Source of the DNA: Squalus acanthias
Taxonomy: Eukaryota
Direction: 5' to 3'
Assembly: GCA_030390025.1 (NCBI GenBank)
Contig: CM059431.1
Location: 136,960,001 to 137,024,000 of the forward strand
Length of the DNA stretch: 64,000 bases
The notes beneath the pieces were generated by a model. That model was not told where the DNA came from. It made no database searches and saw nothing but the letters and a program-made list of their open reading frames with translations. A program made the translations under genes and the position numbers. Below, piece by piece: positions 1 to 64,000 of this stretch; position 1 is the first letter of the stretch, and every line of letters begins with the position of its first letter.

Positions 1-203
1 CTTCTCTTTGAAATATCGATGATCCATGTCTTCCGTGTGTAGACGTATTCCTTTAGCTTAAAGTTGTTCCCTTCTTCATCTGTTTGTCTGTTTCTTCTTG
101 TGTCATATGCCGCAACCAATGGTTTGTCCCTATTCTACTCTATATCTAAAGTTTTACACATGCATTAATACAAACATTACCTCCGTGTAAGCAATTTCCT
201 TTC

Positions 204-1496
204 TTAGATAAACAGAGATCTATCTTTTATGTTACGATACACCTGCCCCACTGGTGCTGCTGGAACAACATCTTTTGTCATTTGGGCGCAGCAACATTTC
301 AACAATAAACCAGACCATACATCACTAGTATTATAACAAAGAACAAAATCAATACTTGTACTACTGATATCCCGAGTGATCCCAACCATCCATTTGTCCA
401 GCCCCAAAGGGTGGATGCCGGAGGTTGTTTTAACTTTTTTACTTCTTCTTGTATGTGTTCTGCCAAGTTAGTTATTTCTTCTGAGCTGTCTGGTATGTAG
501 GTACAAGATTCTGTACCTATTAGGACACAGGATCCCCCTTTCTCTGCCAACACATAGTCAAGGGCCATCCGATTTTGCAGAGCTACTGTACGGAGGGCTA
601 CCATCTCTGCATTAACCTTGACTAGGGCTTCAGCTGTATCATTGGCCAACTTCTCCAAGACGGAGGCCAGGTTAATGGATTCCCTTGCCAATGTATCCGT
701 TCCATAGAAGGGGAACGCAATGGCCCAGAATCTTTCAGCCTCCGTGATGGCTCGTCTGACTCTCCGGTGGGGGTCCTTCAGAGAACCCACGTGATATATG
801 TAGCGTATGATATAAGCCAGATAACAAGAACCCGTCCATTCTCGGGGCAACCAGGGATAGGCCCTATGTCCGCACACGAAATGAGTCCCGTTGTAGGGGG
901 TATACTTATTTATTTCTGGGAGGTCCCATTGTACTGACAAGTCACCTCTTTTGTTTAATGACGCGAGTTTCACACTACCCGTCTCATCAGGCAAGGCAGT
1001 GTTATATGTACAGTTACTGTAGCCCACAATAGGATCTGTCGGTCGTCCCCTCTTTGTGAGACATAGCCCCCCCTTTTTTTCCTTCTGACTCCTCGTTCTC
1101 AGGAACGGTGGTAGATAGGAATATATGTTGACCGTCTCCACCCACTACAACTTTCTGGGTTGTACCCATGACGTTGGAGCTTTGCTATAGTGCAGTCGTC
1201 TGTCTTGGCTTCATAACAGCATACGCTTGTGCATCCTGCTCAAACTCCAAACACCCAACTGACCGTCTCATCATCATTAAGTGGGATTGGTTGATGGGGA
1301 ATTCCTTCCTCCGAGTGCGTGGGGACATGGGCGCAGACCCAACAGCTAGCAACGTCAACTCTCTTGGCATAAGTGTATGACATATACAGGAAGGTATTCA
1401 CCCGTAACTCTCTTTTGGCCCATGAGTCCTCCCGAGGCTACATATTATGTTTACACAAACGAGCAAACTACACATGATATCACGTAACACGTTCAT
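204..1496 (-). pseudogene. env: ERV env, gamma-type, frameshifted
   Basis: ATG at 1496 with signal-like MNVLRDIMCSLLVCVNIIC; CWVC (CXXC) at 1333-1344 after a frameshift; furin site RRVRR; immunosuppressive motif LQNRMALDYVLAEKGGSC; TM helix; probable tail in ORF 204..407. Confidence 0.9.
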
Positions 1497-1627
1497 CTTA
1501 TCACTTTATGTTAACAATGTCCCAAAGGCTATATCGCCAACCTAACCACTTTGTTGCTTGCAGATTCTATTTTCCTGTGGGGGTGAATAGAATATTGTTA
1601 TTAATTTGGTTCCTCAATCACAACCAT

Positions 1628-1828
1628 CTAGATTTCTTCCCGTGGTTCAGCCGGTCGGAGTTGACGGGACCGATCCCATACATATTTCAGGATATATCCC
1701 AAGGTATATCCTATCAAGATAATACATATTATCCAAAACAGTGTTTGTGTCAGCTTCCATTTCCATTCGTCATATTGTTTAGCATATTCCCCACTTTTTA
1801 TGAAAGGTACTTGTCCTGATGTAGCCAT
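1628..1828 (-). CDS. Putative 66-aa single-pass membrane accessory protein between pol and env
   Basis: Uninterrupted ORF starting 2 nt after the pol stop, strong Kozak (AGAATGG), hydrophobic LFWIICIILIGYTLGYIL. Confidence 0.5.
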   Translation of the reverse strand: MATSGQVPFIKSGEYAKQYDEWKWKLTQTLFWIICIILIGYTLGYILKYVWDRSRQLRPAEPREEI

Positions 1829-1830
1829 TC

Positions 1831-4800
1831 TTAAAATGGTGAAGGGTCATAGGCTTTCAGCTGCGTCCAGTGCTTCCATCTTCCCATGCCCTTTATATCA
1901 ATGCAAGCACACGTAACCCCACTAATTAAAATCTATATGGCCCTGAACATTTTGGTGCGAACCCGGGTTTTCCTGGTAGATTCTTAACCATTACCTTGGT
2001 CCCTGCTGGAGGGATATATGGAAATGCAGTCAATTCCAAATCTTTATCTCTTTCTTCCTGTCTTTCCCTAGTTTGCTGTTTCATTTCTTTTAATTGGTTA
2101 CTCATTTCCAGGATATATCTGCGGAGTTTATCCTTTAGGGGACCCACATTTTCTCCTCCAGTCATTATACCATGGGGGAACTGCATTGCACTCCCCGTCA
2201 TTAGGTCATATGGTGATAGGCCCGTGGTTCGATTTGGGGTGGCTCTTAGTTTCATTAATACTGTGGGTAGCACATCCACCCACCGTTGCTGTTTTCCCCC
2301 CAATGCTTTGGCTACCGCTGTTTTTAAGGTCCGATTCATTCTTGCTACCATTCCAGAACTTTGAGGATGGTATGGGATGTGGAATTTCTGTTTTATGCCC
2401 ATCCATCTACATATATTCTTTACTACTGCTCCCGTAAAATGAGTTCCCTGATCTTAGTCGATTTGGATCGGTACTCCCCATCTGGGAATTACCTCCTCTG
2501 CCATTATTCGTGCTACGGTAGTGGCAGTACAGTCCCGAGTGGGGAATGCGTCGACCCACCTGGTAAACTGATCTATTACTACTAGGCAATATTTCTTCCC
2601 CCTAGACGTGGGGAGGGGTCCAGTGAAGTCGATTTGTATATTTTCACATTGGCCCCTTGGCCGTGGTTGGTGGGCCATTCCAATCTTAACGGGTCATCCT
2701 GGGTTGTGCTGCGCACATGTAATACAGCGTTGGCAATATTTAGCCACATCTCTCCCCAGCCCAGGCCACCACCATTCTTTACTAATTAGTTCAATCATTG
2801 ACCCCCTTCCTGTATGGGCGCTTCCATGAGGTAGTTCTAAAAGTGTCTGCCTGATGCACGCGGGGGGCTATCACCTTTCCATTCTTTCACCATATTGCCT
2901 CTTCATCTGGTCTACCCCCTACTCGGTAACTTTCCTGTCTTTCGTCCTCTGGGGCGGCTACATGAAATTTACTGATATCTATTTCCACTACCTGTGCACT
3001 AGCTACGTTCCCTTCAACCATTTCTTGTTCAGGAGCTCGCTGTGCTGCTAGATCGGCGGCCTGGTTCCTTTTTTGCTCCTGATTATGTATCTTCTGGTGC
3101 GCTTTGATTTTTATTACTGCAGCTTGTGCTGGGGCTTTTGTGGCTTCCAAGAGGGCCTCTATTCGCTGCTGGTGTTTTATTTGATCCCCTCCGGTTGTCA
3201 CAAACCCCCTTCTCCCGCAAGCTGTCATATAATCGTGTACCACTCCGAATGCATATCTACTATCCGTGTAGATGTTTACTGTCTTACCCCTTGCTAATTC
3301 TAGCGCCTTTGTTAACGCTACTATCTCGGCTACTTGTGCCGACAAGCCTCCGTCTAACCTTCCCGACATTTCTGTTTCCAACTGATCATTTACTACTGCC
3401 CATCTTGTCCGGGGAGATCCCTCCACATATTGCCTTGACCCGTCTACGCACAGTGTCATCTGAGCTTCCTCTAGCGGTTCATCCTGCACGAGGGTTTCGT
3501 CTAGTTCCCCCTCCGTTTCTGAGCACTGATGGGGGCTTCCCTCACTCAGGAAGCCTTCCGCGGGGTTTTTCCCTGTATCCCGAATTACCTTAACTCTCTG
3601 GTCTATCGGCAGTAGGACTGCTTCCCATCGAACTCGCCGCATATTGGAAACTGACCGTAGTTTCCCGGTATTTAACATCTCTACCAGTGTATGCCGAGTG
3701 TGTAAGACGATATCCCCTGTCATCACGTTTGGTTCACTAACCCTAACTGCCCAGGCAGCGCAGTCAAGCGCCGCCACACATCGTGAGAGCCCCGCTGCTA
3801 CCGGGGATTGCTGCGTGGAGTAGTAATCTACGGGTCGTTTCCGATCACCGTGTTGTTGTGTGACTACTGCCGCATAGAATCCTCCTTCATTTTCGCAGTA
3901 TATGTGCATGTTTTTTTTCATATCTGGTAGGCCTAATCCTGGGGCTGTTATTAATGCCCTTTTCAATTCATCATATGCGTTCTCCTGTTCGGATCCCCAC
4001 TCGATGTGCGCTGCTGCAGGCATTCCCGCTTTCACTAATCTTTGTACAGGTTCTGCTATAGCTGCGAAGTTGGGTATGAAGCTCCTACTATAGTGGAACA
4101 AGCCTAGAACCTTCCGGACCCCTCTTACTGAAACTGGGCTGGGCATTTCTTGAATCGCCTTTCTGCGATCATTTGGCATGGTTCTGTCTCCCTGGGACAA
4201 CTGCTGTCCCAGGTAGGTGACTGTAGACTTCCCGAGTTGGGCCTTTTGGGGGTTTACTTTAAAACCACCCTTTTCTAGTGTTTGTAGGACCACTGCCAGG
4301 GCTGCTGCATGTCCTCTGTCGTCTTCTGAGGCTATAAATAAGTCATCCACATACTGCAGTATTGTTATCCGGTACAGGGTTAGGTCAATGTACCCCAATA
4401 GTGTACTCATTAACCGGTGGAATATTGCCGGGCTATTATAGAATCCCTGAGGCAGACGGGTCCATCTATATTGCCTTTCTCCTACAGTAAATGCGAATTT
4501 TTCCTGTGAGTTCTGATCTAAGGGCAGGAACCAGAATCCATTAGCTATAACTAATACGGTGAATATCTTATGTCCTGGGCGTAATCCGTTTAAAATTGTG
4601 GCTGGGCTTTCCACTATCGGGTGTAATTTTGGGGTTACCTTGTTTAAGAGCCGTATAATCAATGATAAGACGATATGACCCGTCGGGCTTCTTAACCGGC
4701 CATGTCGTTGAATTAGATGTGCTTTCTATTGCCCTAATGATTCCTCTCTCCTCTAAATGACTCACGATTTTGGAGAAGGCTTCCCTCGCCTCGGGTCGGA

Positions 4801-5367
4801 TTGGGTACTGCTTGTGGGGTTTATGTTCGGGCCCAGAGACACATATGGGTTGCGTGGTGGCCAATCCAGTGTCCTGTTTTGAGGATGCCCATACTGACTT
4901 TACCGCCTCGCATATTATCCCATATTCTCCTTCCTCTCTCCAATCTCGGGTTACGATTTACGCACTCCCTACTGTTGCCAAATATCGGAGTGGTTGTTCC
5001 CGCTTTGCTTTCTCCCATCTTCCTATATCCAGGTTAACTTCCCTTGTCTGGAATCTACCATCAGATTGAATTATTTTAATAAATCTATTCCTAAGATCGT
5101 CCCTTCACTGTTTGGACATACATAAAATTGTGCGGGTAGTAACCGTCCCGTTATTTCCAATCCCTGTACCTCACTTTTGAAAGCTTTTACCCGTTCCCCT
5201 CCCAACCCTATTATATCGATACGATGTCGGGTAAGGCGAAGGGGCAAATCCGTTATAGATACGGAAGCTCCCGTGTCCACTAAGATATCACACTCCAGGC
5301 CCCCTATCAGTGCTGGTATGTAGACTCGGGGGTGCCACTCTTTTCTTTGAATGGGGGCCACTGCGAG
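1831..5367 (-). pseudogene. pol: ERV pro-pol (protease, RT, RNase H, integrase), disrupted
   Basis: VDTGAS; WPVKKPDGSYRLIIDY; LPQGF; QYVDD; RNase H VDGS...YTDSRYAF; IN QIDFTGP and YHPQSSGMV; GPY tail; TAA at 1833-1831. Confidence 0.93.
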
Positions 5368-6776
5368 TCATTGGCTGCTGCCCTGTTCTTTTACGTACTG
5401 CAAGAACCTTTTATACATATCAGGGGTCTCGGTCAGGTTTGGGTTTTCCCTTTTTGCCCAACATTTATCGGTCGGGTGTCCTGGTTTTTTACAATTACCA
5501 CACACAAGCTGGTGTTGTTTGGGGGCCCGACATTCTTTGGCCATGTGGCCCAGCTTTCCACAATTAAAGCATGCCCCTTTTTCGTTGGGGTGAACTTTGA
5601 CTGGGTGTTTGCTGCCCCCACCCTCTCCTGCTTTATGACGGGCGGTCTCTCAGCCTCCCTGGCGTCAACTTGACTTGCCCATCTTACTGCCGCATCGTAG
5701 GTGTCGGCTGCCACAACCCTCATCTTCAATATTGCCTGGTGTGATTGGGACAGCCCGTCTTTAAACATTTGTACGAATGGCACATCGGTTTGTTGGGGGT
5801 TTGCCTGTCTGGATGATTCCTGATAAGCAGCGAACAGTCTTTCCCCATAGTCATTACTACTCTCGCCCTTCCGCTGTTATGTTGTCATTATGCGTCCCCA
5901 ATTAGGTGGGACGCCCCCCAAAGCCGCCTGCACTGCGGTCTTAAACGGATCATATTCAGCTAATTGGGCAGCTTTGTCTGCCACCAAAGCTACACGTCCT
6001 ACCCAAGAGCCATCTCTATGTCCATTCGCATTATCCACAATTCTCCATTTATCTGTGGGACACTTAGCCCGTACTAGTTGGTGTAATTCACGGGGGTGGA
6101 GATCATGTATATCCCATGTTACTTCTAGATTGCGCCAAAATTCATTATTGGAACTCCGGGGTTTCAGGGTTGCCAAGTCCTTCAACATGGCTTGTTTTTC
6201 TAAGGGGCTGAAAGCCTGGTATTTATATGTAGGGGCATTTGCTTTGCCCCCTCGTCTCAGGTGTGGGGCTCTGACCGTCCCTGGTTTCTCATTTTCCTCG
6301 TCGTCACTATCCTCTGGGTCTATAGCCGGAGCTGATGCCACTGGGGCATAAGGGGCAGGCGCTTCATTTTCGGACTGTGGACTAATTAGTCCGGCAGAGG
6401 CACACAAACGTGCCTGTTTTTCATTCCAATATCCTAATCTATCCCTTCTATATCTGTCATTAGGTGATATTTTTCCTGTTTTCATTACTTCTACCTCCAG
6501 TTCTAGTACAATGATCCTTTCATTTTTACTTGCAAGTTTAGTGTTGGGTCGCTCCACCATATTAATCACCGTGACCAACTGGTGTACTAGTATCACCCCC
6601 GCCTTTTTTGCCTTTATCTGTTTTTGACCTTCCCACCACTCTCTTTGTGCCTTCGGATTCTGGAGCGGGTCCCACCCCTCCTGTCTCATCTTATCAACTA
6701 TACCCTTCCGGTCTTCTGCATAGAACCTAGTAAGGGATCCCGCTGGTCCACATTCTATTTCTTTCCCCGACGTCAT
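5368..6776 (-). pseudogene. gag: ERV gag, disrupted, with two CCHC zinc knuckles
   Basis: ORFs 5877..6803 and 5433..5783; manual translation gives CFNCGKLGHMAKEC and CGNCKKPGHPTDKC; ends at in-frame TGA 5370-5368. Confidence 0.85.
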
Positions 6777-7251
6777 ATATAGTCCAACTTTCAGTCTTAC
6801 CAAATGCTGAGTTCCTCTAATCGTGTTCGTTCTTGATACCTTAAAAGACTTGAAGCGGTTACGTAGTCACAACACACACACATATATTTATTGACTTCAC
6901 GATCCCAGGGTGCTTTGGTTCTCTACGCCTACTTGATCCTGGCCATTACGTGGGGCCCAATCGCCCTCTTAATTCCTATTCAGGCTAGGTGTGTAAGACA
7001 GGCGCCCTCCTTGTCCATGTCGATCAGTCAATCACTCATACCTTCGTGACATTTATTGCTACACAGTGTTCTATTAGTACACGCGATCCACACTCACACA
7101 ACTGTGTTCTCTTACCTCCAACAGACTTTCACTTGATTCGTCATGCAATGGAATTGCCTCTCCGCCGTCCCAAGCGATTCAATTTCTGGATGGTCAAAAT
7201 TTAACTTCTCGTCCGGCTTCACTGGTACGGGCGGTCTTTTAGTCCCAGAGC

Positions 7252-7269
7252 ATCCTGCCGACTACGCCA
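7252..7269 (-). promoter_or_regulatory. Primer binding site for tRNA-Ser
   Basis: TGGCGTAGTCGGCAGGAT is complementary to the vertebrate tRNA-Ser 3' end ATCCTGCCGACTACGCCA; 2 nt from the LTR terminal CA. Confidence 0.9.
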
Positions 7270-7271
7270 AT

Positions 7272-7793
7272 TGTTGGTGAAAAATGTATTCACTCGAGTC
7301 TGTTGTAAAGCAAAAGATCACAGTTTATTATTCAGAGCGCTCTGGGAGAAGGACCATAGACTACGGTCTCATGAACAGCTTCTCAATTTAACAATGGCAG
7401 CCACGCTTCTTTATACACATCCAAAAGCCAAAAACATACAAATATCAGCACAGTTAGCGTTAGGGTTACATCATAAGTGAACCTAAGGTGGTCTAAAAAC
7501 AACTTGATCAGAATTTACACTGTTAGCAAAACTTATTCTTTTACTTCTGCTTTTATCAACCATCTGTGCTGCATTGGCTTCATTCGTACACCTACTCGGG
7601 GTTAGTTTATAGAAAAACAATGATTCACATTTTGTTCTGCGGTGTCTGCATTACAATACTGCAGCCTAAGCAAGTTGGTCTTTTATCTAATTATACCCCA
7701 TGTCTCCATGCCTTAGGGAGATACTTTGAGCTTTACTATAGCCCCTTAAGCAGCTCAACTAACCTTAAACATTACAACTGATTTGCCCTTACA
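7272..7793 (-). repeat. ERV 5' LTR (outer boundary uncertain, 7776-7801)
   Basis: Ends ...CCAACA next to the PBS; TATAAA at 7415-7410; AATAAA at 7329-7324; candidate TGTAA starts at 7776, 7793 and 7801. Confidence 0.75.
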
Positions 7794-7824
7794 TTATTAC
7801 AATTAATTTTTTTAACTCTTACGC

Positions 7825-7980
7825 CATCACATTGCTTTATGTGGGAGCTTGCTGTGCGCAAATTCTCGGCAGCGTTTCCTATGTTACAACAGTGACTACA
7901 CTTCAAAAGCACTTCAGGGACTAAGCGCTTTGGGACGTCCGGTGTTGGTGAAAGGCACTATATAAATGCAAGTCTTTTTT
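7825..7980 (+). mobile_element. 3' part of DeuSINE (AmnSINE1/SacSINE1-like) with L2-type tail
   Basis: GTGGGAGCTTGCTGTGCGCAAATT...GTGAAAGGCACTATATAAATGCAAGTCTTT; family assignment from recalled consensus. Confidence 0.65.
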
Positions 7981-8211
7981 TCATCTGCTTCAGTGAGATG
8001 AAAGTCCAGAGTGGGTTGAAGATCGAATTCAAATTCCAGCAAAACTCGTTCACATAAAGTGTGGATCATTGAGGTGTCTTTAATCCTGAATATTTTCACT
8101 GACCCTCTTCCCAAAGCCGCTTAAATTCAGGCGGTTTGATTTGGGAACAGCTGGTCCATCTTTCCAAAATTTTCAATGCCAGTTCAAGCTCAAAAGTCGA
8201 GGTCAAAATTA

Positions 8212-8952
8212 GGGCTCGTCCGGGAACTCTCGCATATTTCAGTCAATAAACCCGAAGCGAGAGTCATACTACAGAGAGTGGTTAACAATGCATATGGGAT
8301 CTTGGGCTTCATAAAAAAGAGTTATTGAAAATAAAAGTAGAGAAGCTATGCTGATACTTTATAAAGCGCTGGTTAGGCCACAACTGGAGTATAGCGTCCA
8401 ATTCTGGCGACCACAATTTAGGAAGGATGTGAAGGCCCTTGAGAGGGTGCAGAGGAGATTTACCAGAATGATTTCGGGGATGGGGAATCTTCGCTACAAG
8501 GACAGGTTGGAGAAGCTGCATTTGTTTTCATTAGAGCAAAGGAGGTTGAGGGGTGATTTGATAGAGGTGTACAAGATTATAACGGGTTTGGATAGACTAG
8601 ACGGAGAAAGGCTGTTCCAATTAGTTGATGGTACATGGACTAGGGGACGCAGATTTAAGGTTTTGGGCAAGTGATACAGGGGGGATGTGAGGAGAAACTT
8701 TTTTACGCAGCGAGTGGTGATGACTTGGAATTCGCTGCCAACGGAAGTGGGGGAAGCGGAGAAACTCAATGTTTTCAAGGGGAGACTGGAGAGGCACATG
8801 AGGGAAATAAACATGCAGGGCTACAGGGATAGAGCGGGGGAATGGGACTGACTGCATTGCTCTACAGAGAGTCGGCACGGACTCGATGGGCCGAATGGCC
8901 TCCTTCTTTGCCGTTATGACTCGATGATTCTATGACCCTAAACCAACGAGCC
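8212..8952 (-). pseudogene. tRNA-Pro(CGG) pseudogene with 16-nt intron, split by a CR1 insertion and with a T-arm deletion
   Basis: GGCTCGTTGGTTTAGGG (8952-8936) + GTATGACTCTCGCTTCGGG[TTTATTGACTGAAATA]TGCGAGAGTTCCCGGACGAGCCC (8269-8212); TTTT downstream. Confidence 0.8.
8270..8935 (+). mobile_element. CR1 LINE 3' fragment
   Basis: LYKALVRPQLEYSVQFW...LRGDLIEVYKI; 3' GGGCCGAATGGCCT and (CTATGA)-type tail. Confidence 0.92.
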
Positions 8953-10122
8953 CGCTGTTTGAAGCAGGAAGTTTCAAGGCGTTTCCATAATCAAACCATG
9001 TGTTGGCCGTTATTGATAACCAGAGCACTTGAGACCGAGACGGCTCTGACTTTGACTTCATTACCTGTCTTCAAAGCGCTGGTTTCGTGATATTCAATTT
9101 GCAGCAAATTCATGAAATTGAAAAGAGCCGCAGCGATCATTACAATAAACTAAACCCTCCGATATTTAAGAGGAATATAGCATGTTGAGGACAGTATCGA
9201 ATATTCTGCAGGATAATGAATATAAACAGCAGGAATATTGTGCTCTGCTCCCACATGACACAGATCAGCCTCAGCCTCTGCTCCCTGCCCGCCGGCTGCT
9301 GAAGCTTTGTCTCTAGATTATAAACTGATTCTAGGTTGGAGATAAATTTTCAGGTTAGAGCCTAAACAATGCGGGTGGGTTCAAATATATAAAGCAGTTA
9401 TTTTAGACCAGAGAGAGCGTTAAATCTCATATATTGTTCAAATGCATCAATGTATGAACATGACATTAAATGTGTTTAAATACAGTGGGGGGATTTAAAG
9501 CAGATTCGGGGCCAGTGGTTTCCAAGGTGATCTTTCCTGTGGCTCTCTTGCCTCTCTCTCTCCTTCCTCCCACACGCTGCCGGTTTTTAAACCTTGTTTT
9601 AAATCTGCTGCTCTGAGCCAGTGCAATCCACAGTCTCACAACCCTTTCTACAAATACCGTCTCACTGTTTTCTCTGTTTATTAGTTATGAATCACCTTGT
9701 GGTGCAATGGTGGCGTTTGTGACATCAAATTAAAAGGCGGCCTATTGGAAACACGTTGGGGTCACCGTTTATTTTTCCACAGAATTGAACCTAAATCATT
9801 CAAGATGGAATATTGTATTTGCTGCATCACAATAAACAATATCTTGTTATTAATGTTGGCTCATTAGTTCCCCAGTGTTAGAGGAAGAATTGTCTGATCC
9901 CCTCATTTATTTCATGTAAGACACAAACACAGGTATTCATTCAGAATCAACCCATAGATTGACACTGAGATAAACGCACAGAGAGATACAGACAGCATCG
10001 GGACACGTGGCGGAATAGACAAGAGAGATGGATAAACACAAAACGGACTCAGACTCCAACAGACAGTGACAGGTAGTTGATAGATATCAGTGACGCGAGG
10101 CGGTGCATTGCAGGCCTGATTT

Positions 10123-10197
10123 GGCTCCATGGCTTAGCTGGTCAAAGCGCCTGTCTTGTAAACCAGGAGATCCTGGGTTCGACTCCAAGCGCGGCCT
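10123..10197 (+). tRNA. tRNA-Thr(TGT)-like, probably a pseudogene
   Basis: GGCTCCATGGCTTAGCTGGTCAAAGCGCCTGTCTTGTAAACCAGGAGATCCTGGGTTCGACTCC...GGCCT; anticodon 10157-10159; extra C in the anticodon stem and acceptor/T-stem mismatches. Confidence 0.8.
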
Positions 10198-10722
10198 TTG
10201 CTTTGTCTTTATGACCCTTCAGGGGTGAGTTTGTTCTCGTGTGAAAGGGCTGCAATCATTTTAAATGTAACTGCGTCCGCATTGGTTCCCATCCTGGATT
10301 AAAGGCTCAAGTCGCTGCGGGGCCTGAGGCTGTCAGTATTGCTGGCGGTGCTGATTTTGGACTCTTCACCATTTATCCTCTCCATATGCTCTCTCGAACA
10401 CTCAGTTTCCACTGCAGCTCCAACATACACAGCCCGTTTACCAACATGGGATGATTTCATCCTGTGAATACAATCGCTAAACACTCAGTATCCAGTCACG
10501 TTCCAATATACACAGCTCATTACCCGATATTGATTCATTCTTGATGTGGGCGGGATTTCTCTTGTGTCTCTACTCCGTAATATTCAGTACCCATTACATT
10601 TCCAAGATACGGAGCCCATGCCCAATATTGACACATTAGTTTTATGGGAGGGGTTTATATTGCGAATATCCCCCCGTTTAGTGATGCCCTTTCCCCAGCA
10701 CCCTTCCCCCCCCCCCCCCCAC

Positions 10723-12060
10723 TTACTGGAGCCCTCCCACAGATCCTGCAGTTACTGGAGCCCTCCCACAGATCCTGCAATTACTGGTGCCCTCCCACAG
10801 ATCCTGCAATTACTGGAGCCTCCCGCAGATCCTGCAATTACTGGAGCCCTTCCACAGATCCTGCAATTACTGGAGCCCTCCCACAGATCCTGCAGTTACT
10901 GGAGCCCTACCACAGATCCTGCAATTACTGGAGCCCTTCCACAGATCCTGCAATTACTGGAGCCCTCCCACAGATCCTGCAATTACTGGAGCCCTTCCAC
11001 AGAACCTGCAGTTACTGGAGCCCTCCCACAGATACTGCAATTACTGGAGCCTCCCACAGATCCTGGAATTACTGGAGCCCTCCCACAGATCCTGGAATTA
11101 CTGGAGCCCTCCCACAGATCCTGCAATTACTGGAGATCTTCCACAGATCCTGCAGTTACTGGAGCCCTCCCACAGATCCTGGAATTACTGGAGCCTTTCC
11201 ACAGATCCTGCAATTACTGGAGCCTCCCACAGATCCTGGAATTACTGTAGCCTTTCCACAGATCATGCAATTACTGGAGCCCTTCCACAGATCCTGCAGT
11301 TACTGGAGCCCTCCCACAGATTCTGCAATTACTGGAGCCCTCCCACAGATCCTGCAATTACTGGAGCCCTACCACAAATCCTGCAATTACTGGAGCCCTC
11401 CCACAGATCCTGCAATTACTGGTGCCCTCCCACAGATCCGGGAATTACTGGAGCCCTTCCACAGATACTGCAATTACTGGAGCCCTTCCACAGATCCTGC
11501 AATTACTGGAGCCTCCCACAGATCCTGCAATTGTTGGAGCCCTCCCACAGATCCTGCAATTACTGGAGCTCTCCCACAGATCCTGCAATTACTGGAGCCT
11601 CCCACAGATCCTGGAATTACTGGAGCCCTCCCACAGATCCTGCAATTACTGAAGCCGTCCCATAGATCCTGCAATTACTGCTGCCCTCCCACAGATCCTG
11701 GAATTACTGGAGCCCTCCCACAGATCCTGGAATTACTGGAGCTTCCCACAGATCCTGCAAATACTGGTGCCTTCTTACAGATCCTGGAATTACTGGAGCC
11801 CTCCCACAGATCCTGCAATTACTGGAGCGCTCCCACATATCCTGCAATTACTGGTGCTCTTCCCAATTCCCTTAATTACTGTTGCTCTCCCAAATTGTGC
11901 TGGTTAGTGCACTCCCACGATTCCCCCTTTTACTGCAGCCAAACCCTAATTCCTCCCTTTACTGGTGTCGTTGAATTTTCACATTTACTGATGTGCTCCT
12001 CAGTTCCTCCATTTACTGGTGCAATGTGGAAATTCTCTTCCTTAACAGTGCCCATTCATG
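10723..12060 (+). repeat. 29-bp minisatellite (TTACTGGAGCCCTCCCACAGATCCTGCAA), degenerating after ~11860
   Basis: Direct tandem repeats, some 28-bp variants. Confidence 0.95.
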
Positions 12061-12204
12061 TTTCATAATGCCTAGCACATCGGCCAATACTGTCACATTA
12101 CTGATATGGGGGCATTTATCCTGTAAATATTCTATGATATTCATAGCCATTAAAGATCCAAAATACACAGGCCTTTGCCTCATATTAACACCTTAATCGT
12201 GTAC

Positions 12205-12840
12205 CTTATAGACTTGTTAAGATTGAAGCCCATGGAATTGAGGGGCAAGTGGCTGCACGGATATGGATCGGCTCAGTGAATAGAACAGGGGCTGCACGGA
12301 TATGGAATCGGCTCAGTGAATGGAAGCAGGGGCTGCACGGATGGATGCTTTTTTCAGAAAGGGAGGCAGTTTGCAGTGGTGTTCCCCAAGGGTCGGTTTT
12401 GGGTCCTTTACTTTTGTCGCTTTTTATAAACGACATAGACTCGGCTGAAGGATACAGCATTATAAAGTTTACAGATGATACGAAACTTCGCAAAGTAGTA
12501 GATGATGCTGAGGATAGTTATTGGCTTCAGGATGGTGAAATGGGCAGAAGCACAGCAGATGGATTTCAATGCGGTGATGTGTGAACAGATTCACTTTGGA
12601 AGGGCTAATATGAAAATATGGTGCACTTTAAATGGAACGTTCTTGGTATCGATATAAACAAATCATTAACGGAGGCAAGGCAAGTGGATAAGCTGATTAG
12701 AAAAGCATTTGGGTTACTAAATGGTGAATTTATAGGGTTACGGACGAAAAGTGGGGTTGTGGGAGTAAACATGATCGCTCTTCCAGAGCCTGACCAGCAG
12801 CATGGCCGCCTTCTGCTGTAAATTTCTGTTATTATATGTA
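12205..12840 (+). mobile_element. Old CR1 RT/3' fragment
   Basis: SGVPQGSVLGPLL...FINDI...KFTDDTKL; small internal ~40-bp tandem duplication at 12251-12345. Confidence 0.8.
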
Positions 12841-12939
12841 TGTTTGATTACTGATATGGGAGGGAATTGTCCTGTCAAGGAGCTCTCTCTTAACAAAATG
12901 TGCATTAATGTACCAAAATACAGAGCCCATTAGCCAACA

Positions 12940-13480
12940 GAGTTACATAGAAATTACAGCATAGAAACAAGCCATTTGGCCCAAATGGGCCATGCACATG
13001 TTTATGCTGCTCATTTAAATCGCTGAGACATTGGGAATTTAAAACGAAAAAACAGCCATTCAGCCAAACTGGTCCATGCCAGCGTCCAAACCAATCGCAC
13101 CCATCGCACCCTACCAACATATCCCTTCATTTATCTCTTTCTTAATACCTATCCAGCCTCCCCACAGATATATCTACGCTTTGCGCCTCAACCACTCCAT
13201 GTGGCAGTGTATTTCACATTCTCATCGCTGCTTGTGTAAATAATTGTACCGAAATTCCTTGCTGAATTTAAATTGATCGAATCATTGACAACAATAACGA
13301 TAACGTATTTATATCGCGCCTTTAACGTAGTAAAACGTCCCAAGGCTCTTCACAGGATTATTGTAAGATAAAAAATTTGACAAGTGGAAATATCTTCTCT
13401 ACATCTGCCCCGTCAAACACTCTCATAATGTTAAAGATCTCTTTCAGGTCATCTGTCTGACTTTGTAGAGAAAATAACAC
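12940..13480 (-). mobile_element. Degenerate CR1 3' ends with nested L2/SINE tail (~13289-13385)
   Basis: ACATAGAAATTACAGCATAGAAACAAGCCATTTGGCCC tail; TATTTATATCGCGCCTTT...CGTCCCAAGGCTCTTCACA. Confidence 0.55.
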
Positions 13481-13499
13481 ATTCACTGGTGTTCTCCCC

Positions 13500-16400
13500 C
13501 AAGCCCCACATTACCTTGTGCCATCCCCAATTCACTCATTTACTGGTGCCCTCCCCCAATTCCCCATTTACTGGTGACATCCACAATTCCCCCACTTACA
13601 AATCGCCTCCCAGAATTTCCCCAATTGTTGATACCTTCTCACAATTCCCCCACTTTCGGTTGACCTCACACATTTCCCCATTTGCTGGTGCCCTCAGCAA
13701 TTCCCCATTTACATACCCTCCCCTAATTTCTTCATTAAATGATGCCCTCTGGATTGTCTCATTTACTGGTGCGCTGTCGCAAATTCACCATTTACTGGTG
13801 CCCTCTCCTATTCCCCCATTTACTGGTGCCTTGCCCTATTCCCCTATTTACTGGTGCCTTCCCCTATTCCCCCAGTTACCAATGCATTACCCTATTCCAC
13901 CATTTACTGGTGCCTTACCCTATTCCCCCATTTACTGGTGCCTTGCCCTATTCCCCTATTTACTGGTGCCTTCCCCTTTTCCCCCAGTTAACAGTGCCTT
14001 ACCCTATTCCCCCATTAACTGGTGCCTTACCCTATTCCCCCATTTACTGGTGCCTTAACCTATTCCCCCAGTTACCATTGCCTTACCCTATTCCCCCATT
14101 TACTGGTGCCTTCCACTATTCCCCCAGTTACTGGTGCCTTACCCTATTTCCCCATTAACTGGTGCCTTCCTCTATTCCCCCAGTTACCAGTGCCTTACCC
14201 TATTCCCCCAGTTACTGGTGCCTTACCCTCTTCCCACATTTACTGGTGCCTTCCCCTGTTCCCCCAGTTACCAGTGCCTTACCCTATTCCCCAATTTACT
14301 GGTGCCTTGCCCTATTCTGCCAGTTACCAGTGCCTTACCCTATTCCCCCAGTTACTGGTACCTTACCCTATTCCCCCATTTACTGGTGCCTTACGCTATT
14401 CCCCCAGTTACCAGTGCCTTACCCTATTCCCCCATTTACTGGTGCCTTACCCTATTCCCCCATTTACTGGTGCCTTACCCTATTCCCCCATTTACTGGTG
14501 CCTTCCCCTATTCCCCCATTTACTGGTGCCTTCCCCTATTCCCTCATTTACTGGTGCCTTCCAGTATTTCCCCATTTATTGGTGCCTTCCCCTATTCCCC
14601 CATTTACTGGTGCCTTCCCCTATTCCCCCATTTACTGGTGCCTTAGCCTATTCCCCCATGTACCAGTGCCTTACCCTATTCCCCCAGTTACCAGTGCCTT
14701 ACCCTATTCCCCCATTTACTGGTGCCTTACCCTATTCCCCCATTTACTGGTGACTTCCCCTATTCCCCCATTTACTGGTGCCTTACCCTATAACCCCAGT
14801 TACCAGTGCCTTACCCTATTCCCCCATTTACTGGTGCCTTACCCTATTCCCCCATTTACTGGTGCCTTACCCTATTCCCCCATTTACTGGTGCCTTACCC
14901 TATTCCCACATTTACTGGTCACTTACCATATTTCCCCATTCACTGGTGCCTTACACTACTCCTCCAGTTACCATTGCCTTACCCTATTCCCCCAGTTACC
15001 AGTGCCTTAACCTATTCTCCCAGTTACCAGTGCCTTACCCTATTCCCCCGTTTACTGGTGCCTTCCCCTATTCCCCCAGTTACCAGGGTCTTACACTATT
15101 CCCCCATTTACTGGTGCCTTACCCTATTCCACCATTTACGGATGCCTTCCCCTATTCCTCCATTTACTGGTGCCTTCCCCTATTCCCGTGTTTACTGGTG
15201 CCTTCCCCTGTTCCGCCATTTACTGGTGCCTTCCGCTATTCCCCCATTTACTGATGCCTTTCCCTTTCCCCCATTTAATGGTGCATTCCCCTATTCCCCC
15301 AGTTACCAGTGCCTTCCCCCAGTCCCTCATTTACAGGTGCCTTCCCCTATTCCTCCATTTACTGGGGCCCTCCCAAATTCCCCCAGTTACCAGTGCCTTC
15401 CCCTATTCCCCCATTTATTGCTGCCTTCCCCATTTCCCCCCATTTAGCAGTGCCTTCCTCTATTCCCCCAGTTAACAGTGCCTTCCCCTATTCCCCTATA
15501 TACTGGTGCCTTCCCCTATTCCCGTGTTTACTGGTGCCTTCCCCTGTTCCGCCATTTACTGGTGCCTTGCCCTATTCCCCTATTTACTGGTGCCTTCCCC
15601 TATTCCCCCAGTTACCAATGCCTTACCCTATTCCACCATTTACTGGTGCCTTACCCTATTCCCGCATTTACTGGTGCCTTGCCCTATTCCCCTATTTACT
15701 GGTGCCTTCCCCTTTTCCCCCAGTTAACAGTGCCTTACCCTATTCCCCCATTAACTGGTGCCTTACCCTATTCCCCCATTTACTGGTGCCTTAACCTATT
15801 CCCCCAGTTACCATTGCCTTACCCTATTCCCCCATTTACTGGTGCCTTCCACTATTCCCCCAGTTACTGGTGCCTTACCCTATTTCCCCATTAACTGGTG
15901 CCTTCCTCTATTCCCCCAGTTACCAGTGCCTTACCCTATTCCCCCAGTTACTGGTGCCTTACCCTCTTCCCACATTTACTGGTGCCTTACCCTGTTCCCC
16001 CAGTTACCAGTGCCTTACCCTATTCCCCAATTTACTGGTGCCTTGCCCTATTCTGCCAGTTACCAGTGCCTTACCCAATCCCCCAGTTACTGGTACCTTA
16101 CCCTATTCCCCCATTTACTGGTGCCTTACGCTATTCCCCCAGTTACCAGTGCCTTACCCTATTCCCCCATTTACTGGTGCCTTACCCTATTCCCTCATTT
16201 ACTGGTGCCTTCCCCTATTCCCCCATTTACTGGTGCCTTCCCCTATTCCCCCATTTACTGGTGCCTTCCCCTATTCCCTCATTTACTGGTGCCTTCCAGT
16301 ATTTCCCCATTTATTGGTGCCTTCCCCTATTCCCCCATTTACTGGTGCCTTCCCCTATTCCCCCATTTACTGGTGCCTTAGCCTATTCCCCCATGTACCA

Positions 16401-17596
16401 GTGCCTTACCCTATTCCCCCAGTTACCAGTGCCTTACCCTATTCCGCCATTTACTGGCGCCTTACCCTATTCCCCCATTTACTGGTGACTTCCCCTATTC
16501 CCCCATTTACTGGTGCCTTACCCTATAACCCCAGTTACCAGTGCCTTACCCTATTCCCCCATTTACTGGTGCCTTACCCTATTCCCCCATTTACTGGTGC
16601 CTTACCCTATTCCCCCATTTACTGGTGCCTTACCCTATTCCCACATTTACTGGTCACTTACCCTATTTCCCCATTCACTGGTGCCTTACACTACTCCTCC
16701 AGTTACCATTGCCTTACCCTATTCCCCCAGTTACCAGTGCCTTAACCTATTCTCCCAGTTACCAGTGCCTTACCCTATTCCCCCGTTTACTGGTGCCTTC
16801 CCCTATTCCCCCAGTTACCAGGGTCTTACACTATTCCCCCATTTACTGGTGCCTTACCCTATTCCACCATTTACGGATGCCTTCCCCTATTCCTCCATTT
16901 ACTGGTGCCTTCCCCTATTCCCGTGTTTACTGGTGCCTTCCCCTGTTCCGCCATTTACTGGTGCCTTCCGCTATTCCCCCATTTACTGATGCCTTTCCCT
17001 TTCCCCCATTTAATGGTGCATTCCCCTATTCCCCCAGTTACCAGTGCCTTCCCCCAGTCCCTCATTTACAGGTGCCTTCCCCTATTCCTCCATTTACTGG
17101 GGCCCTCCCCAATTCCCCCAGTTACCAGTGCCTTCCCCTATTCCCCCATTTATTGCTGCCTTCCCCATTTCCCCCCATTTAGCAGTGCCTTCCTCTATTC
17201 CCCCAGTTAACAGTGCCTTCCCCTATTCCCCTATATACTGGTGACTTCCCCTATTTCCCCATTTACTGGTGCCTAACTCTAATCCCCCAGTTACAGGTGC
17301 CTCCCTCTATTTCCCCATTTACTGGGGCACTCCCCTATTCCCCCATTTACTGGTGCCTTCCCCTATTCCCCCATTTACTGGAGCCTTCCACTATTCCCCC
17401 ATTTACTGGTGCCTTCCCCTATTCCCCCATTTACTGGTGCCGTCCCCTATTCTGCCATTTACTGTTGCCTTCCCCTATTCCCTCATTTACTGGTGCCTTC
17501 CCCTATTCCCCCATTTATTGGTGCCTTCCCCTATTCCCCCATTTACTGGTGCCTTCCCCTATTCCCCCATTTACTGGTGCCTTCCACCAATTCCCC
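13500..17596 (+). repeat. 28-bp minisatellite (TTTACTGGTGCCTTACCCTATTCCCCCA)
   Basis: Tandem repeats; contains an internal ~1.74-kb higher-order duplication. Confidence 0.95.
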
Positions 17597-19267
17597 TTTT
17601 TTTATTCGTTCATGGGATGTGGGCGTCGCTGGGACGGCCAGCATTTATTGTCCATCACTAATTGCCCTTGAGAAGTTGTTGGTTAGCCGTCTTCTTGAAC
17701 CACTGCAGTCCGTGTGATGAAGATACTCCCACAGTGCTGTAAGGTAGGGAGTTCTCGGATTTTGTCCCAGCGACGATGAAGGAGCGGCGATATACTTCCA
17801 AGTCAGGATGTTGTGTGACTTGGAAGGGAACTTGGAGGTAGTGGTGACCCATGCGCCTGCTGCCCTTGTCCTTCTAGGTGGTATGGTTCACTGGTTTTGG
17901 AGGCGCTGCCGAAGAAGCCTTGGCGAGTTGCTGCAGTGCATCTTGTAGATGGTACACACTGCAGCCACGCTGCGCCAGTGGTGGAGGGAGTGAAAGTTTA
18001 AGCTCGTGGATGCGTTGTCAATTAAGCGGGCTGCTTCGTCCTGGATGGTGTCGAGCTTCTTGAGTGTTGTTGGAGCTGCACTCATCCAAGCAAGTGGAGA
18101 GTATTCCATCACACTCCTTAGTTGTGCCTTGTAGATGGTGGAAAAGGCTTTGGAGAGTCAGGAGGTGAGACACTCGCAGCAGAATTTCTAGCCTCTGACC
18201 TGCTCTTGTTCCCACAGTATATATGACCACCAGGATGTTGATGGTGAGGGAATCGGCGATGGTAATGCCGTTGAATGTCAAGTGGCAGTGGTTAGATTCG
18301 CGCTTGTTGGAGATTGTCATTGACTGGCACTTGTGTGGCGCGAATGTTACCTGCCACTCATCAGCTCAAGCCTGAACGTCGTCCAGGTCTTGTTGCATAC
18401 GGGCATGGACTGCTTCATTATCTGAGGAGTTGCGAATGGCACTGAATACTGTGTAGTCATCAACAAACATCCCCACTTTTGACCTTATGTTGGAGGGAAG
18501 GTCATCGATGAAGCAGCTGAAGATGGTTGGTTCTAGGAATCTGCACTGAGGAACACCTGCAGCGATGTCCCGGGGCTGTGATGATTGACTTCCACCAGCT
18601 GCAATCATCTTCCTTTGTGCGAGGTATGACTCCAGTCAGTGGAGAGTTTTCCCCCTGATTCCCATTGACTTCAGTTTTACCAGGGCTCCTTGATGCCACA
18701 CTCTGTCAAATGCTGCCTTGATGTCAAGGTCAGTCACTCTCACCTCACCTCTAGAATTCAACTACTTTGTCCATGTTTGGATTAAGGCTGTAATGAGGTC
18801 GGGAGCAGAGTGGTCTTGGCGGAAGCCAAACTGGGCATCAGTGAGGAGGTTATTGGTGAGTAAGTGCCGCTTGATAGCACTGTCGATGAAACCTTCCATC
18901 ACTTTGCTGATGATTGAGAGTAGACTGATTGGGTGGTAATTGTCCGGATAGGATTTGTCTTGCTTCTTTGTACAGGACATACCTGGGCAGTTTTCCACAT
19001 TGTCAGATAAATGCCAGGGTGGTAGGTGTACTGGAACAGCTTGACTAGAGGCGTGGTTAGTTCTGGAGCACAAGTCTTCAGCACGATAGCCGGGATGTTG
19101 TCGGGGCCCATAGACTTTGCTGTATCTAGCGCGCTCAATCGTTTCTTGATGTCACGTGGAGTGAATCGAATTGGCTGAAAATTGGCTTCTGTGATGGTGG
19201 TGACCTCAGAAGGGGGCCAATATCAATCATCCACTAGGCACTTCTGGCTGAAGATGGTTGCAAACGC
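17597..19267 (-). mobile_element. 5'-truncated non-LTR LINE (CR1/L2-superfamily RT) with poly(A) end, inserted in the minisatellite
   Basis: GPDNIP, YHPISLLSIISKVME, QFGFRQ, GVPQ, FVDD, MEYSPLAW; T7 at 17597-17603. Confidence 0.88.
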
Positions 19268-19710
19268 AATTTACTGGTGCCCTCACCTAATTCCCATTTT
19301 AATGGTGCCCTCCTTCAAATCTCCTTTTACTGGTGCCCTCATTCAATTGCCCATTTACAGGTGCCCTCCTTCAAATCCCGTTTTACTGGTGCCCTCGTTC
19401 AAATCCCCTTTTACTGGGGCCCTCCTTCAATTGCCCATTTACTGGTGCCCTCCTTCAAATTCCCTTTTACTGGTGCCCTCCTTCAAATCCCCTTTTACTG
19501 GTGCCCTCCTTCAAATCACCTTTTACTGGTGCCCTCCTTCAATTCCCCATTTACTGGTCCCCTCCTTCAATTCCCCATTTACTGGTCCCCTCCCCCAATT
19601 CCCCATTTACTAGTGCCCTTCCCCAAATCCCCGTTTATAGGTGCCTTTCCCGCAATTCCCAATTTAATTGGGCCCTCAATCAGTACCCCATTTACTGCTG
19701 CCCCTTCCTG
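19268..19710 (+). repeat. 29-bp minisatellite variant (TTACTGGTGCCCTCCTTCAAATCCCCTTT)
   Basis: Tandem repeats continuing the array after the LINE. Confidence 0.9.
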
Positions 19711-19757
19711 TAGTTACACGAGGGAGAGAACTATACCCTAACCTAGTAACAGTCGAC

Positions 19758-19817
<60 letters not shown>

Positions 19818-19818
19818 G
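19758..19818 (+). repeat. (GA)n microsatellite plus G run
   Basis: Direct reading. Confidence 0.95.
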
Positions 19819-19929
19819 ATTACAGAACACCCTAGCAACAGCCAGTGTTCACGCTTGAAGTCAGGCCTTGGGATGTTGATAGTGGTGCCATATTTTAAAC
19901 ATAACACCATATACAATAGTTTAATAGTT

Positions 19930-21850
19930 TCTCACCATTTAAAAATAATCTGTTTATCTAATCTTCCTAATAAAGTGAGTAACCTCACATTTATTCACGT
20001 TATACTCGATCTGCCAGCTTATTGGCCATTCACCTAACCTGTCAATATGCACTAGCGAGATCTTTTTGCCCTCCTCACAGCTTCCTTTCCCACCTAGCTC
20101 TGTATCGTCACAAAATTGAATACATTGTACTCGTTCCCTTTATCTAAGTCATTAATACAGATTGTTAATAGCTGAGGCCCCAACACTGATCGCTGCGGCA
20201 CGCCACTAGTTACATCCTGTCAACCAGAAAATGACCCATTTATCCATACTCTGTTTTTTGACCATTAACCAATCCTCTGTCCAAGCTAATATATTCATCC
20301 AAACCCCACTAGCCCTTCGCTTGCGTAGCAATCTTTTATGTGGCACCTTATCGAATGCCTTTTGCAAATTGAAATTTAATACATCCACTAGTTCCCCATT
20401 ATCTACCCTGCGTGTTACATCCTCAGAAAACTCTGATAAATTAGGTAAACACGATTTCCCTTTCATAAAACCATGCTGACTCTGCCGAATCATGTTATGG
20501 CTTTCTAAGTGCCCTGATACTATTTCCTTAACAATGAATTCCAGCATTTTTCCGACGACTGATGTCAGACTAACTGGCCTCTAGTTTTACCTGTTTTTTT
20601 TCTCCCTCCTTTCTTGAACAGCGGTGTTATATTTGCTACCTTCCAATCGGCTGGGACAGTTCTAGAATCTAGGGAATGTTGCAAGATCAAAGCCAATGCA
20701 TCCGCTATCTCTGCAGCCAAATCTTTTAGACCCCTAGGTCCAGGGGATTTGTTGGCTTTTAGTCCCATTACTTTCTCAAATACTTTTCCTGTACTGATAA
20801 TAATTATGTTAAGTTCCTCAATCTTATTAGTACCTTGGTTCCCCACTATTTCTGGTGTGCTTTTTGTGTTTTCTACTGTGAAGACAGATGCAATATATTT
20901 GTTTTAAGTCCCTGACAGTTTCTTATTCCCTATTATAATTTCACCTGTCTCAGCATCTTAAGGACCAATGTTTACTTTTACTACTCTTTTCCTTTTTTCA
21001 ATCTATTTTTATATTTCTTGGTAGTTTACTGTCATATTCTATTTTCTCCCTCTTTATCAATCTTTTGGTGTTCCACTTCTGGGTTCTAAAGCTCTCCCAA
21101 TCCTCAGGCTTACTATTATTCTTTGCAGCATAACCTCTTCTTTTAATCTGATACTTTCCTTAACTTCTTTAGTTAGCCACTGATGGATCACTTTTCACGT
21201 GGAGTTTTTATTTCAAAATTAAATGTATATTAGTTGGCAATTTTGGAATATTTCTTTAAATGTATGCCACTGCTTATCTACCTTCATACCATTTAATCTA
21301 ATTTCCCAATCTACGTTAGCTAACTCGTCCCTCATACCTATGTTATTGGCGTTATTTAAGTTTAAGACTCTCGTTTTCGACTGAAGTATTTCACTCTCAA
21401 ACTCAATGTAAACTTTTACCATGTTATGTTCACTCTTCCCAGCGGATCCTTTATAATGATATTACTAATTAACTCTGTCTCATTACACAATACAAAATCT
21501 AAAATTGCTTGTTCGCTGGTTGGTTCAATGACATATTGCTCTCGGAAACTGACTCGAATGCATTCCATTAACTCCTCCTCTATACTACCTTTGACAATTT
21601 GATTTGTCCAGTCCATAAGATGACTAAAGTCCCCCTTGATTATTGTATTACCTTTGTTGCAAGCTCCTGTTATTTGCGGATTTAATACTCTGTCCAACGT
21701 TATAGCTACTGTTTGGGGACCTATAAACTGATCCCACCGTTTTTTTCTGCCATTTGTTATATCTTAGTTCCACTATACTGATTCCACTTCCGAATTTAAT
21801 GAGCCAGGATCCTTTCCCACTATTTTCCTTATGTCATCCTTTACTATCAG
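19930..21850 (-). mobile_element. Decayed CR1 ORF2 (endonuclease and RT) fragment
   Basis: IKGDF, AILDFVLCNE, KSPGP, QHGFMKGKSCL, KAFDKVPH. Confidence 0.88.
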
Positions 21851-21857
21851 GGCAATC

Positions 21858-22290
21858 CCCTGCTTGTCCATTCCCTCCATGGCCTCACCCCTCCCGATTA
21901 CTATAACCTCTTCCAGCCCTACAACCCTCCAGGATCTCTGCTTTCCTCCAATCCGGCAGCAGAGTTTTGGTTCAGCTCAAGTTTACATAGGGGGGAAGAT
22001 GGTAGGCCAGCCAGGAGAGTATTGGAGTAGTCAATTGAGGATGTAACAAAGGCATGAATGAGGGTTTCAGTAGCAGGTGGGCTGTGGCAGGAGCAGAGAC
22101 AGTCGATGTTATGGAGGTAGAAGTAGGGGTTCATGTTGATGAAGAATAAATGGAGTCGGAAGCTCAGTTCTGGATCAAATAGGACGCCGAGCTTGCACAT
22201 CGTCTAGTTCAGCCTCGGACCATGGCTGGGGAGAGGGATGGAGTCAATGGCTAGGGAATATAAATTGTGGCGGGGAATGAAGTCAATTGG
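21858..22290. mobile_element. L2-like LINE fragments in opposite orientations (+ 21858-21960; - 21960-22290)
   Basis: LGVLFDPELSF...ETLIHAFVTSSIDYSN on minus; CTCCATGGCCTCACCCCTCCC...CCCTACAACCCTCC on plus. Confidence 0.65.
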
Positions 22291-22344
22291 CTGTATTTTA
22301 CGAACTTCGGCGGCTCCGTGGCGGGCGACATCGGTACCTCTCTC

Positions 22345-22957
22345 ACCAGGCACTCTTTAAAATGTTGCCATTAAGTGTATATTGCCTCTCCCTGTTCCTT
22401 CTGCCAAAATGCATCACCTCACACTTCACTGTATTAAACTCCATCTGCCACTTGTCTGCACATTCTGCTAGCCTTTCTATGTCCTGTTGCAGTCGATTGG
22501 TATCATCATCACTGTTTGTCACACCCCCAATTTGTTGTCATCAACAAATTCAGAAATTCTACTCTGTATTCCAACATCCAGGTCATTTACATATATCAAT
22601 GGAAGCAGTGTCCCTAGCACTGACCCTTGGGGAACACCATTGTCTACCATTCTCCGGTCTGAAAAACAGCCATTTATCACAACTCGCTGTTTTCTGTCCT
22701 TAAGCCAATTCCTTATCCAAGCTGCTACTGAGCCATCTATTTCATGAGCCTCAATTTTGTTAACAAGCCTGCTATGTGGTACTTTGTCAAACGCCTTTCT
22801 AAAATCCCTGTAGACAACAACCATTGCATTCTCTTCATCAATTCTCCCTATTAATTCATCAAAAAATTCAAATCGATTAGTTAAACATATTCCGCCTTTT
22901 ACAAATCCGTGTTGGCTCTCCTTAATTAGCTTAAACCTCTCCAAGTGCCCGTTAATA
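22345..22957 (-). mobile_element. CR1 RT fragment
   Basis: SQHGFVKGG..., DFRKAFDKVPH, GVPQGSVLG, FVDDNKLG. Confidence 0.85.
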
Positions 22958-23899
22958 GAAAAAGTGATTTCTTCAGGACTGATATCAGGAGAATAATCAA
23001 CACTTAGAATGGACTCCAGGCAGAGTGATGATGACGAAAGCCCTGGAATGATGTAGGAAACAACTGGATGAAGCAATGCGTTGAAGATGTAGCGTTAAAG
23101 CTCTCTAGATTAATTTGTCCATGACCATAACAAACCACTCCGGGTACAGGTATATTGTGTATAAGTACAACCGGTTTATTGAGTACTTTACATCCAGTAC
23201 AAAGAAGTAATACTGAACAAGATGATAGTGGCAGTCTGTTCCTCGAAACCCCGGCGTGCACTCCGGATGCTGTGGCGTGGTCTCATTTGACTCTTGCTGT
23301 GTTCTGTTGACTGAAGCTTCTCGCAATCGGGTTTCACACTGCTTTTGGTGTTCAATATCTACTCTTTTTACCATTTTCTTCCGTTTTGCCTACGTGTCAG
23401 TTACTAATTGTAACCCCCTCAATGTCCAACTTGTGACCTTATTGAACATCCCCCCAATACCAAGCTTAACCTTAGCTGCGAAGTTTATTTCCCACAATGT
23501 CCTTCAGATGTTGTTACTTTAAACATTTCTAGAGATCTTCACCTGTTCTGCAGTTTCTGGAGATATAGAATGGTTACTGTCTCTGGCGCATATCTTTCTT
23601 CACAACATTACTTCTTTGCTTCTCAGCCGTTCGCCATTTTATACAGGCTTCAGGTTTTTAACACACATTGTCACATATTACAGTTATTTAACATTGGTTA
23701 AACAATGTTTACTAAATCCTGCAGGTACGCTCTATCTTAAAAAGACCACGGTTTTATGGAGGGCTGAATTGAATTGGACTGAATGGCCTTCCTAACGGTG
23801 ATCTTGTGATCAGTGCAGGTTGGTGAGAAAAATGAGTCCTCCCCAGTCTCCATCATTACCTACCTTAATGACTGTCTGCAAACTGAATAAGACTGTGAC

Positions 23900-24120
23900 G
23901 TCAATCATCCTGTCCAATATTTATCCCTCAATCAACATACCAAAAACAAGCATATTATCGGTCATTATCACGTTGCTGTTTGTGGGAGCTTGCTGTGCGC
24001 AAATTGGCTGGCGCCAATCTTATATTACAACAGTGATTTACAAAAGCACTTCAGTGACTGTAAAGCGAGTTGGGACGTCCGGTGGTGAAAGGCGCCTTAT
24101 AAATGCAAGTCTTTCTTTTA
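23900..24120 (+). mobile_element. DeuSINE 3' part (second copy)
   Basis: CCAATATTTATCCCTCAATCAACA...GGTCATTATCAC...GTGAAAGGCGCCTTATAAATGCAAGTCTTTCTTT. Confidence 0.7.
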
Positions 24121-24342
24121 TCAGTGAGATGCAAGTCCAGAGCCGGTTGAAGATTGAATTAAAAGTTCAGCAACACTTCCGCACAGAAAGTATTGCTCGT
24201 TGAGGTGTCTTCAATCCGGAATATTTGCAATCACACTGTTCCCGAAGCACTCAAGATTCACGGGAATTGGATTGAGAACATGTTTTCCATATTACCAACG
24301 ATTTCAACCTCCATTCAAGGTCAAAAAGCGAGGCCAAATTAA

Positions 24343-24432
24343 GAGCTCAGCCGGGATTTGAAACCGGGACCTTTCACATAGTTCATACTACAGAGACCCG
24401 GAATAAGAATTCCACCCCTACTTCAACGAGCC
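24343..24432 (-). pseudogene. tRNA-Pro(CGG) pseudogene with 18-nt intron
   Basis: GGCTCGTTGAAGTAGGGGTGGAATTCTTATTCCGGG[TCTCTGTAGTATGAACTA]TGTGAAAGGTCCCGGTTTCAAATCCCGGCTGAGCTC. Confidence 0.75.
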
Positions 24433-24589
24433 GATGGTAGAAGAAGGGCCACTTAAAGCGTTTCCATCATCAAAACATGGCTTGGCCGTTCTTGATAACC
24501 AGAGCACTTGAGACCGAGACAGCTCTGACTTTGCCTTCTCTGCCTGTCTTCTAAAGCGTCGCACTGCTCCATTCAGTCAGTTAATGAGC

Positions 24590-25110
24590 TGCAAACCGTC
24601 CAGTTTTTACTGGTCCCACCTCCCCTGGAACCGTTTCCAATGTTACAGGAATTTGAATCCCTCCCCAAGGCTTCATTCCTCTAGCCACGTATTCATCTGA
24701 AATACCCTTCTATTTCTATTCTGACTAGCACGTACCACTGGTAGCAATCATGAGATTACTACCTTTGAGGTGCATTTTTTTAATTTACCTCCGACCTCCC
24801 CATATTCAGCTTTTAGGACCTCATCCCGGTTTTTACCTATATCGTTGGTACCTATATGCTCCACGACAACTGGCTGTTCACCCTCCCCCTCCAGAATGCC
24901 CTGCAGCCGCTCCGAGACATCCTTGACCCTTGCACCAGGGAGGCAACATATCATCCTGGAGTCTCGTTTGTGGCCGCAGAAACGCCTATCTATTCCTCTT
25001 ATAATAGAATCCCCTATCACGACAGCACTCCTGCTCTTTTTCCTCCCGTCCTGTGCAGCAGAACCACCCATGGTGCCAGGAAGTTGGCTGCTGCTGCTTT
25101 CCCCGATAAG
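24590..25110 (-). mobile_element. CR1 ORF1 (SGNH esterase) fragment
   Basis: VIGDSIIRG...CLPGARVKD...HIGTND. Confidence 0.85.
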
Positions 25111-25112
25111 CC

Positions 25113-26244
25113 ATCTTTAAAAGGGGTCCCTGATGGTGAGAATCCCTCTTCAAAAGGGGTCCCTGATGGTGAGACTCCCTCTTTATAGAGGTCCCTGCTG
25201 GTGAGACTCCCTCTTTAAAAGGGTTCCTGATGGGGACACTCCCTCTTTAAAAGGGCTCCCTGATGTTGAGACTCTCTCTTTAAAAGGGAACCCTGATAGC
25301 GAGACTCCCTCTTTAAAAGGGCTCCCTGATGGAAAGACTCTCTCTTTAAAAGCGTCTCTGATGGTGAGACCCCCTCTTTAAAAGGGGTAGTTGCTGGTCA
25401 GTCTTTCTTTTTAAAATAGGTCACGGATGCTGAAAAAAGCTCTTTCAAAGGGGTCCCTGAAGGTGAGAGACTCTCTTTAAAAGGGGTCCCCGTTGGAGAG
25501 ACTCTCTCATTAAAATGAATCCCTGACGGGTATACTCCCTTTTCAAAAGTGGTTCCTGATGGCGAGACTCTGTCCTTAAAAGCGGTGCCTGATAGAATGA
25601 CTCTCAACTTTAAAATGGGTCCCTGATGGTGAGACTCCCTGTTTAAAAGGGCTCCCTGATGTTGAGACTCACTCTTTAAAAGGGGTCCCCGATGGTGAGA
25701 CTCCCTGTTTAAAAGGGTTCGCTGATGGTGAGACTCTCTTTTTAAAAGGGCTCCCTGATGGTGAGACATCCTCTTTAAAAGTGGTCCCTGTTAGAATGAC
25801 TCTCTTTAAAATGGGGCCCCGAGTGTGCGACTCCCTCTTTAAAAGGGGTCACTGATGTGGAGACTCCCCCATTAAAAGGGGTCCCTGATGGTGAGACTCC
25901 CTGTTTAAAATGGGTCCCTGATGGTGAGACTCCCTGTTTAAAAGGGGTCGCTGTTGGTGAGACTCTATATTTTAAAAGTGATCCCTGATGATGAGACTCA
26001 CTCTTTAAAATGCCCCGGATAGAAAGACTCCCTCTTTAAATTTGTCTCTGATGCCAAGACTACCTTTTAAAAGGAATACCTAACAGGTAGATTTTCTTTA
26101 AAAGTGGTCCCGGATAGAAAGACTCCCTCTTGAAAAGTGAATCTTGATTGAAACACTTTAAAATTGTACCCCAAGGGTGATTCCCTATGTAAGAGGTCTC
26201 CCTGATAGAAAGACTCCCTGTTTAAAAGGGATTCCTAATGGGGA
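25113..26244 (+). repeat. 33-bp satellite (TTTAAAAGGGGTCCCTGATGGTGAGACTCCCTC)
   Basis: Tandem diverged monomers; variant with GATAGAAAGAC. Confidence 0.95.
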
Positions 26245-28031
26245 GACTTCTTACAGAAACTCAGCACCCATGGACCGGTTGAACCAGGAATGATCCTCGC
26301 CACGATGGACGTCTCGGCACTCTACAGCAGTATCCCCACGATGAAGGAATCGCTGCGACAGCCTCAGTACTCAACACCAACAACAGCCAATCTCCAGACG
26401 CCATCCTACAACTCATCCGCTTCATCCTTGACCACAATGTCTTCACCTTCGACAACCAGTTTTTTACCCAAACACACGGAACAGCCATGGGGACCAAATT
26501 CGCACCCCAATACGCCAACATATTCATGCACAAGTTCGAGCAAGACTTCTTCGCTGCACAGGACCTCCAACCAACGCTGTACACCAGATACATCGACAAC
26601 ATTTTCTTCCTATGGACCCACGGCGAAGAATCACTGAAAAGACTACACGATAACATCAACAAGTTCCATCCTACCATCAAACTCACCATGGACTACTCCT
26701 CAGAATCGGTTTAATTCCTGGACACACGAATCTCCATCAAAGACGGACGCCTCAGCACTTCACTCTACCGCAAGCCCACGGACAACCTCACGATGCTCCA
26801 CTTCTCCAGCTTCCACCCTAACCACGTTAAAGAAGCCATCCCCTATGGACAAGCCCTGCGAATACACAGGATCTGCTCAGACGAGGAGGAACGCGATGGG
26901 CACCTACGGACACTGAAAGACGCCCTCGTAAGAACGGGATCTGACGCTCGACTCGTCCCATAGACGTCCTCAGAAGACAAACACGGGACATAACCAACAG
27001 AATACACTACGTCGCCCAGTACTTCCCCGGAGCGTAGAAACTACGCCATGTTCTTCGCAGACTTCAACATGTCTTCGATGACGACGAACACCTCGATAAA
27101 TCCATCCCCACGCACCCACTACTCGCCTTCAAACAGCCGCCTAACCTCAAACAGACCATCATTCGCAGCAAATTACCCATCTTTCAGGAGAACAGCGACC
27201 ATGACACCACACAACCCTGCCACGGGAACCTCTTCAAGACATGCCAGATCATCAACACAGATACCATCATCACACGTGAGGACACCACCCACCAGGTACA
27301 TGATACATACTCATGTGACTCGGCCAACGTTGTCTACCTTATACGTTGCAGGAAAGGATGCCGCAGAGCATGGTACATTGACGAGACCATGCAGACACTG
27401 TGACAACGTATGAACGGACATCGCGCAACAATCGCCAGGCAGGAGTATTCCCTCCCAGTCGGGGAACACTTCAGCAGTCAAGGACATTCAGCCTCCGATC
27501 TTCTGGTAAGCGTTCTCCAAGGAGGCCTTCGAGACACGACAACACAAAATCGTCGAGCAGAAACTGATAGCCAAGTTGCACACCCATGAGGACGGCCTTA
27601 ACCGGGATCTTGGGTTCATGTCACGCTACATGTAACCCCACCTGACATAGAGTCATCCAGATTCGAGTCGTCGTTGGCTTGCTCTCTCTACACAGATGCG
27701 GCCGGTCCTGCTGTGATTTCCAGCAAAAAAAGTTTTTTGTTTTCCATACAGACCCCAGCATCTGCCACATTGTCTTTGATGTATTGTTTTCCTGACTGAC
27801 CTGTTTGGACACAATCCACACCTTTGATTGCCGTGATTATCTCTCTGCCGACGTGTGATAAAGGGCAGTTGGAAAGATTAACTGTAATCATCTGGCAGTG
27901 TTCTCTGACTATATATATGCTGTGCCTATATGCATCTCTTCTCTTCACCTGACGAAGGAGCAGCGCTCCGAAAGCTTGTGATTTCAAATAAAGCTGTTGG
28001 ACTGCAACCTGGTGTTGTGCGGATCCTCACA
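26245..28031 (+). mobile_element. Penelope-like element, 5'-truncated (RT and GIY-YIG endonuclease), disrupted
   Basis: MDVSALY, GTAMGTKFAPQYANIFM, RYID(N)IF; VVYLIRC...WYIDET...RMNGH. Confidence 0.9.
27945..27981 (+). ncRNA. Minimal type I hammerhead ribozyme motif
   Basis: TCAC-CTGACGA-A-GGAGC(AGC)GCTCC-GAAA-GCT-T-GTGA: stem I, core, stem II, palindromic AGCT stem III. Confidence 0.75.
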
Positions 28032-31000
28032 TTTAAATGGGTTAGCTGATGGTGAGACATTCTCTTTAAAAACGGTCCCTGATGCTGAAACAAGCTCTTT
28101 TACAGGGGTCCCTGATGGTGAGACTCTCTCTTCAAAAGGGGTCCCTGGTGAAAAAGACTCTTTCATTAAAAGGGGTCCCTGACGAGTATACTCACTTTTA
28201 AAAAACGGCCCCTGATGGTGAGACTCTCGCTTCAAAAGGGATACCTGATGGAGAGACTTTCTCTTTAAAAGCGGTCCCTGATACTGAAACTCCCTCTTTA
28301 AAAAGGGTCCCTGATGGCGAGATTCCCTCTTTAAAAGGGGTCTCTGACGACGAGTTTCTCTTTAAAAGAGGTCGCTGATGGTGAGACTTCCTCTTTGAAA
28401 GGGATCCCTGATGTGGAGACTCTCTAGGTAAAAGGAGACGCTGATGGTGAGACTCTCTTTAAAAGGGATCCGTTATGGTGAGACACCCTCTTTAATAGAG
28501 GTCGCTGATGGTGAGACTCCCTCTTTAAAAGGGATCCCTGATGGGGAGACTCTATCTTTGAAAAGGGTCCCTGATGCTGAAAAACACTCTTTTAAAGGTG
28601 TCCCTGACGGTGAGACTCTCTCTTTTAAAGATATCAGTAAAAGATAGATTCTCTTTAAAAAATGGTCCCTGATAGAAAGACTCCCTATTTAAAAGTGAGC
28701 CTTGATTGAAAGACTCTCTCTTTAAAATGGTACACCAAGAGTGAGACTCCCTATGCAAAAGGGCTCCCTGATAGAAAGACTCTCTCTTTAAAAGGGTCTC
28801 TGATGGTGAGACTCCCTCTTTATAAGGGATTTGTAATGGGGAGACTCTCACTTTAAAAGGGGTAGTTGATGGTGAGACTTTCTCTTTAAAATCGGTACCT
28901 GATGCTGAAACAAGCTCCTTTAAAGGGGTCCCTGAAGGTGAGACTCTCTCTTCAAAAGGGGACCCTGGTGGTTAGACTCTCTCATTAAAAGGTGTTCCTG
29001 ACGGGTATACACCTTTTTCAAAAGGGGTCCCTGATGGTGAGACTCCGTCTTTAAAAGGGCTCCCTGATGTCGAGACGCTCTCTTTAAAAGAGGTCCCTGA
29101 TGCCGAGACTCTCTCTTTAAAAGGGGTCCCCGATGCGGAGACTGCCTCTTTAAAACGGGCCCCTGATAGAATTACCCTCTCTTTAAAAGGGGTCCCTGAT
29201 GGTGAGACTCCCTCTTTAAAAGTGCTCCCTGATGGTGAGACTCTCTCTTTAAAAGGGGTCCTTGATGTTGAGACGCCCACTTTAAAAGTGGTCCCTCTCA
29301 GAATGACTCTCTCTTTAAAATGGGTCCCCGAGGGTGCGACTCCCTCTTTAAAACGTATCCCTGATGTGGAGACTCTCTCATTAAAAGTGATCACTGATGG
29401 TGAGACTCTCTCTTTAAAAGAAGTTCATGACGGTGAGACTCACTCTTTAAAAGGCCCCGGATAGAAAGACTTTCTCTTTAAATGGGTCTGTGATGGGGAG
29501 ACTCCCACTTTAAAAGGGATCCCTAATAGGGAGGCTGTATCTTTAAAAAAAGGGTCGCTGATGCTAAAACACACTCTTTTAAAGGGGTCTCTGATGGTGA
29601 GACTTTCTCTTTAAAAGGTGTTCCTAATAGGTAGATTCTCTTTAAAAGTGATTCCTGTTAGAAATACTCCCTCTTTAAAAGTGAATCTTGATTGAAAGAC
29701 TCTCTCTTTAAAATGGTACCCCAAGGATGACTCCCTATGTAAGAGGGCTCCCTGATAGAAAGACTCCCTGTTTAAAAGCGATTCCTAATGGGGAGACTCT
29801 CTTTAAAAGGGGTCCCAGATGGTGAGACTCTCTTTTCAAAAGTGGTCCCTGATGGTGAGACTCCCTCTTTAAAAGCTGTCCGTAATGGGGAGACTCTCTG
29901 TTTAAAAGGGGTCCCTAATAGAAAGACTCTCTCTTTAAAATGGGTCTCCTAGGGTGACACTCCCTCTTTAAAAGGGGTCTCTGGTAGAATTACTCTCACT
30001 TTAAAAGGAGTCTCTGATGGAGCGACTCTCTCTTTAAAAGAGGTCCCTGATGGTGAGACTCTCTCTTTAAAAGCTGTCCCTGATGGTGAGACTCTCTCTT
30101 TAAAAGAGGTCCCTGATGGTGAGACTCCCTCTTTAAAAGCTGTCCCTGATGGTGAGACTCTCTCTTTAAAAGAGGTCCCTGATGGTGAGACTCCCTCTTT
30201 AAAAGGGGTCCCTGATGGTGAGAGTCTCTGTTTAAAAGGGATCCCTGATAGTGAGACTCACTGTTTAAAAGGCCCCCGGATATCAAGTCTCCCTCTTAAA
30301 ATGGGTCTCTGATGGTGAGACTCCAGCTTTAAAAGGGATTCCTAATGGGGACACACTCTCTTTACATTATGTCACTGATGCTGAAACGCACTCTTTTTAG
30401 GGGTCCCTGATGGTGAGACTCCCTCTTTAAAAGGGGTTCCTGATGGCGAGACTCTCTCTTTAAAAGGGGTTCCTGAAAGAAAGACGACCTCTTTAAAACT
30501 TGTCCCTGATGGTGAGACTCCCACTTTAAAAGATGTTCCTGATGATGAGACTCCCTCTTTAAAAGTGGTCCCTGATGGTGAGACTCACTCTTTAAAAGTG
30601 GTCTCTGACGGTGAGACTCCCTGTTTAAAAGGGGTCTCTGATAGAAAGACACCCTCTTTAAAACGGGTCCTTGATGCTGACACTCCCTCTATAACAGGGT
30701 TCGCTGATGGTGAGACTCTCTCATTAAAAGGTGTCCGTAATAGGAAGATTCTCTTTCAAAGTGATCTCTATTAGAATGAATCTCTCTTTAAAATGTTTCC
30801 CCGAGGGTGAGACCCCCTCTTTAAAATGGATCCGATAGAAAGTCTCTCTCTTTAAAAGTGGTCCCTAATGGTGAGACTCCCCCTTGAAAAGGGATCCCTG
30901 ATGGTGAGACTCATTCTTTAAAAGGGATACGATGGCGAGACTCTCTTTAAAAGGGGTCCCTGCTGATGAGACTCTCTATTTAAAAGGACTTTCTGATTTT

Positions 31001-31725
31001 GAGACGTGCACTTTAACAGAGAACCCTGATGGTGAGAGTCTCTCTTCAAAATGTGTCCCTGAATGTTCGACACCCTCTTTTAAAGGTTTCCCTGATGCTG
31101 AAATACCGTCTTTAATAGAGGTCCCTGATGGAGAGAAGCCCTCTTTACAATTGATTACTAATGGGGAGACGCTCTCTTTAAAAGGGGTCCCTGATGTTGA
31201 GACTCTCTATTTAAATGGGGTCACTGATGGTGAGACTCCCTCTTTGAAAGGGGTCCCTGATTGCGAGATTCTCTCTTTAAAGTGAGTCCCTGATGGTGAG
31301 ACCCCCTCTTTGAAAGAGGTCCCTGATGGTGAGACTCCCTTTTTAAAAGGGGTCGCTGTTGGTGAGACTCTCTCTTTAAAAGGCGCCCCTGATGGTGAGA
31401 TTCTCTCTTGAAAAGGGATCCCTGATGGTGAGAGTCACTCTTTAAAAGCGGTCCCTAATGGGAATATTCTCTTTAAAATGTGCCCCTTATAGAAAGACAA
31501 CCTCTTTAAAAGGGGTCCCTGATTGTGAGAATCACTATTTAAAAAGGGTCCCTGATGCTGAAACCCCCACTTTAAAAAGTGTCTCTGATGGTGAGACTCC
31601 ATCTTTAATAGGGGTTCCTGGTGGTGAGACTCCCTCTTTGAAAGGGGTCCCTGATGGCGAGATTCTCTCTTTAAAAGGGGTCCCTGGTGAACAGATTCTC
31701 TCATTAAAAGGGGTTCCAGACTGGG
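28032..31725 (+). repeat. 33-bp satellite
   Basis: Tandem monomers. Confidence 0.95.
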
Positions 31726-33130
31726 ATAGAAACATAGAAATATAGAAACATAGAAGATAGGAGCAGGAGTTGGCCATTCGTCCCCTCGAGCCTGCTCCGG
31801 AATTTAAAGAGATCCTGGCTGATTTTCCAAACTCAGTACCCAGTCCCTGCTTTCTTCCCATATCGCTTGATTCCTTTAGCCTTAAGAAATATATCTAGCT
31901 CATTCTTGAATATATTTAATGAATTGGCCTCAACTGCCTTCTGTGGTAGAGAATTCCATAGGTTCACCACTCTCTGGGTGAAGAAATTCCTCCTCATCTC
32001 AGTCCTAAATGGCTTACCCCTTATCAATAGACTGTGAACACTGTTTCTGGACTCCCCGCCATCGGGAACATCCTTCCTGCAGCTAATCTGTCTAGTCCTG
32101 TTATAATTTTATAAGTTTCAATGAGATCCCCTCTCATTCTTCTAAACTCTAGCGAATACAAGCCCAATCGTCCCAATCTCTCTTCATACGTCATTCCTGC
32201 CATCCCAGGTATCAGTCTGGTGAATCTTCGCTGCACTCCCTCCATGGCAAGAACATCCTTCCTCAAATAAGGCGACCAAAACTGCGCACAATATTCAACG
32301 TGTGGTCTCACCAAGGCCCTGTACAACTGCAGCAAGACATCCTTGCTCCTGTACTCGAATCCTCTCGCTATGAAGGCCAACATACAATTCGCCTTCTTAA
32401 CCGCCTGCTGCACCTGCATGCTTACCTACAACGACTGGTGCACAAGGACTCCCAAGTCTCGTTGCACTTCCTCTTTTCCCTATCTATTGCCGTTCAGATA
32501 ATAATCTGCTTTCCTGTTTTTGCCACCAAAGTGGATAACCTCGCATTTATCCACATTATACGGCTTCTGCCATGCATTTGCCCAATCACCCAACTTGTCC
32601 AAACTATAATGGATTTTCTCTGCATCCTCCTCACAGCACACACGCCCACCCAGCTTTGTGTCTGCTGCAAACTTGGAGAAATTACATCTAGTTCCCTCGT
32701 CTAGATCATTAATATATATAGTGAATAACTGGGGTCCTAGCACCGATCCCTGCGTTACCCCACTAGTCACTACCTGCCACTCGGAAAAAGACCCGTTTAT
32801 TCCTACTCTCTGCTTCCTGTCTGCCAACCAGTTCTCTATCCAAGTCAGTACTTTACCCCCAATCCCATGTGCTTTAACTTTGCACGCTAATCTCTTATTT
32901 GGGACCTTATCGAAAGCCTTCTGAAAGTCCAAATACACCACATCCACTGGTTCTCCCTTATCTATTCTACCAGTTACATCCTCGAAAAATTCCTGTAGAT
33001 TAGTCAAGCATGATTTACCTTTTGAAAATCCATGTTGACTTTGTCCGATCCTGTCACTGTTTTCCGAGTGCTCTGCTGTTACATCTTTTATAATGGTCTC
33101 TAGCATTTTCCCCACTACCGATGTCAGTCT
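31726..33130 (-). mobile_element. CR1 LINE, 5'-truncated
   Basis: RT ORFs 32480..33226 and 32024..32419; (ATAGAAAC)n tail. Confidence 0.92.
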
Positions 33131-33132
33131 TA

Positions 33133-36100
33133 CATAGAAACATAGAAACATAGAAGATAGGAGCAGGAGTAGGCCATTCGGCCCCTCGAGCCTGCTCCAC
33201 CATTCAATGAGATCATGGCTGATCATCCAAACTCAGTACCCTCTACCCGCCTTCTCCCCATATCCCTTGATACCTTTAGCTTTAAGAAATATATCTAACT
33301 CAATCGTGAATATATTTAATGACTTGGCCTCAACTACCTTCTGTGGTAGAGAATTCCACAGGTTCACCACTCTCTGGGTGAATAAATTCTTCCTTATTTC
33401 TGTCTTAAATGGCTTACCCGTTATCCTTAGATTATGACCCCTGGTTCTGGACTCTCCGACCATCAGGAACATTCTTCCTGCATCTAGTTTGTCCAGACCT
33501 GTCAGAATTTTATATGTTTCGATGAGATCACCTCTCATTCTTCTATACTCCAGCGAGTATAAGCCCAATCGACCCAATCTCTCCTCATATGTAATACCTG
33601 CCATCCCAGGTATCAGCCTTGTGAATATTCGCTGAACTCCTTCGATGGCAAGAACATCCTTCCTCAGATAAGGCGACCAAAGCTGCACACAGTACTCAAG
33701 GTGTGGTCTCACCAAGGCCCTGTACAACTGCAGCAGGACATCCGTGTTCCTTTACTCAAATTCTTTCGCTATGAAGGCCAACATACAATTTGCCTTCTTC
33801 ACCGCCTGCTGCACCTGCATGCTTACTTTCAGCGACTGGTGCACAAGGACACCTAGGTCTCGTTGCACTTCCTCTTCTCCCAAACTATTGCCATTCAGAT
33901 AATAGTCTGCCTTTCTGTTTTTGACACCAAAGTCGATAACCTTGCACTTATCCACGTTATATTGCATCTGCCACGCTTCTGCCCACTCACCCAACCTGTC
34001 CAAATCATCCTGGAGTTTATCGGTATCCTCCTCGCAGCACACACTCCCACCCAGCTTTGTGTCATCTGCAAACTTGGAGATATTACATTTGGTTCCCTTA
34101 TCTAGATCATTAATGTATATTGTGAATAGCTGGGGTCCAAGGACCGATCCCTGCGGTTCCTCACTAGTCACTGCTTGCCACTCGGAAAAAGACCCATTAA
34201 TTCCTACTCTCTGCTTTCTGTCCGCCAACCAGTTCTCTATCCAAGTCAATACCTTGCCCCCAATCCCATGTGCCTTAACTTTACACGCTAATCTCTTTAT
34301 GCGGGACCTTATCAAAAGCCTTTTGAAAGTCCAAATACACCACATCTACTGGTTCTCCCTTATCTATTCTACCAGTTACATCCTCGAAAAATTCCTGTAG
34401 ATTAGTCAAGCATGATTTACCTTTTGTAAATCCATGTTGACTTTGTCCGATCCTGTCACTGTTTTTCAAGTGATCAGCTATTACTTCCTTTATAATGGAC
34501 TCTAGCATTTTCCCCAATACCGATGTCAGGCTTACCGGTCTGTAATTCCCCGCTTTCTCTCTACCACCCTTTTTGAATAGTGGGGTAACATTGGCTACCC
34601 TCTCATCCATGGGTACAGTTCCAGATTCCATCGAATGTTGGAAGATGATCAGCAATGCATCTACTATTTCTCGGGCCACTTCCTTAATTACCCAGGATGT
34701 AGATTATCACGCCCTGGGGATTAATCGGCCTTCAATCCCATCAATTTCCCTAACACCATTTCCCTGCAAATACTGATTTATTTCAGTTCCTCCCTTTCAT
34801 CAGATCGTATGTTCTCCAACCTCTCTGGAAGGTTATTTGTGTCCTCCTTTGTGAAGACAGAACCAAAATATGCATTTAATTGGTCCGCCATTTCTTTGTT
34901 CCCCATTATAACTTCCCCCGCTTCTGACTGCAAGGGACCTACACTTGTTTTCACTAATCTTTTTCTCTTCACATACCTATAAAAGCTCTTACAGTCAGTT
35001 TTTATGTTCCTAGCAAGCTTACTTTCATATTCTATTTTCCCCTTCTTAATTAATCCCTTTGTCCTCTGTTGAATCCTAAACTGCTCCCAATCCTCAGGGC
35101 TACCGCTTTTTCTGGCCAATTTATATGCCCTCTCCTTGGATGTTATGCTATCCCTAATTTCCCTTGTTAGCCACGGTTGAGTCACCCTTTTTGTTTTAAT
35201 CTTATGCCACACTGGGATGAACAAATTCTGTAGTTCATCCATGCAGTCTTTGAATGTTTGCCATTGCCTATCCACGGTCAACCCCTTGATTGACATTCCC
35301 CAATCAATCCTACCCAATTCGCGCCTCATACCATCGTAGTTTCCTTTATTTAAATTCAGGAACCTAGTCTCTGATTCAACGACTTCACTCTCCATCCTAA
35401 TGAAGAATTCTATCATATTATGATCACTGTGACCCAAGGGGCCTCGTACAACAAGCTTGCTAATTAATCCTTTCTCGTTACATAATACCCAGTCTAAGAT
35501 GGTCTGATCTCTGGTTGGTTCCTGGACATATTGTTCCAGAAAACCATCTCGTAAACATTCTAGGAATTCCTCCTCCACAGTATTTTTACTAATTTGGTTA
35601 GCCCAATCTATATGTAAATTAAAGTCACCCATGATGACTGCTGTGCCCTTACTGCATGCTTCTCTAATTTCCCTTTTAATGCCGTCCCCAAACTCCGTAT
35701 TACTGTTTGGAGGTCTATATACCACTCCCACTAACGTTTTCTGCTCCTTGTTATTTCTCAGTTCTACCCATACAGATTCCGCATCATCAGAGCTAATATT
35801 CTTCCTTTCAATTGTGTTAATCCCCTCTTTAACCAGCAATGCTACCCCACCTCCCTTTCTTTTTTGCCTATCTTTACTAAATATTGAATAACCCTGGATG
35901 TTGAGTTCCCAGCCTTGGCCATCCTGGAGCCATGTTCCTGTAATCCCAATCAAATCGTCTTCATTTATCTCTATTTGCGCAGCTAATTCATCCACCTTGT
36001 TCCGAATATCCTTGCATTAATACACAAAGCTTTCAGGCTTGTTGTTTTAACGCTCTCAGACCTATATGGAATATTATTTACTGTGACCATGTTTGATTTA

Positions 36101-36938
36101 AACCGTTGAGTTCTTTGCCTTCTACTTTTGTTTTTCTCCTTCCTGTCTTTAGCTTTTATCCTTGTTTCCCTTTCCTCTGTCTCCCTGCACCGGTTCCCAA
36201 CCCCCTGCCACTTTAGTTTAAACCCTCCCCAACAGCACTAGCAAACACTCCCCCTAGGACATCGGACCCGGCCCTGCCCAGGTGCAGACCGTCCCCTTTG
36301 TACTGGTCCCACCTCCCCCAGAACCGGTTCCAATGTCCAAGGAATTTGAATCCCTCCCCCTTGCACCATTCCTCTAGCCACGAATTCATTTGAAATATTC
36401 TCGTATTTCTACTCTGATTAGCACGTGGCACTGGTAGCAATCCTAAGATTACTACCTTTGCGGTCCTCTTTTTTAATTTACCTCCTAACTCCCTATATTC
36501 TGCTTTTAGGACCTCATCCCGTTTTTTACCTATATCGTTGATGCCTATGTGCACCACGACAACTGGCTGCTCGCCCTCCCCCTCCGAAATGTTCTGTAGC
36601 CGCTCCGAGACGTCCTTGACCCTTACACCAGGGAGGCAACACACCATCCTGGAGTCTAAATTGCGGCCGCAGAAACGCCTATCTATTCCCCTTACAATTG
36701 AATCCCCTATCACTATAGCTCTTCCATACTTTTTCCTCCCTGCCTGTGCAGCAGAGCCACCCATGGTGCCAGAAAGTTGGCTGCTGCCGCCTTCCCCTGA
36801 TAAGAAATCCCCCCCCCAACAGCATCCAAAGAGGTATAACTGTTTGAGAGGGGGATGGCAACACGGGACCCCTGCACTACCTGCCTGCACCTCTTACTTT
36901 GCCTGGTGATCACCCATTCACTTCCTGCCTGTATACCC
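33133..36938 (-). mobile_element. Long CR1 LINE (ORF1 esterase, ORF2 EN-RT), disrupted; interrupted by Gypsy
   Basis: ORF1 GDS...DGLHL; endonuclease GDFN/SDH; RT FADD; tail repeats. Confidence 0.93.
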
Positions 36939-38654
36939 TGTCATAAATCGCAAGTAACAACTCAGGAAGTACTACTGGGCGGCCAGCTGGGGCGCCGTCC
37001 AGGGAGTATAAATACTCAGGCATGGGCCCACCTTGGGCAGAGACAATCTGGAAACAGGAAGCTAGTGACTGCTAACTAAACCTCCATGTTTTGTTACAAG
37101 TTGATTAAAGCCTTGCTTTATGTTCAAGTGCGTAGTGAGTCTTTATTACGTCAATTTAATCAACTTGATATCGTCTCCACGCTGTGGGTGATTCGGAACA
37201 ACCAGCTGCAACTCGAACCACAGAAGGGAACTTGGGTAAGAAACTGATCCATCATGGAAAAACTCCTTAGACCCGCTCGTCTCGACCTGGACCCGAATGC
37301 ACCTGCGGCAGCAAAGGTATGGAAGCATTGGTTTCGTACCTTTAGCAACTTTCTTGAAGAATGTGGGGCGGATGTCCCTAATAAGTTACGAATGCTTATC
37401 AACTACGTGTCTCCTCATGTGTATGATTATATGGAGGACTGTATAGACTATGACACTGCTATCGAAATCTTACAGCAGCTATATGTCAAGTCCCCAAATG
37501 AAATCTTTGCTCGACACCTACTGGCCACAACTCGGCAGCAGCCTGGGGAATCACTCGATGAATTTCTCCAGAAACTTCGCAGGCTCAGCAAGCATTGTAA
37601 CCTTAAAGCAGTTTCAGCTGAACAGTATCAAGAGGAACTAATCCGCGATTCCTTTATCAATGGAATCGCGTCCCCTTTTATACGTCAGCGCCTGCTGGAA
37701 AATAAAACCCTCAATTTACAGGCTGCTTATGACCAGGCGTGTTCCTTGGACTTGGCCAAGAAAAATGCAGACACTTATCTCCCACCACGTGCACGGGCGG
37801 CGGCTATCTCCTTTAATGAGTCTTTCGGTAGGTCTCGGGCGGATGCCCCCACTGATGTTGACTCTACTCTAACAGACGACGACCCTACCCTAGAGGCCTT
37901 CGCTGATGACGACCCCGCCCTAGCAGCATCCTGGCAATCAGGAAGAAAGTGTTTCTTTTGTGGAGGGGCGTGCCATCACAGAAAATTTTGCCCGGCTCGT
38001 AATGTGACCTGCAATCATTGCAGCAAGAAAGGACACTTTTCCAAGGTATGCCAGTCACGGGCCTTTGCTAACAAGAAAGGCCACTCCTCTAAAGTATACC
38101 GGTCGAGAGCTCCTGTTAGCTTCACAGCTTCTATCTATGGAGCTGCTCCTCCCCCAAGAACTACTGTTAAGGCTACAGTTGCCGAAGGGAAAATTGCCCC
38201 TCCTCCCATCACGGCTGTTTTTCCCCAAAGTTTGTCCCATGCAGCCACGAAGGTTTCAGTAAATGGGCACAATCTAAGCGCGCTAATCGACTCCTGCAGC
38301 TCTGACAGCTTCATTAGTAAGCCGGCTGTCAACAGGTTAAAACTGCACATTTATCCCTCGGACAGGGAGATTGCAATGGCTCTGACGACTCTGACCACCA
38401 ATTCTTCTGGCTTCTGTCTGGTCAACCTCATCCGCAACGGCCGCACGTATCTCTCCACCCGGCTCGGAGTACTCGCAAACTTATGCAGCGATGTGCTTCT
38501 GGGACAGGACTTCCAGAAGCAGCACAAGAAGATCACTTTTGAGTTTGGAGGGTCAAGGCCGGATCTTACCATTTCTAAGGTGCCGTTTTGTGCACTCTCG
38601 GCGGCCTTACTCGGTGAACCCTGCCTGTTTGCCAATCTTCCCCCCCGCTGTAAA
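36939..38654 (+). mobile_element. Gypsy LTR retrotransposon 5' half (LTR 36939-37153, gag-protease), cut by the duplication junction
   Basis: Near-identical to 50133-51848. Confidence 0.93.
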
Positions 38655-39437
38655 TTTGTCTCTGATGCCAAGACTACCTTTTAAAAGGAATACCTAACAG
38701 GTAAATTTTCTTTAAAAGTGGTCCCGGATAGAAAGACTCCCTCTTGAAAAGTGAATCTTGATTGAAACACTTTAAAATTGTACCCCAAGGGTGATTCCCT
38801 ATGTAAGAGGTCTCCCTGATAGAAAGACTCCCTGTTTAAAAGGGCTCCCTGATGTTGAGACTCACTCTTTAAAAGGGGTCCCCGATGGTGAGACTCCCTG
38901 TTTAAAAGGGTTCGCTGATGGTGAGACTCTCTTTTTAAAAGGGCTCCGTGATGGTGAGACATCCTCTTTAAAAGTGGTCCCTGTTAGAATGACTCTCTTT
39001 AAAATGGGGCCCCGAGTGTGCGACTCCCTCTTTAAAAGGGGTCACTGATGTGGAGACTCCCCCATTAAAAGGGGTCCCTGATGGTGAGACTCCCTGTTTA
39101 AAATGGGTCCCCGATGGTGAGACTCCCTGTTTAAAAGGGGTCGCTGTTGGTGAGACTCTATATTTTAAAAGTGATCCCTGATGATGAGACTCACTCTTTA
39201 AAATGCCCCGGATAGAAAGACTCCCTCTTTAAATTTGTCTCTGATGCCAAGACTACCTTTTAAAAGGAATACCTAACAGGTAGATTTTCTTTAAAAGTGG
39301 TCCCGGATAGAAAGACTCCCTCTTGAAAAGTGAATCTTGATTGAAACACTTTAAAATTGTACCCCAAGGGTGATTCCCTATGTAAGAGGTCTCCCTGATA
39401 GAAAGACTCCCTGTTTAAAAGGGATTCCTAATGGGGA
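38655..39437 (+). repeat. 33-bp satellite
   Basis: Tandem monomers. Confidence 0.95.
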
Positions 39438-41224
39438 GACTTCTTACAGAAACTCAGCACCCATGGACCGGTTGAACCAGGAATGATCCTCGCCACGATG
39501 GACGTCTCGGCACTCTACAGCAGTATCCCCACGATGAAGGAATCGCTGCGACAGCCTCAGTACTCAACACCAACAACAGCCAATCTCCAGACGCCATCCT
39601 ACAACTCATCCGCTTCATCCTTGACCACAATGTCTTCACCTTCGACAACCAGTTTTTTACCCAAACACACGGAACAGCCATGGGGACCAAATTCGCACCC
39701 CAATACGCCAACATATTCATGCACAAGTTCGAGCAAGACTTCTTCGCTGCACAGGACCTCCAACCAACGCTGTACACCAGATACATCGACGACATTTTCT
39801 TCCTATGGACCCACGGCGAAGAATCACTGAAAAGACTACACGATAACATCAACAAGTTCCATCCTACCATCAAACTCACCATGGACTACTCCTCAGAATC
39901 GGTTTAATTCCTGGACACACGAATCTCCATCAAAGACGGACGCCTCAGCACTTCACTCTACCGCAAGCCCACGGACAACCTCACGATGCTCCACTTCTCC
40001 AGCTTCCACCCTAACCACGTTAAAGAAGCCATCCCCTATGGACAAGCCCTGCGAATACACAGGATCTGCTCAGACGAGGAGGAACGCGATGGGCACCTAC
40101 GGACACTGAAAGACGCCCTCGTAAGAACGGGATCTGACGCTCGACTCGTCCCATAGACCTCCTCAGAAGACAAACACGGGACATAACCAACAGAATACAC
40201 TACGTCGCCCAGTACTTCCCCGGAGCGTAGAAACTACGCCATGTTCTTCGCAGACTTCAACATGTCTTCGATGACGACGAACACCTCGATAAATCCATCC
40301 CCACGCACCCACTACTCGCCTTCAAACAGCCGCCTAACCTCAAACAGACCATCATTCGCAGCAAATTACCCATCTTTCAGGAGAACAGCGACCATGACAC
40401 CACACAACCCTGCCACGGGAACCTCTTCAAGACATGCCAGATCATCAACACAGATACCATCATCACACGTGAGGACACCACCCACCAGGTACATGATACA
40501 TACTCATGTGACTCGGCCAACGTTGTCTACCTTATACGTTGCAGGAAAGGATGCCGCAGAGCATGGTACATTGACGAGACCATGCAGACACTGCGACAAC
40601 GTATGAACGGACATCGCGCAACAATCGCCAGGCAGGAGTATTCCCTCCCAGTCGGGGAACACTTCAGCAGTCAAGGACATTCAGCCTCCGATCTTCTGGT
40701 AAGCGTTCTCCAAGGAGGCCTTCGAGACACGACAACACAAAATCGTCGAGCAGAAACTGATAGCCAAGTTGCACACCCATGAGGACGGCCTTAACCGGGA
40801 TCTTGGGTTCATGTCACGCTACATGTAACCCCACCTGACATAGAGTCATCCAGATTCGAGTCGTCGTTGGCTTGCTCTCTCTACACAGATGCGGCCGGTC
40901 CTGCTGTGATTTCCAGCAAAAAAAGTTTTTTGTTTTCCATACAGACCCCAGCATCTGCCACATTGTCTTTGATGTATTGTTTTCCTGACTGACCTGTTTG
41001 GACACAATCCACACCTTTGATTGCCGTGATTATCTCTCTGCCGACGTGTGATAAAGGGCAGTTGGAAAGATTAACTGTAATCATCTGGCAGTGTTCTCTG
41101 ACTATATATATGCTGTGCCTATATGCATCTCTTCTCTTCACCTGACGAAGGAGCAGCGCTCCGAAAGCTTGTGATTTCAAATAAAGCTGTTGGACTGCAA
41201 CCTGGTGTTGTGCGGATCCTCACA
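39438..41224 (+). mobile_element. Penelope-like element (duplicate; retains RYIDD)
   Basis: Offset 13193 from copy 1. Confidence 0.9.
41138..41174 (+). ncRNA. Minimal type I hammerhead ribozyme motif (duplicate)
   Basis: Identical to 27945-27981. Confidence 0.75.
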
Positions 41225-44200
41225 TTTAAATGGGTTAGCTGATGGTGAGACATTCTCTTTAAAAACGGTCCCTGATGCTGAAACAAGCTCTTTTACAGGG
41301 GTCCCTGATGGTGAGACTCTCTCTTCAAAAGGGGTCCCTGGTGAAAAAGACTCTTTCATTAAAAGGGGTCCCTGACGAGTATACTCACTTTTAAAAAACG
41401 GCCCCTGATGGTGAGACTCTCGCTTCAAAAGGGATACCTGATGGAGAGACTTTCTCTTTAAAAGCGGTCCCTGATACTGAAACTCCCTCTTTAAAAAGGG
41501 TCCCTGATGGCGAGGTTCCCTCTTTAAAAGGGGTCTCTGACGACGAGTTTCTCTTTAAAAGAGGTCGCTGATGGTGAGACTTCCTCTTTGAAAGGGATCC
41601 CTGATGTGGAGACTCTCCAGGTAAAAGGAGACGCTGATGGTGAGACTCTCTTTAAAAGGGATCCGTTATGGTGAGACACCCTCTTTAATAGAGGTCGCTG
41701 ATGGTGAGACTCCCTCTTTAAAAGGGATCCCTGATGGGGAGACTCTATCTTTGAAAAGGGTCCCTGATGCTGAAAAACACTCTTTTAAAGGTGTCCCTGA
41801 CGGTGAGACTCTCTCTTTTAAAGATATCAGTAAAAGATAGATTCTCTTTAAAAAATGGTCCCTGATAGAAAGACTCCCTATTTAAAAGTGAGCCTTGATT
41901 GAAAGACTCTCTCTTTAAAATGGTACACCAAGAGTGAGACTCCCTATGCAAAAGGGCTCCCTGATAGAAAGACTCTCTCTTTAAAAGGGTCTCTGATGGT
42001 GAGACTCCCTCTTTATAAGGGATTTGTAATGGGGAGACTCTCACTTTAAAAGGGGTAGTTGATGGTGAGACTTTCTCTTTAAAATCGGTACCTGATGCTG
42101 AAACAAGCTCCTTTAAAGGGGTCCCTGAAGGTGAGACTCTCTCTTCAAAAGGGGACCCTGGTGGTTAGACTCTCTCATTAAAAGGTGTTCCTGACGGGTA
42201 TACACCTTTTTCAAAAGGGGTCCCTGATGGTGAGACTCCGTCTTTAAAAGGGCTCCCTGATGTCGAGACGCTCTCTTTAAAAGAGGTCCCTGATGCCGAG
42301 ACTCTCTCTTTAAAAGGGGTCCCCGATGCGGAGACTGCCTCTTTAAAACGGGTCCCTGATAGAATTACCCTCTCTTTAAAAGGGGTCCCTGATGGTGAGA
42401 CTCCCTCTTTAAAAGTGCTCCCTGATGGTGAGACTCTCTCTTTAAAAGGGGTCCTTGATGTTGAGACGCCCACTTTAAAAGTGGTCCCTCTCAGAATGAC
42501 TCTCTCTTTAAAATGGGTCCCCGAGGGTGCGACTCCCTCTTTAAAACGTATCCCTGATGTGGAGACTCCCTCATTAAAAGTGATCACTGATGGTGAGACT
42601 CTCTCTTTAAAAGAAGTTCATGACGGTGAGACTCACTCTTTAAAAGGCCCCGGATAGAAAGACTTTCTCTTTAAATGGGTCTGTGATGGGGAGACTCCCA
42701 CTTTAAAAGGGATCCCTAATAGGGAGGCTGTATCTTTAAAAAAAGGGTCGCTGATGCTAAAACACACTCTTTTAAAGGGGTCTCTGATGGTGAGACTTTC
42801 TCTTTAAAAGGTGTTCCTAATAGGTAGATTCTCTTTAAAAGTGATTCCTGTTAGAAATACTCCCTCTTTAAAAGTGAATCTTGATTGAAAGACTCTCTCT
42901 TTAAAATGGTACCCCAAGGATGACTCCCTATGTAAGAGGGCTCCCTGATAGAAAGACTCCCTGTTTAAAAGCGATTCCTAATGGGGAGACTCTCTTTAAA
43001 AGGGGTCCCAGATGGTGAGACTCTCTTTTCAAAAGTGGTCCCTGATGGTGAGACTCCCTCTTTAAAAGCTGTCCGTAATGGGGAGACTCTCTGTTTAAAA
43101 GGGGTCCCTAATAGAAAGACTCTCTCTTTAAAATGGGTCTCCTAGGGTGACACTCCCTCTTTAAAAGGGGTCTCTGGTAGAATTACTCTCACTTTAAAAG
43201 GAGTCTCTGATGGAGCGACTCTCTCTTTAAAAGAGGTCCCTGATGGTGAGACTCTCTCTTTAAAAGCTGTCCCTGATGGTGAGACTCTCTCTTTAAAAGA
43301 GGTCCCTGATGGTGAGACTCCCTCTTTAAAAGCTGTCCCTGATGGTGAGACTCTCTCTTTAAAAGAGGTCCCTGATGGTGAGACTCCCTCTTTAAAAGGG
43401 GTCCCTGATGGTGAGAGTCTCTGTTTAAAAGGGATCCCTGATAGTGAGACTCACTGTTTAAAAGGCCCCCGGATATCAAGTCTCCCTCTTAAAATGGGTC
43501 TCTGATGGTGAGACTCCAGCTTTAAAAGGGATTCCTAATGGGGACACACGCTCTTTACATTATGTCACTGATGCTGAAACGCACTCTTTTTAGGGGTCCC
43601 TGATGGTGAGACTCCCTCTTTAAAAGGGGTTCCTGATGGCGAGACTCTCTCTTTAAAAGGGGTTCCTGAAAGAAAGACGACCTCTTTAAAACTTGTCCCT
43701 GATGGTGAGACTCCCACTTTAAAAGATGTTCCTGATGATGAGACTCCCTCTTTAAAAGTGGTCCCTGATGGTGAGACTCACTCTTTAAAAGTGGTCTCTG
43801 ACGGTGAGACTCCCTGTTTAAAAGGGGTCTCTGATAGAAAGACACCCTCTTTAAAACGGGTCCTTGATGCTGACACTCCCTCTATAACAGGGTTCGCTGA
43901 TGGTGAGACTCTCTCATTAAAAGGTGTCCGTAATAGGAAGATTCTCTTTCAAAGTGATCTCTATTAGAATGAATCTCTCTTTAAAATGTTTCCCCGAGGG
44001 TGAGACCCCCTCTTTAAAATGGATCCGATAGAAAGTCTCTCTCTTTAAAAGTGGTCCCTAATGGTGAGACTCCCCCTTGAAAAGGGATCCCTGATGGTGA
44101 GACTCATTCTTTAAAAGGGATACGATGGCGAGACTCTCTTTAAAAGGGGTCCCTGCTGATGAGACTCTCTATTTAAAAGGACTTTCTGATTTTGAGACGT

Positions 44201-44918
44201 GCACTTTAACAGAGAACCCTGATGGTGAGAGTCTCTCTTCAAAATGTGTCCCTGAATGTTCGACACCCTCTTTTAAAGGTTTCCCTGATGCTGAAATACC
44301 GTCTTTAATAGAGGTCCCTGATGGAGAGAAGCCCTCTTTACAATTGATTACTAATGGGGAGACGCTCTCTTTAAAAGGGGTCCCTGATGTTGAGACTCTC
44401 TATTTAAATGGGGTCACTGATGGTGAGACTCCCTCTTTGAAAGGGGTCCCTGATTGCGAGATTCTCTCTTTAAAGTGAGTCCCTGATGGTGAGACCCCCT
44501 CTTTGAAAGAGGTCCCTGATGGTGAGACTCCCTTTTTAAAAGGGGTCGCTGTTGGTGAGACTCTCTCTTTAAAAGGCGCCCCTGATGGTGAGATTCTCTC
44601 TTGAAAAGGGATCCCTGATGGTGAGAGTCACTCTTTAAAAGCGGTCCCTAATGGGAATATTCTCTTTAAAATGTGCCCCTTATAGAAAGACAACCTCTTT
44701 AAAAGGGGTCCCTGATTGTGAGAATCACTATTTAAAAAGGGTCCCTGATGCTGAAACCCCCACTTTAAAAAGTGTCTCTGATGGTGAGACTCCATCTTTA
44801 ATAGGGGTTCCTGGTGGTGAGACTCCCTCTTTGAAAGGGGTCCCTGATGGCGAGATTCTCTCTTTAAAAGGGGTCCCTGGTGAACAGATTCTCTCATTAA
44901 AAGGGGTTCCAGACTGGG
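41225..44918 (+). repeat. 33-bp satellite (duplicate)
   Basis: Tandem monomers. Confidence 0.95.
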
Positions 44919-46323
44919 ATAGAAACATAGAAATATAGAAACATAGAAGATAGGAGCAGGAGTTGGCCATTCGTCCCCTCGAGCCTGCTCCGGAATTTAA
45001 AGAGATCCTGGCTGATTTTCCAAACTCAGTACCCAGTCCCTGCTTTCTTCCCATATCGCTTGATTCCTTTAGCCTTAAGAAATATATCTAGCTCATTCTT
45101 GAATATATTTAATGAATTGGCCTCAACTGCCTTCTGTGGTAGAGAATTCCATAGGTTCACCACTCTCTGGGTGAAGAAATTCCTCCTCATCTCAGTCCTA
45201 AATGGCTTACCCCTTATCAATAGACTGTGAACACTGTTTCTGGACTCCCCGCCATCGGGAACATCCTTCCTGCAGCTAATCTGTCTAGTCCTGTTATAAT
45301 TTTATAAGTTTCAATGAGATCCCCTCTCATTCTTCTAAACTCTAGCGAATACAAGCCCAATCGTCCCAATCTCTCTTCATACGTCATTCCTGCCATCCCA
45401 GGTATCAGTCTGGTGAATCTTCGCTGCACTCCCTCCATGGCAAGAACATCCTTCCTCAAATAAGGCGACCAAAACTGCGCACAATATTCAACGTGTGGTC
45501 TCACCAAGGCCCTGTACAACTGCAGCAAGACATCCTTGCTCCTGTACTCGAATCCTCTCGCTATGAAGGCCAACATACAATTCGCCTTCTTAACCGCCTG
45601 CTGCACCTGCATGCTTACCTACAACGACTGGTGCACAAGGACTCCCAAGTCTCGTTGCACTTCCTCTTTTCCCTATCTATTGCCGTTCAGATAATAATCT
45701 GCTTTCCTGTTTTTGCCACCAAAGTGGATAACCTCGCATTTATCCACATTATACGGCTTCTGCCATGCATTTGCCCAATCACCCAACTTGTCCAAACTAT
45801 AATGGATTTTCTCTGCATCCTCCTCACAGCACACACGCCCACCCAGCTTTGTGTCTGCTGCAAACTTGGAGAAATTACATCTAGTTCCCTCGTCTAGATC
45901 ATTAATATATATAGTGAATAACTGGGGTCCTAGCACCGATCCCTGCGTTACCCCACTAGTCACTACCTGCCACTCGGAAAAAGACCCGTTTATTCCTACT
46001 CTCTGCTTCCTGTCTGCCAACCAGTTCTCTATCCAAGTCAGTACTTTACCCCCAATCCCATGTGCTTTAACTTTGCACGCTAATCTCTTATTTGGGACCT
46101 TATCGAAAGCCTTCTGAAAGTCCAAATACACCACATCCACTGGTTCTCCCTTATCTATTCTACCAGTTACATCCTCGAAAAATTCTTGTAGATTAGTCAA
46201 GCATGATTTACCTTTTGAAAATCCATGTTGACTTTGTCCGATCCTGTCACTGTTTTCCGAGTGCTCTGCTGTTACATCTTTTATAATGGTCTCTAGCATT
46301 TTCCCCACTACCGATGTCAGTCT
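44919..46323 (-). mobile_element. CR1 LINE, 5'-truncated (duplicate)
   Basis: Same ORFs as 31726-33130. Confidence 0.92.
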
Positions 46324-46325
46324 TA

Positions 46326-49300
46326 CATAGAAACATAGAAACATAGAAGATAGGAGCAGGAGTAGGCCATTCGGCCCCTCGAGCCTGCTCCACCATTCAA
46401 TGAGATCATGGCTGATCATCCAAACTCAGTACCCTCTACCCGCCTTCTCCCCATATCCCTTGATACCTTTAGCTTTAAGAAATATATCTAACTCAATCGT
46501 GAATATATTTAATGATTTGGCCTCAACTACCTTCTGTGGTAGAGAATTCCACAGGTTCACCACTCTCTGGGTGAATAAATTCTTCCTTATTTCTGTCTTA
46601 AATGGCTTACCCGTTATCCTTAGATTATGACCCCTGGTTCTGGACTCTCCGACCATCAGGAACATTCTTCCTGCATCTAGTTTGTCCAGACCTGTCAGAA
46701 TTTTATATGTTTCGATGAGATCACCTCTCATTCTTCTATACTCCAGCGAGTATAAGCCCAATCGACCCAATCTCTCCTCATATGTAATACCTGCCATCCC
46801 AGGTATCAGCCTTGTGAATATTCGCTGAACTCCTTCGATGGCAAGAACATCCTTCCTCAGATAAGGCGACCAAAGCTGCACACAGTACTCAAGGTGTGGT
46901 CTCACCAAGGCCCTGTACAACTGCAGCAGGACATCCGTGTTCCTTTACTCAAATTCTTTCGCTATGAAGGCCAACATACAATTTGCCTTCTTCACCGCCT
47001 GCTGCACCTGCATGCTTACTTTCAGCGACTGGTGCACAAGGACACCTAGGTCTCGTTGCACTTCCTCTTCTCCCAAACTATTGCCATTCAGATAATAGTC
47101 TGCCTTTCTGTTTTTGACACCAAAGTCGATAACCTTGCACTTATCCACGTTATATTGCATCTGCCACGCTTCTGCCCACTCACCCAACCTGTCCAAATCA
47201 TCCTGGAGTTTATCGGTATCCTCCTCGCAGCACACACTCCCACCCAGCTTTGTGTCATCTGCAAACTTGGAGATATTACATTTGGTTCCCTTATCTATAT
47301 CATTAATGTATATTGTGAATAGCTGGGGTCCAAGGACCGATCCCTGCGGTTCCTCACTAGTCACTGCTTGCCACTCGGAAAAAGACCCATTAATTCCTAC
47401 TCTCTGCTTTCTGTCCGCCAACCAGTTCTCTATCCAAGTCAATACCTTGCCCCCAATCCCATGTGCCTTAACTTTACACGCTAATCTCTTTATGCGGGAC
47501 CTTATCAAAAGCCTTTTGAAAGTCCAAATACACCACATCTACTGGTTCTCCCTTATCTATTCTACCAGTTACATCCTCGAAAAATTCCTGTAGATTAGTC
47601 AAGCATGATTTACCTTTTGTAAATCCATGTTGACTTTGTCCGATCCTGTCACTGTTTTTCAAGTGATCAGCTATTACTTCCTTTATAATGGACTCTAGCA
47701 TTTTCCCCAATACCGATGTCAGGCTTACCGGTCTGTAATTCCCCGCTTTCTCTCTACCACCCTTTTTGAATAGTGGGGTAACATTGGCTACCCTCTCATC
47801 CATGGGTACAGTTCCAGATTCCATCGAATGTTGGAAGATGATCAGCAATGCATCTACTATTTCTCGGGCCACTTCCTTAATTACCCAGGATGTAGATTAT
47901 CACGCCCTGGGGATTAATCGGCCTTCAATCCCATCAATTTCCCTAACACCATTTCCCTGCAAATACTGATTTATTTCAGTTCCTCCCTTTCATCAGATCG
48001 TATGTTCTCCAACCTCTCTGGAAGGTTATTTGTGTCCTCCTTTGTGAAGACAGAACCAAAATATGCATTTAATTGGTCCGCCATTTCTTTGTTCCCCATT
48101 ATAACTTCCCCCGCTTCTGACTGCAAGGGACCTACACTTGTTTTCACTAATCTTTTTCTCTTCACATACCTATAAAAGCTCTTACAGTCAGTTTTTATGT
48201 TCCTAGCAAGCTTACTTTCATATTCTATTTTCCCCTTCTTAATTAATCCCTTTGTCCTCTGTTGAATCCTAAACTGCTCCCAATCCTCAGGGCTACCGCT
48301 TTTTCTGGCCAATTTATATGCCCTCTCCTTGGATGTTATGCTATCCCTAATTTCCCTTGTTAGCCATGGTTGAGTCACCCTTTTTGTTTTAATCTTATGC
48401 CACACTGGGATGAACAAATTCTGTAGTTCATCCATGCAGTCTTTGAATGTTTGCCATTGCCTATCCACGGTCAACCCCTTGATTGACATTCCCCAATCAA
48501 TCCTACCCAATTCGCGCCTCATACCATCGTAGTTTCCTTTATTTAAATTCAGGAACCTAGTCTCTGATTCAACGACTTCACTCTCCATCCTAATGAAGAA
48601 TTCTATCATATTATGATCACTGTGACCCAAGGGGCCTCGTACAACAAGCTTGCTAATTAATCCTTTCTCGTTACATAATACCCAGTCTAAGATGGTCTGA
48701 TCTCTGGTTGGTTCCTGGACATATTGTTCCAGAAAACCATCTCGTAAACATTCTAGGAATTCCTCCTCCACAGTATTTTTACTAATTTGGTTAGCCCAAT
48801 CTATATGTAAATTAAAGTCACCCATGATGACTGCTGTGCCCTTACTGCATGCTTCTCTAATTTCCCTTTTAATGCCGTCCCCAAACTCCGTATTACTGTT
48901 TGGAGGTCTATATACCACTCCCACTAACGTTTTCTGCTCCTTGTTATTTCTCAGTTCTACCCATACAGATTCCGCATCATCAGAGCTAATATTCTTCCTT
49001 TCAATTGTGTTAATCCCCTCTTTAACCAGCAATGCTACCCCACCTCCCTTTCTTTTTTGCCTATCTTTACTAAATATTGAATAACCCTGGATGTTGAGTT
49101 CCCAGCCTTGGCCATCCTGGAGCCATGTTCCTGTAATCCCAATCAAATCGTCTTCATTTATCTCTATTTGCGCAGCTAATTCATCCACCTTGTTCCGAAT
49201 ATCCTTGCATTAATACACAAAGCTTTCAGGCTTGTTGTTTTAACGCTCTCAGACCTATATGGAATATTATTTACTGTGACCATGTTTGATTTAAACCGTT

Positions 49301-50132
49301 GAGTTCTTTGCCTTCTACTTTTGTTTTTCTCCTTCCTGTCTTTAGCTTTTATCCTTGTTTCCCTTTCCTCTGTCTCCCTGCACCGGTTCCCAACCCCCTG
49401 CCACTTTAGTTTAAACCCTCCCCAACAGCACTAGCAAACACTCCCCCTAGGACATCGGACCCGGCCCTGCCCAGGTGCAGACCGTCCCCTTTGTACTGGT
49501 CCCACCTCCCCCAGAACGGGTTCCAATGTCCAAGGAATTTGAATCCCTCCCCCTTGCACCATTCCTCTAGCCACGAATTCATTTGAAATATTCTCGTATT
49601 TCTACTCTGATTAGCACGTGGCACTGGTAGCAATCCTAAGATTACTACCTTTGCGGTCCTCTTTTTTAATTTACCTCCTAACTCCCTATATTCTGCTTTT
49701 AGGACCTCATCCCGTTTTTTACCTATATCGTTGATGCCTATGTGCACCACGACAACTGGCTGCTCGCCCTCCCCCTCCGAAATGTTCTGTAGCCGCTCCG
49801 AGACGTCCTTGACCCTTACACCAGGGAGGCAACACACCATCCTGGAGTCTAAATTGCGGCCGCAGAAACGCCTATCTATTCCCCTTACAATTGAATCCCC
49901 TATCACTATAGCTCTTCCATACTTTTTCCTCCCTGCCTGTGCAGCAGAGCCACCCATGGTGCCAGAAAGTTGGCTGCTGCCGCCTTCCCCTGATAAGAAA
50001 TCCCCCCCCCCAACAGCATCCAAAGAGGTATAACTGTTTGAGAGGGGGATGGCAACACGGGACCCCTGCACTACCTGCCTGCACCTCTTACTTTGCCTGG
50101 TGATCACCCATTCACTTCCTGCCTGTATACCC
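46326..50132 (-). mobile_element. Long CR1 LINE (duplicate); continues at ~55393-55500 beyond the Gypsy
   Basis: ORFs 47971..49188 and 49406..50107. Confidence 0.93.
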
Positions 50133-50447
50133 TGTCATAAATCGCAAGTAACAACTCAGGAAGTACTACTGGGCGGCCAGCTGGGGCGCCGTCCAGGGAG
50201 TATAAATACTCAGGCATGGGCCCACCTTGGGCAGAGACAATCTGGAAACAGGAAGCTAGTGACTGCTAACTAAACCTCCATGTTTTGTTACAAGTTGATT
50301 AAAGCCTTGCTTTATGTTCAAGTGCGTAGTGAGTCTTTATTACGTCAATTTAATCAACTTGATATCGTCTCCACGCTGTGGGTGATTCGGAACAACCAGC
50401 TGCAACTCGAACCACAGAAGGGAACTTGGGTAAGAAACTGATCCATC

Positions 50448-53400
50448 ATGGAAAAACTCCTTAGACCCGCTCGTCTCGACCTGGACCCGAATGCACCTGC
50501 GGCAGCAAAGGTATGGAAGCATTGGTTTCGTACCTTTAGCAACTTTCTTGAAGAATGTGGGGCGGATGTCCCTAATAAGTTACGAATGCTTATCAACTAC
50601 GTGTCTCCTCATGTGTATGATTATATGGAGGACTGTATAGACTATGACACTGCTATCGAAATCTTACAGCAGCTATATGTCAAGTCCCCAAATGAAATCT
50701 TTGCTCGACACCTACTGGCCACAACTCGGCAGCAGCCTGGGGAATCACTCGATGAATTTCTCCAGAAACTTCGCAGGCTGAGCAAGCATTGTAACCTTAA
50801 AGCAGTTTCAGCTGAACAGTATCAAGAGGAACTAATCCGCGATTCCTTTATCAATGGAATCGCGTCCCCTTTTATACGTCAGCGCCTGCTGGAAAATAAA
50901 ACCCTCAATTTACAGGCTGCTTATGACCAGGCGTGTTCCTTGGACTTGGCCAAGAAAAATGCAGACACTTATCTCCCACCACGTGCACGGGCGGCGGCTA
51001 TCTCCTTTAATGAGTCTTTCGGTAGGTCTCGGGCGGATGCCCCCACTGATGTTGACTCTACTCTAACAGACGACGACCCTACCCTAGAGGCCTTCGCTGA
51101 TGACGACCCCGCCCTAGCAGCATCCTGGCAATCAGGAAGAAAGTGTTTCTTTTGTGGAGGGGCGTGCCATCACAGAAAATTTTGCCCGGCTCGTAATGTG
51201 ACCTGCAATCATTGCAGCAAGAAAGGACACTTTTCCAAGGTATGCCAGTCACGGGCCTTTGCTAACAAGAAAGGCCACTCCTCTAAATTATACCGGTCGA
51301 GAGCTCCTGTTAGCTTCACAGCTTCTATCTATGGAGCTGCTCCTCCCCCAAGAACTACTGTTAAGGCTACAGTTGCCGAAGGGAAAATTGCCCCTCCTCC
51401 CATCACGGCTGTTTTTCCCCAAAGTTTGTCCCATGCAGCCACGAAGGTTTCAGTAAATGGGCACAATCTAAGCGCGCTAATCGACTCCTGCAGCTCTGAC
51501 AGCTTCATTAGTAAGCCGGCTGTCAACAGGTTAAAACTGCACATTTATCCCTCGGACAGGGAGATTGCAATGGCTCTGACGACTCTGACCACCAATTCTT
51601 CTGGCTTCTGTCTGGTCAACCTCATCCGCAACGGCCGCACGTATCTCTCCACCCGGCTCGGAGTACTCGCAAACTTATGCAGCGATGTGCTTCTGGGACA
51701 GGACTTCCAGAAGCAGCACAAGAAGATCACTTTTGAGTTTGGAGGGTCAAGGCCGGATCTTACCATTTCTAAGGTGTCGTTTTGTGCACTCTCGGCGGCC
51801 TTACTCGGTGAACCCTCCCTGTTTGCCAATCTTCCCCCCCGCTGTAAACCCATAGCCACCAAATCGCGGCGCTTTAGCCAAGATGATCGAGCGTTTATTG
51901 AGGCGGAAATCTCTCGCCTTTTAGTCGACGGTATTATCGAGCCATGTTCATCTCCCTGGCGGGCTCAGGTCGTCATCGTGAGGAATCCCTTAAAACAACA
52001 TAAAAAACGTCTGTGTATCGATTATTCGCAGACTATTAATCTATATACCGATCTGGATGCCTACCCGCTGCCACGCATAGATGACATGGTCAACAACCTT
52101 GCCAAATACATGGTGTTCTCGACCTTCGATTTAAAAAGTGCGTACCATCAGGTGCCACTGCAAGACTCCGACAAGAAATATACGGCCTTTGAGGCCAATG
52201 GTCGGCTTTTCCAGTTTCGCCGCCTTCCATTCGGGGTCACCAATGGGGTGGCCGTCTTCCAACGGGCCAGGGATGGCCTAGACCAGCAAGAGAACTTGAC
52301 GGATACCTTTCCGTATTTAGACAATATCACTATTGCCGGCCATGATCAAAAGGAGCATGACGCCAATCTTCAGAGATTTTTTGACGTACTCCGCCGTCGC
52401 CACTTAACATTAAACGAATCCAAATCGGTGAAGTCGGTGCCATCGGTGAATATTCTTGGCTACTGGGTGGGCAACGGTGTTATTAAACCGGACCCAGAGC
52501 GACTTCGTCCACTTCAGGAGCTCCCTCCCCCGACGAACCTCGGCTCTCGTCGTCGGGCACTTGGCATGTTTGCTTATTACGCAAAATGGATACCACACTT
52601 CTCCGATAAAATACAACCCCTGCTCCATGCGAAGTCTTTTCCATTGGAAGCTATGGCTATTTCTGCCTTCAACCTCCTCAAACGACAGCTGGAGAAAGCC
52701 ACGCTTCGCTCCATTGACGAAAATCTTCCTTTTGTGGTCGAATGCGATGCATCGGAGGTGGCGATCTCCGCTACCTTGAATCAAGGTGGCCGACCCGTGG
52801 CATTCCTATCCAGAACCTTGCAGGGTAGCGTGCTCTATTACCCCCCCGTCGAGAAGGAGGCTACGGCCATCATAAGGCTGTACGCCAATGGGGTCATTTT
52901 CTTGCTCGGCTTCATTTTACGCTTATAACTGACCAGCGCTCTGTGGCCTTCATGTTGGATAACCGGAGGCGCACGAAAATCAAAAATAATAAAATTCAAC
53001 TCTGGAGGATGGAGCTGGCTGCCTTTGGATATACTATCTGTTACCGACCCGGCAAACAGAACGTGGCCCCAGATACCTTCACACGGGCATTTTGCTCCTC
53101 AATGTCAACGTCGACTCTGGCGGATTTGCATATGGACTTATGCCATCCTGGTGTGACCCGCATGTTGCACTTTGTGCGCTCCAAAAATCTACCATTTTCA
53201 ACCGAGGACGTAAAGAAAACATGCTCCTCCTGTAGGATTTGTGCAGAATTGATACCACAATTCTTTCGCCCATCAGATGGCTTACTCATACATGCAATGC
53301 AGCCTATGCAGAGGCTCAGCATAGACTTTAAAGGGCCATTGCCTTCGTCGAGAAGGAACACCTACCTACTTACGATGGTGGACAAGTATTCACGCTTTCC

Positions 53401-54746
53401 CTTCGCCTTCCCCTGCCCTAATATGCTTACCTCTACGGTAATTAAATGCCTCGATCAGGTCTTTTCCCTTTGCGGGACGGCCAATTTTATCCACACTGAT
53501 CGGGGTCCCTCCTTTATGTCGAGTGAACTTAAAAGTTATCTCTCCCAACGGGGAATCGCCTCAAGTAGGACGACACCATGGCCCAGAAATTGATCTCGCT
53601 CTGTTCCCGCGGGGGTAAGGCTTCCCCGCAATCTCTCACTCCGCTTGTGCTTTTTCAGATCCAGCTCGCACGAACTTGATGTTCCAGACATCAGCTGGGC
53701 AGTGCTTGCGTATCCCACCGGCGTAGTGAATTCGTGCGAGCTGTGGGATCACGTGACTCAGTTAGAGCCAATGGCAGCACACCATCTTCCATTCATAAGT
53801 TTCACTTACGTGCTGTGAAATCTATGAATCTTACACCACCCCAAAATAACAGCTAAACCTCAATTAAATTAAAAAAAAACCATCACATTAATAAAATAAG
53901 TATAGTTAAATAAATTAACCATTTTAAATAAAAAATTACATTTTTGAAAAGATTTCAAATCTTTTAAAAATTTATAAAAATAAACTTACCTGTCTTTAAA
54001 GTCTCTAAAAAAGATATACCTGTTAAAAAAAATTCAAAAAAATACTTAATTCACTACTTACCTTGTTAAAAGTGGTTCTTACTCCTCCTTTTTCCATTTC
54101 TAAAATCTTCCGTACTTACCTGCGCGTCCAAAGCATGAAGTGCACAGCATGCGCGCAGCCTGTAGCGCACACGCGATGCAACGAGGAACTGCCCCCTTTT
54201 CAAAAGACCAATTGCCGGTTTTCAGCGCATGCGCAGGGCATGCAGAAAACCGGCAATTGGAGAGTGAATACGCGAGAGTACGCAGTGCGTACTCTCGCGC
54301 ACCGGGATGAATTTTTGGCCCCATATCACCCAATTGGTAACGGACAGGTTGAATGATACAATGCCATCATCTGGAACGCTATCCGTCTGGCACTAAGGTC
54401 ACGCAACCTGCCGGACCAGCAGTAGGAAACGGTGCTCACCAACGCGTTACACTCTAACAGGTCTCTTCTCTCCACATCTACTAATGTCACGCCTCATGAG
54501 CGATTCTTCAAATTCCGGCGTCGCTCTACACATGGGACGTCTCTACCGTCATGGTTGGTGGCTCCAGGCTCGGTACTACTCCGGAGGTTCGTCCGGTCTG
54601 CCAAAAACGACCCTCTCATTGACGAGGTGGAGTTAACGGAGGTGAACCCCACGTATGCGCACGTACGGTACCCTGATGGCCGGGAGACCACCGTCTCGCT
54701 CCGAGATCTGGCTCCCTGCCTAACCGGTCACACAGGGCCCGAATGA
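50448..54746 (+). pseudogene. Gypsy gag-pol polyprotein (single ORF) with frameshift near 52875, stops and a MITE in integrase
   Basis: Two CCHC-like knuckles, protease LIDSC, RT YLDN, RNase H CDAS, IN HHCC and IDFKGP, DRG, YHPIGNGQVE. Confidence 0.92.
53580..54321. mobile_element. Non-autonomous DNA transposon (MITE), PIF/Harbinger-like
   Basis: Imperfect TIRs GGCCCAGAAATT / AATTTTTGGCCC; TSD CAT (or CCAT); removal restores integrase TTPYHPIGNG. Confidence 0.8.
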
Positions 54747-55499
54747 TGAAGGATCCCCCGACAATGATATCAACACTCCGCAACCCTATGAAAATGACGC
54801 CCCGCCTGGGACATCGGGGGATCTGCCGGCAACGCTACCGGATCAACTCAGGTAGCTGGACGCTCCCCGTAGGATGGCCACCCGAAACCAGGACGCCGGA
54901 CAATCTCCAGCCACGACCCGGGATGAGGCCAGCTCAGCACCTGTGGGGACCCGCACCCGGAGTCATGATATTCCCAGTCCTCCACAGGATGATCAAGATG
55001 ACGCGGACTCTACTGACTTACCGGTACGGGCCAAGTGACCCAGGCACCAGGACACGGTCCGGGGAGACGTACCTTCCAGTCACAAGCAGAGAGCTAAACG
55101 TCTGCGGCTATTTCTGGTCCGCCTAGTCCATTAAAGGAAGACTGGACTTCCAAACCTTTTAGGGAGGAAGAATGTCATAAATCGCAAGTAACAACTCAGG
55201 AAGTACTACTAGGCGGCCAGCTGGGGCGCCGTCCAGGGAGTATAAATACTCAGGCATGGGCCCACCTTGGGCAGAGACAATCTGGAAACAGGAAGCTAGT
55301 GACTGCTAACTAGACCTCCATGTTTTGTTACAAGTTGATTAAAGCCTTGCTTTATGTTCAAGTGCGTAGTGAGTCTTTATTACGTCATACCCTTTACCTG
55401 CGGTGTGACCAACTCGCTAAACGTGTTATTCACGACGTTCTCAGCGTCGCGAATGCTCCAATATGCATCCATCAGCAGCTCCAGCGCCGCAATGCGGTC

Positions 55500-56172
55500 T
55501 ATAATTCCCCTTTTTCTCTCTTCTACCTTTTTAAAAGAGTGGGGTTACATTAGCTACCCTTCAATCCATGGGAACTGTTCCAGAGTCTATAGAATTTTCG
55601 AAGATGCCCAGCAATGCATCTAGTATTTCTAGAGCCACTTCCTTAAGTACCCCAGGATGTAGATTATCAGGCCCATGGGATTTATCAGCCATCAATCCCG
55701 TCAATTTCCCTAACACCATTTCCCTAAAAATACTGATTTTATTCAGTTCTTCCCTCTCATTAGACCCTATGTTCCCCGACATGGTTGGGAGGTTATTTGT
55801 GTCTTCCTTTGTGAAGACAGAACAAAAGTATGTACTTAATTGGCCTGCCATTTCTTTGTTCCCCATTATAAATTCCCCTGATTCTGACTGCAAGGGACCT
55901 ACGCTTGAATTCACCAATCTTTTTCTCTTCACATATCTATCGAAGCTTTTAAAGTCAGTTTTTAGGTTCCTGCAATCTTACTTGCTTACTCTATTTTCCC
56001 ACTCTTTATTAATCCCTTTGTCCTCCTTTGGTGTGTCCTAAACTGCTCCCAATCCTCTGGTTTGCTGTTTTTCTGGCCATTTTGGATCTTATGGCATCCC
56101 TAATTTCCCTTGTTAGGCACGGTTGAGTCACCTTTTTTGTTTTATTTTTTTGCCAAACAGGAATGAACAATT
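55500..56172 (-). mobile_element. CR1 ORF2 internal fragment
   Basis: YFCSVFTKED, KSHGPDNLHPGVLKE. Confidence 0.85.
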
Positions 56173-57691
56173 TCCACTTTAAAAGGTGCACGTGATGTAA
56201 AGACTCATTCTTTAAAAAGAGTCCCTGAAGCTGAAACATCTTTTTAAAAAGATGTTGAGCCTCTTTAAAAGGCGTCCCTAAAGGGGAGATTATCTCTTTA
56301 AAAGTGGACCCTGATATAAAGACTCTCTCTTTACAAAGATTCCCCGAGGGTGCGACCCCCTCTTTAAAGGGGTCCCTGATAAAAAGACACTCTCTTTAAA
56401 TTGGGTTCCTCATGGTGAGACTCCCTCTTTAAAAGGGGTCACTGTGGTGAGACTCCCTCTTTAAAAGGGGTCCCTGATAGTAAGACTCACTCTTTAAAAG
56501 GGATCTCAGGTGGTGAGACTTCTTCTTTAAAAGGGGCCCCTGAAGATGAGACTCACTTTTAAAAGGTGTCCCTGATGGAGACACTCCCTCTTTAAAAGGG
56601 GTCCCTGATGTTGAGAAACCTTTTTAAAGGTTGTCCCTGAAAGGAAGATTCTCTTTAAAAGGGGCCCAAGTTGTTGAGACTCCCTCTTTAAAAGGGGTCC
56701 CTGATGGGGAGACTCTATCTTTCAAAGGTATCCATGATAGAAAGACGCCCTCTTTAAAAGGGGTCCCTGATGGAGACTCCCTCTTTAAAAGGATTCATAA
56801 ATGGGGAGACTCTCTCTTTAAAAGGGGTCCCTGATGGAAAGACTCCCTCTTAAACGGGTCCCTGATGTTCCGACTTCCTTTTTAAAAAGGGTCCCTGATG
56901 GAGCGACTCCCTCTTTGAAAGGGTTGCCTGATGGAATGACTCCCTCTTTAAAAGGGGTCCCTTATGGGGAGAAACTCTCTAAGAAAGGTTCCCTGATGCT
57001 GAAACACTCTCTTTTAAAGGGGTCCCTGATGGTGATACTCTCTCTTTAAAAGGAGTCCCTAATAGGAAGATTCACTTTAAAAGGTGTCCTTGATAGAAAG
57101 ACACCCTTTTAAAAAGGGGTCCTTGATAGAAAGACCTCTCTAAGAGGGGTCCCTGATGGTGAGACTCCCTCTTTAATTTGTTCCTGATGCTGAAACACCC
57201 TCTATCAAACGGGTCCCTGATGGTGAGCCTTTTTAAATGGGGCCCCTAATTGGGAGGCACTCTCTTTGAAAAGAGTCCCTTCTTGTGAAACTCCCTCTTT
57301 AAAAGTGACCCTGATGGTGAGAATCTCTCTTTAAAAACGATCCCTGTTGGTGAGACCCCATCTTTAAAATGGGTCCCTGAAGGAGAGAATCCATCTTTAA
57401 AAGGTGCCCCTGATGGCGAGACTCTCCGTAAATGAGGTCCCTGATGGTCAGACTCCCTCTTTAAATGGGACCCCTTATGATGAGACTCCCTCTTTAAAAG
57501 CGGTCCCTGATGGTGAGATTATCTCTTTAAAATGGGTCCCTGATGGTGAGTCTCCCTCTTTATAATGGGATCTGATGTTGAGAATCCCTCTTTTAAAGGG
57601 TTCCTGATGGCGAGACTCCCTCTTTAAAAGGGGTCCCTGATGGTGAGATTCTGTCTTAAATAGGGGTCCCTGATGGTGAGACTCCCTCTTT
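56172..57691 (+). repeat. 33-bp satellite
   Basis: Tandem monomers. Confidence 0.93.
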
Positions 57692-58317
57692 GATGCCATT
57701 CTTATCGAAGGTCTTCCATTCAATTCTTAATATTGGCTTAACTGGTTATTAGCAGACGTCGTGTCTCCTAACATTTCCATTTTCAGTACGAACACAATGA
57801 GATTGCTTGCTGTCATCTATTGATGTAATATTTTCAAAGTGTTCTGTTGTCTACATATTCACAATATGTAAATCAAAACTAATTCAACCAGGGCGTTTGT
57901 TTTCCTACCCATCTTAGTTGGTTATATATATAATCGTTTTTCCTGTTTAATTTGATGTCACTTTTATCAAAGGCACATATTTTTTTAATATACAATGTTC
58001 CTGTTCGAAGTGTTAGTTTTTACCATTTAACTTGGGCATTGCTATTGTGTTGGTTCCATACTTCAGATTCCTTGGAAACTACAACCCTCTATTTCAATGA
58101 GGCCATTGTCTCAGTATTTACTACCATTTCCCATTTCAAAGCTTGTGTGGTGTTAACAACTTTTGTTAAAATTGATCTTATCTCAGAAGACTGTGTTCTG
58201 TTTGCAGCCTGTGTCGTTGAGGCTTTTAGATTTTTAAACCTATTTAGTCATATTTTAATAAAGTCTGAATTCTATTGGTAGGATTGTGTATTTTTCTGAA
58301 ACATGGCTCATTCCTTT

Positions 58318-60913
58318 AGAGTCTCATCATCTTAAAGAGGGTGTCTGACCATCAGGGACCCTTTTTAATGAGAGAGTCTCTCCACCAGGGACCCCTTTTG
58401 AAGAGGGTGTATCACCATCAGGGACCCTTTTTAAAGACGTTGTCTCACCATCAGGGACACCTTTTAAAGAGGTTGTCTCACCATCAGTTACCTCTATTGA
58501 AGAGCGAGTCTATCTATCAGGGAGCCCTTTTAAAGAGGTTGTCTCACCATCAGGGTCCTCTTTTAAAGAGAAGTCTCACCATCAGGGACCGCTTTAAGGA
58601 GAGAGTCTTTCTATCAGGGTCCCCTTTTAAAGAGGGAGTCTCACCATCAGGGACCCCTTTTAAAGAGAATCTTCCTGCTAGGCACATCTTTTAAAGAGAG
58701 AGTCTGACCATCAGGGACACCTTTTAAGGTGGGAGGGTGTCCATCCGGTACATCTTTTAAAGAGGGAGTCTCCCCAACAGGGACACAGTTTAAAGAGGGA
58801 GTCTCATCATCAGGGATCAATTTTAAACAGAGAGGCTCGCCATCAGGGACCCATTTTAAAGAGGGTGTCTCACCTTCAGGGACCCCTTTTAAGGAGGGAG
58901 TATCCCCTTCAGGGACACTTTTAATGAGCGAGTGAAACACCAGGGATGCCTTTTAAAGAGAGAGTCTCGCCATCAAGGGACGCATTTTAAAGAGGGAATC
59001 TTTCCACAAGGGACACCTTTTAAAGAGAGAGTATCGCCATTATGGGACACTTTTAAAGAGGGTGTCTCATAATGAGGGATCCCTGTAAAGAGATAGACTC
59101 ACCAACAGGAACCCCTTTCAAATAGAGAGTTTTTCGATCAGGGGCCCATTTTAAAGAGAATCTTCCTACTAGGCACACCTTTTAAAGAGAGAGTCTCACC
59201 ATCAGGGACTCATTTTAAAGAGGACGTTTCAACATCATGGACTCCTTTTAAAGAGAGAATCTCACCATCAGGTAAACTTTTAAAGAGGGTGTATCCTCTT
59301 CAGGGACCCTTTTTAATGAGAGAGACCCTCCACCAGGGACCCCTTTTCAATAGGGAGTCTCACCATCAGGGACCCATTTTAAAGAGGGAGTCTCACCATC
59401 AGGGACCCATTTTAAAGATAGAGTGTTTCTATCAGGGACCCCTTTTAAAGAGGGCCTCTTTCTATCAGGGACCACTTTTAAAGAGAGAGTCTTCACATCA
59501 GGGATCCCTTTTTAAGAGGATGTTTCAGCATGAGGGAGCCCTTTTAGAGAGTGTCTCAACATCAGGTGCCCCATTTAAAGAAGGAGTATCCCCTTCAGAT
59601 ACCCTTTTAATGAGAGAGTCTCGCAATCAAGGGACCCCTTTTAAAGAGGGTGTCTCACCATCAGGGATACCTTTAAAGAGAGAGTCTCACCATCAGGGAG
59701 CCTTTTTAAAGAGGGCGTCTCACCAGCAGGGACCCCTTTTAAAGAGAGAGATTTTCTATCAGGGACCCCTTTTAAAGAGGGAGTCTCAACCTCGGGGACC
59801 CATCTTAAAGAGAGAGTCTTTCTATCAGGGACCCCTTTTAAACAGGGCGTCTTTCTATCAGGTACCCCTTTTAAAGAGGCTGACCATCAGGTACCACTTT
59901 TAAAAAGGGTGTTTCAACATCAGGGACCCTTTTTAAAGCGGGAATCTTTCTATCAGGGTCCCCTTTTAAACAGATTCTGCCCATTAGGGACCCCTTTTAA
60001 AGAGGTTCACCATCAGGGACCCCTTTTAAAGAGAGGCTTTCACCATCACGGAGCCCTTTTAAAGAGGTCGTCTCACCATAAGGGATCCCTTTTACAGAGG
60101 GGGTCAGACCATTATGGACTCCTTTTAAAGAGAGAGTTTCACCATCAGGTACCCCTTTTCAAGCAAGAGTCTCATCATCAGAGACCCTTTTAAAGAGGGC
60201 GTCTTTCTATCAGGGAGCCCTTTTAAAGAGAGTCTTTCCATTAGAGATCACTTTTAAAGATGGAGTCTCACCAGCAGGGATCAATTCAAAGAGAGAGTCT
60301 TTCTGTCAGGGACCCCTTTTAAAGAAAAAAGTCTTTCTATCAAGGTCCCCTTTTAGAGAGAGTCATTCTATCAGGGACACGTGGTAAAGCGGGAATCTCA
60401 CCATCAGGCACCCATTTTAACGAGGGTGTTTCAGCATCAAACACACCATTAAAAGAGTAAATCTTGACATCAGGGGCCCATTTTAAAGAGGGAGTATCCC
60501 CGTCAGGGTCCCATTTTATTGAGAGAGTATCACCAAAAGGGATCCCTTTTAAAGCGGGAGTCTGACCATCAGGTACCCTTTTTAAAGAGGGTGTTTCAGC
60601 ATCAGGGACCCCTTTTAAACAGAAGTCTCAGCATCAGGGTACCGTTTAATGATGGAATCTCACCATCCGGGACACCTTTTAAAGAGATCGTCTCACCATC
60701 CGGGACCCCTTTTAAAGAGAGAGTCTCGCCATCAGAGAACCTTTTTAAACAGGAAGTCTCACCATCAGGGAAACATTTTAAGGATGGAGTCTCAACAGCA
60801 GGGGACACTTTTAAAGAGGGAGTATTTCAATCAAGGGCCCCTTTTAAAGTGAAAGACATTTTATCAGGGACCCCTTTTAAAGAGAATCTTCCTATTAGGC
60901 ACACCTTTTAAAG
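58318..60913 (-). repeat. 33-bp satellite, inverted orientation
   Basis: GAGGGAGTCTCACCATCAGGGACCCCTTTTAAA monomers. Confidence 0.95.
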
Positions 60914-63573
60914 ATGTTAATCAAGGATAGTTTAACAGCGGCAGAAAGGCAGTTCGAGGGGGATCTGCCGTCTGAGGTAATATGGGCTGAAGTTAGAAAT
61001 AGGAAAGGAGCGGTCACGTTGTTAGGAGTTTTCTACAGGCCCCCAAATAGTAATAAAGATGTGGAGGAAGAAATTGCAAAGCAGATTATGAATAGGTGTG
61101 GAGGTCACAGAGTAGTTGTCATGGGTGACTTCAACTTTCCAAATATTGATTGGAACCTTTATAGGTCAAACAGTTCGGATGGGATAGTTTTTGCACAGTG
61201 TGTGCAGGAGGGTTTCCTGACACAATATGTGGATAGGCCGACAAGAGGTGGGGCCACGTTGGATTTGGTACTGGGTAATGAACCGGGCCAAGTGTTTGAT
61301 TTGTATGTGGGAGAGCACTTTGGAGATAGTGACCACAATTCGGTAACTTTCACTATTACAATGGAGAGGGATAGGGCCATACGGCAGGGCAGGGTTTATA
61401 ATTGGGGGAGGGGTAATTATGATGCGATTAGGCAAGAATTAGGGAGTATAAGATGGGAACAGAAACTATCAGGGAAAGGCACAAACGAAAAGTGGAGCTT
61501 TTTCATGGAGCAATTACTGCGTGTCCTTCATAGGTATGTCCCTGTCAGGCAGGGAGGAAATGGCCGAGTGAGAGAACCATGGTTCACAAAAGAGGTTGAA
61601 TGTCTAGTCAAGAGGAAAAAGGAAGCGTATGTAAGGATGAGAAAACAAGGTTCAGTTGGGTCGATTGAGGGGTACAAGGTAGCAAGGAATGAGCTAAATA
61701 AAGAGCTTAGGAGAGCTAGGAGGGGGCATGAGAAGTCCTTGGCGGGTCGGATCAAGAAAAATCCCAAGGCTTTTTACTCTTATGTGAGAAATAAAAGAAT
61801 GACCAGGGTGAGGGTAGGGCCGGTCAAGGACAGTAGTGGGAACTTGTGCATGGAGTCAGAAGAGATAGGAGAGGTGATGAATGAATACTTTTCGTCAGTG
61901 TTCACCGAGGAGAGGGGCCATGTTCTTGAGGATGAGAGTGTGATAAAGGTGGATAGGCTGGAGGTGGTAGATGTTCTGAGGGAAGATGTTTTAGCAATTT
62001 TGAAGAACCTGAGGGTCGATAAGTCCCCTGGGCCAGATGGGATATATCCTAGGATTCTTTGGGAGGCAAGGGAGGAGATTGCAGAGCCTCTGGCTTTGAT
62101 CTTTGGGTCCTCACTGTCCACGGGGATGGTGCCAGAGGACTGGAGAGTGGCGAATGTTGTTCCTCTCTTCAAGAAAGGAAATAGGAATGACCCTGGTAAT
62201 TATAGGCCGGTTAGTCTTACTTCAGTGGTTGGTAAGATAATGGAAAAGGTCCTGAGGGATAGGATTTATGACCATTTGGAAAGGGGCAACTTAATCAGGG
62301 ATAGTCAACACGGATTCGTGAAGGGTAAGTCTTGCCTAACAAATTTGATTGAATTCTTTGAGGAGGTAACTAAGTGTGTAGATGAAGGTAGAGCAGTTGA
62401 TGTCGTATACATGGATTTCAGTAAGGCGTTTGATAAGGTTCCCCATGGTCGTCTCATGAAGAAAGTAAGGAGTTGTGGGATAGAGGGAAATTTGGCCGAT
62501 TGGATAAGTAACTGGCTAACTCATAGAAGGCAGAGGGTGGTGGTGGATGAAACATTTTCGGACTGGAGACCAGTTACCAGCGGTGTGCCACAGGGGTCGG
62601 TGCTGGGTCCTCTGCTGTTTGTGATTTTTATCAATGACTTGGAGGAGGGGACTGAAGGGTGGATCAGTAAATTTGCTGATGACACCAAGATTGGTGGAGT
62701 AGTGGATGAGGTGGAGGGCAGTTGTAGGCTGCAAAGAGACATTGATAGGATGCAGAGCTGGGCCGAAAAATGGCAGATGGAATTTAACCCTGATAAGTGC
62801 GAGGTGATTCATTTTGGTAGGGCAAATTTGAATAAGGATTACAGGGTCAACGGCAGGGTTCTGAGGAACGTGGAGGAGCAGAGGGATCTGGGGGTTCATA
62901 TCCACAGATCTCTGAAGGTTGCCACTCAAGTGGATAGAGCAGTAAAGAAGGCCTATGGTGTGTTAGCGTTTATTAACAGAGGGTTTGAGTTTAAGAACCG
63001 TGAGGTTATGCTGCAACTGTACAGGACCTTGGTGAGACCACATTTGGAATATTGTGTGCAGTTCTGGTCACCTCACTATAGGAAGGACGTAGAAGCATTG
63101 GAAAGAGTGCAAAGGAGATTTACCAGGATGCTGCCTAGTTTGGGGGGGAGGTCTTATGAGGAAAGATTGAGGGAGTTGGGGCTTTTCTCTTTAGAGCGGA
63201 GGAGGATGAGAGGCGACTTAATAGAGGTTTATAAGATGATGAGGGGGATAGATAGAGTGGATGTTCAGAGACTATTTCCTCGGGTAGAGGCAGCTGTTAC
63301 AAGGGGGCATAACTATAAGGTGCATGGGGGGAGATATAGAAGGGATGTCCGAGGTAGATTCTTTACTCAGAGAGTGTTTGGGGTGTGTAATGGACTGCCT
63401 GCTGTGATAGTGGAGTCGGACACTTTAGGAACTTTCAAGCGGTTATTGGATAAGCACATGGAGCACACCAGAGTGATAGGGAGTGTGATAGCTTGATCTT
63501 GGTCTCGGACAATGCTCGGCACAACATCGAGGGCCGAAGGGCCTGTACTGTGCTGTACTCTTCTATGTTCTAT
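60914..63573 (+). mobile_element. Young 5'-truncated CR1 LINE with uninterrupted 860-codon partial ORF2
   Basis: Endonuclease C-part, RT FADD, C-terminus, (TTCTAT)-type tail. Confidence 0.95.
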
Positions 63574-63959
63574 AGAGTCTCACGATCAGGGACACCTTTT
63601 AAAGATGGAGTCTAACCATCAGGGACCCCTTTTAAAGAGGGAGTCTCACCATCCGCGGCCCCTCTTAAAGAGGGAGTCTTCCTGTCAGGGAACCATTCTA
63701 AAGCTAGTGTCTCTCGACCATTGACCTCTTTTAAAGAGGGTGTCTCATCATCAGGGACATCATTTAAAGAGAGAATCTCACCATCAGGGAACCCTTTTAA
63801 AGACAGAATTCCGCCATCAGGGATCCCATTTTAAGAGGGAGTCTTTCTATCAGGGAGCCCTTTTAAAGTGGGAATCTCACCATCAGAGACACTTTTAAAG
63901 AGGGAGTATTTCTATCAGAAAGCCCTTTTAAAGAGAGTCTTACCATCAGGGATCACTTT
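63574..63959 (-). repeat. 33-bp satellite, inverted orientation
   Basis: Tandem monomers. Confidence 0.93.
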
Positions 63960-64000
63960 TAGAAACATAGAATCATAGAAGATAGGAGCAGGTGTAGGCC
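63960..64000 (-). mobile_element. 3' tail of another CR1
   Basis: AGAAACATAGAATCATAGAAGATAGGAGCAGG matches the tails at 31726 and 33133. Confidence 0.75.

Follow-up and report, generated by a model that had tools for sequence, protein, structure and literature searches.

The retrotransposon and its setting

The window is the whole stretch of DNA that was analyzed, 64,000 nucleotides from Squalus acanthias (GenBank assembly GCA_030390025.1, contig CM059431.1, positions 136,960,001 to 137,024,000 of the forward strand). It contains a retrotransposon with a total size of 5255 bp, bounded by two long terminal repeats (LTRs) of 215 bp each (50133-50347 and 55173-55387) that are 99.07% identical in a blastn self-comparison. 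The LTR borders were taken from this self-comparison and are independent of the inverted repeat described below. With its paired TG...CA LTRs, a TACCC target-site duplication, and the polypurine tract AGGGAGGAAGAA, the element has the LTR features of the Ty3/gypsy group (Metaviridae). The features, numbered from the first letter of the window, are as follows.

36939-38654, plus strand: duplicate of the 5' LTR, primer-binding site (PBS), and gag-pol start, with the partner at 37097-37109 and the PBS at 37155-37167
50128-50132, plus strand: target-site duplication TACCC, 5' copy, identical to 55388-55392
50133-50347, plus strand: 5' LTR, 215 bp, TG...CA (blastn self-comparison)
50201-50208, plus strand: candidate TATA-like motif TATAAATA, with the counterpart ATAAATAC in a sister family
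50291-50303, plus strand: partner segment (proposed self-primer) CAAGTTGATTAAA, reverse complement of the PBS
50306-50322, plus strand: small hairpin CUUG...CAAG directly 3' of the partner, predicted in minimum free energy (MFE) folds
50324-50345, plus strand: U5 hairpin of 9 bp, G-U pairs included, with the loop GUCU (RNAfold)
50349-50361, plus strand: putative PBS TTTAATCAACTTG, one base past the CA of the LTR, identified by its complementarity to the partner
50448-53593, plus strand: gag (two CCHC knuckles)-PR-RT-RNase H-IN frames (open reading frames, Pfam)
53594-54325, no strand assigned: foreign sequence of ~740 bp inside the integrase core, with approximate borders placed from the break in the IN frame
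54326-55040, plus strand: remainder of integrase plus the C-terminal part, broken by in-frame stops and a frameshift (list of open reading frames)
55161-55172, plus strand: polypurine tract AGGGAGGAAGAA, adjoining the 3' LTR, read in the sequence
55173-55387, plus strand: 3' LTR, with a partner copy at 55331-55343 (blastn self-comparison)
55388-55392, plus strand: target-site duplication TACCC, 3' copy, identical to the 5' copy

The coding region is carried by two overlapping open reading frames (ORFs), 50442-52928 and 52829-53593, which lie in different frames and mark a frameshift around 52830-52930. Pfam places an Asp protease (335-422), RVT_1 (529-675), and RT_RNaseH_2 (740-812) in P0001, and Integrase_H2C2 and rve in P0002. 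The resulting pol order, PR-RT-RNase H-IN, is of the Gypsy type and is the same in the intact ORF of the sister family, and motif C of the reverse transcriptase (RT) of the window element reads YLDN. The IN frame ends at 53593 and picks up near 54326 with ...YHPIGNGQVE. The ~740-bp foreign sequence between these points (53594-54325) contains internal inverted repeats. The window copy is thus defective in three ways, namely the frameshift, the ~740-bp insertion in integrase, and the stops in the C-terminal part of integrase. No Pfam match to a chromodomain was found in the two C-terminal ORFs, 54426-54743 and 54856-55035. Although defective, the copy is young, and it belongs to a compact Ty3/gypsy retrotransposon that lacks a chromodomain.

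A primer-binding site complementary to the element's own LTR

The sequence that follows the 5' LTR is ATTTAATCAACTTG, and the absence of a TGG-type tRNA PBS at this place, pointed out in a first-pass annotation of the sequence, is borne out. A single base, A50348, separates the terminal CA of the LTR (50346-50347) from TTTAATCAACTTG (50349-50361), which is the exact reverse complement, over 13 nt, of CAAGTTGATTAAA within the LTR (50291-50303, plus strand), just as that annotation had described. The 13-mer is found five times in the window, at 37097, 50291, and 55331 on the plus strand and at 37155 and 50349 on the minus strand; the three plus-strand occurrences are LTR copies and the two minus-strand occurrences are PBS copies. 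Its expectation is 0.00 in 100 dinucleotide-preserving shuffles of the window, and together with the position-defined test on 30 loci presented below this excludes a chance origin of the pair.

A hairpin in U5, also recognized in the first pass, is present at 50325-50344 as CGTAGTGA/GTCT/TTATTACG, and RNAfold lengthens it to 9 bp (50324-50345). When 50291-50361 is folded, a 13-bp duplex is predicted that encloses a 4-bp hairpin and the U5 hairpin, with an energy of -19.3 kcal/mol (z = -4.35) that was matched by 0 of 200 shuffles, and folding 220 nt gives the same local structure. The last six bases of the partner (50298-50303) are ATTAAA, 45 nt short of the LTR end, and by eye this is the sole hexamer of the AATAAA/ATTAAA type in the window LTR. 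As for the geometry, the PBS lies one base past the CA of the LTR, and the partner points towards U5 with its 3' end.

The same arrangement had been reported at 37097-37167. The sequence is indeed there, but it is not an independent insertion, since it lies inside a 13.19-kb segmental duplication that shares the flanking DNA (49500-51848 corresponds to 36307-38654 at 99.7%). The duplicate copy ends at ~38654 against a 33-bp satellite.

Genomic copies and a sister family

The window family is abundant and young. An LTR-leader query of the host assembly (3.7 Gb) returned at least 1177 first-look candidates, and the 40 genomic copies that were scored are 99-100% identical. Both arms and the hairpin are unchanged in 30 of the 30 near-identical genomic copies examined, so the window family alone is uninformative on covariation. 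The leader between the PBS and gag is about 86 nt long in this family.

A sister group was found in the same genome with the ray protein P0005 as the query. It consists of 4.4-5.3-kb elements with LTRs of 183-198 bp that are 98.5-100% identical, and the intact copies carry one gag-pol frame of 1321-1353 aa. These elements share 67% protein identity with the window copy and differ from it in U3. The sequence TTTAATCAACT is located one base past the LTR in 9/9 sister elements, with its complement 54 nt ahead of the LTR end; the distance from arm to LTR end is equal in the two families, at 54-55 nt. The sister U5 hairpin, CGTAAG...CTTACG (6-7 bp), occupies the same place and is set apart from the window hairpin by one compensatory double change in the stem, from T-A to G-C.

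Occurrence and covariation of the two arms across the clade

An alignment-based scan of metagenome contigs yielded 80 loci with 36-71% protein identity; many of them share one assembly (WLWD01...), so the independent hosts are fewer than the loci. A first set, made up of the 35 metagenome loci in which the start of gag is present and preceded by 110 nt or more, was scanned blindly for the longest inverted repeat with a loop of 20-110 nt. An inverted repeat with the layout of the window element was obtained with at least 9 nt in 33 of the 35 loci and with at least 11 nt (11-19) in 31. In all of these relatives the layout is constant, with the 3' arm after ...CA plus one base and the 5' arm 31-66 nt upstream. 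Two of the 35 scanned relatives (L042 and L060) have no such repeat, even with one mismatch permitted. The possibility raised in the first pass, that relatives would lack the complementarity, does not hold for the other 33.

A second set comprised 30 loci, namely the window element, nine loci from its own genome, and twenty metagenome loci, in which the LTR ends were set from the alignment of LTR pairs only. The 11-mer at LTR end +2 is exactly complementary to the element's own LTR in 25/30 loci, and at each of the control offsets +30, +60, +100, and +150 an exact complement occurs in 0/30 loci. By our reading, the five misses consist of three mis-set LTR ends and two single mismatches (C-A in L051 and A-A in L099).

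The arms are family-specific, with 19 distinct inner 11-mers among 22 representative families. Four arm pairs are given as examples.

TAAGCTGTTAAAA / TTTTAACAGCTTA
TTTCTAGTCGAATAAA / TTTATTCGACTAGAAA
TTCAGTTAATTAAA / TTTAATTAACTGAA
ATGTAGACAAAT / ATTTGTCTACAT

The comparison of related families for covariation between the PBS and the LTR segment, which had been suggested as a check, was carried out on a MAFFT alignment of 21 representatives (L119 was left out as misaligned), in which the 11-pair helix amounts to 231 cells. Standard pairs occupy 99.6% of the 231 cells, a percentage that is partly given by construction because the representatives were picked by the inverted-repeat search; the position-defined test has no such bias. 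Changes on both sides are seen in 9 of the 11 pairs, and there are 42 doubly changed cells, a number reached by 0 of 500 shuffles, in which 6.9 ± 2.1 such cells occur. Sliding the partner by 1-3 columns lowers the pairing to 23-50%, and RNAalifold independently predicts the same helix. Even within one family, L055 and L057 differ by G>T in the LTR arm together with C>A in the PBS. No G-U pair is found among the 231 cells of the PBS helix, whereas the window U5 hairpin does contain G-U pairs. Such strict Watson-Crick pairing is to be expected of a PBS that is copied anew from the primer every time the element replicates. The pairing of PBS and LTR is a property of the whole clade.

Other details around the two arms are conserved as well. 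In 20 of 22 rows, TTTA opens the PBS behind ...CA-A, and the partner 3' end is (A/T)TAAA followed by R-C, of which the second base is C in 90% of rows or more. The inner 11-mer is preceded by a T-rich tract and, after it, by A-G-T-T at positions -11 to -8, each of these bases being present in 16-19 of 22 rows. A hairpin that directly continues the PBS duplex, often RCCU...AGGY, appears in ~14 of 22 MFE folds by our count. The predicted folds of most relatives have hairpins inside the loop, the loop alignment being too poor for a formal count. The gag ATG lies 0-10 nt past the PBS in many relatives. The LTRs of complete pairs measure 144-290 bp, and the ends of many LTRs are ...AACA or ...ACA.

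Placement of the clade among Gypsy elements

The first-pass annotation had found no chromodomain, and Pfam supports this both for the window ORFs tested, in which PF00385 was not found, and for an intact sister copy. Neither Chromo (PF00385) nor SH3_Tf2-1 (PF24626) was detected by Pfam in the intact 1325-aa sister ORF, in P0004, or in P0005, and the chromovirus controls P0014 and P0035 score for both. Likewise, neither domain occurs among the 120 listed relatives of the sister ORF according to precomputed Pfam lists. The named hosts of these listed relatives are shrimps, a copepod, an isopod, a mantis shrimp, a sea anemone, a soft coral, a tunicate, a ctenophore, a butterfly, an ant, a stingray, and nematodes. 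The relatives obtained from three protein searches are named only as uncharacterized or hypothetical proteins, and a scan of viral contigs gave 29 pattern matches with no relative among them. Most RTs of the clade with a self-complementary PBS have Y-x-D-N in place of Y-x-D-D.

A tree of the RT-RNase H-IN core was calculated for 50 rows (IQ-TREE, LG+G4, SH-aLRT, quick search), leaving out six fragmentary relatives with short coverage. The clade forms one group of 21 rows with an SH-aLRT of 100 and a stem of 0.99 substitutions per site; 15 of these rows have a demonstrated self-complementary PBS and six are relatives known from protein only. All 10 chromodomain rows fall in another group with a support of 99. 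An RT phylogeny against Tf1 and sushi had been proposed in the first pass. In the tree obtained, the clade falls outside every chromodomain-bearing Gypsy element sampled; the comparators are chromodomain-bearing Gypsy proteins with no named Tf1, Tf2, or sushi sequence among the rows, and a search with the chromovirus P0014 gave no Tf1, Tf2, or sushi names among the 120 matches listed. Among the traits of the Tf1/sushi group, a PBS complementary to the own LTR is present, and the chromodomain, SH3_Tf2-1, and, in the sampled tree, a position on the chromovirus branch are absent. Membership in Tf1/sushi is not shown, given that the clade has neither domain and stands apart from the chromodomain-bearing proteins sampled.

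Proposed priming mechanism

Covarying, family-specific arms at a fixed position argue strongly against a tRNA primer and indicate self-priming of the Tf1 type. From the directly observed complementarity, its position, the covariation, and the conserved hairpin layout, in a clade placed apart from the sampled chromodomain-bearing Gypsy elements, we infer the cleavage and the priming itself. Judged from these sequence patterns, the whole clade probably primes its minus-strand DNA with a segment of its own RNA, wherever the transcript starts.

In the window element, the LTR segment 50291-50303 of the genomic RNA would pair back to the PBS at 50349-50361, so that the short hairpin and the U5 hairpin would lie inside the duplex loop. 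The RNase H of the element would then cleave past ...UAAA, after 50303, at the conserved junction between WTAAA and RC. The freed 3'-OH would be extended over A50348 and U5 and then, as far as the cut, over the 17-30 nt of R on its downstream side, and the resulting short strong-stop DNA would be transferred to the 3' R. Plus-strand synthesis would finally copy the primer back into the PBS, and the arms would in this way stay perfectly Watson-Crick.

The start of the transcript decides which form of self-priming is to be expected. In one form, the transcript would start well upstream of the partner, for example ~30 nt past the TATA-like motif, and the primer would be internal: a cut behind AUUAAA would release it from R, or the copy in the 3' R would serve. 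If TATAAATA and ATAAATAC are core promoters, the start would lie ~40-60 nt upstream of the partner, unlike in Tf1. The partner lies downstream of this conserved motif by 90 nt in the window family and by 73 nt in the sister family, and the length of the complementarity, which varies from 11 to 19 nt between families, means that its 5' edge is not fixed; both points agree with an internal primer. A TATA-like motif at a fixed distance upstream of the partner was not found across families, however, and most related LTRs are without one. The view taken in the first pass, that the partner is probably not the 5' end of the transcript, was based solely on the motif 90 nt upstream and is not upheld. 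In the standard scheme, plus-strand transfer favors a primer whose 5' end is the end of the complementarity. By the same scheme, an internal primer with a 5' tail would have this tail copied into plus-strand strong-stop DNA, whose 3' end would then be unpaired at the second jump unless a second cut took the tail off. In LTRs as short as 152 bp, the partner lies at ~101 (L046, ~150 bp), and a start 50 nt further upstream would leave scant U3 and little space for a promoter. We therefore regard an internal primer as rather unlikely.

The same three points, namely that TATA-like motifs are not general, that a mismatched strong-stop end would otherwise arise, and that some LTRs are short, favor a transcript that starts on the 5' edge of the complementarity or slightly inside it. 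By analogy with Tf1, we lean somewhat towards such a start, on or close to the partner's 5' edge. A strict initiator (YYANWYY) at this edge was present in 0 of 22 rows at the conserved A, and the conserved sequence there is the looser T-rich tract with A-G-T-T after it. Among the sequencing runs on record, none registered as RNA contained the element. Raw poly(A) RNA reads of one run gave 0 reads against 50031-50630, and assembled contigs over this interval break at 50133 and 50347 with loose ends, as DNA repeats would, and mark no start or end of an RNA molecule. None of the 80 metagenome loci is on a poly(A)-tailed or transcript-like contig.

The duplex might alternatively be purely regulatory, hiding the promoter-proximal poly(A) signal or serving packaging or dimerisation, and a different primer would then be used. 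The partner ends in ATTAAA in the window element and in a canonical AATAAA or ATTAAA in 13 of the 22 representative families, and by eye a U-rich TTTTGT-like motif that resembles upstream poly(A) enhancers is present 12-30 nt upstream in many families, both of which fit such a role. Against it, the remaining 9 of 22 families have no canonical hexamer in the partner (GTTAAA in four, and TTTAAA, TTAAAA, GATAAA, ACAAAT, and GTTTAA), and in L119 and L044 an AATAAA is located further downstream, inside the loop. The paired segment sits exactly at the position of a primer 3' end in the 25 position-defined loci out of 30, no alternative TGG... PBS exists in the window element or its relatives, and none of the relatives examined has TGG at the PBS position. 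The lack of G-U pairs is also easier to reconcile with templated copying than with selection for an RNA structure. A purely regulatory duplex is hence improbable. The first pass had further proposed that the duplex could mask the 5' poly(A) signal, and the overlap with ATTAAA holds in the window partner; masking as the conserved core of the arrangement does not, since canonical hexamers are missing from the partner in those nine families. For the window family, the position of the hexamer makes a dual use of the segment, with masking of the 5' poly(A) copy, plausible.

Priming by a host RNA with the end ...GATTAAA, be it a tRNA, a tRNA half, or another small RNA, with the LTR match as a secondary feature, is scarcely credible: an identical 11-mer PBS is common to three pol families that are 51-67% identical (window, sister, and WLWD01), as expected of a PBS for a host RNA, but the 19 different 11-mers each match their own LTR, tRNAs do not vary in this manner, a tRNA would not drag LTR sequence along, and ARAGORN, applied to the window only, gave one doubtful tRNA-like gene that is unrelated to the motif.

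Relation to known self-priming elements

To our knowledge, self-priming has been demonstrated solely for the Tf1-type elements of fission yeast. Lin and Levin are said to have described, in 1998, a U5 stem-loop between primer and PBS in Tf1, and a stem-loop at the corresponding place is predicted in the window and sister families. In Tf1 and Tf2, a self-primer in R pairs with the PBS, is cleaved by the RT/RNase H of the element, and starts a short cDNA of U5 and R that is then transferred (PMC5341516, PMC4600332). The present clade resembles Tf1/Tf2 of Schizosaccharomyces pombe and Tj1 of S. japonicus in having a PBS after the 5' LTR that is complementary to its own LTR RNA. In contrast to Tf1 and Tf2, which are chromoviruses, the present clade has no chromodomain and no SH3_Tf2-1 and forms a separate group (100 SH-aLRT), and the 3' end of its proposed primer is the conserved WTAAA, often a poly(A) hexamer.

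Printed predictions of self-priming concern the chromovirus relatives of Tf1 and one plant Copia lineage (PMC6317226). In the vertebrate sushi group and the plant and fungal Tcn1 clade, self-priming was predicted from PBS-LTR complementarity alone (PMC6317226), and sushi LTRs have AATAAA unusually near the LTR 3' end (PMC3601003). The present clade is similar in that the prediction is sequence-based and the hexamer is near the LTR 3' end as in sushi; sushi and Tcn1 are, however, Tf1-related lineages with a chromodomain, which the present clade lacks. Outside Tf1/sushi, self-priming has been predicted from sequence for the independent TAR lineage of Ty1/copia (Houba, Osr-1; PMC6317226), which differs in superfamily, in pol domain order, and in its plant hosts. 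Self-primed fungal elements are listed in PMC6934838 and PMC5445492, and the literature covered further includes PMC5006619, PMC8220671, and PMC554778.

The Mag family (Mag C: SURL; Jule) is similar in being compact, in its short LTRs and some of their termini, and in its animal hosts, vertebrates among them. Jule, at about 4.8 kb, carries gag and pol in one ORF, a layout that the intact sister copies recall. These features make membership in Mag conceivable. Mag C LTRs average 174 bp with the termini TGTNATRT...AYANAACA (PMC3601003); in the present clade, with LTRs of 144-290 bp, the ends ...ACAACA and ...ATAACA fit this description and ...ACGTCA and ...CCTCA do not. A link of self-priming to Mag, SURL, Jule, or chromodomain-less animal Gypsy elements was not found in the literature searched, of which the sources named here were available in part, and an earlier description is possible. 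The class of mechanism is already known; the lineage, the WTAAA-RC junction, and the poly(A) overlap are undescribed as far as searched.

Implications for the biology of the elements

The hosts of the clade include sharks and rays, tunicates, crustaceans, insects, nematodes, cnidarians, and ctenophores. It is conceivable, and we put it forward tentatively, that self-priming replaced tRNA in a pan-animal, chromodomain-less Gypsy clade, either independently of the Tf1/sushi chromoviruses or with self-priming kept from an ancestor, and with WTAAA serving twice. WTAAA would then be the point of cleavage and priming at the 5' end of the RNA and, in many families, the poly(A) hexamer at its 3' end, and the PBS duplex would silence the 5' poly(A) copy.

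The families of this genome, with 99-100% identical copies and LTRs, offer a vertebrate system for mapping the start site, the cut, and the primer. If a large clade of animal Gypsy elements that is active at present and lies apart from the chromoviruses does self-prime, tRNA-independent priming would be much older or more easily evolved than thought, and annotation tools that rely on a tRNA match in the PBS would mis-score thousands of animal elements. The elements would also be invisible to host defenses aimed at tRNA primer sites. Silencing of primer sites by tRNA fragments is the theme of PMC7472051, and this silencing would miss the elements of the clade. Escape from such defenses may help to explain their very high and very recent copy numbers.

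Genomic setting of the Gypsy element

The following features accompany the Gypsy element in the window.

10123-10197, plus strand: tRNA-like gene called by ARAGORN, its anticodon having four bases (tgta)
30000-37300 = 43193-50500: 13.19-kb segmental duplication, identity about 100%
45676-46425, minus strand: non-LTR retrotransposon remains
47974-50134, minus strand: non-LTR retrotransposon remains
49409-50134, minus strand: GDSL-esterase-type ORF1 of a non-LTR retrotransposon
~53594-54325: about 740 bp inserted into the Gypsy integrase gene
60899-63493, plus strand: non-LTR retrotransposon remains

The insertion site of the Gypsy element is within a LINE: the start of its LTR is the exact end point of the GDSL-esterase-type ORF1, and the non-LTR remains in the window also hold endonuclease (EEP) and reverse transcriptase (RT) frames. 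The segmental duplication, which contains LINE fragments together with the 5' portion of the Gypsy copy, is surrounded by arrays of a 33-bp satellite. The middle of the integrase insert is rich in A/T, and several inverted repeats lie within the insert (among them one of 19 nt at 54208/54242 and one of 14 nt at 54271/54286). The tRNA-like gene probably represents a pseudogene or a repeat derived from a tRNA.

Sequencing runs labelled as five different organisms contain near-identical Gypsy sequence (58-74% of sampled 31-mers), and therefore the family, or very close relatives of it, may be common to several species.

RT motif C variant

52400-52420 region: RT motif C, FPYLDNITI in P0001 (a Gypsy ORF of the window)

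The YLDN of the window copy also occurs in the alignment consensus of its sister family. In regex counts over 126 clade proteins, including P0165-P0283, Y-x-D-N replaces Y-x-D-D at motif C in 83; YxDD is present in 33, YLDY in one, and no motif C was detected in nine. The N variant was found in none of the 78 chromovirus comparators having the motif. The BEL-like elements Cer7-12 carry YVDN according to PMC554778, which describes the activity as untested.

U-rich motif upstream of the partner

50278-50287: TTTTGT(R)-like U-rich motif, identified by eye

Inspection by eye also placed this motif at the homologous sites of six related loci (L031, L046, L052, L098, L100, and L117) and, in many families, 12-30 nt upstream of the partner, the LTR segment proposed as self-primer. 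The motif is similar to the upstream elements that enhance polyadenylation. Should transcription begin at the partner, the motif would be confined to the 3' end of the RNA.
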